DNA of 64,000 bases from Strigamia acuminata (Eukaryota). The number at the start of each line of letters is the position of its first letter. Position 1 is the stretch's first letter. Below the pieces are notes generated by a model that worked only from the letters and a program-made list of their open reading frames with translations, had not been told where the DNA came from and searched no databases. The stretch covers positions 33,356,001-33,420,000 of the forward strand of contig OX442314.1 in NCBI GenBank assembly GCA_949358305.1, read 5' to 3'. A program made the translations under genes and the position numbers. Shown here piece by piece: positions 1 through 64,000 of the stretch.

Positions 1-499
1 TGTGTGCGGCATTTACATGATTTTATATAGTAAGACTGCATTCCTACATGAATGTTGCATTTACATTTTCTTGTGCTTGTTTTTGAATCACAATGTCAGT
101 TCTCTGTATTCTTAAGTGGTCGTTTGGTCACTTGTGGGACTCGACAAATTTATTTAAGATCTTCTACTTTTATTTTTCCTCAATTTCTTTGTATTTACTC
201 CCTCATAAGACGCTGCACTTGCAACATCGTTTCCGCACCACTCCTAAAATTACCCAACCATTTACTCAATTTTAATTAGTTTTTAATTAACTTGACTGCC
301 ACTTGTATTGTAAGTCCACATTACACGAGTTCGTTCTGTAAGCCTACATGTATTTTAGGCCCGCATTCGTAAATGTGTGTGCGGCATATACATAATTTTG
401 TATTTTAAGACTGCATTCCTATACGAATTTTGCATTTACATTTTTTTGCATGTTAATCACGTTGTTAGTTCTCTGTATTCAGTATTATAAATGCAATGT

Positions 500-1190
500 A
501 ACTTTTCATTGGAACATCCAATCCCTCTTTAAAATACTTGCACCCTGATTGCACACAAACAGCTTCACAGTTAAGTTTGCTTCTTTTAACAATTGAAGGG
601 TTTCTTTCAATGTTTCACTTTAACTGCTGGTTGGTGACTGCTTGCTTCCAGTTCATGTTTAATCCCCTCGTCAAAGTTACATTGCTGTGTGTGGTCACAT
701 TTCCGGTGGAATTTTCTAGACCTAAAATAGTTTCAATAAACTGTTGTGAACGTTTGACACTTCTAAAACTTGTAATGGAGCTCTTTGGACTCTTAATTTG
801 GTTGAAGATCCAAAATAAGGTGTGTGTATGGTCCTCAAGTGGAATAATGATAGTTCTTGTATACGAGAATCTACTACCAACACAACTGTCTTGGTCAACC
901 AAACCTCCGGTATTCTATCACAAGGAATGATCATGCATTGTTCTTGCATAGCAGGCTTGGTAACTCCTCTTATCTTCATATTCCACATAGACTCCCTCAA
1001 AGTTTGCACATAGTCGAAGCTGCAAACGCCAATCTGTGTGGTGTAGTAAGAGAAGGATGGACACTTGTGTTTGTAAAAGGTTGATATTCCTAATTTTATA
1101 CTGCGAACCTTATTGAGCACCATTAGTTCATTACTCCATTGTTGCATGGCTGTTTCTTGTATGTATTTAACAGCTTCCATTTCTTTCATT
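500..1190 (-). pseudogene. Degraded P-element/THAP9-like transposase fragment
   Basis: Minus-strand frames give ILGLENSTG...TRGLNMNWKQAV and LKEANLTVKLFVCNQGAS, resembling the P-transposase RGLxxxWKQP and VxxxVCDQG motifs; frameshifts and stops present. Confidence 0.6.
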
Positions 1191-1438
1191 TCTTACATTA
1201 TATCATTTCACGTTTTTTCTTTGCTGCTGGAAGTGATGGCTCACTCAAACTTGATGTGTCCTTTACAAACTTAAATGTCTTTCTGATGAGCTCTTCGACC
1301 ATGTCAGGCAATAGACTATGGCACTTTTCTATTGTCTGTAAATAACAGACGAAACCAAGGATCCAAAAACGTTGCTTTACACAAAACAAATGCATCTCCG
1401 CTATGATCATTGCCGTAATACCTGTCGATGATAAAAGC

Positions 1439-2233
1439 GGGTCCAATCGTTTAGTCGACTGTCGTCTAGTCGACGACAGCGACTAAACTATCATTTAGTC
1501 GGCAAAATGTTTAGTCGACTGTCGTCTAGTCGACGGTTTTACTTCTGGTCGCCTAGTCGACCAACTCTTTAGTGACGTCTAGTCGACGTTACGCCTAGTC
1601 GACGTAAGCAGCTTGTGTCATCAGTATATAACCACAGCTAATGTTCGAGTCATTCAAATAAAACTCACTAAAAACAAAACAGAAAACGCGTTCATAAAGT
1701 CATCTTTATGCTGTTACGCATGTTCTGTTGTTTAAATATCGTGCGCATGCCCACTGAGACTGAAAACAGACTAAATCGGCCGCCATTTTTGAAGTTAAAA
1801 GTTTATATTATTTTAAAAATATGGCTAGGGTAATAACATGTAGAAGAACTGCTTCTTTGCAGCCATTTGATGCTCTAGTTTTATATTCTTTTCTTTTTTT
1901 TCTTTGTTTTTTAAAGTGTAGTTGCCAGTAATTTATGCTGCAATCAATCCTTGTGTCAAGACTTCTTTAACTTACAATATGTAAATCTACACTGACCGAT
2001 TACTCTGTTCCCCAACCCCATAAAAGAAAATCATTACTTCCTAACAGTTCCTCCCAAAAGAACAAGAGAAGGAAAAAAAATTCTATACACTTAGTCGACG
2101 CCGTTTAGTCTACGCCGTTTAGTCGACCAGGTCACTTAGTCATCAAAAATCGTCGACTAAGTGACCTGGTCGACTAAACGGCGTAGACTAAACGGCGTCG
2201 ACTACGTGAATTACGACTAAACGACCCGACCTC
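1439..2233. mobile_element. Non-autonomous Mutator-like (MULE) MITE
   Basis: 9-bp TSD GATAAAAGC at 1430-1438 and 2234-2242; imperfect G...C TIRs (GGGTCCAATCGTTTAGTCG / CGACTAAACGACCCGACCTC); subterminal TAGTCGAC palindromic repeats. Confidence 0.8.
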
Positions 2234-3916
2234 GATAAAAGCAATATTGTTGTGGATAATAGCAATAAACTTTTCGTGGAAGTTTAGTTGTTTCGTTGTC
2301 TTCCTCGATAATAGATTCCAACTGCTTAGAAATGTGGGCAATAACCGGCAGTACGAATGATACGGACACTACTGTTCACCACTTAACTCTGCTGTAATTT
2401 CCTCAATCAGCTTTAGCTGACCTCGAGGAACTTCTAAGATTTCCAAATCACTGCTGTTTGATGTTAAAGCAGAGTATTTTCCACGTTGGTATCCCTGGAG
2501 AAGGCAGATGTAACGCACTACAATTATCCAAGTAACGGTCGTACAGGCACAATGTCAACCAGCATCGTATGGCAATATCTGCAGTTGTTGAGTATGAAAA
2601 ACTCTGCGCAATGGGCGATCGCACGCTGGGCTTTCTTGGCATTATGGTGCACGAGTTTAATATTGTTTGCAGCAAAAACCCTTTTGATCGCTAGGTTGAC
2701 GACGTGCCCAAAGCAAGGAAGCAGAAACCTATTTCTCTTATTTCTGTCCTATCACTAAGTTGAAAAGAACCCAGCTATGTACTGTATGTATCCAGAACCA
2801 AGAAACTGCCTGACAAGACAAACTGTGATGTTGTGTACCGCATGCTTCTGGAGGAACTTCACGTAATCCATTTGAACAAAGTGGGATTACTAAGAACGAG
2901 ATTGTCACCATCCAGGAGAACAAGGAACTCAAAAAAGGAGATTGCTGTGTGCCTCTGGAAGACCCACCTACACAAGCTCTTGGGCTTCTTCTTGGGTGTA
3001 GGGGGATGCCAGGAGGGCTTGTAAGAAATGGACAATGCTATCGGTGTCTAAACATCATGGAACAGAGTGGCTATTCAGAAAACTAAAAGGAGTAAAAGTT
3101 TTCTAAAGAGATTCTTTGACTAGATAAGATGGCTTTTCTAAACTCCCATACCAAAGTATGGCATGTACGAAGAGCAAAGAAAAATAATTTGCGAACTAGG
3201 TATTGGAAAACCCACGAACTGTAAGGAATGTTCCATGACGTGAAATAGTCTGAGCTAAATAAGAACTGAAGATATAAGTTTCAAAGAATGCGTTGGGTTC
3301 CCGGGAAAGCCCACCCAAAACGCTTAAGAAGGAAGGACTTTCTTAGGAGGTTTCTATATGGAAACTACAACCTAAAATGGAAAATGCATTCTAATGTAAT
3401 GTCGACTTAAATTGACAGAACTGTGCATCTAAAGACTATTAGTATCCCATTGACGGATCAACCCAAGGAAAGGGCACCGCAGCATCTCAAACTATGTCTA
3501 AACTGCAAGAAAGAGTCATCTTAACGACGAGAAGTAAGCGGTCACCAGTGTGGACCAGCTTACGACGTGCCCCCGAGTGCAAATCGCCAATGATTCGAGG
3601 GGTTCGAACAATTGAACAAAGAGAGGAGAGAGAATGGACGCCAAGTAAAGGCCAGTCCGTCACCCCATCTGTGGCAAAGCTATCTGAATGAAAGAGTTAT
3701 TTGCGAAACAAATTGATTGAACCGTAACTTATCTTTCTTGTGTTGAAAGAAATATCACTAAGGGAGCGTCGCGAGGGGACGTTGAGAGAATGTCGAGAGG
3801 AAGACCGCTATCCACTAAAAAGAATGAATATCGCTGATTGTGCTCCAGGCAAGAGACCAGGCGCACCGGTCAATGCTCAAGAGGGGAGTCACAAACAGGA
3901 AAGTGCCTCGTAAACA

Positions 3917-4165
3917 GGTCTGGGCCCATCCAGTGGCCTTTAGCAGGTCGTACACACCTAGAAAATAAAGAAAAACGATGAAAAACGATCAAAATTTGAA
4001 AAAAAAACTTAAAAAATAGATAAAAACAAATTTCAAAAAATGCCTTCTGACCTTTCATGATGTCCAGTGTGGCCTGGGTGAGTTCGGGACCCATCCACTG
4101 GCCTTTAACAGGTCGTGAATACCTAGAAAATAAAGAAAAAAGATGAAAAACGATCAAAATTTGAA
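3917..4165. repeat. Diverged ~85-bp direct repeat pair
   Basis: CCCATCCA(G/C)TGGCCTTTA(G/A)CAGGTCGT...CCTAGAAAATAAAGAAAAA(C/A)GATGAAAAACGATCAAAATTTGAA occurs twice, ~165 bp apart. Confidence 0.8.
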
Positions 4166-5619
4166 TCAAGCACTCAGTGTGCAAGACGGATAGAAATGCC
4201 CCAACCCAACCTCATGATTGAGTTGTAAAATCAAAAGAGAAGCAGCTAATGTGACTGCGCGCGTCGACTCACGCTGACCACACTCATGCCTAAACTCTAA
4301 GAAATGGGACAAAACTTCTCTGCACCGTGGTGCAACGTGAGCAAAGAACTCAGTCCCTTGAACAGCTCACGCTTGCTTGCCTGTCAGAACACGGCGGGGC
4401 TCGTAGACTGAACAACCAAAACTAGAAAGGATGACCCTTTGCCGCTTGGCAGCAGTAGTAGGGCGCGTATGTGTCCCTCGGGGCAGTGGAAGCACGACGT
4501 GCAACAAACCGCTGTGGGACAAAGAAGAAACTCGAAGAACCACCGCCCTAGGGACGGCGTTCATTTCCGTGTAGACTGACCATGTGACTGGTCAAGATCT
4601 AAGACAGGAGACATGCTCAAGGGACATGACCCGAGCGTCTCAGTGCTCTGTGAGAGCGCAAACAACACAAAAAACGTTTTCTCTTGAAAGGGAAACCAAG
4701 AGGAGGAGGAGGGAGGTGGTCACTGTTCCGGACACAATTTCACTCTGGTCAGTAAAGACGCTAGACACTCAAGAGAAACCGCATTTTTCACTCACGTTTT
4801 GTGAAAAACCAAAGATGTCCTTGACGATGTCGCATCGACGCATCTGAACGTTGAGCGCAGCCAACTCCCGGCTGAGTTGATTCAGCCATCGCTGACCGCA
4901 AGAACCGCGAGCTCGATCCTGGGTCACGGTACCAAAAAAAAATGTTGCGGGCCGTGAGATGTACCGGCTGCACACATCAAGCTTGACGGGCGAGTTGCGC
5001 TTTGCAGCTCGCGCCCGTGGTCCTCGGTGTAGGCACGCAAAGGAGAGCGCGGTGACCTGCAGCTAGCTTTTGTAGAGCGACTCCAACACGACCCACGGCC
5101 TTGGTGCCTGGCGTCCAGTTCAGGTGCAGATTAGATATCTGCACGGCTCAAATGGAGAACTGGATCAGGTGGAGAAACTCTTAAGTTGTGCCTGGTTTAT
5201 GCCACTGACCATGCTGGATGCATTATTGGTTGTTGCAACAACACCTTTACTGCGCTGAATGCTCCAAACTTTTAGCATAGCGTCCAACGTATGCTGCAAA
5301 TTTTCTCCAGTATGGTTTTCTGGTATGTGCTGACAATTCAGAGTAACTGGTTTCAACTCCCAATCCTTCGAAACGAAATGCACAGTTAGTGACATGTACG
5401 GCTCCATCACAACGGATGTCCAACAATCCGTTGAGATGCAACAAATCTCCATCTAGCTTAAAATTTCCTTGACTGATGCTACAATATCAATGTCCAACAA
5501 ATTGAAAAAAAATGTCATTTGGTGTATCATATTTTTTGGAAATCCAGTGCTCAACGTCTTTGAGCAGATAATTGCAACCTATAACAATAGGTACATTAGA
5601 GGTAAACTTACGCATTGCT

Positions 5620-5945
5620 GAAACCGTCCCTTGTTTACAAACTGCAAAGATTTTTCAAGACAGCTGGCAAATTTTCTTTCATGCAGCATAAATGCTACCG
5701 GAAAGATTGGATTTCCCCCATCATTCTAATATTTTTCATGACTAGCGTTGAGACATAAAAATCCCCCATTTGGAAAATTGTGTTATATGTAGCAACTTGT
5801 GGTAATGCTTTGGTTTTGTTGCTTAAAGCAACGATGCTTCTTCCATACTTGATTGTACTTAGAAAAGCACAAACAACAACCATATCTGGAAACATTTGGA
5901 TAGAATCAACAAATGGTGAAAACTGATGTGCTAATTTAATCAAAC
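5620..5945 (-). pseudogene. Degraded MULE-like DDE transposase fragment
   Basis: ATYNTIFQMGDFYVSTLV, then after a frameshift PIFPVAFMLHERKF, resembling the YDTTFxLGDFYVS...AFxxHERK motif of invertebrate Mutator-like transposases. Confidence 0.55.
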
Positions 5946-6117
5946 CAAATGAGGATTCATTTGAAACACACTCTCTCTCTCTCTTTAACTCAAGTTTTGG
6001 ACTTGAACCAAATCCTTGGGGCGATCGACAGACATGTGCTAAATCACTAACAACATTTTGCTTTGCAAATCAACAATGGGTCTGCAGCTTTGGCAAGGTG
6101 AGAATTCAAAACTTTTC

Positions 6118-6171
6118 TCCAGCGTCTCGTGGTCCTCCCTTAACCACGTGCCGTCTGTCCGAACACTCACA
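6118..6171 (+). repeat. Fragment of an LTR 3' (U5) end related to the 13.6/20.9-kb LTRs
   Basis: TCCAGCGTCTCGTGGTCCTCCC..ACCACGTG.CGTCTGTCCGAACACTCACA aligns to the last ~54 bp of those LTRs. Confidence 0.7.
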
Positions 6172-8337
6172 AAATTAAACAACACAGTGGTGTGTTTAGT
6201 GCTCTCGCGAAAAAAAAACTCAAACGCAAGGATGCGTCTTGAAAGCAATATGACAGCTGGGCACTTGTTAGAAATAGTGATGTCATTGGTCAGATGACCA
6301 ACTTTTAGACATCTCGATGCCACCTGTCGTAAAAGACCACACACCCAAAACAATAACAAGAGAGCGCAAAGAATAATATTTAAAAATGAACAATAAGAAT
6401 CAAATTAAAAACCTAACTTTTATATTTCAGAAATTAACCATCAAGAAAAACATGAAAGAACCGACATTGATGCAACAAAATGAGAAAAAATTCTCCACAT
6501 TGCAGGCAACAGATGTCGATGGCATGGCCAGACTATCTTCAACACTTTCACTATTCAAATTAATAGGGTTCTTGACTGTATCATTATTGGATTTACTTAC
6601 ATTTTCTGAATTTGAAACTATATCATTATTATGATTCATTTTTTGTTTTTAAAATCTAATTGTTACCCTCAGGTGTTTCCTTAACTCCATTTTTACAAAC
6701 TAATCTTGGTGTGATTGCCTCTGTTGATCCCATCAGTTCTTGTAAGATGTAATAAAAAGGACCCCTTTTTATTACAAACTTTGAAAATAAACATCTCCAT
6801 GTAACACCATTCCCAGTTGTTTTTATCCATTTCTTAGTTTCCAAGTATGTCTTCTACAAACTACCTTTGGAGTTCGTTGAATACTAGTATTTACTTCTGT
6901 GTTTAACATTGCACTCATCAAACCATCTTACAACATAATCTATTTGCTTTCAACTTTCAACTTTCAACTTTAAAATAATGAAGTGGTTACGTTTACGTTC
7001 GACGTGAACGTATTGTTTTCAAGGCATGCTGTGATTGGTTGAGAGATGCATTGAATTTGATTGACGAAAGACCCCGCTCCGTCTACATTGCTAAATCTAA
7101 CAAAATAATCGATTATTTTCACACAAATAAAACCACACTACAGTATATGCTAACTTAAACAAATCCAAGAAAGTTGAAATTGCAATATAGATATACAGCA
7201 CAAGCTGGCAAGAGTGCTGGAGCGTTAAAATGTTCCAGCCAAAATCTGAAATTAATTCCAGCAGGCAGTCGGTGTAATTCAAACTTATTATCAGCAAAAA
7301 TATTTTGAAAAGCTTAAAAACACGGTATACATTCATTTCGAATATCACAACAACTACACTAAGCTGCTTATAACAAAAATAAAATTTGAAATCATGTGCA
7401 GATATACTTACTTGAACAAGTCTGGGAGAATTAAACAGACTAGTGACGTTGGTATGACGAATAAGCACACTTTTTCTATCACGTCTGCCTGGTCACACGG
7501 GAACCAGTCCTGCGTTTAAATTTGTATTGGATGTATGAAATAGTGCTCTGAGCACATCCATCCACTAGTCTTTACAATTTATTTCTGTACTGTTTTGACG
7601 TAGAACAGAACTACTTGCACGTCATGGGATGACAGTCATGTTTGGCGTAAATGTAAATCAGTGCCAGCAATCTAACCACAAGTTCACGAGCAAACCTCAC
7701 AATGAGAAACATTTCCCATCAAGAGACCAATACTGATAGTGTGGTGTATTGACACCACAAGGAATTATGCAATGTACAAGACATCATGCAGCTTCCATCT
7801 TTTCCCCCTAGTGACGGTTGGCCAGGTAACCATGCAATAAAGGAATCTACTTCTATTAGGGGAGTAGATCATGGAGGATGTTTAGGCCCAAACTCCTGGC
7901 TATTTAATTTGTGTTATAGGACAAATACACAAAAGATAGCAAACACACCAACAAACTACAACAACAACTCCTAGCGCCACCTCCTGCACTTCGGCAGCAT
8001 AGTAACTACTATGCCCTTTTGTAGTTTAATTTCGAGTCTAAAGGAATGTTTGTTCAATTTTATAAACATGGAAATAAATCATTTGCCAGTTTATTGGACG
8101 AGCACGGCTGATAGAATACAAGAGATTGTGAGTTCAACGATTCATTTATTCCGATAATAGAAATAGAGAACAATTTTTACAATTTTTGCAATTTTAGCAA
8201 CCGTTTGCACTGCTGTCATCTCCACAAGAAAATCCAGACTTGTATACTTGGAAACCAGCTGACGTTTAATTGGCACAACTATCATCATTGGAGTGGCACT
8301 TCTTAAATAAATAAATAAATAAACATGCAAGGGAACT

Positions 8338-9521
8338 TCATGTGTTCATCTGTGTTCTTCTGTTTAAAAAACACTTGATCATTTCCCGAGTGTTGTCCTT
8401 TAAGTGTCCATTACTTTCCGGTTTAGAGTAAGTTTTTGGGGTAATTGTCGATATTTTTCTGCGTTGAAGAAATTGTCGAATCAAATCCCGTTCGAGTGAA
8501 TTTTCACTCTTCGGAACAACGGCGCTCGGAACGAAACCGATTTGATCGGCATACGTGATCAGAGTTCTAATAATTTCTGTTAAAATAAATTTTTTTTTCA
8601 AAAAAACGTAAAAAAAATTTTATCCACTTTTTTTTGTGTTTTTCAATATTTTTACCCGAATGTGCGTAAACGTTTTCGCTGTAACTGTCATTTCCATCGA
8701 GCTGCAGTAAATCCGGAGTCAAAATGAGAGAAAGATGGCGCACGTCCATCTCGTTCGACGCACCAAACGAAAGCAATCGATTCAAAAACTTAAAAAAAAA
8801 TATAAAATAAAAATCGACATCAAAATCAACTTGCAATAATATTTATATTTACTAACCATCATGAAATAGCGAAGAAGGTTTAGATTTTGAATCGGCAGCA
8901 ATGAACACAACGACAAAGTGCATCTACGGCGCTCCTCTTCAGATTCCATATTCTGCGCCTTCAATAACGCACCGTGGAATTTCGCCAATATTAACGGTTC
9001 CGGTAATTCTCTTAAGAATTGTTTGACTACGTCGCAAAGATCGTACACGGACACACGTTTTAAATCTAATCTTTGACTTTGAATGCTTTTCTGTTGATTA
9101 AAAACAAGATTTTAAACATTTTGAACGTCATTGTTTTTTTTTTTTTTAAATTTAATTTACTCTAAGTTGTTGTTGGATTGCAGACGATCCTTCCTTCCAA
9201 AACAGATATTGAGTTTCAAAATGTTTCTCTATGTTTGCCAGAATATGGACGAAAAATCTATATATGGGAAAATGAGAAAATTGTAAAAAGTTGTATTAAT
9301 TTCTCTCTCCTTAAATGCACTTACGTTGGAATTGTTATTTGTTTTTGTTTGTCGACAATCGTGTGCGCCAAATGTTCGATCGGAACTCCAAACACTTTTT
9401 TAGTTGGTCGCAATTGGGCTCGTTTTCTCGTTCTGGGAGGTTTGATCCCCATACTGGTCAATTCTCCAACTGAAATTTGTCGCAGTTGTTCCCTCAAGAT
9501 TTCCGTTACGTATCCGTCCAT
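8338..9521 (-). CDS. Rho GTPase-activating protein, ARHGAP11-like; exons 9521-9325, 9257-9161, 9090-8857, 8788-8656, 8576-8338 (~300 aa)
   Basis: GT-AG introns join in frame; VFGVP, KQFLRELPEP, LLKAQ, NEMD...LILTPDLL and LITYADQIGFVP match the ARHGAP11-type GAP domain; last exon boundary less certain. Confidence 0.85.
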
Positions 9522-9889
9522 TCGTAATAATAATTTCTACGACAATATAAGTGACAAGCAAAAGCAATGCTGTTCACTTGAAGCGTGTGTGCTGGAAAAT
9601 TCAAACTGACAAGTGAATCGACCCCGCCCCGTGCATATCATATCAACAAAAGTGACTATCAATCAATTGGACCTGGGGTCGTAGAGGTCAAGAAGATTAG
9701 ATTTTAATTGGTGACTGAATTATATCGAGAAATAAATTAGATAAAAGTTGGAATTGATTATATTTTATTGAGGTTGAGGTGTGGCGTTAGATTAGGCGTG
9801 CTTTTTGGGTTTAATCTTTAAACGCGGTGTTGTGCTTGGTCGCGTTGAATATGTCGACGTATTTGGATACGATTCCTGTGCGGTTGGTA

Positions 9890-10130
9890 TTGGGCTTGGA
9901 TGAGGTAGACCAATCAGCTGCTTTAAGAATGCAGTCTATCAAAACTCCTCTGCCCGCTGCAAACGAGGTAGAGGCAGCTCGTGTCGAGTGCGCTGAAAAA
10001 ATAGATGTGTCCACCCCAGCTTCAGAAAGGAAGCTCTTGATCCAACGCGCAATGGTCGTGGACGAGACCGGCCCAAACGGCGGCGAGGCCGACAGAAACA
10101 GCTGTTTTGCAGCACCCCTATAGGGCTTGG
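9890..10130 (-). pseudogene. Tyrosine recombinase C-terminal fragment (DIRS-like retrotransposon)
   Basis: LFLS..PPFGPVSSTTIARWIKSFLSEAGVDTSIFSAHSTRAASTS...ILKAADWS contains the HSTR (HxxR) motif typical of DIRS YR. Confidence 0.85.
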
Positions 10131-10282
10131 AAAAATCCAAATAACACATATCTTTATCCCATTTTGATGCAACGTGGAAGGGGGCGATAGAGGCAGACTT
10201 TCGCGAACCAATCAACGGAACGACGCAAAAAAGGAAAGATCTGCAGAAAGCAACTTAAGATCGGCTGCCCTGCCTGCCAAAG

Positions 10283-10860
10283 CTACGGCCAACAGTGTAG
10301 AGAGAATGTCACTTGGGAATACTCCGACGGCAATAAATTCAAATATTGGTACCCGTGATGAGTTTCCGAGACGTCTTCGCCTATGTCTTTTAACTGGCGA
10401 ACGTGATAATCAACGCGCCAAATAAAGTCCACCATTTCTTCATCGGACTCGAGACGTAATCTGAGGAATTCTCGCCTCATCGCGGCTTGATGTGCGCAAG
10501 AGCTAGGGGCATATATCTTTGCTAATGTGTCCCACGATTCCTTTGGAGTGTCACATCGGTCGAGGGCCGATTTCTATATAAGGGCAATATATAAGTCCGA
10601 GGGTCTTATCTTTATGACAGAGGAACTTCTTTCATTCTTTTTTGGTGACAGAAAAGGAAGAACTCATTCATCAAGGCCTCTGTCACGTAATGCCAGAGTC
10701 CTTCGGCTTTCAATAACATCTTCATGGACCGCTGCCATGACTCATAATTGCCCACGGATAGAATTAGGACTTTTCCACTTGTATTGTCCGTTGCCTTTTG
10801 CATGACGAAATCCAGTGATCAACCGCAAAAGAGCAAACATCGTGGCACTATGAATGGCAC
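10283..10860 (-). pseudogene. Ty1/copia gag fragment
   Basis: NYESWQRSMKMLLKAEGLWHYV and REFLRLRLESDEEMVDFIWRV...QLKDIGEDVSE...LNLLPSEY resemble copia gag (UBN2-type) motifs; frameshifted. Confidence 0.8.
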
Positions 10861-12519
10861 AAAAGCGTAGAAAAATTTCACTCATGTGATGCACAATATT
10901 CGAACGACAAAATGTCGGAGCACTAAGTGATGTTTGAAGCGGAAACCTTCAACGGGGCAAATCACTTCTGAAGTGACGAAAAACTTCAACCGGCCAACAC
11001 ACGAACCTTCGATCGACCACCTGGGGTCGCGGGACAGTTTGCTTGCCACGGTAAGCACCGGTTGAAAATACAATTTTCGCTTGGCCGGAATGATCGAAGG
11101 GCGAAAACGATGCTAATAAGGTCCCACCAAAAACTTAATAATACCTTAAATTCTAACAAAAATAGTTTGACAACTGAAAAATAAAAATTAGGCGAAAAGT
11201 GATGAATCGAGCACGGCAATTGTCCTTGCGCGTGCCTCGCGTGAAAAACGCGGAAAATCGTCGAAAAATCACCAAAAAAAATTGAAATTGACCGCACACT
11301 GGGATGCTAAGTCATAAATCCTTGGTCTGCTTGCTAAATGCGCCTTACCCGGAGTACTAAGCGCCGTTGACACACGTCGAATTGCCGAAAACCGGAAAAT
11401 AAATAAAATTATTGTGAAATTCGCGAAAAACGCGAAAAACTCGATTATGTTAGACAAAAATAAGCTAATTGTTGATTGTGGATAAATAAACTGGTTAGTC
11501 CTGTTTGTAATCTGTGGCAAAACTTTGCTCAAAACGAGCAGCCATGTTTTATTTGCAAAAACATAAAGCCAAGTGGCAAATCGTACAGAGAAGAACAAAT
11601 CTTACATAATTTCCTCCAATGCGTGATGGAAAATCCATGTCAAGCCGTAGAGACTTCTTCAAGACGAACACTAAGCCTTTTTGCATTGCCCTTCTGACCG
11701 CAAGCATTCAAGTCACGTGACCCAATGACCTCCCAAGTAAGCGGATGCCTGCAACCTATCTGCACACTGCCTGATGACACCTGTCATACTACAAGACCCC
11801 TTTCGCGCAAATAAGATTGCTTTCAACGTACACACTATTTCCCCCTCTTCTATTCAAGTACAGTACCGCATCTTAACTATACAACATATTACCCATGACA
11901 CCTTGCCCTTGACAGAACCTAAAGGATTATATATCCAAAAGATATGATTCACCGAAACGAGTCTATTTTCCCGCTCCTCGACTCTTTTTCCATTCCAAAA
12001 TAACTAAATGCAAAAAAGAAAAAAAGAAAAAAAAAAAATGAGAAACTGACACAGATATACGTAACCAAGGTTTCAGATTGAATTAAATCGCCAGCCGTAC
12101 AAAACTGATGGAAAACTTCTTCACGGAATCCATGCTAATCTTAGCTTGCCGCCTTTTTCACATGTCAGGTGACACTCCCTGACCTTTGAGACGAGCGCCT
12201 TCTTTCCCAATCCTCCGTGCCAAACCTTTTAAATCCGAAAAGGAGGAAAGTGGAAAGTGAACCATAACAAGGGAAACACGCCATCGTCATGGAAACGGAT
12301 GCAAAAATAACTACATGTATCATACCACTTGGAAAAGAAAATAAACAAAATTTGCCTCCATTTATACAAAAAAATTTTTCTCAGAAACTAATGGATAGAT
12401 TTTGATAAAATTTTAGGTGAATAAAGTAGGATGTTCTACAAGCATCCAGTTAAAATTTCATTAATTTTCCTCTATTTTTTCCCGAGATACAGCCGGGAGA
12501 ATCAACATGATGCGTTAGT

Positions 12520-12720
12520 AAACTTACTTTTGCCCCCCACTGTATATATACAGGGTGGAAGAAAAGTCTGTTCCCCTCAAATATTTCCTCAGCAATTGCA
12601 TCTAGGCCAACTTTGATAAAGCGATTGTATAGGAAGTTGGGTGAGAGCAATCCATTGGTGTCATCAAATTTGACCTTGGGGGCCATTTTCAAAGTCATTC
12701 ACTTGCTAACTTCTAAACCA
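12520..12720. mobile_element. Abutting Tc1/mariner-like element ends at a (TA)n run
   Basis: ACTTTTGCCCCCCACTG-TA (reverse complement of a Tc1-like CAGTGGGGGGCAAAAGT terminus), followed by TA-CAGGGTGG; partner ends not found. Confidence 0.4.
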
Positions 12721-13079
12721 ATCAGGTTAGAGAAAAATTTCCAATTACAAAGTTGTAGAGCACCATCTAATTAGTACTATCCAATTTATCTTAGTCATCT
12801 TAAGTTAAATGTTTTCTTTTTAAAAAGGAGACAAATCAGAAAATAAATCAGCGAAACAAAATTTTTTATTCTTGTGATAAAATAATTATTGAGGCATTAA
12901 AAAAAGGCAGTGGTTTTTCTTGTTTGCTTGCATAATAATGCACACTTGAATACGTTTATTTAAGTAATTTAGTATTTTTCTAGTAGAAATTTAAGTTTTG
13001 TCACATTTAGGCTGGCTTTATTTTAGCTGATTTGTCTCCAAATAATTATCATAATTTACATCTGTATTTTTCTTATTTT

Positions 13080-13612
13080 CTAGCTTATTATGATTAAAAC
13101 CAGAGTTGATGTATTGGTCTTTTAAAGGCACAGAAAAAACACTATTTGAAATTGGACCAGCACTTGGTAATGTTTGGTTATTCTCAGCATTCATTAATCA
13201 TTACACTAAAATTGTGCACTTTGCAGACCTGGATTCCATGGCACTTGACTTGATGTTTGTGCATCCGTATAATAATATTTGCGAGAGTATTCATATAAGT
13301 ATTTTGACACCCAAGATTCTTCTTTTTTTACTTGCATTCCGCACTTGTCAGCATTGTTGGCTAATTGACTAACAAAAGAATCTATATATTTTTCACGTGT
13401 TAGACCTAAATCATCCAAATCTATTTCTTTGGGTATACGCAAGCAAACAACTTGATTGACGCCTTGTCCTAATTACGACGCTACAGTTACATTCTTCTGC
13501 TGTAAGAAGAATTAATAAAGTGGTTAACAAGGTCCATCCTTTTTGTCTTAACCCTTCTAGCCATGCTTCACTTCCTTGTTGATACCTTGGTCCTTGTAAT
13601 GGGTCACCATTA
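13080..13612 (-). pseudogene. Endogenous viral element: Mononegavirales L (RdRp) gene, 3' part (motifs B-D)
   Basis: GSEAWLEGLRQKGWT (motif B); frameshifted LGQGVNQ (QGDNQ motif C, mutated); GMQVKKEESWVSKYLYEYSRKYYY; NNQTLPS...ISNSVFS. Confidence 0.92.
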
Positions 13613-14241
13613 CGTGACCGGCTGCCCACACAGTCTGTCACTTCACTGCAACACACGGCGCTTCCCAGCTCTCGCGCACCTCGTGTGTTTCTCGTGCGCG
13701 ACCTGGCGCGGTCCCCGCACCAGATGGAGCTGTTGGTCATTGGCTCCGGCCAATTGGGAACCGGAAGTGCCCCTTCCGGAAGTGGTGGGCCCCGCAGTAG
13801 CCTGACAGTTGATTCTTGACCAGCATGGCGAACGGTCGTGTTCCGACCTTCTTCGCAATGCCGATCGTAGGAGAGACCCGAAGGACCGACGCAGCAATGC
13901 TGTCGCCGGTCGGGACCTGAGCGTCCAACACGCCGTGTTCGCCGCACGTTTCTAAAGAACGTTGCGACGACGCGGCACAAACTGCAATAACCGATCTCGC
14001 GTGTCATGGCGATCTACCGATTGCCGTGACACGTGGTCAATCAGGAATAGCGGCAAAACCGCTATTACATTTGGGAAATACACCTTGAGACACCATATCA
14101 TACCCCTAGACAACAATAAAGCAATAACCAAAACCTAAACTTGTGTCTTTCGTGTATTTCGTGGATTTAATCATCGTGTGTGTTGCGTCCAGCGCCTCGC
14201 GGTCCTCCCCAGACCACGTGGCGTCCGTCCAAACACTCACA
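13613..14241 (+). repeat. 5' LTR of element 1
   Basis: Direct repeat of 20933-21561; CG...CA (first T mutated); contains AATAAA. Confidence 0.95.
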
Positions 14242-14243
14242 AT

Positions 14244-14261
14244 TGTGGGCCCGTCCGAGAT
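14244..14261 (+). promoter_or_regulatory. Primer-binding site, tRNA-Pro-like
   Basis: TGTGGGCCCGTCCGAGAT, 2 nt after the LTR; compare canonical Pro PBS TGGGGGCTCGTCCGGGAT. Confidence 0.75.
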
Positions 14262-15909
14262 TTTGAACTCTCTGGCGAAAAATTTTTGTTTACTGATGGT
14301 GCAAAACACCATATTAGACAAATCTCTTTTCTTTCAAAAGAGGGGGAAACTTCTTTGATCATGGTTGTGACAGGGGGTCAGCAAGCGAAACGGCCGCTAA
14401 TCGCTGACCATTGGACCCTGATTTGACAAAAACTTTTGGCTGTGCATGTCCAGCTTGCCTGGGTAATGGCAAGCAGGGACTTACATTAGCCATACTTTCC
14501 AAAAGTCTCCTATTTCTCTCTAGCTCAGCTTAAACAACTGGGTGGTTGGGAGGGAAATATGATTCTGAACCTTCATTTTTATTTTTATTTTTCTTGGTGC
14601 GAAGCCCAAGTGAAGTAATGAAACTATAACTGCAGAGTTTTGAACCCGATTAGAGGAAGAGGTGCGCTGGCGACGGCTGGCAATCCAAAACACACGGGGG
14701 ATAGGCGGTTACGCTAAAACCAATGCGGGCATAATCCAATTGCCACATTGCAGCCAATGGTTCCATTATGGGCCGGGCGAGGAGACGAGAATGGACTGAG
14801 CTTTGAGCACAAAGACCTTTTGAAGACCGGGGTATTACCCGGTATCCAGGTTGCTATTACGGGGAAGTTGCATGGCATGGAACGTTCAGGATGCACTGAG
14901 CGGTTGTCAATAAATGGGATCCGGGTAGCAGCGAAGTGCTGGCAAGCATGGGAAAAGTGGCTTGGAGGTTGCTGTGGCGATTCATAAGCTCTGAATTGCC
15001 CTGCTGCTGCTCAAGGCGCTCATCCGGGTTCATTTCGTATAACTCCTACCCTGTCCCAAGTACTGGTCAGAAACAGTTGCAAGTTGGTGTACACAACCCA
15101 AGAACTGTGGAGACTGGGACTTGGACAGCGGGGCGGGCTGCCGGAGGTACGGGGATACCGATGGTGAAGTGCCCAAATGATACAGAGAGCTCGTTAGGGC
15201 GTAGGAACGATATCTGTATATTCAGGTAGCTACCAGCTTTGAAAAAGGACTGGGAATCTAGCCTGTAACTGTATTTTCAATTTTTTATTCATCTTTTTGA
15301 ACTTTTCGAATTGTTGCTGGTTGTTCAGGGACTGTGCTCGAACCACAGTTCTAAGCAATCTCTGCATTTTGGGAATTTTATATTTTGTGTTTACACTTTT
15401 CTCATTTTTCTTTCTCTTCAATTTTTTCTTCTCTATCTATTATTTTCATGGTTTCTTTGGGACTCCACATCCGACAGTAGTTACATGTATCTTAAATGCC
15501 GGGCGGTATACAGCACCAAATGGAGGGTGATATGGCTTCGAGATGGCAGCTGAAAGATTGGACCCAGGGAGACTAGGGACGACGGGTGCGTTTGCCTCTT
15601 ACTTTTCAGATGTACCTGATTGTCTCAAACAAACAACCACTTCATTGGGATGAGCAGACATTCCAGTGTAAGCACGTTTCTGTCGAGAAGGCAGCCTCGT
15701 GCAGACTGAGGTGAAGGCCTCAGCGTAGGCGAGCGGGCGCAATTGCTATTTTCTTGGGGCAGAAGGAGAGAACTAGTAATATCCCTGTTTATTTCTGCAG
15801 ACTTCTGCTAAAAATCGTAAGTTTTGGGGTGATTTTCTTTAGGAAATTCACACATCTTTTATCATTTTTCATTGTATTTTTTCTTGTCTTTCTTCTTTTT
15901 AAATTGTGA

Positions 15910-16045
15910 ATTCTACTTCTTTGTTGCAAAACAATAAAGTTGTGGGATTATTTTGTGTATTCTACTTCTTTGTTGCAAAACAATAAAGTTGTGGGATTAT
16001 TTTGTGTATTCTACTTCTTTGTTGCAAAACAATAAAGTTGTGGGA
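15910..16045. repeat. 49-bp tandem repeat, ~2.8 copies
   Basis: ATTCTACTTCTTTGTTGCAAAACAATAAAGTTGTGGGATTATTTTGTGT repeated at 15910, 15959, 16008. Confidence 0.9.
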
Positions 16046-16712
16046 CTAATTAACGCTTTTGCGTGTCACTTTACCGTTGTTTTAAACAATGGTAAAAACC
16101 ATTCGTTTGGTAATTCCGAAGCTTTTGAGACATGGTTTGAGTGCTTTTAAAAAGTACAAAAGTTATGTTTCTTTGGTATCAGACCATTTATGATCTGGTT
16201 CTATGGCTTCTAGTACCAAACAATCACCTTCTGTTGTTTTCAAAATGTTGGTTTTTCTGCAAAAACAGAAATAATCAAATCATTTTTTGTGGTCAAAGTT
16301 TTTATTTTTTCAAAAATCAAAGATGGCGACCTGGAAACAATAGGAAAACCATGTGGAAATCTAAGATTTTTCCAGAAATTCTGGAATTTCGAGAAACTAA
16401 AAGTTTTTGGAACTCTGGGAAATAACTTCTGGGAATTTCGAACCAATCACGTGATTTATGGGGATAATGGGGGGGAGTGACATCACTAATCCCTCCCCCA
16501 TGAATGGCTAAAATTTACAACATCGCTGACCTCTAATTGGTTGCAAACTAATTCTTTGCGTCCATTTTGTTTTTCTGCGGACCTGTCTTCTGGCACAGTT
16601 CGGCCAATGCCACACACCAGATCAGGCAAGCCCACGTGGAAATCGCCAAGCGACCAAAACCGTTACAAGAGAAGAAGATTCCGACGCCGATTCGAACGAT
16701 TCACCCCTGAAT

Positions 16713-17820
16713 TTGACAATCGAAGAAGAAATGGCGAATGGAGGTAACAAAACGTTGGACCAAGCAATGCTTGAGACAACATGCGAAATTTTCGATCTAA
16801 AAATCGAGAATATAAACACGTACGCCGTATGGGAAAGCACGCTGCTTGCAGTGGCCAATCATACAGTGGAAATCGAACATGAAGCTGATGTTGCAAAACG
16901 ACAATCAGCGGACCTTTCCGCAGAAATTGACGACCTAACCAGCCGTCTCAAAGAAGCGGAAATAGCAAATCAAACCCATTTGCGATCAATAAAAACCTTT
17001 TCTGAACTGTTAAACCAACAGAAATCAGTCATGGATAGCGTGACAGCGGCGGGCCAAGCAATGGTCGAAGCCAACAAATTGGCGACTGCTGCAAAAACAG
17101 TTGTGTCGTACACGCGTTCAAACCAACCAGTAAATGTGAACGGCAATACGCAAAACGTAACGCCGCAAGCAGTTACTACGAATTCGACACTTTTGGCCTG
17201 GGGTAATACCTTCGGCCAAGGAGTGGACAAACCACTAGGCGACTTTAAACCCAAAGACGCGATAACGGTATCACGCACTTTAAGCAATTTTGAATTGAGT
17301 AAGCGCGTGAATGCCATCTGTTTGGAACCGTTTCTTGGTGACAAAATGGAAGCTCACGACTTCTTAATGGATTTGAAAGGGGCTCTTGCTTTTGCAGAAC
17401 CTTCTATCAACCAGGTGCTCAAAGAGCATCTATTTAAGTTTTTCAAAGGTGAAGCAGGAACATGGTTCTCTTCGACTGCTAAAAATACTTGGCAAGAATT
17501 TGAAAACGAATTCCTTCTACATTTCAGGCCAAGCGACGCATTGTTACTGGCAGAAATAGACAAGATGCAACAGGCATCACATGAGTCTGCCACTCAAGTA
17601 GTGTTTAGATTGGAGAGGCTGTATACACAGCTGGCTATTCCAGTCCATGAGAGCCTACAACTCCGTAAGATTTTGACTATTTTGCGACCGGCAGCGAGAC
17701 ATGGCACGTACTGCATTACATGCGGATAATACGTGGGCAGCTCTCAGAAAAGCTTGTGTAGCAACAGAAGCTTCGATCCTCAACAAGGAAGCGATAGCAA
17801 CTTCAAAAGCTGAAAAAGCA
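16713..17820 (+). CDS. gag: Gag-like capsid protein (frameshift near 17700)
   Basis: Coiled-coil-like N-terminus, then FKGEAGTWF...TWQEFENEFLLHF...MQQ...ES (retrotransposon gag motif). Confidence 0.8.
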
Positions 17821-18739
17821 AGACTGTTTTTTCAAACTTTGATGAAACATACTGGATTGCTTGTTTGCCTTTCAGTTTGTGCAATACATCTTGTGCATTT
17901 TAGAGGACGATAAACAAAGTTCTAGAAACTGCACAGAACATGGACTCTTGCCTGAATTTGGACATCATCATTTATGATTGAGTCCATGACAGAGCTTCTC
18001 CAAGATCTAGGTGAAATTGAATCGATGGCTAGCCCATTGAAACCGTTTTTTCCTATGCCCAGAAAAGATTGATTTTTTCTTTCTCAAATTATTACTGAGT
18101 CTGATGGGAGTTATAGCCCAAAAATGACAAAGTCCAAGCAGATTTTGACTGGATGCTGACTATCCTTTGTTGCAATACGACAAGGATTGTTTTTTATCTG
18201 CGCACTAGCTCGGGTAAATTTATTGTTGCAAAACAACGATAAAAGTCTCTGGTTTGAAAATTTAGAAGTTCTTTGGACATGATTTCGTGCTTTTTTAGGG
18301 CACAAAAGTCATGTTCTCATGGAATCAGACCAATATTTGATCTGGTTCTGAACTTCTAGTTCCAAACAAATTTCTATTTGCTTTCAAAAATTGTTGCTTT
18401 TCTTCAGAAATGGAGAAATTTTGGCATCTATTGAGTCAATATTGTTGGTTTTTCATAAAAATACAAAATGGCGACCAGAAAACAATGGAAAAACATGTGG
18501 TGATCACAGATTTTTCGGGAAAGATTTGATTTTCAAACAAATTTTCGAAAATCGTGGGATCTCTGAGAATTTAATTACACAAAATTAAATAAATTCACTA
18601 CCAATGAGAGAACAGGGGGGGGGAAGTGACATCCCTAATCCCTCTCTCATGAACAATTACACTCACTACAAATAAAAAGTTGTTAGACCTGTGGTGGCAG
18701 ACATTTTCAAAACAAGGAATGTCCCACGAGGTGAAAACA

Positions 18740-19170
18740 GCAGCAATCAGAAGAATGCATCTGCATTTGAGTTTGAGAACCAATTTGCAGAAAGAATTAT
18801 GCTGTCTCTGCCTGATTCGCTCGCACTTTGTCACCCTTACGGATGCAAAAGTAGCAGCTGGCTCGAAGCAGTCTTTCTACAAATGGACGACCAAGATGCT
18901 TTGGTTTAAAGACTAAGGTAGTTGTTTTTGTAATAGGACGCTGAAACGCGCAGAAAGCAACTACAAGCACCACGAATTTGGAAAACTTTCAGCTGTGATT
19001 TGACAAGTTCAGACCACACTGAGAATTCTAGATTTGAAGTTGGAAATTTAGTATCACTAAAAATCCATCATTTGAGGAAAATAGCTATACCATTAGCTAC
19101 GTCTCGCAAAGACCTTTTCAAAGAACCAGGTATAATCACTAAAATGACCAATACAAATGGTTTTACAACA
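18740..19170 (+). pseudogene. Heavily deleted pol remnant (RNase H and integrase C-terminus)
   Basis: LSLPD..., LTDA..., LEAVFLQ, RTLKRAESNY-STTNLE and FEVGNLVSLKIH in shifting frames. Confidence 0.6.
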
Positions 19171-19749
19171 TTGTGAAACACAGGAGATTTATTCCTTCAG
19201 ATGAAAATACCAAGTGGCCTATTCCAGATGAAAGAGATATAGAAGTCCCTGAAAATCAACCAAAAAAGATGCTGAATTGACAACAAAATTGCCAATTTCA
19301 ACACAACCAGAGAAAGCCAGTACAGCAACCAAATTGCTAATACCAGCGCAACCATTGAATATTTTGAATCAAAATGTGGTTTTGCCTCTGCCAAATGTAA
19401 TTTCAAAACAAACTACAAATATTTGGCCAAAACCACAACAAACTTCCGGTCGCCCTCAAAGAAATCGAAGACCACCGGCAAGATTACTCGATTAAACACC
19501 AGGGGGACACCCCTGAACTCAAGAAACCGATTTTGGACCAATCACAGATCGTCTAGAAAACGTCTGCAGTACTTTCCAAAATACGCCATTAACACGTGTA
19601 CGAAATTCGTATATTTAACGAGCGCTGATTCGGTCTACAAATCATTCTGTTCACCAACAGCGACCGACCACCACAGTTCTCGCATTCAAACGATTCTCGA
19701 AGGAATCCAGAATTTCATTGTTTCCGAAATCGATAAGTTTTGCTGTAAA

Positions 19750-20682
19750 ATGGATCAACGATTATTGTCGACACACACGACATGCACAGTATGCATGGGC
19801 GGAGGACTCACGCACTACCCGAATTTGCAGGTAACGGCATGTATGAACTGCAACGGAAAGAAGATTGTTTATCTTTATCGACCGGTGGAGAATTTTTTTA
19901 AATTTTTCATGCGGCCAGAACATTTGCTTCCCGATCACAAACGCGTCTTGACGTGGGGGAAAGTTCGAAGCGAAGCCGACAGGGAAAGGGACGCGAAAAT
20001 CTACTTCAAGGGACTTTCCGCATCCTCTACCCCAACGCAACCGCCAAGAAAAAAGGCGAAGATGTCGAACAAAAATTCGTCATTTGAACCACAAACACTA
20101 GTAGAGGCCACGAGCAACAACTCGACGGTCGATACAAACAAAACGGCGAAGCAATCGAGCAAAAACTCGACAGCCAAACCAATACTAAAAGGAAATGGTC
20201 CAAAGACCTTTTCCGCAACAACGAAACAAATGGGTATTTCCATGGAAACTAACATTTCCGCGGAGCTACTGGAGCTTCGGTTGGCTGTTCGTACGGAACA
20301 CCCAACTTGGAGTGAGAAAGAAGTAAAGGACGAAGCCAAGAAGCGTCGTCAATTACGAAAAGCGGCCGATTACCAACGGCACACAAACGCCATCGCCAAT
20401 ACCACGTCGAAGACACCGGCGGCGGCAACGATCACGAGCGAGACAGCCAAGACTGTTTCACCAAAAATAATGCGGACGGAGAAAACTCCGGAAGAACTGA
20501 AAGGGGTTTGGAGTCAAATATTGCCTGCCCCGCTCTCTTCTTTGAAAGCAAAGAGTCTCGTCCAGGTCTTTTTAGACCTACATCAAGTGTTTTTATTGTT
20601 TAATTACAAGTTTTTTCACATTTATTTTTTGTTTTTCAACTTACCCTTAAAGTTTTTCCATTTAAATAACCACGAGTTATAA
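19750..20682 (+). CDS. Accessory ORF of element 1; unknown protein with CxxC..CxxC pair and NLS-like motif
   Basis: Open frame 19423-20682, first ATG at 19750; CTVC...CMNC, PPRKKAK, AKKRRQLRK; sits just upstream of the PPT. Confidence 0.55.
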   Translation: MDQRLLSTHTTCTVCMGGGLTHYPNLQVTACMNCNGKKIVYLYRPVENFFKFFMRPEHLLPDHKRVLTWGKVRSEADRERDAKIYFKGLSASSTPTQPPRKKAKMSNKNSSFEPQTLVEATSNNSTVDTNKTAKQSSKNSTAKPILKGNGPKTFSATTKQMGISMETNISAELLELRLAVRTEHPTWSEKEVKDEAKKRRQLRKAADYQRHTNAIANTTSKTPAAATITSETAKTVSPKIMRTEKTPEELKGVWSQILPAPLSSLKAKSLVQVFLDLHQVFLLFNYKFFHIYFLFFNLPLKFFHLNNHEL

Positions 20683-20920
20683 GTTTTAAAAATCAAATAG
20701 CATTTTATTCATGTTCAAAATTTACAAGTGTTTTTTACAAATTATTTATTATACAGTGTATTTCAAATTTTCTGTCTTTCATCCTGGGGGTAAGTGTGGT
20801 CCTTGAGTGTGTGTTTCCCGCAGTGTTTTCCTGTAAAAAGAGAAGTAATATACAATTAACTTTTCAAACCACTTTCGTGAAGTGTGTTGTCAGTTCTCCT
20901 TCTAAGAATTACCTCTTTTT

Positions 20921-20932
20921 AGGGGGGGGAGA
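20921..20932 (+). promoter_or_regulatory. Polypurine tract
   Basis: AGGGGGGGGAGA directly before the TG of the 3' LTR. Confidence 0.9.
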
Positions 20933-21561
20933 TGTGACCGGCTGCCCACACAGTCTGTCACTTCACTGCAACACACGGCGCTTCCCAGCTCTCGCGCACC
21001 TCGTGTGTTTCTCGTGCGCGACCTGGCGCGGTCCCCGCACCAGGTGGAGCTGTTGGTCATTGGCTCCGGCCAATTGGGAACCGGAAGTGCCCTTTCCGGA
21101 AGTGGTGGGCCCCGCAGTAGCCCGACAGTTGATTCTTGACCAGCATGGCGAACGGTCGTGTTCCGACCTTCTTCGCAATGCCGATCGTAGGAGAGACCCG
21201 AAGGACCGACGCAGCAATGCTGTCGCCGGTCGGGACCTGAGCGTCCAACACGCCGTGTTCGCCGCACGTTTCTAAAGAACGTTGCGACGACGCGGCACAA
21301 ACTGCAATAACCGATCTCGCGTGTCATGGCGATCTACCGATTGCCGTGACACGTGGTCAATCAGGAATAGCGGCAAAACCGCTATTACATTTGGGAAATA
21401 CACCTTGAGACACCATATCATACCCCTAGACAACAATAAAGCAATAACCAAAACCTAAACTTGTGTCTTTCGTGTATTTCGTGGATTTAATCATTGTGTG
21501 TGTTGCGTCCAGCGCCTCGCGGTCCTCCCCAGACCACGTGGCGTCCGTCCGAACACTCACA
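20933..21561 (+). repeat. 3' LTR of element 1
   Basis: TG...CA, direct repeat of 13613-14241. Confidence 0.95.
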
Positions 21562-22783
21562 ATTATGATCTTGATCTGGTGGATTCAAGCAAACTTGAAA
21601 TAATAAATCTGCTTCCATAGGGAATAAATGTGTATAAGCAAATACATTTTTAACCCAAATAATTGATCCAATAGTTTAAAGACTGGGGTTGCTAATTCAA
21701 AACGGAAATTTGAGCACCATGAAGAAAAGTCAATAGCAAGTCACCTATAATTTTAGTACCCGGCCATTTTTTCCTTTGTTTGAAATACTGACGACAAAAA
21801 GATAATTTAAAAACATTTGCCAGCTTGCTTCTGTACTCATCAAGATCTAATTTGAGTAGGCATCCCTTGTCTCTCCAGTTTTTGCAACTTTCTTCCATGT
21901 AATTATTGGGATGACCAAATACAATCCACTTAATTCTAAAAACATGTGGGCATCGACGCGATTGTGTATATTCTCTGTTATGTATTTTACAAAAAGAGAC
22001 TCTTTAAGATTCTCATCCAAGGATGCTATTAAACTATTAAAAAATTCAGGGTTCCCTTCCAAATTTTTCTGTACAGCACCTATTGTCAAAGAAGGCCATA
22101 TCTTAAAGATTTGATATGCTGAATCTCGATACTGACCTAATAAGTCCAATCCACAATGTATTACATTCACAACAGTGGTGTAAAGATCATGACCTGGGTG
22201 TTTTGTGTCACCCCATAACCAGGCGTAGAGTTTATACAGTCTCTTAGTCCTGCCAAATGGGCATGTGTGATCAAAAAGAAGATTTCATTACGTTCAATTA
22301 GGCGTAAATTTCCAAAACAAAACCCGACAAATTGACCTAGTTTGAAATTATCAAACATTTTGTCACTAAATGTGACTTTATCAAACAAATTGTCAAATTC
22401 AGTTTTGATGTTGTGTAATTGGTATATCAAATCTGGAACATGCTTGAGTTTATCAGAGTATCTCTGTGGAATGTCTCTCTTGCTCCAGTTTAGTTTTCCA
22501 ACTCGTAGTGTAGTGTAGTGTGGGCTATTTCAATCTCTATGTTTAGTTCTTGTCTAGTATCCCTGGTAGTAGTTAATAAATTTACTCAGTTATTTAAGAA
22601 ATATGGATAGAAATGGTATGACGTATAATAAGTCTTATCAGTCTTGGTCATATGTTGAAGGATGTGCTTGTGTTCAATTTTCAAAGTTTCATCTTTATCT
22701 GCATTTTGAAATAAATAATCTATTTCACTAGTATTTAAAGCTGATGATAAATGTTTGTCCTTCCTAAAAACAGATGAAGCCAT
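21562..22783 (-). pseudogene. Endogenous viral element: Mononegavirales L gene, 5' part (N-terminus to motif A)
   Basis: MASSVFRKDKHLSSAL, LELSGL..GHP, FCRQYFKQRKKWP, IDFSSWCSNFRFELATPVFKLLDQLFGL, NVFAYTHLFP; joins the 3' part in frame across the ATTA TSD (NPPDQDHN|GDPLQGPR). Confidence 0.9.
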
Positions 22784-22889
22784 TTTGTTTGTTTCAAAGC
22801 AAACCCTCTTTAGGGTTGTATTCATAAGTATGGAGTTGAAATAAAACCGACTTTGCTTGATGAATTTAATGAGTCGACTGACTGTTTAT

Positions 22890-23457
22890 TGTATAACGAA
22901 AGAAGGAGGTTGCCAGGTTTTCCCCTGGCAACTTACAATAGAAAAAGGTGAATATATTATTGAAACAATTCGTGAGTATCGAAATATTGTAAGAAAGTCA
23001 AATATGTATTCATGGCGGACGTAGCAGTAAGCCTTGCAGAGGCCAAGTAGTTCTCTCCTAGTAGTAGTTTTTAGTCAGCAAGGCGAACGGTCGCTTTCGT
23101 GATCGCTCCCCAACACTAACTATGATAGCGACCCAATTGATCGGCGTGGCGACGCTGTTGCCCACCGGGACCTGAGCGTCCAAGTACGCCGCGTTTGTCC
23201 AACGTTGCGGCGACGCGGCCGAACATGCAATTCTGATTACTCGATCGTGTCATGCGGTCTAGTTAGGGATGGCTGTTCGCAGCCATCGCATTGGGAAATG
23301 CACCATGAGACACGACATCATACCCCTAGACAACAATAAAGCTTACATTAAACTAAACCTGTCTCCTGTGTATTTTGTAGTTAATCTTATCGTGTTTCTT
23401 GTGTCCAACGTCCCGTGGCTCTCCACTGACCATGTGGCGTCTGTCCGAACACTCACA
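22890..23457 (+). mobile_element. Diverged solo or partial LTR related to element-1 LTRs
   Basis: Shares GGCGAACGGTCG, GGGACCTGAGCGTCCAA, CATACCCCTAGACAACAATAAAGC and the terminal CCGAACACTCACA; 5' boundary uncertain, no TSD found. Confidence 0.75.
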
Positions 23458-23617
23458 GGTGCCACGACTCAACTTATTCCTAACATTGCTTTGTTTCAGC
23501 CAAAGCTGTAGTATACAATTTCGTAGATTATCAGATAATTGCTTCAATTTTGTCATTTTTTATTTGGAAACAACTATTTTCCAAATGTATTCACTCTTTA
23601 TTTTAAGCACAACAGGT

Positions 23618-24613
23618 TGTGGTGACCCGACTGGGGTGGGGCACGAAGAGTTTCTCTCGTGGCCTACATACGGGTAAAGAAGGGGAGTCGCACGCGCGCC
23701 TCCCTTCCCTCAGAGCATTGACATCCAGTCAATGGACGGGCGTCTGCCCTGGGGGAGTGGGGGAGATTCGTCTTCTCCACTATTGGGTGGCTTTAGTCAC
23801 CTGTCACCCCCCGCTTTGTGCAAAGGAATTCGCCTTGCACTGAGCGGGCAGAACCAACACAAAAATCAACCAAGATACACGTAAAAGCCAAACGTCCTAA
23901 AACGATCAAGCCTAAGTACAAAGACTTCAGGAGTGACCTAGGACAAGGGACTTTCAACGTGAGTACGATTGATTTGTGTTAACCTCCGCAGAGTAACCTG
24001 CGAAACAAGATTACCACACTATTTTAGCAAGCCAGCTAGAAATAGTAAACCTACTCCAATTTAGCGAGTTGTGCAGACAAACGGTCGCACAAGCCTAAAT
24101 TGCAGTAACCACGACGAGCGTTCCCGCCGCTGTGTGTATCGCCGGGAACCACCAAGCGTCCGCCGCTGTGTGATCGCCGGACACCTACAAAAAACCCTAA
24201 ACCTAGACAACAGACCAGAAGTAAGACCTTTCAGGCATTCACTCGCGCCCGACCAGCGTGAGCCCGAAGGACCGAACGAGAAACGTGAGACGAGGACGCC
24301 ATTCATTGCCACGCCGGCCCAAGACGACACCACGTTGCCACGCGGACGCCATCTTGGATCCACAGCGACAAAGGACGACCTCGACCAGTTTCCCGCCAAC
24401 TTCACACCCCTTTCCTTTTACCTTTTTATTCCCTTACATATTTTATTCCCTTTTAACTGTATATTCCCGTATAATAAATACATTTATTATATTTACCTTT
24501 TACATTGTCTTGCCGTGTTACATTATTTGGGTAACCGCTTGAGTAAAGCGGTATTGCGAGATCAGAGAGTGACTCATACCACGTATCAGCGACAGACCGA
24601 GTTGAGCGCGACA
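23618..24613 (+). repeat. 5' LTR of element 2
   Basis: Direct repeat of 61480-62475; one mismatch seen (GAGTACG vs GAGGACG). Confidence 0.97.
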
Positions 24614-24615
24614 CG

Positions 24616-24633
24616 TGGGGGCCTGTCCGGGAT
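24616..24633 (+). promoter_or_regulatory. Primer-binding site, tRNA-Pro
   Basis: TGGGGGCCTGTCCGGGAT, 2 nt after the LTR. Confidence 0.9.
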
Positions 24634-24681
24634 CGATTTAAACGACTCGAATAGAACTTGAGATCATTTTCATACCCAAAA

Positions 24682-27600
24682 ATGGCAGACAATATCCGAG
24701 TAACGGATTCCGACTCCGACGCGAACAAGAGAGCCGGCAGTCGTAAAGGCGCCGACTATCACTTGCGATCTGGAGGTCCCTTACCCAAAGCCTCAGCGCA
24801 CGAAGCGAGGCAAAAACGGCGCAAGCCTAAACCCGATCGCAGAAGCGCATCAGAGGCATCGCACCCGTCTCGTTCCGAGACGAGGCAGCGATTGGACGAG
24901 ACAGAGCGGGGTGAAGAGCAATCTCACTCCAAACTGCCGCGTTCTAACCGTGACGGCGAGACGAGCGGAAACGAGGTTTTATCCCGTAACCCATCGCCTC
25001 GTCTAACGCACGACACCGAGGTGGGCAGTCCGAAAGCGGCGTCTCCGATACAAAAGACGGCCTCAAACACGACAGCTAATTCGGCACTAAACACGCCAAT
25101 TACGCAAAGCCGCCCAGCTTCGGTCAGGTCCGAAGGACACAAGTCCAATGCGTCAAAAACTGAGCGTGTTCCGAGCCAGCCTTACAGCGTCTCGGCCACA
25201 TTGGTTGACACGATGCAGTTGGCACAGGCAGAAGGTGTACGATACACTCTGCCAACGGGAAAAATAACTGTGTACGAAACATTACAAATCGTACGTGCAG
25301 CTTTAAGAGCGCACAGGTTATCCCCGGAAATCACCGTTGTTGAAGGCGCATACGCTCAACAAATGGTAGACTCCGCTCAATTCGAAGCGGATGCCGAGAA
25401 TGAGGCCCGACAAGCCATCCGCGAGAGAAAGCGGAAGCTGGCGGAAAGAGAAGCGCGAGCTCTCGAGTACGGCAAATCCCAGCGCGTTCCGACTACCCCA
25501 GAAGAAGTCGAAATAGTTGATCGAGCCTTACATGCACATCGTTATGCATTCCGTTCTCAACAAGAAGCTGAACAAGCTTTCATGACTAGGCTGCAACGAG
25601 ACAAACCAAAATCCGTTCGCAAGCCAGAAGTTAGCTCGTCCGAATTGTCCGACGAGAGCGTAGAAGGCGACCCGAAGCGCACGCCGAAGGTCAGCCCCAA
25701 ACCCGAGCGAAAAAAGGAAGTGCCAGTCACTCCACGCAAACGGGAAGTCTCGACCGAACAACGCGTTCGACCTCGCATGATGGCGTTAGACGATAACACT
25801 AACAACGCTATCAACCGATTAATAAATGCGAACAACGCGCGTCGTAACGAAGAACAGACTCACACGAGCCGACAACGCGACGACCCGCGGGGTAACGACT
25901 GGCAACAGCCGGTACCCATCCTCAAAGACGACGGACCTTCGAGAAAACCTTCCGAAGACCGCACATCGTCACGAGAGGAACGTCAACGCGAAAGAGGACA
26001 GCAACAGTATCACTACGGAAACAGTGATTCGTCGTCGGATGAACTGGAGTCGAATGCACCCAGTCATCACGATTCGGAGAGAGGTTCCGGAGAAAGACGA
26101 AGGGAAAGAGAACGCGATGAACGCAGGGAAAGGGAACGTGACGACCGTCGTAGGGGCCGGAAAGAGTCAAACTCTTCACGGCGCAACCCGCCACGCCGCT
26201 CACCGTCTCCCGACCCCAGCTCCGACCCCTCGTCCAACGACGACAGACGAAATGATAAGTCAAGTAATCGCCGGAAGAGATCCAACTCTCCGCGCGATAG
26301 AGAGAAACGACGTCGATCGGAAAATAGCGACCACCGACGGGAGGAGTTTCAGGACCTTCCCCGACAAAGCGCGTTTACCGATTCGACGGGTCGGCAGTAT
26401 ACGATGGGAGAGCTTGGAAGAGCCCTGCTTGGCTCGTTAAAAGCCGAAGGAATCGATCTGAGCAAACGAAATGATCGTAATCGTAACACTGGTGACCGCG
26501 TAAAGAAAAAATACGCTGTCTCCCGACGTGACACCATGAGTGTTACCGGGAATATTAGGTGGCAATTTTATATTCAGAACCGTTTCGACGGGTCATGGAA
26601 AGCGGGAGATCGCTTCCTTGACGAAGTAATTCGGATTAAGACTGCCACTAAAGCCACCGTAGGAGACATGCTCACCCACGGTATTGTCGAGCTAATGACA
26701 GGCTCGGCACGTGAGTGGTACCAAGGATTGAAAGGCGTCAATTGGGACGACTTTTTAATGAGATTCGACCTGCGCTACGGCGAGACACCCGAAGAGGTGA
26801 GCCGAAAGATGCGAGGTCTTCGCCAGATGCCTGGTGAAACCATAATGGATTACGACATTCGCGCCAGATTGTTGTTCGAAAAGGCCCCGATGGAATTTCA
26901 TGCCACGGGATTCAACCTTTTCTTTCTCGGCGGTTTGTCGGAATACTCGCAACGGGTGCTACTTGAAGAAAGGGCACCGACAGGAGGCAGCTACGAAGAA
27001 ATGAGCGCCTTCCTGTTCGAGAACACGATAGATATCGAGAAGAGATATTATTCCGCTTTACCAGAAGCGGAGAAAGCAGCAACCGCTAAACGTCTCAAGT
27101 TGAGTGCGGAAAGATATGGGGCGACAGACAAAATCATGCGCCCTACTGAATATCTTAGCGGTATAATGGAGCTGGCAGAAGCTAGCGTTGGTTTACAAAT
27201 AAAAAATAAACTGACATCCACGCTGCCTTCCAACCCATTGGCCGCCCCTAAAAAGGCACCGACAGCGTCAGCCATGCAAGCGACACTGGAGGAGGTCAAG
27301 GAGGGGGAGGAAGCCGAACAAAATGTCGGAAAATCAGACGAAAAAGAAGAAAAAGACGATTATTCGACGGACGAAGAAATACGAAGCTATCGCGATACCT
27401 TATCAACGGGTTGCGATGAGGAAGGACCGCTAGTACATCTCATCCATCGAGATAGAGCGGTAGAAGAATTTCGCGCCAGGTTAAAACCAAATGCCGGCCG
27501 AATTCCGAAGTATTTTCGAAAAAATTACACGCCACCGTCGAAAGTAGACCCTGAAAAAAAGAAATCGATTGAAGCCCCAAGAGACAAATCAAATATTCGT

Positions 27601-27762
27601 TGTTTTAAGTGTAACCAACCGGGTCACTATTCCAATGAGTGCCCAAGAACAGCGAAAGAAGACGCTAAGTTTGACGCGATAATGAAGCAGATGGCAGAGA
27701 TTAAACTCGCCATGGCAAAAAACGAGTCAAAAAACGAGTCAGCGCAGGCGGCGAAGAAATAA
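24682..27762 (+). CDS. gag: Gag with very long disordered R/S/E-rich N-terminus
   Basis: MTGSAREWY...WDDFLMRFDLRY...LRQMPGETIMDY capsid motif; CFKCNQPGHYSNEC zinc knuckle. Confidence 0.92.
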   Translation: MADNIRVTDSDSDANKRAGSRKGADYHLRSGGPLPKASAHEARQKRRKPKPDRRSASEASHPSRSETRQRLDETERGEEQSHSKLPRSNRDGETSGNEVLSRNPSPRLTHDTEVGSPKAASPIQKTASNTTANSALNTPITQSRPASVRSEGHKSNASKTERVPSQPYSVSATLVDTMQLAQAEGVRYTLPTGKITVYETLQIVRAALRAHRLSPEITVVEGAYAQQMVDSAQFEADAENEARQAIRERKRKLAEREARALEYGKSQRVPTTPEEVEIVDRALHAHRYAFRSQQEAEQAFMTRLQRDKPKSVRKPEVSSSELSDESVEGDPKRTPKVSPKPERKKEVPVTPRKREVSTEQRVRPRMMALDDNTNNAINRLINANNARRNEEQTHTSRQRDDPRGNDWQQPVPILKDDGPSRKPSEDRTSSREERQRERGQQQYHYGNSDSSSDELESNAPSHHDSERGSGERRRERERDERRERERDDRRRGRKESNSSRRNPPRRSPSPDPSSDPSSNDDRRNDKSSNRRKRSNSPRDREKRRRSENSDHRREEFQDLPRQSAFTDSTGRQYTMGELGRALLGSLKAEGIDLSKRNDRNRNTGDRVKKKYAVSRRDTMSVTGNIRWQFYIQNRFDGSWKAGDRFLDEVIRIKTATKATVGDMLTHGIVELMTGSAREWYQGLKGVNWDDFLMRFDLRYGETPEEVSRKMRGLRQMPGETIMDYDIRARLLFEKAPMEFHATGFNLFFLGGLSEYSQRVLLEERAPTGGSYEEMSAFLFENTIDIEKRYYSALPEAEKAATAKRLKLSAERYGATDKIMRPTEYLSGIMELAEASVGLQIKNKLTSTLPSNPLAAPKKAPTASAMQATLEEVKEGEEAEQNVGKSDEKEEKDDYSTDEEIRSYRDTLSTGCDEEGPLVHLIHRDRAVEEFRARLKPNAGRIPKYFRKNYTPPSKVDPEKKKSIEAPRDKSNIRCFKCNQPGHYSNECPRTAKEDAKFDAIMKQMAEIKLAMAKNESKNESAQAAKK

Positions 27763-27780
27763 CTTCTCGACCGTCTGCGC
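27717..27780 (+). promoter_or_regulatory. -1 programmed ribosomal frameshift signal (gag-pol)
   Basis: In-frame A_AAA_AAC heptamers at 27717 and 27729; stem GCGCAGGCGG...CCGTCTGCGC begins 6 nt after the second; the -1 frame is open into pol. Confidence 0.85.
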
Positions 27781-30441
27781 CATTCATGAAGAAGAAGGGG
27801 TTTAACAAAGGGTTCGATAAACCGCCACCAGTCAAAGAAATGGGTAGTGACATAGCTAACGCCCAGATCCAAGACAGGGCCAACAACGCTTTGCAGGTAA
27901 TTACCGCAAACGCTGAGGCTGAGGCGGAAGAACCAAACCTACTGCTTGAAGAATTACCTCAAGTAGTCGAAGACACAGAAGAATTTCGTGTTTTCATGTG
28001 CAACGTGGCGGTCGAATATACCAGCCGCCTATGTATGCTGCCCATGACAATAGAACGCGAAAAAATTATGGGACTGCTAGACTCGGGAGCAGATCGCTCG
28101 TTCGTTTCCGAAGACATAGTAGCATCATTGGGTCTCACCGATAAGATAAAAGGCGTTAATAAAAATGTACGTCTAAAAACCGCCAACGGAATGGCGCGTC
28201 CAAAAGGAGTTATATTATTGACCATGGAGTGGCTCGGAGGGGTAGAACAGCACCCTTTCCTGGTCCTGCCCACGTGCGACAGAATTTTTCTGTTGGGCTT
28301 AGACCTCATGGCGTCAATGGAAATACAACCAAATCCAATAACGAAATCTTGGAATTATATCAGAAATGATAGAGAAAGACCCGCAATTGTCGTGCCACCA
28401 GCTCTTATCAAAGAAGCGGCCGACAAGACACAGTGGGAGAAAGGCCTAAAGAAATTCGTTCAAGACTACAATTTTAAAGCATTCGTAGCAGAATTGCAAC
28501 GGGACAATGTAGTGGAAACGCTTGTCGCCGACGCCGCTTTAGAATTAAACGAAGCGGCAGCCCTACGAAGGGTCCTACTTAAATATGAGGGGATCCTGTC
28601 GAAAAAACCGGGCCGAACGAATAGGGCTATTCACGAGATTAAATTGACGGATAATAAACCTATACGAGTTGCGTATAAGGGAATGAATCCGCAAAAACGT
28701 GAAATAGTGCAAAAAATGTGCCAAGAAATGCTAGACAGTGGCATTGTCTCCGAGGCCCAGGGAGAATACGCGACGCGAGTTGTGCTCGTGATGCGCCCGG
28801 GCTCGGACCCACGCCTATGCATTGATTACCGCCCATTAAACGCGGTGACAGAGATAGATCCCATACAGATGCCGTCTATCGAATCCATTTTGAGAGAGCT
28901 TAGCCCCTTTTCTTGGGTTACGACGATGGATCTGTCGAAGGGATACTGGCAAGTTGAGATGAGGCCAGAGGATAAGCTAAAAACAGCATTTTACTCGCCA
29001 ATTGGACGGTTGATGTTCAACGTCATGCCGTTTGGTTTAGTGAATGCTCCCAGTACCTTTCAGAGACTAATCGAAAGCGTATTGGGTGATATCCTGCATC
29101 AGTTCGTGTGGGCATACCTAGATGACATAGTTATTGCCTCTAAAACATTCGAAGAGCACATTGAGCACATCGACCAAGTGCTCACCCGGCTGGCGAAAGC
29201 TGGGTTACACGTTCATCCGGGCAAGAGCAAGTTCTGCCGAAAGGAGCTTGCCTTCCTGGGTTATCGCATTGGAGTCAACGGTTTAGCTATTGGCCCCGAA
29301 AAAATCGATGCGATTAATCGTTTCCCACCACCCGAGGACGTTAAAGGTGTCCAACGGTTTATGGGAATGATAAACTTCTTCGGCAGGTTGCTACCGGGTC
29401 TAGCTGAAGTGGCAGCCCCAGTTACCGACCTCCTGAAGAATGAAAACGAATTTGTATGGTCAAATGAGTGCAACATCGCATTTAATGCGATAAAGAGGAT
29501 GCTGACGGAAGTCGGCGTAATGCCTCTACCCGACTTAAACCGGCCGTTCATATTACATACGGACGCCAGCAGAGTTGGGTTAGGAGCGGCGTTGCTCCAA
29601 ACACACGTGCGCGACGGAGTCGAACAAGACCTGCCGTGCATGTTTATAAGTCGCAAACTCCAAGGCGCTGAAAAAAATTACAACGCCACAGAGTTGGAGT
29701 GTTTGGCAGTTGTGTGGGCTATAAGGAAATTCAGAGATTATCTCGAATATACCAAATTTGTAGTCCACACAGATCATCAAGCGTTACAATGGCTGATGAA
29801 ATTAAAGGAGCCAGCCGGTCGACTAGCCAGATGGCAGTTAGAACTGATGGCATGCGACTTGACCATTCAATACAAGCCCGGCAAATATAACGTCGTGGCT
29901 GACGCTCTATCAAGGGCACCAGTGTCAGATCCTATCGACGCTGACGATGATGGCGAGGATGATTCCCGCATCATTTACTGCCCGACGAGTTGTCACCGTT
30001 GGGATTTAAGGAAAATAAATGAAATTCCCACCGCGTCTCCAGCAGATGTAAAATTCTGTGGATTCTGGACGCGGTTATACCAACCAGCTGCTGACAATTA
30101 CCCAAATGCAAAGAAGGAATTTAAGCTAGAGCGGAGAATAAATGACCCGCTTCTAAGCGCCTTCCACACTCATGTCGGCAAGCAAATGCGAAGCAATCCC
30201 CCGACAAGGGAGGAAATAATTGTGCAACAAAAATTAGACAAGAAATGTCAGGATAGAGCTAGATTCGTACTGACAGGAAAATATCCGCCCAACTTAACCA
30301 GAAGGCAGAAGCGTCGTTATGCACACGAATCCATAGATTACCTATTGGATGACGGCCTTTTGGTGAAACATCACCCAAATCACCAAGATGACTTGAGTGA
30401 ATCGGACACCGCAGTAAAGGTAGTAATACCTGCTTCCTTAA
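27735..30441 (+). CDS. pol: Pol 5' part: protease, reverse transcriptase, RNase H
   Basis: LLDSGA, MPFGL, YLDD, TDAS, DALSR motifs; cut at TTAA 30438-30441. Confidence 0.96.
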
Positions 30442-31439
30442 CCTTATGGCGCGCATGCGGATTTCTCGGAGTGCGAAAGGGACCCTATTTTTAACATTAC
30501 GGCGGCCTATACCTTGACCCCCTGTTCGCAGTCTCATGGCTGATTTTGCGGATTTCACTTATTTGTATATTCCGCACGATCGCGCGCGTTTTATCAACCT
30601 TGGGAAAGCCGCTTTCTCAAATTTGCAAATTCCACATTGTGTGAACATGCTACAACGCTTCTGTGCGCGTCAATAAAAAAAAAAACCGATTAGAAATGAA
30701 ATTCAGGGTTTTGTTAAAATAAAAATTATACAATATAATCAGTCTATAATGCTTCTATAATGCTGTTGGTTTAATCAGCACATTGTAATCGTGTGAAAAC
30801 ACGCGCGCTCGCAATAATACATTACCCAATGTACTTGCACTGGCATGGACCCATCAGTGCGCACTTTCCCGTGCGTGCTGCTTGCACTATTTACATCAAT
30901 TGTTGCTCCACAGGTTGCGCGACCTGCCGGGCAGTTAAGACGTACTAGAATAACCTCAGGATTTGATAAAACCTGATTTTTGGATGACACTAAGTAAATG
31001 GCAGTGAATGTGAGATGTGAGATACACGATGAATTTAATAAAATTTATATTTCCTAATCATGGGATTGGTTTCACGTTTCATAATCCAACAATTAAGTAG
31101 AATATCATTATTGCAATTGATTAAAACAAATTTTTTTTACAAATTCTTTGGTTTTACATTTTAAATTTATTTTCCAATAGTTGGCACCATCGCAATTGCT
31201 GCGAGTTTAAAACACTGCATTCAGCAGAATTTACTGCACTTTCAAATCAAGGCCAGGCATACCTACTGCAAAGTAATGTATAAACCATAAAGAAGCCTTT
31301 GATTCGGAATTGCCTGTAGGTAATTCTGCGCTGGTCTCCAATGGAAATGTCCGCGCCGGTCTTCCGTGCACGGGAAGTCCACAGAAAGTCCGTGCATTCC
31401 GTGCGCTGGGAGTCCGTGCGTCGTACCGCGTGATCTTGC

Positions 31440-34400
31440 ATTGTTTTTTGTGGGCTTTTCCTGATTAGGATTACTTCCTTTTTAACTCTTGAAGAATTAA
31501 GTTTGTTTTTTTTGCTCCAAAACGTCCCAAAACGCCTGAAAATCGCGCAACTCGAGGCAAAACATTACAGTGTGTATTCAAATCAAAACTAGCTACAAAT
31601 ACATGCTGAAATTAGCTAAATTTTCAAATTTTTTGGCTTTCAAGAAGTAATGGAAACATTTGACATAACGTGGATCAGTTGCATTCAAAAACTAAAATAT
31701 TTTGTGTTTTACTTCAATTTTAAACTAAAAATGATGTCATTTTCTGTTTAAACCCCTGTTAAAGCTTGAAATACATTTTAACTAAAAGAAATAAGTTTGT
31801 TTTTTTCTTCGGCAGTGACGTGTACACACGAGCACGCCTGAGAACGCCAAAAAATGCTAAAAAACGCTCAAAAACGCCTGAAAATCGCGCAACTCGAGGC
31901 AAAACATTAATTTTTCATCTTTATTTCAACTTTTGTGACGTTTAAAATTGTGTTCTCATGTTTTTTGCCTCAAGTTGCATTGTCATCTGGCGTTTTGGAG
32001 TGTTTTTATGTGTTCGCAGGCGTTCGCAGGCGTTTTTTGGCGTTGTCACTCACTCAAGTGGCCAATTTTAGCATTTTCCGTAGTAAAAATGGCCGTTTTT
32101 CGTCAAAATGGCCATTTTTAGCCATTTTTCAGAGTAAAAATGTTTTTTTTTCACCGTTTTTATAGTAAAATGGCCATTTTTAGTCGTTTTTTTAATCAAA
32201 AATGGCCGTTTTTATCGTTGAAACGTTATTAAAATGTAACGTTTCAATGGCGTTTTGATCTCGCCTCATTTCCGGTTTTGAAAATTAATAAACGCCCCGG
32301 CGTTTATTCGAGGCAACACCCAACTTGGGCTTTTATTCGCGTCGCACCGCATCATCATCTCACCTTGCCTCCCGTCTTGAAAATTTATAAACGCCCCGGC
32401 GTTTATTCAAGGCAAACCATTGTTTATGTAAGTTTTTCCTGATTAGGGTTACTTCCTTTAGAAGAAACACGTTTATTTCTTCTCGCTTAATCTTGAGTCG
32501 TGATCTCGCCTCGTTTCTGGTCTTAAAAATTAATAAACACCCCGGCTTTTATTCAAGGCAATACGGTACGTTTATGAAACCCAACTTGGGCTTTCATTTT
32601 AAAAAAAGCGCGTGTTCTTACGTCGAACTAAGAGATACAGGTGAATTAGCAACGCCTAATTTGATTTAATAAATAAAGCAAACAACATCTCGCCTCACTT
32701 CTGGCGTTTGTTCGAGGCAAGCCATTGTTTTTGCATTTTTTTTCCTGATTAGGGTTACTTCCTTTTTAACTCTTGAAGAAATAAGTATGTTTTTTTTACT
32801 CGGCAGTGACGTGTACGCGCGAGTACGCCTGAGAACGCCAAAAAATACTCCAAAACGCCTGAAAATCGTGCAACTCGAGGCAAAACATTAATTGTTTATT
32901 TTTGTTTCAACTTTTGTAACGTTTACAATTGTGTTCTCATGTTTTTTGCCTCAAGTTGCATTGTCATTTTGCGTTTTGGGGCGTTTTTAGGCATTTTTAG
33001 GCATTTGCGGGCGTTCTTGGGCGTTTTTTGGCGTTGTCATTCAATCAAATAGCCATTTTTAGCCATTTTTACCCATTTTTCATAGAAAAATGGTCATTTT
33101 TAGCCGTTTTTCATCCAAAATGGCCGTTTTTCATCCAAAAGGGCCGTTTTTCATCCAAAATGGAATAATTGTTGTGTCCGGATTTTATGTCATTTATTGT
33201 CTTAATTAAAGTTAACAAAGTGTCTTTAATTTTTGCTTTTCTTGAATTTCAGCTTTTTAGATATTTTTACATATTAAACTTTCATTTTTTGTGATTTATT
33301 AAAAGTTACAGTGTTTTCATGAATTTTAGTGTCTATGATATTGATATTATCTTTATTCATTGCTATTTAAAGTTTTATTACTTCTCTGTGTCTTATTTCT
33401 TTAATTCTTGCTCATTTTGTGTGATTTTGGATGATTTTTAGTGCATCCGTCGATTTACAGATCACTTGCGTAAGACGCGTGACGTCATATTTCTTAATCT
33501 AGTTCGGTTGTGTTCAAACTTCTAACCTTTTGTTTGGACCTTATTCTTGTGTTATGGATAGGTTTTAGAATTGATTTAGACTAATTTGGGGGTGATCTGT
33601 CGATTGGTTTGCTTTATTTTTGTCCCGGAACGGTCGTTTTGTCGTTTCGAGCGTTTGTTGTCGGTACGCACTTGTGCGCTGCTGACCGAGTTCATTCCGT
33701 TCGGCAAACGATTATTTTCAAGTGTTCTTTTAATAAATAGTGCTTTTGTTGTAGGAAATTACATTTCCTAATGTTATTTTATTCAATACAGTGTGTATTC
33801 TTGATTTTATTCTTGTGTTGAAATTCAAATGTCGTGTTTTGCCGCTCTAGCGGATTTGAAGTGGGCGCCATGTTGGATTTCCCCGCTAATTTCTTTATTT
33901 ATCCATTTCATTTGTCTTTTTGAAAATGAATAAACGCCCCGGCGTTTATGCGAGGCAAGCCATAGTTTTTGTAGGTTCTTTCCTGATTAGGGTTACTTGT
34001 GACGTGCACGCGCGAGCTCGCCTGAGGACGCCAAAAAAAGCTCAAAAACGCCCCAAAACGCCTGAAAATCGCGCAACTCGAAGCAAAAAATTACAGTTTG
34101 AATTCAAATCAAAACTAACCACAAATACATGCTACAATTAGGTAAATTTTCAAATTTTTTATCAATAAATGATGACTTTCAAGAAGTATGACAACATTTG
34201 ACAAAATTTAGACCAGTTGCATTTAAAAACTAAAATATTTTGTGTTTTACTTCAATTTTAAACCAAAAATGACGTCATTTTTTGTTTAAACCGGCGTTTA
34301 TTTGAGGCAAACACGCCGCTGAGAACGCCAAAAAATGCTCAAAAACACTCCAAAAGACCTGAAAATCGCGCAACTTGAGGCAAAAAATTAATTTTTCATC

Positions 34401-35680
34401 TTTGTTTCAACTTTTGTGACGTTTAAAATTGTGTTTTCAAGTTTTATGCCTCAAGTTGCATTGTCATCTGGCGTTTTGGGGCGTTTTGGGGCGTTCGCAG
34501 GCGTTTGCACGCGTTTTTTGGCGTTGTCACTCACTCAAGTGGCCATTTTTAGCCAATTTTCGAAGTAAAAATGGCCTTTTTTTATTAAAATGGCCATTTT
34601 CAGCCATTTGTCATAGTAAAAATGGCCATTTTCAGCCATTTTTTATAGTAAAAATGGCCATTTTTCATCCAAAATGGCCGTTTTTCATCCAAAATGACCA
34701 TTTTTATCATTGACACGCTATAAAAATGTAACGTTTCAATGGCGTTTTGACGGAACCGGTAAGTTTTGAAATTTCCCGTGTCCCGTTATTGTGACTCCTC
34801 GTCCGGTTTCTCAGAACCGAAACCCTAATACAGGTGAATTAGTGACGCCTAATTTGTTTTAACAAATAAAGCAAACAACATCTCGCCTCACTTCCAGTCT
34901 TGAAAATTAGTAAACGCCCCGGCGTTTATTCGAGGCAAGCCGTTGTTTTTACAGTAATTTCCTGGTTAGGGTTATTTTTTTTTTAACTCTTGAAGAAATA
35001 AGTTTGTTTTTTTCTCGCCTGCACGCGCGAGCTCGCATGAGAATGCTAAAAAATAAGCAAAAACGTTCTAAAACGCCCCAAAACGCTTCAAAATGCTCCA
35101 AAAAGCCTGAAAATCGTGCCACTCAAAGCAAAAAATTATGTTCGCATGTTTTTTGCCTCAAGTTGCACGGTTATCTGGCGTTTTGGTGCGTTCTTGGGGC
35201 GTTTTGGTGCGTTCTTGGGGCGTTTTCGGGCGTTTTTTTGGCGTTGTCACTCACTCCCACACTTTGCTGTCTTGTTTATTACAATTTGGTTTAGCTGTTG
35301 TATTTATTTTTATTTGTTTTATGGTTATTTAATGTGTTTTTGTAGCATTCAAAATGTTTTGTTGCCTAATTTCTCGTTTTGGCGCCAACTGTTTGTTTGA
35401 CAACGCCGTGTCAGAATTTAGGGATGATTCTGCTTTGGTTTCTAATTAAAAAAAAAATGTTGTTTTAATTTCAATTGTAACTGCTTATTATAACGTTATT
35501 ATTAGTATTTTGTAAAGGTTCATTCTTTTTCCATGTTAATAAAAAATGAAGTAACTTTCGGTGAAAAAAAAAACAGTTAAATGCGGATCAAAATTAAACA
35601 CACACGAGAAGTTTAATAAACGTCCCGGCGTTTATTCGAGGCAATACGGTACATTTGTGAAACCCAACTTGGAACCCGAA
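31440..35680. repeat. Degenerate modular internal repeats (also at +12,612)
   Basis: Recurrent AAACGCCCCGGCGTTTATTCGAGGCAA, CCTGAAAATCGCGCAACTCGAGGCAAAA and its inverse TTTTGCCTCAAGTTGCA, and AAAATGGCC runs. Confidence 0.8.
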
Positions 35681-36935
35681 AATAACGTGGGGCCGTCTGA
35701 ACACCTGGATTTGAATTTTCGTCTACGCGCGCGCCGACGCATGGGGAATGCGGGGTGGGGTTCCTTCCCAGTGTTCCGAACGAGTCAATTTCACCCCGAA
35801 AATATCCCGAAATTGCTGATACATGCATTTCGAGCCAGAAATATTGATCTTCATGTAAATTTTGATTGTTTAGCTTTTTTTTGAAATTTTACAAATTTTT
35901 CTCATCTCCTGCCTTCCTCGCTCATTTAACACCAAAATGGCCTGCATTGAGGATTTTTCCCATAATCCTTTTCACACGTATGGAGCGCAAACAGTCGCAA
36001 TAAATGAAATCAGCGGAATTCGGCCTTGAGTTTGCGACGCCATCTTGAATACGAGTAACAGCACAGTATGGTGTCAATTATTCGAACTGATCGTAAGGCA
36101 TGGGACAAAAATTGATTAAAAACGAACAAACATGATTAAAAATCAACAAAAATCGACTGAAATCGGACAATAATCAATTCAGAATGACAAATAACGATTA
36201 AAATTGGCAAAAATTGTCACAAATAGAGAAAAACCGATTAAAAATCAGCAAGAAACCAATAGAAATTGATAAAATCAAATAAAAATTAACAAATATCCAT
36301 TTTGTTTGCTTTTAAACAAATTAAGAACTTTGAAAACACACGACAATTTTAAACAGTAAACACCGGGGTCAAATAAGCGCCGCTACTCGTTTAAACACCG
36401 GGGAGGTGTTAGTGAAGTGCCTCGAGTGGAGAAATTAATAAACGCTCGAGGCACCACGGTAGGCTTATTAAACACAAAATATGAAACGCTCGATCTTCAA
36501 CAGGCGCACACGCCCGAGAACACCTCGGCATGCCTCAGCACTCTCCAAGAAACGAGAAAAACCAAGGCAAAAAAAAAAAAATACACCAAAATTAGGACTA
36601 AAATCAAACACACATGGGGCCCGGAAGATTGATAACATCCCGGCATATATTCAAGGCAGTACGCCATGTTTTTTCCACCATTTTGTAAGTTTATTTCAAT
36701 ATTCATAAAGTTTATTGCTTTTTGTATCATTAGTAGTATTCCCTTGTGTGATGTGGTTTTATAAATATCACACACAACTGCTTCTGCTGTTTTCTTCACG
36801 TTTATGCTTCGTGTATGCACGTGAAGCCCTCGCACATCTTTTGAGCACCTGTACACATTTGGACACGCTCAAGGTGCTACATCGCGCGCTCAAACGCACT
36901 AGATCGCGCGCGCAAACGCGCTACATCACGCATAT

Positions 36936-37327
36936 TAGGGATAAGAACGGACCGGGATAGGGACTGGACTGGTAATGTTTGCCCTATGCGGATACGGGAC
37001 GGGACGGGATTACAGTTGCTAAATTCGTACTGCGAGGCGGAGACAATTTTCTAATTCCAGTTGTTATTTATCACTATTAAGCCTAATATTGAGCCTGATA
37101 ATGCTAAAATAAAGTAAATAAACAACAACAACAAACTCATTATTAAAAGTAAATTACACTGTATGACCAAAATATTGTTGTTTCTTTACTTTATTTTAGC
37201 ATTATTAGGCCTAATATTAGGCTTAATACTGATTTATTTCAATTATGCAATCATACGCGCGTATTACGCTAACGTAATGGACCCGGGACGGGTCGGGACC
37301 CGAAAATTGGTCCCGTTCTCATCCCTA
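36936..37327. mobile_element. hAT-type MITE nested in copy 1
   Basis: TIRs TAGGGATAAGAACGG / CCGTTCTCATCCCTA; 8-bp TSD ACGCATAT. Confidence 0.88.
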
Positions 37328-38059
37328 ACGCATATATATCGCAGACATATCGCGCCCACGACAAAGCACAAACCCATGGCAGTCACCAAAGAATATTTAC
37401 GCCGCTTCCACGCACGTTTTATTTTCTCACAGGCCTCTACACATTTAACTTGCGCGCGCACTTGCTACGTGCTCGTGTGGTCACAATAAATACCTAATTT
37501 TCATTAAAATAACGAATGAACGAAATCACTTCAACCACACTTGCTACGGTCGACGCATCGACGGCGATTCGCATGCGTTACCCCAAATACCGATCAAAAA
37601 TCGCAGAAAACACTAATCCCGACCCAAAAACCGCCAAAATTACCCTCAACACACCCCAACAACCTTCCACCACTTAAATTACACCGGAAAAAAAACAATT
37701 TCAAACCGAAAAATCAACAAAAAAGGCCAAAAAAATATTGCAAACAAAGAGAAAAGATCAATTATCGAGGCAAATCCCCACCACAAAACAACGCATCGCC
37801 GGTAAACACTTAAGCGTACAGTGCACAACACTACTGTTTATTTTCAATGATCCAATAAATAAAATTTGAAACAAAGTTGAGTGGAATTGTACGTTTCTTG
37901 TATATTAAAGTTTTTATTTTGTTTGTTTACACTTAATTTTTTTTTTCCATCATAGAATGGCGACTCGATACTTTTGTAGCTCGAATTCACTTCGTAAACG
38001 TAATCGGTGTTCATCACGCGTCAATGCGCTCGTGCAATAGTATAGGCGCGCATACGATT

Positions 38060-38562
38060 TGATGCGCGCAAAACTTGCAAAACTTGCACGGAATTTGGGC
38101 AATTTTTGACAATTTTCAGCAGATTTTTGCCTGTATTTGACAAATTTCAGAAGATTTTTGCCTATATTTGACAAATTTCAGAAGATTTCCTCAATCCTCA
38201 AACATTTGCTGAAATTTCTCATAAAATTTCTAAAATTAATTGAAATTTGTCTGAAATTTGTCTGCAATTTGTCAAATATTGTCAAAAATCCGTGGAAATT
38301 TGTCAAATACTGGCAAAAATCCATGTAAATTTGTCAAAAATTGCCATAATTCGGTGCAAATTGTGTTAGACATTGGAAAAATTTATTTTAACGCTTCCAA
38401 CGCGCCAGTAAATCGCGCGTGCACACGCGTGGATTTTTCGTCATAGTTGGATGCGCGCAAACCTCACGTAACTTGCGCCAAAATTTGGCAATTTTTGACA
38501 AATTTCAGCAGATTTTTGCCAGTATTTGACAAATTTCCACTGATTTTTGACAATATTTGACC
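38060..38562. repeat. Short foldback-like array of TTTGACAAATTTC motifs (also at +12,612)
   Basis: Direct and inverted (GAAATTTGTCAAA) copies. Confidence 0.65.
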
Positions 38563-39332
38563 CAACAACTGCGCCACGTTCCAGGCGCCGGTTTAGGCAT
38601 TTTAGACCCGTTTTAGACCGTTTTAGATGGCGAAAACGTTCTCTCCATCATTTTCTACCCCTGGGTGAGGTTTTCAGCGTTCATGATTGATGAAAAAGCT
38701 GTTTTCTAACTAGCTGTCCCATTGCTAGTTTTGGCGTCAGGTTTTAGCAACCTTCCGATCCGACTCTGTCGTCTGCACGACCTCCAAGACCGTTTTAGGG
38801 TTAATTTGAGTCAAATAATTCATTCTGGGATTGTTTTGGGTTTTTTACAAGTGTGTTTTTGTAGTTTTTATTGGTTTCAAACATTGTCAATTCTTTATAC
38901 AAGTGTAACTTTCATTTCTCTGTATTTTGAGAACTTTGCATTGCAGCAAAGTTCATTTCTTGCCCCTTAATTATTGTGTAATTGTTGGTTTTCAAGCCCG
39001 TTTTTTAACAATAACTTTATTTGAAGTGCCTATTGTTTCAGGCACGTGCTTCCACGTGCCTTTTATTGTTGAGCAATTTCTTGGGCAGTTGCGCTCCTGT
39101 TGCTAGCATTACCGCGCGTTCTCCGCGCGCGTACTCGCGCGTTTCGCATCACACACATTCGGGTTCAATGGCCTATCGCGGCGGCACATTGTGTGGCATA
39201 GCGCGGCACGTTGCAATTACGTGACGTGGCACGTTGCTGTTACGTGACGCAATAGCCAGTATTTAAGCAGGGGATTCCATCATCGTTTACACAAATGCGC
39301 ATTGCAACGTGGAGGCGCATTCGAGTCCTTTT

Positions 39333-42300
39333 CCCAAGCGTTGAAAAAGGACAAAACTCGTATTCGATTCGAAAGCGAATCGAATACGATTTTTGTCCTT
39401 TTTCAACGCAAAATTGTATTCGATTCGCTTTCGAATCGAATACGAGTTTTGCCCTTCTTCAACGCGAAATCGTATTCGACTCGTTTTCGAGTCGAATGCG
39501 AATTTTGCCCTTCTTCAACGCGAAATCGTATTCGACTCGCTTTCGAATCGAATACGAGTTTTGCCCTTCTTCAACGCGAAATCGTATTCGACTCGTTTTC
39601 GAGTCGAGTACGAATTTTGCCCTTCTTCAACGCGAAATCGTATTCGATTCGCTTTCGAATCGTATACGAGATGGTCGATTTTTGTTTCCCGGACTTTGAT
39701 TCGTATTCGAGTTGTTACGAGTTCGTATTTTGATCGTATTCGTATTCGAATCGAATTCGAATCGTATTCGAATCGAATACGAATCGAATTCGAGTCGTAT
39801 TCGAGATGGTCGATGATTTCCACTCGCTCGTATACGCGTTGTATACGAGCTCGTATTTTGATCGTAATCGTAAACGAATCGTTTACAAGTCGTATACAAG
39901 TTGTATACGACGTGTATACACCTCGTATACGAACGAAGTTTGTGAAAACACAATTTCCAAATAAGACGTATGTGACTACTATGTGTTTTCATGTCGTAGT
40001 AAGTATCCGGTGGATTTTCCAAACTTCGTTCGTATACGAGGTGTATACACGTCGTATACAACTTGTATACGACTTGTAAACGATTCGTTTACGATTACGA
40101 TCAAAATACGAGCTCGTATACAACGCGTATACGAGCAAGTGGAAATCATCGACCATCTCGAATGCGACTCGAATACGATTCGAATACATCTCGAATACAT
40201 CTCGAATACGAGTCGTACGAGTCAAAGTCCGGGAACGGGTCATCGACTATCTCGTATTCGAGTTGTTACGAGTTCGTATTTTGATCGTATTCGTATTCGA
40301 ATCGAATTCGAATCGTATTCGAATCGAATACGAATCGAATTCGAGTCGTATTCGAGATGGTCGATGATTTCCACTCGCTCGTATACGCGTTGTATACGAG
40401 CTCGTATTTTGATCGTAATCGTAAACGAATCGTTTACAAGTCGTATACAAGTCGTATACGACGTGTATACACCTCGTATACGAACGAAGTTTGGAAAATC
40501 CACCGGACACTTACTACGACATGAAAACACATAGTAGTCACATACGTCTTATTTGGAAATTGTGTTTTCACAAACTTCGTTCGTATACGAGGTGTATACA
40601 CGTCGTATACGACTTGTATACGACTTGTAAACGATTCGTTTACGATTACGATCAAAATACGAGCTCGTATACAACGCGTATACGAGCGAGTGGAAATCAT
40701 CGACCATCTCGAATACGACTCGAATTCGATTAGTATTCGATTCGAATACGATTCGAATTCGATTCGAATACGAATACGATCAAAATACGAACTCGTAACA
40801 ACTCGAATACGAGATAGTCGATGACCCGTTCCCGGACTTTGACTCGTACGACTCGTATTCGAGATGTATTCGAGATGTATTCGAATCGTATTCGAGTCGC
40901 ATTCGAGATGGTCGATGATTTCCACTCGCTCGTATACGCGTTGTATACGAGCTCGTATTTTGATCGTAATCGTAAACGAATCGTTTACAAGTCGTATACA
41001 AGTCGTATACGACGTGTATACACCTCGTATACGAACGAAGTTTGGAAAATCCACCGGACACTTACTACGACATGAAAACACATAGTAGTCACATACGTCT
41101 TATTTGGAAATTGTGTTTTCACAAACTTCGTTCGTATACGAGGTGTATACACGTCGTATACGACTTGTATACGACTTGTAAACGATTCGTTTACGATTAC
41201 GATCAAAATACGAGCTCGTATACAACGCGTATACGAGCGAGTGGAAATCATCGACCATCTCGAATACGACTCGAATTCGATTAGTATTCGATTCGAATAC
41301 GATTCGAATTCGATTCGAATACGAATACGATCAAAATACGAACTCGTAACAACTCGAATACGAGATAGTCGATGACCCGTTCCCGGACTTTGACTCGTAC
41401 GACTCGTATTCGAGATGTATTCGAGATGTATTCGAATCGTATTCGAGTCGCATTCGAGATGGTCGATGATTTCCACTCGCTCGTATACGCGTTGTATACG
41501 AGCTCGTATTTTGATCGTAATCGTAAACGAATCGTTTACAAGTCGTATACAAGTCGTATACGACGTGTATACACCTCGTATACGAACGAAGTTTGGAAAA
41601 TCCACCGGACACTTACTACGACATGAAAACACATAGTAGTCACATACGTCTTATTTGGAAATTGTGTTTTCACAAACTTCGTTCGTATACGAGGTGTATA
41701 CACGTCGTATACGACTTGTATACGACTTGTAAACGATTCGTTTACGATTACGATCAAAATACGAGCTCGTATACAACGCGTATACGAGCGAGTGGAAATC
41801 ATCGACCATCTCGAATACGACTCGAATTCGATTCGTATTCGATTCGAATACGATTCGAATTCGATTCGAATACGAATACGATCAAAATACGAACTCGTAA
41901 CAACTCGAATACAAATCAAAGTCCGGGAAACAAAAATCGACCATCTCGTATACGATTCGAAAGCGAATCGAATACGATTTCGCGTTGAAGAAGGGCAAAA
42001 TTCGCATTCGACTCGAAAACGAGTCGAATACGAATTCGCATTCGACTCGAAAACGAGTCGAATACGATTTCGCGTTGAAGAAGGGCAAAATTCGCATTCG
42101 ACTCGAAAACGAGTCGAATACGATTTCGCGTTGAAGAAGGGCAAAACTCGCATTCGACTCGAAAACGAGTCGAATACGATTTCGCGTTGAGAAAGGGCAA
42201 AATTCGCATTCGACTCGAAAACGAGTCGAATACGATTTCGCGTTGAAGAAGGGCAAAACTCGCATTCGACTCGAAAACGAGTCGAATACGATTTCGCATT

Positions 42301-42658
42301 CGACTCGAAAACGAGTCGAATACGATTTCGCGTCGAAGAAGGGCAAAATTCGCATTCGACTCGAAAACGAGTCGAATACGATTTCGCGTTGAAGAAGGGC
42401 AAAACTCGCATTCGACTCGAAAACGAGTCGAATACGATTTCGCGTTGAGAAAGGGCAAAATTCGCATTCGACTCGAAAACGAGTCGAATACGATTTCGCG
42501 TTGAAGAAGGGCAAAACTCGCATTCGACTCGAAAACGAGTCGAATACGATTTCGCATTCGACTCGAAAACGAGTCGAATACGATTTCGCGTCAAAGAAGG
42601 GCAAAATTTGCATTCGACTCGAAAACGAGTCGAATACGAGATCATTTTTTGATCTGGG
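39333..42658. repeat. Nested palindromic foldback array, copy 1
   Basis: 56-bp hairpin units in opposite orientation at the two flanks; central 551-bp tandem units each with long inverted arms; CCCAAG...CTGGG ends. Confidence 0.92.
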
Positions 42659-42999
42659 TCGTGAATGCGTCCGTATGTCACGCGAACGCGTGTTGGAGTC
42701 GATTCCGAGTTCGTATTCCATCTTGAACGCGCATTGGAGACGTAAACCAGTTTATTTTACCCACTCTCGCTCGATCCCGCTTCATCGCTCCTTGTCGCTC
42801 CTGTGAAAAAAAATACATGAGAATGTGCAGAAATGAACCTTCCAATACTCACATGAAAATTGACAACCTTGACACAAAACAGTCTATTGACACTCCCAAC
42901 ACCACCCCGGACGTTTTCCGGAAGAGTTTGGTCCACCCGGAATCCCCAGAATAGTCGCCCCCGAAATGCGGATTTCACGGAAGCCAATCCGCGAAAAGG

Positions 43000-43053
43000 A
43001 TATGTTTTTAGCGGCGCGCCGACGCGTCCGCCACGCCCGTCTGGAGAGCTTAA
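43000..43053. other. 50-bp unique spacer plus TTAA between the two copies
   Basis: ATATGTTTTTAGCGGCGCGCCGACGCGTCCGCCACGCCCGTCTGGAGAGC-TTAA; absent from the outer junctions. Confidence 0.92.
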
Positions 43054-46000
43054 CCTTATGGCGCGCATGCGGATTTCTCGGAGTGCGAAAGGGACCCTAT
43101 TTTTAACATTACGGCGGCCTATACCTTGACCCCCTGTTCGCAGTCTCATGGCTGATTTTGCGGATTTCACTTATTTGTATATTCCGCACGATCGCGCGCG
43201 TTTTATCAACCTTGGGAAAGCCGCTTTCTCAAATTTGCAAATTCCACATTGTGTGAACATGCTACAACGCTTCTGTGCGCGTCAATAAAAAAAAAACCGA
43301 TTAGAAATGAAATTCAGGGTTTTGTTAAAATAAAAATTATACAATATAATCAGTCTATAATGCTTCTATAATGCTGTTGGTTTAATCAGCACATTGTAAT
43401 CGTGTGAAAACACGCGCGCTCGCAATAATACATTACCCAATGTACTTGCACTGGCATGGACCCATCAGTGCGCACTTTCCCGTGCGTGCTGCTTGCACTA
43501 TTTACATCAATTGTTGCTCCACAGGTTGCGCGACCTGCCGGGCAGTTAAGACGTACTAGAATAACCTCAGGATTTGATAAAACCTGATTTTTGGATGACA
43601 CTAAGTAAATGGCAGTGAATGTGAGATGTGAGATACACGATGAATTTAATAAAATTTATATTTCCTAATCATGGGATTGGTTTCACGTTTCATAATCCAA
43701 CAATTAAGTAGAATATCATTATTGCAATTGATTAAAACAAATTTTTTTTACAAATTCTTTGGTTTTACATTTTAAATTTATTTTCCAATAGTTGGCACCA
43801 TCGCAATTGCTGCGAGTTTAAAACACTGCATTCAGCAGAATTTACTGCACTTTCAAATCAAGGCCAGGCATACCTACTGCAAAGTAATGTATAAACCATA
43901 AAGAAGCCTTTGATTCGGAATTGCCTGTAGGTAATTCTGCGCTGGTCTCCAATGGAAATGTCCGCGCCGGTCTTCCGTGCACGGGAAGTCCACAGAAAGT
44001 CCGTGCATTCCGTGCGCTGGGAGTCCGTGCGTCGTACCGCGTGATCTTGCATTGTTTTTTGTGGGCTTTTCCTGATTAGGATTACTTCCTTTTTAACTCT
44101 TGAAGAATTAAGTTTGTTTTTTTTGCTCCAAAACGTCCCAAAACGCCTGAAAATCGCGCAACTCGAGGCAAAACATTACAGTGTGTATTCAAATCAAAAC
44201 TAGCTACAAATACATGCTGAAATTAGCTAAATTTTCAAATTTTTTGGCTTTCAAGAAGTAATGGAAACATTTGACATAACGTGGATCAGTTGCATTCAAA
44301 AACTAAAATATTTTGTGTTTTACTTCAATTTTAAACTAAAAATGATGTCATTTTCTGTTTAAACCCCTGTTAAAGCTTGAAATACATTTTAACTAAAAGA
44401 AATAAGTTTGTTTTTTTCTTCGGCAGTGACGTGTACACACGAGCACGCCTGAGAACGCCAAAAAATGCTAAAAAAACGCTCAAAAACGCCTGAAAATCGC
44501 GCAACTCGAGGCAAAACATTAATTTTTCATCTTTATTTCAACTTTTGTGACGTTTAAAATTGTGTTCTCATGTTTTTTGCCTCAAGTTGCATTGTCATCT
44601 GGCGTTTTGGAGTGTTTTTATGTGTTCGCAGGCGTTCGCAGGCGTTTTTTGGCGTTGTCACTCACTCAAGTGGCCAATTTTAGCATTTTCCGTAGTAAAA
44701 ATGGCCGTTTTTCGTCAAAATGGCCATTTTTAGCCATTTTTCAGAGTAAAAATGTTTTTTTTTCACCGTTTTTATAGTAAAATGGCCATTTTTAGTCGTT
44801 TTTTTAATCAAAAATGGCCGTTTTTATCGTTGAAACGTTATTAAAATGTAACGTTTCAATGGCGTTTTGATCTCGCCTCATTTCCGGTTTTGAAAATTAA
44901 TAAACGCCCCGGCGTTTATTCGAGGCAACACCCAACTTGGGCTTTTATTCGCGTCGCACCGCATCATCATCTCACCTTGCCTCCCGTCTTGAAAATTTAT
45001 AAACGCCCCGGCGTTTATTCAAGGCAAACCATTGTTTATGTAAGTTTTTCCTGATTAGGGTTACTTCCTTTAGAAGAAACACGTTTATTTCTTCTCGCTT
45101 AATCTTGAGTCGTGATCTCGCCTCGTTTCTGGTCTTAAAAATTAATAAACACCCCGGCTTTTATTCAAGGCAATACGGTACGTTTATGAAACCCAACTTG
45201 GGCTTTCATTTTAAAAAAAGCGCGTGTTCTTACGTCGAACTAAGAGATACAGGTGAATTAGCAACGCCTAATTTGATTTAATAAATAAAGCAAACAACAT
45301 CTCGCCTCACTTCTGGCGTTTGTTCGAGGCAAGCCATTGTTTTTGCATTTTTTTTCCTGATTAGGGTTACTTCCTTTTTAACTCTTGAAGAAATAAGTAT
45401 GTTTTTTTTACTCGGCAGTGACGTGTACGCGCGAGTACGCCTGAGAACGCCAAAAAATACTCCAAAACGCCTGAAAATCGTGCAACTCGAGGCAAAACAT
45501 TAATTGTTTATTTTTGTTTCAACTTTTGTAACGTTTACAATTGTGTTCTCATGTTTTTTGCCTCAAGTTGCATTGTCATTTTGCGTTTTGGGGCGTTTTT
45601 AGGCATTTTTAGGCATTTGCGGGCGTTCTTGGGCGTTTTTTGGCGTTGTCATTCAATCAAATAGCCATTTTTAGCCATTTTTACCCATTTTTCATAGAAA
45701 AATGGTCATTTTTAGCCGTTTTTCATCCAAAATGGCCGTTTTTCATCCAAAAGGGCCGTTTTTCATCCAAAATGGAATAATTGTTGTGTCCGGATTTTAT
45801 GTCATTTATTGTCTTAATTAAAGTTAACAAAGTGTCTTTAATTTTTGCTTTTCTTGAATTTCAGCTTTTTAGATATTTTTACATATTAAACTTTCATTTT
45901 TTGTGATTTATTAAAAGTTACAGTGTTTTCATGAATTTTAGTGTCTATGATATTGATATTATCTTTATTCATTGCTATTTAAAGTTTTATTACTTCTCTG

Positions 46001-49000
46001 TGTCTTATTTCTTTAATTCTTGCTCATTTTGTGTGATTTTGGATGATTTTTAGTGCATCCGTCGATTTACAGATCACTTGCGTAAGACGCGTGACGTCAT
46101 ATTTCTTAATCTAGTTCGGTTGTGTTCAAACTTCTAACCTTTTGTTTGGACCTTATTCTTGTGTTATGGATAGGTTTTAGAATTGATTTAGACTAATTTG
46201 GGGGTGATCTGTCGATTGGTTTGCTTTATTTTTGTCCCGGAACGGTCGTTTTGTCGTTTCGAGCGTTTGTTGTCGGTACGCACTTGTGCGCTGCTGACCG
46301 AGTTCATTCCGTTCGGCAAACGATTATTTTCAAGTGTTCTTTTAATAAATAGTGCTTTTGTTGTAGGAAATTACATTTCCTAATGTTATTTTATTCAATA
46401 CAGTGTGTATTCTTGATTTTATTCTTGTGTTGAAATTCAAATGTCGTGTTTTGCCGCTCTAGCGGATTTGAAGTGGGCGCCATGTTGGATTTCCCCGCTA
46501 ATTTCTTTATTTATCCATTTCATTTGTCTTTTTGAAAATGAATAAACGCCCCGGCGTTTATGCGAGGCAAGCCATAGTTTTTGTAGGTTCTTTCCTGATT
46601 AGGGTTACTTGTGACGTGCACGCGCGAGCTCGCCTGAGGACGCCAAAAAAAGCTCAAAAACGCCCCAAAACGCCTGAAAATCGCGCAACTCGAAGCAAAA
46701 AATTACAGTTTGAATTCAAATCAAAACTAACCACAAATACATGCTACAATTAGGTAAATTTTCAAATTTTTTATCAATAAATGATGACTTTCAAGAAGTA
46801 TGACAACATTTGACAAAATTTAGACCAGTTGCATTTAAAAACTAAAATATTTTGTGTTTTACTTCAATTTTAAACCAAAAATGACGTCATTTTTTGTTTA
46901 AACCGGCGTTTATTTGAGGCAAACACGCCGCTGAGAACGCCAAAAAATGCTCAAAAACACTCCAAAAGACCTGAAAATCGCGCAACTTGAGGCAAAAAAT
47001 TAATTTTTCATCTTTGTTTCAACTTTTGTGACGTTTAAAATTGTGTTTTCAAGTTTTATGCCTCAAGTTGCATTGTCATCTGGCGTTTTGGGGCGTTTTG
47101 GGGCGTTCGCAGGCGTTTGCACGCGTTTTTTGGCGTTGTCACTCACTCAAGTGGCCATTTTTAGCCAATTTTCGAAGTAAAAATGGCCTTTTTTTATTAA
47201 AATGGCCATTTTCAGCCATTTGTCATAGTAAAAATGGCCATTTTCAGCCATTTTTTATAGTAAAAATGGCCATTTTTCATCCAAAATGGCCGTTTTTCAT
47301 CCAAAATGACCATTTTTATCATTGACACGCTATAAAAATGTAACGTTTCAATGGCGTTTTGACGGAACCGGTAAGTTTTGAAATTTCCCGTGTCCCGTTA
47401 TTGTGACTCCTCGTCCGGTTTCTCAGAACCGAAACCCTAATACAGGTGAATTAGTGACGCCTAATTTGTTTTAACAAATAAAGCAAACAACATCTCGCCT
47501 CACTTCCAGTCTTGAAAATTAGTAAACGCCCCGGCGTTTATTCGAGGCAAGCCGTTGTTTTTACAGTAATTTCCTGGTTAGGGTTATTTTTTTTTTAACT
47601 CTTGAAGAAATAAGTTTGTTTTTTTCTCGCCTGCACGCGCGAGCTCGCATGAGAATGCTAAAAAATAAGCAAAAACGTTCTAAAACGCCCCAAAACGCTT
47701 CAAAATGCTCCAAAAAGCCTGAAAATCGTGCCACTCAAAGCAAAAAATTATGTTCGCATGTTTTTTGCCTCAAGTTGCACGGTTATCTGGCGTTTTGGTG
47801 CGTTCTTGGGGCGTTTTGGTGCGTTCTTGGGGCGTTTTCGGGCGTTTTTTTGGCGTTGTCACTCACTCCCACACTTTGCTGTCTTGTTTATTACAATTTG
47901 GTTTAGCTGTTGTATTTATTTTTATTTGTTTTATGGTTATTTAATGTGTTTTTGTAGCATTCAAAATGTTTTGTTGCCTAATTTCTCGTTTTGGCGCCAA
48001 CTGTTTGTTTGACAACGCCGTGTCAGAATTTAGGGATGATTCTGCTTTGGTTTCTAATTAAAAAAAAAATGTTGTTTTAATTTCAATTGTAACTGCTTAT
48101 TATAACGTTATTATTAGTATTTTGTAAAGGTTCATTCTTTTTCCATGTTAATAAAAAATGAAGTAACTTTCGGTGAAAAAAAAAACAGTTAAATGCGGAT
48201 CAAAATTAAACACACACGAGAAGTTTAATAAACGTCCCGGCGTTTATTCGAGGCAATACGGTACATTTGTGAAACCCAACTTGGAACCCGAAAATAACGT
48301 GGGGCCGTCTGAACACCTGGATTTGAATTTTCGTCTACGCGCGCGCCGACGCATGGGGAATGCGGGGTGGGGTTCCTTCCCAGTGTTCCGAACGAGTCAA
48401 TTTCACCCCGAAAATATCCCGAAATTGCTGATACATGCATTTCGAGCCAGAAATATTGATCTTCATGTAAATTTTGATTGTTTAGCTTTTTTTTGAAATT
48501 TTACAAATTTTTCTCATCTCCTGCCTTCCTCGCTCATTTAACACCAAAATGGCCTGCATTGAGGATTTTTCCCATAATCCTTTTCACACGTATGGAGCGC
48601 AAACAGTCGCAATAAATGAAATCAGCGGAATTCGGCCTTGAGTTTGCGACGCCATCTTGAATACGAGTAACAGCACAGTATGGTGTCAATTATTCGAACT
48701 GATCGTAAGGCATGGGACAAAAATTGATTAAAAACGAACAAACATGATTAAAAATCAACAAAAATCGACTGAAATCGGACAATAATCAATTCAGAATGAC
48801 AAATAACGATTAAAATTGGCAAAAATTGTCACAAATAGAGAAAAACCGATTAAAAATCAGCAAGAAACCAATAGAAATTGATAAAATCAAATAAAAATTA
48901 ACAAATATCCATTTTGTTTGCTTTTAAACAAATTAAGAACTTTGAAAACACACGACAATTTTAAACAGTAAACACCGGGGTCAAATAAGCGCCGCTACTC

Positions 49001-49547
49001 GTTTAAACACCGGGGAGGTGTTAGTGAAGTGCCTCGAGTGGAGAAATTAATAAACGCTCGAGGCACCACGGTAGGCTTATTAAACACAAAATATGAAACG
49101 CTCGATCTTCAACAGGCGCACACGCCCGAGAACACCTCGGCATGCCTCAGCACTCTCCAAGAAACGAGAAAAACCAAGGCAAAAAAAAAAAAATACACCA
49201 AAATTAGGACTAAAATCAAACACACATGGGGCCCGGAAGATTGATAACATCCCGGCATATATTCAAGGCAGTACGCCATGTTTTTTCCACCATTTTGTAA
49301 GTTTATTTCAATATTCATAAAGTTTATTGCTTTTTGTATCATTAGTAGTATTCCCTTGTGTGATGTGGTTTTATAAATATCACACACAACTGCTTCTGCT
49401 GTTTTCTTCACGTTTATGCTTCGTGTATGCACGTGAAGCCCTCGCACATCTTTTGAGCACCTGTACACATTTGGATACGCTCAAGGTGCTACATCGCGCG
49501 CTCAAACGCACTAGATCGCGCGCGCAAACGCGCTACATCACGCATAT

Positions 49548-49939
49548 TAGGGATAAGAACGGACCGGGATAGGGACTGGACTGGTAATGTTTGCCCTATG
49601 CGGATACGGGACGGGACGGGATTACAGTTGCTAAATTCGTACTGCGAGGCGGAGACAATTTTCTAATTCCAGTTGTTATTTATCACTATTAAGCCTAATA
49701 TTGAGCCTGATAATGCTAAAATAAAGTAAATAAACAACAACAACAAACTCATTATTAAAAGTAAATTACACTGTATGACCAAAATATTGTTGTTTCTTTA
49801 CTTTATTTTAGCATTATTAGGCCTAATATTAGGCTTAATACTGATTTATTTCAATTATGCAATCATACGCGCGTATTACGCTAACGTAATGGACCCGGGA
49901 CGGGTCGGGACCCGAAAATTGGTCCCGTTCTCATCCCTA
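49548..49939. mobile_element. hAT-type MITE nested in copy 2
   Basis: Same TIRs and ACGCATAT TSD as 36936-37327. Confidence 0.88.
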
Positions 49940-51944
49940 ACGCATATATATCGCAGACATATCGCGCCCACGACAAAGCACAAACCCATGGCAGTCACCA
50001 AAGAATATTTACGCCGCTTCCACGCACGTTTTATTTTCTCACAGGCCTCTACACATTTAACTTGCGCGCGCACTTGCTACGTGCTCGTGTGGTCACAATA
50101 AATACCTAATTTTCATTAAAATAACGAATGAACGAAATCACTTCAACCACACTTGCTACGGTCGACGCATCGACGGCGATTCGCATGCGTTACCCCAAAT
50201 ACCGATCAAAAATCGCAGAAAACACTAATCCCGACCCAAAAACCGCCAAAATTACCCTCAACACACCCCAACAACCTTCCACCACTTAAATTACACCGGA
50301 AAAAAAACAATTTCAAACCGAAAAATCAACAAAAAAGGCCAAAAAAATATTGCAAACAAAGAGAAAAGATCAATTATCGAGGCAAATCCCCACCACAAAA
50401 CAACGCATCGCCGGTAAACACTTAAGCGTACAGTGCACAACACTACTGTTTATTTTCAATGATCCAATAAATAAAATTTGAAACAAAGTTGAGTGGAATT
50501 GTACGTTTCTTGTATATTAAAGTTTTTATTTTGTTTGTTTACACTTAATTTTTTTTTTCCATCATAGAATGGCGACTCGATACTTTTGTAGCTCGAATTC
50601 ACTTCGTAAACGTAATCGGTGTTCATCACGCGTCAATGCGCTCGTGCAATAGTATAGGCGCGCATACGATTTGATGCGCGCAAAACTTGCAAAACTTGCA
50701 CGGAATTTGGGCAATTTTTGACAATTTTCAGCAGATTTTTGCCTGTATTTGACAAATTTCAGAAGATTTTTGCCTATATTTGACAAATTTCAGAAGATTT
50801 CCTCAATCCTCAAACATTTGCTGAAATTTCTCATAAAATTTCTAAAATTAATTGAAATTTGTCTGAAATTTGTCTGCAATTTGTCAAATATTGTCAAAAA
50901 TCCGTGGAAATTTGTCAAATACTGGCAAAAATCCATGTAAATTTGTCAAAAATTGCCATAATTCGGTGCAAATTGTGTTAGACATTGGAAAAATTTATTT
51001 TAACGCTTCCAACGCGCCAGTAAATCGCGCGTGCACACGCGTGGATTTTTCGTCATAGTTGGATGCGCGCAAACCTCACGTAACTTGCGCCAAAATTTGG
51101 CAATTTTTGACAAATTTCAGCAGATTTTTGCCAGTATTTGACAAATTTCCACTGATTTTTGACAATATTTGACCCAACAACTGCGCCACGTTCCAGGCGC
51201 CGGTTTAGGCATTTTAGACCCGTTTTAGACCGTTTTAGATGGCGAAAACGTTCTCTCCATCATTTTCTACCCCTGGGTGAGGTTTTCAGCGTTCATGATT
51301 GATGAAAAAGCTGTTTTCTAACTAGCTGTCCCATTGCTAGTTTTGGCGTCAGGTTTTAGCAACCTTCCGATCCGACTCTGTCGTCTGCACGACCTCCAAG
51401 ACCGTTTTAGGGTTAATTTGAGTCAAATAATTCATTCTGGGATTGTTTTGGGTTTTTTACAAGTGTGTTTTTGTAGTTTTTATTGGTTTCAAACATTGTC
51501 AATTCTTTATACAAGTGTAACTTTCATTTCTCTGTATTTTGAGAACTTTGCATTGCAGCAAAGTTCATTTCTTGCCCCTTAATTATTGTGTAATTGTTGG
51601 TTTTCAAGCCCGTTTTTTAACAATAACTTTATTTGAAGTGCCTATTGTTTCAGGCACGTGCTTCCACGTGCCTTTTATTGTTGAGCAATTTCTTGGGCAG
51701 TTGCGCTCCTGTTGCTAGCATTACCGCGCGTTCTCCGCGCGCGTACTCGCGCGTTTCGCATCACACACATTCGGGTTCAATGGCCTATCGCGGCGGCACA
51801 TTGTGTGGCATAGCGCGGCACGTTGCAATTACGTGACGTGGCACGTTGCTGTTACGTGACGCAATAGCCAGTATTTAAGCAGGGGATTCCATCATCGTTT
51901 ACACAAATGCGCATTGCAACGTGGAGGCGCATTCGAGTCCTTTT

Positions 51945-54900
51945 CCCAAGCGTTGAAAAAGGACAAAACTCGTATTCGATTCGAAAGCGAATCGAATACG
52001 ATTTTTGTCCTTTTTCAACGCAAAATTGTATTCGATTCGCTTTCGAATCGAATACGAGTTTTGCCCTTCTTCAACGCGAAATCGTATTCGACTCGTTTTC
52101 GAGTCGAATGCGAATTTTGCCCTTCTTCAACGCGAAATCGTATTCGACTCGCTTTCGAATCGAATACGAGTTTTGCCCTTCTTCAACGCGAAATCGTATT
52201 CGACTCGTTTTCGAGTCGAGTACGAATTTTGCCCTTCTTCAACGCGAAATCGTATTCGATTCGCTTTCGAATCGTATACGAGATGGTCGATTTTTGTTTC
52301 CCGGACTTTGATTCGTATTCGAGTTGTTACGAGTTCGTATTTTGATCGTATTCGTATTCGAATCGAATTCGAATCGTATTCGAATCGAATACGAATCGAA
52401 TTCGAGTCGTATTCGAGATGGTCGATGATTTCCACTCGCTCGTATACGCGTTGTATACGAGCTCGTATTTTGATCGTAATCGTAAACGAATCGTTTACAA
52501 GTCGTATACAAGTTGTATACGACGTGTATACACCTCGTATACGAACGAAGTTTGTGAAAACACAATTTCCAAATAAGACGTATGTGACTACTATGTGTTT
52601 TCATGTCGTAGTAAGTATCCGGTGGATTTTCCAAACTTCGTTCGTATACGAGGTGTATACACGTCGTATACAACTTGTATACGACTTGTAAACGATTCGT
52701 TTACGATTACGATCAAAATACGAGCTCGTATACAACGCGTATACGAGCGAGTGGAAATCATCGACCATCTCGAATGCGACTCGAATTCGATTAGTATTCG
52801 ATTCGAATACGATTCGAATTCGATTCGAATACGAATACGATCAAAATACGAACTCGTAACAACTCGAATACGAGATAGTCGATGACCCGTTCCCGGACTT
52901 TGACTCGTACGACTCGTATTCGAGATGTATTCGAGATGTATTCGAATCGTATTCGAGTCGCATTCGAGATGGTCGATGATTTCCACTCGCTCGTATACGC
53001 GTTGTATACGAGCTCGTATTTTGATCGTAATCGTAAACGAATCGTTTACAAGTCGTATACAAGTCGTATACGACGTGTATACACCTCGTATACGAACGAA
53101 GTTTGGAAAATCCACCGGACACTTACTACGACATGAAAACACATAGTAGTCACATACGTCTTATTTGGAAATTGTGTTTTCACAAACTTCGTTCGTATAC
53201 GAGGTGTATACACGTCGTATACGACTTGTATACGACTTGTAAACGATTCGTTTACGATTACGATCAAAATACGAGCTCGTATACAACGCGTATACGAGCG
53301 AGTGGAAATCATCGACCATCTCGAATACGACTCGAATTCGATTAGTATTCGATTCGAATACGATTCGAATTCGATTCGAATACGAATACGATCAAAATAC
53401 GAACTCGTAACAACTCGAATACGAGATAGTCGATGACCCGTTCCCGGACTTTGACTCGTACGACTCGTATTCGAGATGTATTCGAGATGTATTCGAATCG
53501 TATTCGAGTCGCATTCGAGATGGTCGATGATTTCCACTCGCTCGTATACGCGTTGTATACGAGCTCGTATTTTGATCGTAATCGTAAACGAATCGTTTAC
53601 AAGTCGTATACAAGTCGTATACGACGTGTATACACCTCGTATACGAACGAAGTTTGGAAAATCCACCGGACACTTACTACGACATGAAAACACATAGTAG
53701 TCACATACGTCTTATTTGGAAATTGTGTTTTCACAAACTTCGTTCGTATACGAGGTGTATACACGTCGTATACGACTTGTATACGACTTGTAAACGATTC
53801 GTTTACGATTACGATCAAAATACGAGCTCGTATACAACGCGTATACGAGCGAGTGGAAATCATCGACCATCTCGAATACGACTCGAATTCGATTAGTATT
53901 CGATTCGAATACGATTCGAATTCGATTCGAATACGAATACGATCAAAATACGAACTCGTAACAACTCGAATACGAGATAGTCGATGACCCGTTCCCGGAC
54001 TTTGACTCGTACGACTCGTATTCGAGATGTATTCGAGATGTATTCGAATCGTATTCGAGTCGCATTCGAGATGGTCGATGATTTCCACTCGCTCGTATAC
54101 GCGTTGTATACGAGCTCGTATTTTGATCGTAATCGTAAACGAATCGTTTACAAGTCGTATACAAGTCGTATACGACGTGTATACACCTCGTATACGAACG
54201 AAGTTTGGAAAATCCACCGGACACTTACTACGACATGAAAACACATAGTAGTCACATACGTCTTATTTGGAAATTGTGTTTTCACAAACTTCGTTCGTAT
54301 ACGAGGTGTATACACGTCGTATACGACTTGTATACGACTTGTAAACGATTCGTTTACGATTACGATCAAAATACGAGCTCGTATACAACGCGTATACGAG
54401 CGAGTGGAAATCATCGACCATCTCGAATACGACTCGAATTCGATTCGTATTCGATTCGAATACGATTCGAATTCGATTCGAATACGAATACGATCAAAAT
54501 ACGAACTCGTAACAACTCGAATACAAATCAAAGTCCGGGAAACAAAAATCGACCATCTCGTATACGATTCGAAAGCGAATCGAATACGATTTCGCGTTGA
54601 AGAAGGGCAAAATTCGCATTCGACTCGAAAACGAGTCGAATACGAATTCGCATTCGACTCGAAAACGAGTCGAATACGATTTCGCGTTGAAGAAGGGCAA
54701 AATTCGCATTCGACTCGAAAACGAGTCGAATACGATTTCGCGTTGAAGAAGGGCAAAACTCGCATTCGACTCGAAAACGAGTCGAATACGATTTCGCGTT
54801 GAGAAAGGGCAAAATTCGCATTCGACTCGAAAACGAGTCGAATACGATTTCGCGTTGAAGAAGGGCAAAACTCGCATTCGACTCGAAAACGAGTCGAATA

Positions 54901-55438
54901 CGATTTCGCATTCGACTCGAAAACGAGTCGAATACGATTTCGCGTCGAAGAAGGGCAAAATTCGCATTCGACTCGAAAACGAGTCGAATACGATTTCGCG
55001 TTGAAGAAGGGCAAAACTCGCATTCGACTCGAAAACGAGTCGAATACGATTTCGCGTTGAGAAAGGGCAAAATTCGCATTCGACTCGAAAACGAGTCGAA
55101 TACGATTTCGCGTTGAGAAAGGGCAAAATTCGCATTCGACTCGAAAACGAGTCGAATACGATTTCGCGTTGAAGAAGGGCAAAACTCGCATTCGACTCGA
55201 AAACGAGTCGAATACGATTTCGCGTTGAGAAAGGGCAAAATTCGCATTCGACTCGAAAACGAGTCGAATACGATTTCGCGTTGAAGAAGGGCAAAACTCG
55301 CATTCGACTCGAAAACGAGTCGAATACGATTTCGCATTCGACTCGAAAACGAGTCGAATACGATTTCGCGTCAAAGAAGGGCAAAATTTGCATTCGACTC
55401 GAAAACGAGTCGAATACGAGATCATTTTTTGATCTGGG
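51945..55438. repeat. Nested palindromic foldback array, copy 2
   Basis: As copy 1, with three extra 56-bp units and one inverted internal segment. Confidence 0.92.
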
Positions 55439-55783
55439 TCGTGAATGCGTCCGTATGTCACGCGAACGCGTGTTGGAGTCGATTCCGAGTTCGTATTCCA
55501 TCTTGAACGCGCATTGGAGACGTAAACCAGTTTATTTTACCCACTCTCGCTCGATCCCGCTTCATCGCTCCTTGTCGCTCCTGTGAAAAAAAATACATGA
55601 GAATGTGCAGAAATGAACCTTCCAATACTCACATGAAAATTGACAACCTTGACACAAAACAGTCTATTGACACTCCCAACACCACCCCGGACGTTTTCCG
55701 GAAGAGTTTGGTCCACCCGGAATCCCCAGAATAGTCGCCCCCGAAATGCGGATTTCACGGAAGCCAATCCGCGAAAAGGTTAA

Positions 55784-57198
55784 TCGGTCGCGTGCTGTGG
55801 TTGTTACACGGGCACCCGCTTGCGAGCCATGCGGGAGTAAGCAGAACACTCTATCGTGCTACACAGCTTTTTCACTGGACAGGGATGAAAAAAGATATTG
55901 CTCTTTTTGTCCACCAATGTCAGCGATGTCAAGCGTGCAAGCCGAGGAGTAAATCACCATTCGAAACTATTTTCTTAGGGCCTTACGTGCCTTTTGATTG
56001 TTTAAGTGTCGATGTGATGGGCCCAAAACCCGTTACGGGAAATAAAAATGCGTACATTATCGTTATAATGGACGTGGCGACTCGTTGGCCCGAGTTGTAC
56101 GCCGTCGCTAGACCTTCAGCAGAAAAAATCGTTGAATGTATCTACGACGTAGCGTTACGTTACGGATTTCCACGTAAAATGATATCCGACAACGGACCCC
56201 AATTTATCTCGAAAATTTGGGGTAAGTTTTGTGAGAAATTCGGGATTGTGGCGTCACATACTTCGACCTACAATCCCAGAACAAATCCCGTTGAGCGACT
56301 CAACAGGGACATTAAATATGCACTAAGTATATTCACTGACATCCACAATAGGTGGGATGAATACTTGAGGGAGATCGCGTTCAGCATACGAACAACAGTC
56401 TCGAGGACGAGAGATTTTTCTCCGGCCTACCTCAACTTCGCCCGGGAGCTACGAGTGCCTTGGGACCCACGAGTGGCAGAGTCAGTAAATGTGGTGGACC
56501 CCGAGAAACCACATGAGTACGTGTATAAATTGGAGCAAACCATCTCCAACACGTACAAGCACATGATGGCGCACATTTTTAACATGCGCGACCGCATTTT
56601 ACAAGATAAAAGCGGTGGAAAATTCGTGAATTTCGAGATTAATGATTTAGTGTGGAAGGACACACACATCCTCTCAAATGCAGCGAGAGGAATCACCGCC
56701 AGCTTGGCCGACAAAAGAGACGGTCCGTATGTGATCATCGGCAAGCATGGCGGTAACGCGTATAAATTACGTAAGCTCGAGGACAATACCGAGCACAAAT
56801 CGATCCAGGTACGAGAGTTAACTCCGTACATTCCGGAATTCCCGCAAGAAATGTGGGCCAAGGGCCAAGTCAAGTCAAAAACTGACGGCCAAATCGTCGA
56901 TATGTTCGCTGGCGAGTCGGAAAAAGCACCGCCAAGTGACAACGAGGAGTATTTCGACGCCCCTTCACCACCGGTAAACGAGATAGTTGAATCCGTTCCG
57001 GATCCAATTTTGGTCGGGGGGGAAACAGGAGAAACTCCTGAAACAAACACAAAAAACACGGATAAAAAAGAAAACAATAATGAGGAGGTACAGACACAAA
57101 AAACAACAAAAAATATCGTACCTGTCTCGACTCATCACCTGCGGCCCCGTGGAAGTAATCCGTTTATAAAAGACGGAAAGGTCGTAGGAAAGGAGTAG
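55784..57198 (+). CDS. pol: Pol 3' part: integrase
   Basis: HHCC (HGHPLASH...CQRC), VDVMGP, SDNGPQF, NPVERLN and GPY; in frame with the 5' part after removing the insert (VIPASL|IGRVLWLLH). Confidence 0.96.
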
Positions 57199-57678
57199 AA
57201 AACGTTACGAGTCGATGGCGACGCTGAAAAACAAAAAAATTGACCGATCGACAGCGCTAGCCATCAAAATCCGAGACTCTGAAAATTTCGCTAAGTCCAA
57301 CAAAGCGGATATCGGTCGAATTCGCGTCACGAGATGGCGTGGAAACGCGGGACCCGTAGCAAAATTATCGGCACGGGTCGGATACCGCGTGCAAAAGACC
57401 CCGTAGCAGCGATCGCGCACGGGCGTAGAAACAAAGGAGCCCCGTAGCGTAACATGCGCACGGGCTGTTGCGCACAGTCATAAGCACCTGGTTCTGGAGT
57501 AAAATTACCCAGAACCCACCACGATTGCCTCGTTTTCACCCGGACTTCCGCTAAAATCAGCTGATCGTCGTCCGCACGTGATACACAGCGAGTGCATTTT
57601 TAACCAAGTTTTTGATCCATTTTACGAGAAGTTTTCAAGTTTTTTAATCGTGGTCTGACTGAACGCGCAATCCTCACG

Positions 57679-60600
57679 ATGGATGAGGAAGGAGGGGACG
57701 AGGAAATGCTTGAAATACAGCATCATGACGAGAATTGGGACCCGGACATAAACGTAGTTCCACCCGATCAGGTAGTAGTCGGCATCGCCGCACGAGATTT
57801 AGCTCCGTGCGGTCGAATTAAAGATACACTTGACTAATACTTGACATGAACGCTCTGCGTTCGAAATAGTGTATAATTATTATACTAATATCCACGATCG
57901 CGAGAGCGATTGTATTTTCTCCTATTATTTGTCTTCAAGGACGCGATAGCAGACAAACTGTCGCCTCGCTCCTTGAAGATGACTCACGACAATTGACACG
58001 AACGAGACAAAGGAAACGAGCTTTCTTTTTATATTCCAGAAATGGGAATAATTTATTGGATGGATTTTGAAAGAATTTATAGAACGTTGTTTCTATTTTT
58101 ATTTGCTATTTTATTTGCGAATTTTTTCCCGATGACACTAATTTATTATAGATTCGTTTTTTAACTCGACTTTAACTCCGAATTTTTGGAGTTATTATTA
58201 GACAAATTTATTTCTTTACAAGTTAATTCACGACAAGAACATTTGTTTACATGTTCTAAAATTGTTATTGGAGATTTTCACGAACGATTTCGCGAATTTA
58301 TTGGTTTAAATACAAATTTACAGTTTAATTTTAAATTAAGCAATCCGAAGAAAAATTTCCGGATTAATACGCTCGATTCCGTCTCGTGGTTATCATTGGA
58401 CGTGAACCAGATGTGCCAAGAAGACTCTTTTCTTCCTGACAAGGACGAATCAATGAACAGGAATAGGACTCGACGAGCGGTCGCACGTTTCAGCGACGTT
58501 CCTCGAGCCCACCCCCTATTTATCTCCGTGTTATTGGCGATTTCATTAATTATTTTGTTTCCATCATTGCAGATGGAGCTCCGAGACACATGGGGAGCGC
58601 TCAGCCCCGCATGCATAGTGCGAGCGGGCATATATCGAGGCGTACTGCCCGATTTTCTGCGCCGCTGCTTTGGCGAAGATGCGAAGCCATACCGCCTGCG
58701 CGTATTATTTTCGCGCGCCCTCGCCAAGCGTTGGGTTAACGATTGTACACTCCTGGACGCGTTCCCGGAGTCGGTGCGAAACGTCGTCGCTGCAGAGCTC
58801 GCTCGCATCGATGACCCGAAGTCACCAATCTTCCACCCGGCCCTGTCGAGCCAATACTCCGGCAGGCCGGCGGAGGAGCATGTGTTGTTCGCGTGGCAAG
58901 CGGCCGAGACCGAGGAGGCCCGCGAAGAAGTGTATCAACACTACCGCCAGCAGCTAATCGACACTGCGCCGGCGGTTGCAGAGCGGATTTTGCAAGACGA
59001 CGGAATGAGCACCGCCGATATACATCTGTGGTGCGAGCAGACTCGGCAGGGAGAAGTTACGCCACAGTGGCGACCGAGAATGGGGATTCTCACGTCACAA
59101 GCTGAAATGTGGCAACTCCACTATTTGGGAATTCTCGGCCCCAAATATAATTTCCCAAGGAAGCGCAAGCGCTCCAAGGGAACCGGGGGCAGCGAATCGC
59201 GCTCCCCGGGACGGTCGAAGAAACAGTGCGTCGAACAGCACTCGACCGTCAACGATGGAGCGGGAACGTCAGCGCAGCCACCGCGCGACCCCGCGAATTA
59301 CACCAGACCAAGGGTGTTCGTCAACCGTCAGATGAAAGACGGTAAAGAGACTCGAGAAGTCTGGATTTCGGGTGACGAAGAGCGAGTCTCTCGTCCCCGT
59401 GTCGGCAGACATCCGCTAACTCATCGTGAGCAGCGGAAACGAGACCGCAAAGAGCGGTATTTCGCTCGCTGCGAGGCGCGAGGAATTCCCCTTCCCGAAC
59501 ACGCTCTCAAAGCAATCGAAGCGAAGGAAGCGAGAGAGGCACGATCGAAGTCGAGTGGCCGATCTTCCGGGGAGCGTCGCGTCCTAGCGCCAGACACGCG
59601 GGACCTTCGCGAGATCATCACTCAGATGAAACGCAAGAAATTGTCGCGTTTCGACCCCGCGATGCAGTTCGCTCGCAAGATGGGCGTCGTCGAGCATGGT
59701 ACCGTGATTCCACACGAAGTGGCACGGTGGTTAAGCGAATATGTCAATTCGCGACCGCGTGTAGAAAACGCGCCTACGGCCGTCGTTCCACCGACGAGTA
59801 CTGTAAGCCAGCTCCCGGCACTCCAAGTCACGCCGACTGGAGTGCAAGCGACGCTGCCACCGCCAACACAACAGTCTTTGACGTTGCTGTTGCCGACGCA
59901 GTCATCAACGTCGCAACCGTTGCCAGCACAGCAGTCCCTGACGCTGCCGCCGCCGACACAGCCGCTGCCGCCGCCGACGCAGCCCCCGCCGCCGCCGCCG
60001 CCGATGCCGGGTTCGAGCACTACGCCGAACTTGGCCGTCGACGACTCGGTGATGTTGCCCGTTCACCAGAGCATTGCGCGGGAATGCCATAACGCCCGAT
60101 TCGGAGAATATTACCCGAGCAAGGCAAGACACGACCGCACCGCGATGTGGTATGAACAGCGTGACGAAAACGCACGGCTGGCTCGAGAAGCAGCCAATCC
60201 ATCGATCGAAGAGCTCTTGGCCTTCGCATTTGTGATGGAGGACCCGAGGGCCGCCGCCGCTGCTCTGCAGGGCGCCGACGTCACTCAGCGCCATTTCATC
60301 GAGTGGGGGATTTCGATGATGCGGCACCACTCGCGCGCGTTCGCTGCAGATCCTGATCGCAGCAACCCTGTAAATCGGCGCAGTCTACAGCTGGCTTTGA
60401 CGAAAATCATGGTCCAGTTATTGACCCCCTCGCTCTTTGGGGTCGGACGACAGGCGATGGCCTGTTGGTCCGTAGTAGACAGAGAGGGTGTGCAGATACC
60501 TCGCGCACTCGTTGGAGAATGGAGCGCCATTCTCCCCAACCCGGCGATGACTCGCTTCGAGCTGACCCGGGACGTGGTGAACCCCGAATGGGAGGGGTAT

Positions 60601-61440
60601 AAGTTGCGGAGCATGGCCTTCCGCCACGCCGTTACCACGTGGGAGCCAACACCGTCAGCGCAGTCACACGCAATGATGGTCACGAGTGAAGAGCCGATGG
60701 AGAGCGACGCCGCCTCTTCGACTGCTTCACGTGGAGCCCCAACTCCACCTCCGCCGCCGCCACCGATGCCACCAGCGGCGACGCCACAGACACCCGTCCT
60801 ATCAAATGCGGCGGGTAAGCCTAGACGCCTGCTATGCCGGACGCCGCCAACGATGTCCGCCGCTCGCCAGAGCCTGACGCCTCCCGCAGCCCAAGAAGCG
60901 CAGGAAGAGACTGTCCAGCAGGCAGTGGTTTCGAAGAGCGCCAAGCCAGCGAAAGCGGCGAAGCCTCCGACAAACTACTATGAGAAGTTGTGTGACGAGT
61001 TCTCTCAGCTGTCGATGACGACGGCGACGCGCAAATTCATCCTCGCGCAGAGAGACAAGGGGAAATCGGTATTCGTTTGGCTACACAACCAGGTGCGCCA
61101 GACCACCGATTTGATCCTCCATCAGCGTTTGCTGAGGGCCCACCGTGCGCCTCGAACGGCCGCGGAGGCGAACGCGATCCGGCACACCAATTCCGGGTTT
61201 TCGGCGTTCATTCCGCGGGTTTGGCTGCATGAGAGGAGACGTGCCCCGTACGAGCCAGCCGGCGGCCACGCATTGTGCTTCATTTCCGAGCACGAGGACC
61301 CCCGCGACCAGTCTTCAGCCTTGGTTGGAGATCTGGTTTTGCCGCCCGGCGTTGTGCCGCCCGGCGCTGAGCCGCCCGTCCCTGGAGTGAGTTTCGCCCA
61401 GGCGATGGATCCAGCGTCGGGTCCCAGCAAGAAGGATTGA
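57679..61440 (+). CDS. Third ORF of the gypsy element, unknown Pro-rich protein; main exon 58573-61440, candidate first exon 57679-57771
   Basis: ~955 open GC-rich codons ending ~40 bp before the 3' LTR; NLS-like PRKRKRSK; CAG|GTAG donor and pyrimidine-rich TTGCAG acceptor in phase 0. Confidence 0.75.
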
Positions 61441-61467
61441 TCGCTCCGAACACCGGCGGTCAGAGCT

Positions 61468-61479
61468 GGGAGGGGGACG
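61468..61479 (+). promoter_or_regulatory. Polypurine tract
   Basis: GGGAGGGGGACG before the TG of the 3' LTR. Confidence 0.85.
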
Positions 61480-62475
61480 TGTGGTGACCCGACTGGGGTG
61501 GGGCACGAAGAGTTTCTCTCGTGGCCTACATACGGGTAAAGAAGGGGAGTCGCACGCGCGCCTCCCTTCCCTCAGAGCATTGACATCCAGTCAATGGACG
61601 GGCGTCTGCCCTGGGGGAGTGGGGGAGATTCGTCTTCTCCACTATTGGGTGGCTTTAGTCACCTGTCACCCCCCGCTTTGTGCAAAGGAATTCGCCTTGC
61701 ACTGAGCGGGCAGAACCAACACAAAAATCAACCAAGATACACGTAAAAGCCAAACGTCCTAAAACGATCAAGCCTAAGTACAAAGACTTCAGGAGTGACC
61801 TAGGACAAGGGACTTTCAACGTGAGGACGATTGATTTGTGTTAACCTCCGCAGAGTAACCTGCGAAACAAGATTACCACACTATTTTAGCAAGCCAGCTA
61901 GAAATAGTAAACCTACTCCAATTTAGCGAGTTGTGCAGACAAACGGTCGCACAAGCCTAAATTGCAGTAACCACGACGAGCGTTCCCGCCGCTGTGTGTA
62001 TCGCCGGGAACCACCAAGCGTCCGCCGCTGTGTGATCGCCGGACACCTACAAAAAACCCTAAACCTAGACAACAGACCAGAAGTAAGACCTTTCAGGCAT
62101 TCACTCGCGCCCGACCAGCGTGAGCCCGAAGGACCGAACGAGAAACGTGAGACGAGGACGCCATTCATTGCCACGCCGGCCCAAGACGACACCACGTTGC
62201 CACGCGGACGCCATCTTGGATCCACAGCGACAAAGGACGACCTCGACCAGTTTCCCGCCAACTTCACACCCCTTTCCTTTTACCTTTTTATTCCCTTACA
62301 TATTTTATTCCCTTTTAACTGTATATTCCCGTATAATAAATACATTTATTATATTTACCTTTTACATTGTCTTGCCGTGTTACATTATTTGGGTAACCGC
62401 TTGAGTAAAGCGGTATTGCGAGATCAGAGAGTGACTCATACCACGTATCAGCGACAGACCGAGTTGAGCGCGACA
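61480..62475 (+). repeat. 3' LTR of element 2
   Basis: 996-bp direct repeat, followed by the AGGT TSD. Confidence 0.97.
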
Positions 62476-63190
62476 AGGTGTCACTTAATTTTGAGTGCAT
62501 TCTAAGAAGATGCAACTCAGCAATAATGGAAGTGTAGAACTAATTATCCATAATGCCATCAATTGATCAGCAAATTTTTTCAATTTTTTCACTTAATTTT
62601 CAATTTTATCACTTAAATTTTAATCTTTTCATTTGAATGTCGAGCTTTATTGCTGATTTTTAAAAATTTATAGAATTTTAATTTTTTTCATTATAACAAT
62701 TATAAAAAAAAATAATTACTTTATTTAAATATAATAAATAATGTATAATATTGCGGATCCCTGTCCATTTGCTCATCTTTTGTTTCATTAGTCACTTCTC
62801 ACAGGATTTATCATTCATATTGGGTTTTATGACCCCCAAAGCACACTTGGCATACTCACAGGTGTTTATAAACATCCAGATGACTTTCTTAATTTAAAAC
62901 ATACCTGAGTTTGCATCGCACAAACGTTTTAAAAACTCCACTAATTCCCTCCATTGTGGAACAACCCTCCAATAATTTGTTCAATCAACATTTAACGTAA
63001 ATTAAAATATCAAAAACAAATTCTTTATTGCAAATTCAGAATTTTTAATCTCCACAAGCCACCATCTTCTGATCGGGTTTTGATTTTATATTTTTTACCA
63101 ATCCCTTATCCCGTTCATTATTTCCCTTTAATATCAAACATTTTTTTCTCCCACACACATACATAGATTTGAAAGTAAAAAAATCGCCTT

Positions 63191-64000
63191 TTATTCGTAC
63201 CAAGGAAACCAAAAAAACGTAAGAATCGCGATCACACTGAACACCAGGATTGTTTTCAATATTTTCGCTTTCCGTTCGCCCGCTCTGTTCATCAGCAACT
63301 CCTCCCCCGTCTGCGTCGCCGGCCACGGAGTCGCCGGCCGCTGATTGCCGAGTCTCACCGCCGGCGCGGACGTCGATCTCTTCCCTCTAGCTTCGTACTC
63401 CCTCGAACGGCTGTAACAACCTAAAATCCCAAAAATCAGCGATAAAAAACCGTCGAAACACACCAAAAACCATACTTTTCATTTCCCCATTTTTTCTCTC
63501 CTGCGATCCGCCAAACAAGACGTCCACCTCGCTGTCCGAATCGTCGTAACACGACGAAAACTTATCCTCGTTTTCCGCATCGCCGCCGCTGCAACTCAGG
63601 CTGGAAAACCCATCGAGCGGAAGTATATCGAGCCCCTTTTCGTCGCTCGATCGATACAGAAACAAATCGTCGTCCCAACCAGCCAACAGCGGGTCCTCCA
63701 ACTCGTCAATGATATCCGTGTTGTCCAGACTGTCGAAGGCGACGCTCAACGACTGCGGCGAACCGTTAACGAGCGCCGTGCTGTTCGGATCGGTCAAACA
63801 AGGACTCACGCTACGGAACTCTTTTTTGTGAGCGTCGCAATCTTTATCTTCTTGCTCGCTCGCCTCGTCGCCGCACGGCTTGTCCTCGATGGGAGCGTGA
63901 AGGGAGTAACATTTGGCGACCGCGTCGAGCAGCGTATCGGATCGCGTCACGCCGGAGCGCAGTTTGTTTTGGATTTTCTGCAGTTTCGTGTCGCTGCTCG
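63191..64000 (-). CDS. 3' end of a probable host gene; acidic protein with C-terminal transmembrane helix (exons >64000-63476 and 63420-63191)
   Basis: 55-nt GT-AG intron 63475-63421 joins two ORFs in frame (GEMK-SCYSRS); ends ILVFSVIAILTFFWFPWYE*. Confidence 0.6.

Follow-up and report, generated by a model that had tools for sequence, protein, structure and literature searches.

A broken nyamivirus-like polymerase gene in the genome of Strigamia acuminata, split by an LTR element

How does part of an RNA virus polymerase gene come to lie in host DNA, from which virus did it come, and does it still work? These questions are raised by a window of 64,000 nucleotides of Strigamia acuminata (contig OX442314.1, positions 33,356,001 to 33,420,000). 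A first-pass annotation proposed that scattered minus-strand frames between 13080 and 22783 make up an endogenous mononegaviral L gene in two halves, separated by an LTR element. The locus is indeed an endogenous viral element, an ordinary one of a known kind, from a divergent nyamivirus lineage. Very probably it is a decayed copy of an L gene of the orinovirus/formivirus clade that was reverse-transcribed by the host and later split by the LTR element.

Viral pieces in the window

Four stretches of viral sequence are found, numbered by residues of the nyamivirus protein P0002:

21761..22825, minus strand: piece A, N-terminal part of L, residues ~10-356, in four frame segments
21566..21755, minus strand: piece B, motif A region, residues 554-614
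13248..13611, minus strand: piece C, motifs B and C and the stretch beyond, residues 617-737
728..1162, minus strand: piece D, residues 966-1109, start of the mRNA-capping domain

The minus-strand frames of 22825-21566 and 13611-13248 are colinear with a Mononegavirales L protein over residues ~10-356, 554-614 and 617-737, and every motif named in the first-pass annotation is present in translation. Piece A has DKHLSS (~22760), GHP (~21915) and KWP (~21765), piece B has motif A, DFSSWCSNFR (~21730), and piece C has AWLEGLRQKGWT (~13570), GQGVNQ (~13465) and KKEESW (~13325). Tblastn with P0002 against the interval first proposed gave eight colinear segments with E-values from 7e-4 to 1e-27, the opposite of the lack of L similarity that was to have refuted the proposal. 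The Pfam profile Mononeg_RNA_pol, suggested as a check at the same time, matched three of six scanned frames (profile positions 600-631, 674-708 and 702-781; E-values 4e-4, 5e-5 and 7e-6), each below the curated cut-off. Against a profile built from 15 close relatives the pieces score 29-121 bits, while the reversed window reaches at most 0.7. Piece D matches PF14318 above the cut-off (E 2.9e-8).

A 47-residue motif B fragment of the window retrieved three of 11 candidates, and both of the named ones were nyamiviruses, while an 87-residue motif C frame used as a homologue query gave none of 24. Against solved structures the motif C frame found weak L-chain matches (E 0.07-0.2) amid chance hits to albumin, and piece D had no match. 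Scans of viral contigs with P0002, piece D and P0012 gave no relative. In a metagenome scan with piece D, two of 38 stretches passed, with matches of 16-19 residues and L profile scores below zero, and are put down to chance.

The extent of the gene has to be redrawn. Homology begins at ~22798, and an ATG at 22825 lies upstream of the limit of 22783 originally given; at the other end clear homology goes only as far as ~13248, so that 13080 is not supported as the end. From there to ~13130 there is a weak extension, with a pairwise score of 43 where shuffled sequence reached at most 31, without support from the L profile, which likewise supports no homology past the ends of pieces C, D and A. 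Nor does the interval contain all of the preserved L sequence, as a third piece, D (1162-728), lies outside it. Minus-strand frames of 22780-23620 and 1-720 match no viral Pfam family, and of the N, P, M, G and L genes that a nyamivirus carries, with conserved start/stop signals, on a negative-sense genome of 10-13 kb, L is the sole one present.

The halves do join, but they do not make up a continuous L. About 195 residues are absent between KWP in piece A and motif A in piece B, a distance of 204 residues in all seven relatives measured and of 26 bases here. Nyamiviruses replicate in the nucleus (PMC10010136), and an AG/GT word near the junction could suggest that an intron had been spliced out, yet relatives' residues before motif A align through it, which makes splicing a very unlikely cause and places the deletion junction probably upstream of the word.

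The LTR element and the host DNA

The sequence that interrupts the viral gene comprises the following features, listed with a related fragment nearby:

13613..21561, plus strand: non-autonomous LTR element
13613..14241, plus strand: 5' LTR, 629 bases
20933..21561, plus strand: 3' LTR, 629 bases, six transitions relative to the 5' LTR
16530..17729, plus strand: gag-like frame (Pfam Retrotrans_gag, E 2.5e-6)
19276..20682, plus strand: 468-codon open frame in the interior, family unknown
23063..23457, plus strand: decayed partial relative of the LTR family, ~79% identical in its 3' part

Paired LTRs, a target duplication and a purine tract ahead of the 3' LTR identify it as an LTR retroelement, with many copies in the genome. 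The LTRs end in CA, and the 5' LTR starts with CG instead of TG. No pol (RT, RNase H or integrase) was detected with Pfam in the six frames of 14142-16530 and 17700-20930 or in the gag frame (16530-17726), so the element is not autonomous. With no pol detected, it can be placed in the gypsy type only tentatively. With non-autonomous elements of that type it shares paired CA-ended LTRs, the purine tract, a 4-base duplication, a gag remnant and a high copy number; it differs in carrying the 468-codon frame, for which an atlas look-up was uninformative (best score only 0.78).

The duplication, ATTA at 13609-13612 and 21562-21565, consists of viral sequence, and across the element the viral protein numbering runs on directly, from P0002 residue 614 to 617. 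Since the target duplication is viral and the element has gag only, with no detectable pol, its insertion came later than that of the virus and did not bring about the viral integration. A part for this element in viral integration, to which their physical contact might point, as might the implication of LTR elements in viral RNA capture elsewhere (10.1101/127498), is thus extremely unlikely: viral sequence flanks the LTR pair left and right instead of lying within it, and a viral duplication refutes such a role unless its 4 bases match by chance. The LTRs differ by 0.96%, which gives a minimum age for the viral copy. The LTR insertion is roughly 0.5-1.6 million years old at assumed, not measured, rates of 3e-9 to 1e-8 substitutions/site/year. 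No empty-site joint was seen among 15 listed joints of 101.

The decayed LTR relative lies ~240 bases beyond the viral 5' end on the strand opposite to the viral sequence. In a mosquito cell line, LTR neighbours of viral elements are reported to lie mostly on the same strand (10.1101/127498); the opposite orientation here departs from that pattern and counts somewhat against the overall reading.

The viral pieces are part of the chromosome. Contigs from runs X1, X2 and X3, from two studies, span them with 0-8 differences from the window (in X3, 7 in 1650, 8 in 855 and 2, plus 2 gaps, in 673 bases). Their depth resembles that of neighbouring unique DNA (X1 83-121 against 117, X2 203-279 against 216-277, X3 34-40 against 41-47), and some extend past the viral sequence into the flanking host DNA (X3 21535-23184, X3 613-1467, X1 12971-13602). 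At the outer ends of A, C and D, where these join host repeats, the crossing exceeds 31 bases. Into the LTRs they reach only 27-29 bases, short of the 31-base bridging rule. The pieces are present in three of six listed runs under one species label; only X3 belongs to a second study, and X1 or X2 may be the window's source sample. Assembly artefacts are possible in general, and a 12.2-kb near-identical tandem block lies elsewhere in the window, but independent, near letter-identical contigs joined to host DNA leave an assembly chimera with almost no credibility. The same holds for contamination by a live RNA virus, in which breaks of the kind described below are impossible. Colinear viral similarity together with junctions to host DNA places the locus among the non-retroviral endogenous viral elements.

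Decay and the history of the insertion

The gene is dead. Piece A changes frame at ~22510, ~22225 and ~21925 and has a stop at ~22588, piece B changes frame at ~21650 and piece C at ~13490. In the gene as a whole there are six frame changes as well as stops, and two-thirds of L is absent. The first catalytic aspartate of motif C is replaced by valine (GQGVNQ). The longest intact frame is at most 156 codons, with no sign of selection, and there is neither the intact frame nor the catalytic motif C expected of a domesticated polymerase. A frame break about every 250 bases and the altered motif C point to neutral decay and suggest that no protein is made; what remains of a past infection here is likely inert fossil DNA. 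No RNA dataset was listed as containing the viral piece, and X6 does not cover it, which carries no weight for or against expression.

A dead gene could still be retained as a source of antisense piRNAs against related viruses, as immune memory instead of inert DNA. The dense nest of LTR elements and repeats around the pieces would suit such a role, and two studies report comparable mosquito loci that produce piRNAs (10.1101/127498) and aphid nyamivirus-derived elements that are transcribed (PMC11978097). The large deletions and insertions are, however, consistent with neutral decay, and the region contains an expressed host gene; a piRNA role is unlikely.

That host gene lies between pieces C and D:

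8338..9521, minus strand: host RhoGAP-domain gene with short introns

This spliced, expressed gene has three introns that are skipped in X6 contigs; its lack of cover in X3 was given no weight, as the contig search drops conserved animal genes. No tRNA genes were found. Piece D lies ~12 kb beyond piece C, on the same strand as A-C, next in protein order and without overlap. It shares their CpG depletion (observed/expected 0.37, against 0.36 in A+B and 0.48 in C; the RhoGAP region has 1.58, the LTR 1.21), and its nearest relative, P0012, is also that of B and C combined.

It is somewhat doubtful, but possible, that D is a second, independent integration into this repeat-rich region, by the virus behind A-C or one closely related to it. 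The intervening spliced gene is in keeping with this, as are the 145 codons of D without a stop or frame change, where A-C are heavily broken, and the absence of a C-D link from all 12 listed contig joints. LTR-rich loci are also reported to gather viral elements in mosquito cells (10.1101/127498). The difference in decay is not significant, since with ~7 breaks in 1.75 kb, as in A-C, the chance of an unbroken run of 435 bases is ~0.18. Strand, order, CpG content and nearest relative instead favour a single integration, and D was probably displaced when a host block with the RhoGAP gene and transposon remains was later inserted or rearranged. A single simple insertion does not explain a spliced host gene between C and D, which counts against this reading.

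We know of no mononegavirus with a reverse transcriptase of its own, and we infer a host enzyme for that reason. Under the preferred reading of a decayed nyamivirus L copy, viral L RNA was likely turned into DNA by a host retroelement reverse transcriptase, the resulting copy, covering part of the gene, would have become fixed in the germ line, and the non-autonomous LTR element then split it, in that order. The viral insert itself showed neither a recognisable poly(A) tail nor a target duplication or retroelement junction that would point to the integrating enzyme.

The source virus and its relatives

The first-pass annotation placed the virus in an arto-, borna- or nyamivirus-like lineage and not among the rhabdoviruses. 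The non-rhabdoviral part stands, and of the three families Nyamiviridae is indicated. By the criterion for that family, an L protein inside the family clade (PMC10010136), the source virus appears to belong to its orinovirus/formivirus clade, in trees that took in no bornavirus or artovirus row. In the proposed RdRp tree, which had 45 rows and lispi-, xinmo- and rhabdo-like outgroups, the pieces fall inside this clade with 100 SH-aLRT. A further tree puts them in the clade, there of 13 rows, with support 100/99, and so does a tree of piece A. Trees of the other pieces alone are less resolved (91/92 for D, an open fork for B and C combined). In summed tblastn bits over 121 proteins the best 13 (412-558) are all orino-/formivirus-like, followed by 344, with 147 for the best non-nyamivirus; the reference set was seeded with a formivirus protein.

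Named members of the clade include Orinoco virus, Formica fusca virus 1, Beetle nyamivirus, Ixodes ricinus orinovirus-like virus 1 and the Hymenopteran orino-related viruses OKIAV85 and OKIAV87. With these and the environmental protein P0012 the locus shares a colinear L, a best identity of 37-73% per segment, DFSSWC and AWLEGLRQKGWT, but is broken chromosomal DNA with L only. Sequence comparison supports the suggestion that the virus was undescribed, as there is no close named relative among the 121 proteins. The nearest row is the unnamed P0012 (sister support only 88/89), and the element sits on a long branch of its own (1.0 change per column). Forcing the pieces together with four formivirus-like rows, or with three Orinoco-like rows (Orinoco virus and its two nearest), was rejected by the AU test (p-AU 0.019 and 0.024), for groups defined after the 45-row tree had been seen. 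It is plausible, though tentative, that the element represents a lineage of Nyamiviridae that is undescribed, has the rank of a genus and belongs to neither Formivirus nor Orinovirus, with P0012 as its only sampled near relative.

Nyamivirus-derived L elements have been published from a pillbug (PMC4231630), from wheat aphids (PMC11978097) and from Lepidoptera/moths (PMC12548735). P0036, a nyamivirus-derived protein on an 11.5-Mb Arctia plantaginis contig, groups with Orinoco virus. Like these arthropod elements, the present one consists of L fragments that lie among transposons in host DNA and have stops and frameshifts; unlike them it belongs to a different lineage (compared with P0036), retains L from its 5' end and is interrupted between motifs A and B by an LTR insertion that is young and can be dated. 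The bat element eEBLL-1 (PMC4865735) is likewise a germ-line L copy, from the bornaviruses, a related nuclear-replicating family, but has an intact frame of 1,718 codons, where none here exceeds 156.

The element reveals no new mechanism and no working gene, and since nyamivirus L fossils are known from several arthropods, its value lies mainly with specialists in virus taxonomy and paleovirology. Firm proof of the past hosts of a virus lineage comes from endogenous elements alone. Here a single host species is linked to a divergent nyamivirus lineage, and the element comes with an internal clock, a young LTR element with an intact target duplication. If the lineage is indeed an undescribed one, the fossil would supply its first proven host group, and the LTR pair a minimum age.

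Minus-strand pieces of a viral polymerase

The L motifs named by the first-pass annotation are all present on the minus strand in a six-frame reading of 12300-13800 and 21200-23400. Three of the six frames match the Pfam family Mononeg_RNA_pol, at positions that ascend along the profile, and none of the three reaches the curated cut-off. A 47-residue motif B fragment retrieved three proteins among 11 candidates from a large protein collection: one unnamed, the L protein of Hymenopteran orino-related virus OKIAV85 (P0002) and that of Xiangshan nyami-like virus. The expected colinear similarity to L proteins is borne out by tblastn of P0002 against the window, which gave nine segments with E <0.001, all on the minus strand and in protein order.

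Segments of the window matched by P0002 (tblastn)
22771-21761, minus: residues 23-157, 116-194, 208-332 and 301-356 (piece A)
21752-21571, minus: residues 554-605 and 569-614 (piece B)
13611-13251, minus: residues 617-673 and 659-737 (piece C)
1162-728, minus: residues 966-1109, the ninth segment (piece D)

With a profile built from 15 close relatives, the viral pieces score 29-121 bits and no other L-like sequence in the window is listed at E <0.5; the reversed window reaches at most 0.7 bits. The L homology is real and far beyond chance. The endogenous L fragment annotated at 13080..22783 is confirmed, as a nyamivirus L, but its true extent is larger, since a third piece at 1162-728, 12 kb past that interval, had been missed. 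This piece D has 145 codons without a stop and matches the mRNA-capping region PF14318 (E 2.9e-8, above the Pfam cut-off). Residues ~740-965 and all those beyond 1109 were undetected in the window with the profile, and the pieces together represent roughly 615 residues of an L protein of some 1,880.

The KWP motif and motif A are separated by 204 residues in all seven relatives measured, versus 26 bases here, a loss of about 195 residues. The pieces contain stop codons and six frame changes, including one at this internal loss; a possible seventh, for which support is weak, falls where piece C ends. In motif C, the position of the first catalytic aspartate is a valine. A working polymerase from this locus is impossible, and it is dead as a gene.

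Position among the nyamiviruses

Residues 280-800 of P0002 served as the query for collecting relatives; the best 120 of 168 proteins were kept, and 121 proteins were compared. By tblastn bits summed over the pieces, overlapping segments included, the best 13 (412-558) are all orino-/formivirus-like, followed by Sekira virus (344), while the best non-nyamivirus reaches 147. OKIAV85 and OKIAV87 are reported to belong to Orinovirus lineage I (PMC6932829).

In a quick tree with 43 references, A-C (pieces A, B and C joined) and D, as separate rows, both group with P0012, an unnamed environmental (JGI) L protein (support 97), within an orino-/formivirus clade of 18 rows (100). Careful trees were made of A, B with C, and D singly, with 22-25 references, once near-duplicates, distant outgroups and several rows on long branches had been dropped. 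Piece A is sister to P0012 (85/73), which is also the nearest row for B with C and for D, at forks that lack resolution. Under a mixture model and with 18 references, the tree of A-C again has P0012 as sister (88/89) in the same clade (100/99). Grouping A-C with four formivirus-like rows was rejected (p-AU 0.019), as was grouping it with three Orinoco-like rows (p-AU 0.024), both groups having been chosen after the first tree.

Of the arto-, borna- or nyami-like lineage first proposed, the nyamivirus part stands, narrowed to the orino-/formivirus clade; bornaviruses and artoviruses are set aside by the nested position and by identities of 37-73% per segment to that clade, in trees without bornavirus or artovirus rows. 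The locus is an endogenous nyamivirus L fragment. It could, tentatively, be the fossil of an undescribed genus-level lineage.

The splitting element and its neighbours

The split of the L gene by an LTR element holds: the viral sequence on either side of 13613-21561 (plus strand) is contiguous in P0002 coordinates (614 / 617).

Other features of the window
13613-14241 and 20933-21561: the two LTRs of the splitting element, 629 bases each
10283-10573: copia-type gag remnant (Pfam)
9521-8338, minus: compact five-exon RhoGAP-domain gene (Pfam E 5e-15)
30437-42639 and 43049-55273: copies of a 12.2-kb block

The LTRs differ at six sites, all transitions (K2P 0.0096). ATTA flanks the element at either end, and a purine tract lies before the second LTR. 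The interior of the element has a Pfam gag domain; Pfam detected neither reverse transcriptase nor RNase H nor integrase in the six frames of 14142-16530 and 17700-20930. Because of the flanking ATTA, the contiguous viral flanks and the gag without pol domains, the element must have entered viral DNA already in place. It is non-autonomous and younger than the viral DNA, for which it sets a minimum age. In sequencing run X1, summed contig depth (which is not a copy number) is in the thousands over the element and near one hundred over the viral pieces, so the element belongs to a multi-copy family. Within it, an open frame of 468 codons (19276-20682), rich in cysteine in its middle part, has no convincing Pfam or Atlas match.

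Piece D shares with A-C its strand, protein order, composition and nearest relative, and is probably a displaced part of one insertion. Between C and D lie the RhoGAP gene, the copia-type gag remnant and transposase-like remains, and none of the 12 joints listed links the two pieces; a second insertion is a lesser possibility, and a somewhat doubtful one. Contigs of run X6 skip three RhoGAP introns with canonical ends, so this gene or a near-identical copy is expressed. RhoGAP contigs in X1 and X2 have about 1.5 times the depth of unique DNA and several differences from the window, and at the presumed arginine-finger position the word reads FWKE; the gene may thus be a duplicated, altered paralogue. 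A minus-strand frame at 9811-10254, adjoining the gag remnant, has no Pfam match and an HSTR word that we take to resemble the tyrosine recombinase of DIRS-type elements. Remains at 1200-1800, 2524-2748 and 5165-5452, adjoining the start of piece D and also without a Pfam match, resemble a hAT-type transposase and its terminal repeats.

A very young gypsy-type element occupies 23618-62475 (996-base LTRs, one differing site), with gag, protease, reverse transcriptase and RNase H at 24655-30494 and integrase at 55735-57198. Its pol is split by some 25 kb consisting of the two repeat-rich 12.2-kb block copies (99.2% identical), which may be a real tandem duplication or an assembly artefact. Each copy contains a large palindrome of arrayed units, 551 and 56 bases long (39354-42639 and 51966-55419), whose inverted arms reach up to 1.1 kb at 99%. 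Between the integrase and the 3' LTR, an open frame on the plus strand runs for 1,091 codons (58165-61440) and matches no Pfam family.

Chromosomal location and known endogenous relatives

A viral piece was found in three of six listed runs (98%, 98% and 86% of words), under one species label and from two studies; the window itself may derive from the X1 or X2 sample, and X3 is from a second study. In contigs of these three runs, pieces A to D are covered with 0-8 differences, as deeply as the unique DNA around them. That the segment is chromosomal is upheld by contigs that cross from viral to host sequence (X3 21535-23184, X1 12971-13602, X2 591-1434 and X3 613-1467). Contigs reach only 27-29 bases into the LTRs, below the bridging rule, and no empty-site joint for the splitting element was seen among the best 15 of 101 joints. 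Over the viral pieces, X3 differs from the window by 0.3-0.9%, similar to its flank contig (18/1761 differences). A second mark of foreign origin is CpG depletion, with an observed/expected ratio of 0.36-0.48 in all viral pieces versus 1.58 in the host gene region. Spliceosomal introns that are short, host DNA not depleted of CpG and the arthropods infected by the named viral relatives would point to an invertebrate host. A very high-copy short repeat (12340-13080; X1 summed depth >100,000) adjoins the left end of piece C.

To our knowledge, mononegaviruses encode no reverse transcriptase, and the viral DNA copy would therefore have been integrated by some host reverse transcriptase. Retroelement machinery had been invoked for this step; the splitting element itself was not the agent, having inserted into viral DNA already present. 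The ends of the viral insert showed no recognisable signature of an integrating enzyme.

In the literature, pillbug elements cluster with Midway and Nyamanini viruses and are described without target duplications (PMC4231630), wheat aphids carry Nyamiviridae-derived elements, mainly of L and some transcribed (PMC11978097), and elements in Lepidoptera group with Nyamiviridae and other families (PMC12548735). Viral elements are described as lying in loci rich in LTR elements, for the most part with matching polarity, and as a source of piRNAs (bioRxiv 10.1101/127498), and RNA virus splicing is described as rare (PMC12770441). The nyamivirus-like protein P0036, on an 11.5-Mb moth contig, is likely a further endogenous example. 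The literature searches made here turned up no paper on an endogenous formivirus-type nyamivirus element; the locus may already be listed in supplementary element tables. Endogenous nyamivirus L elements are already known, and this locus adds another member.
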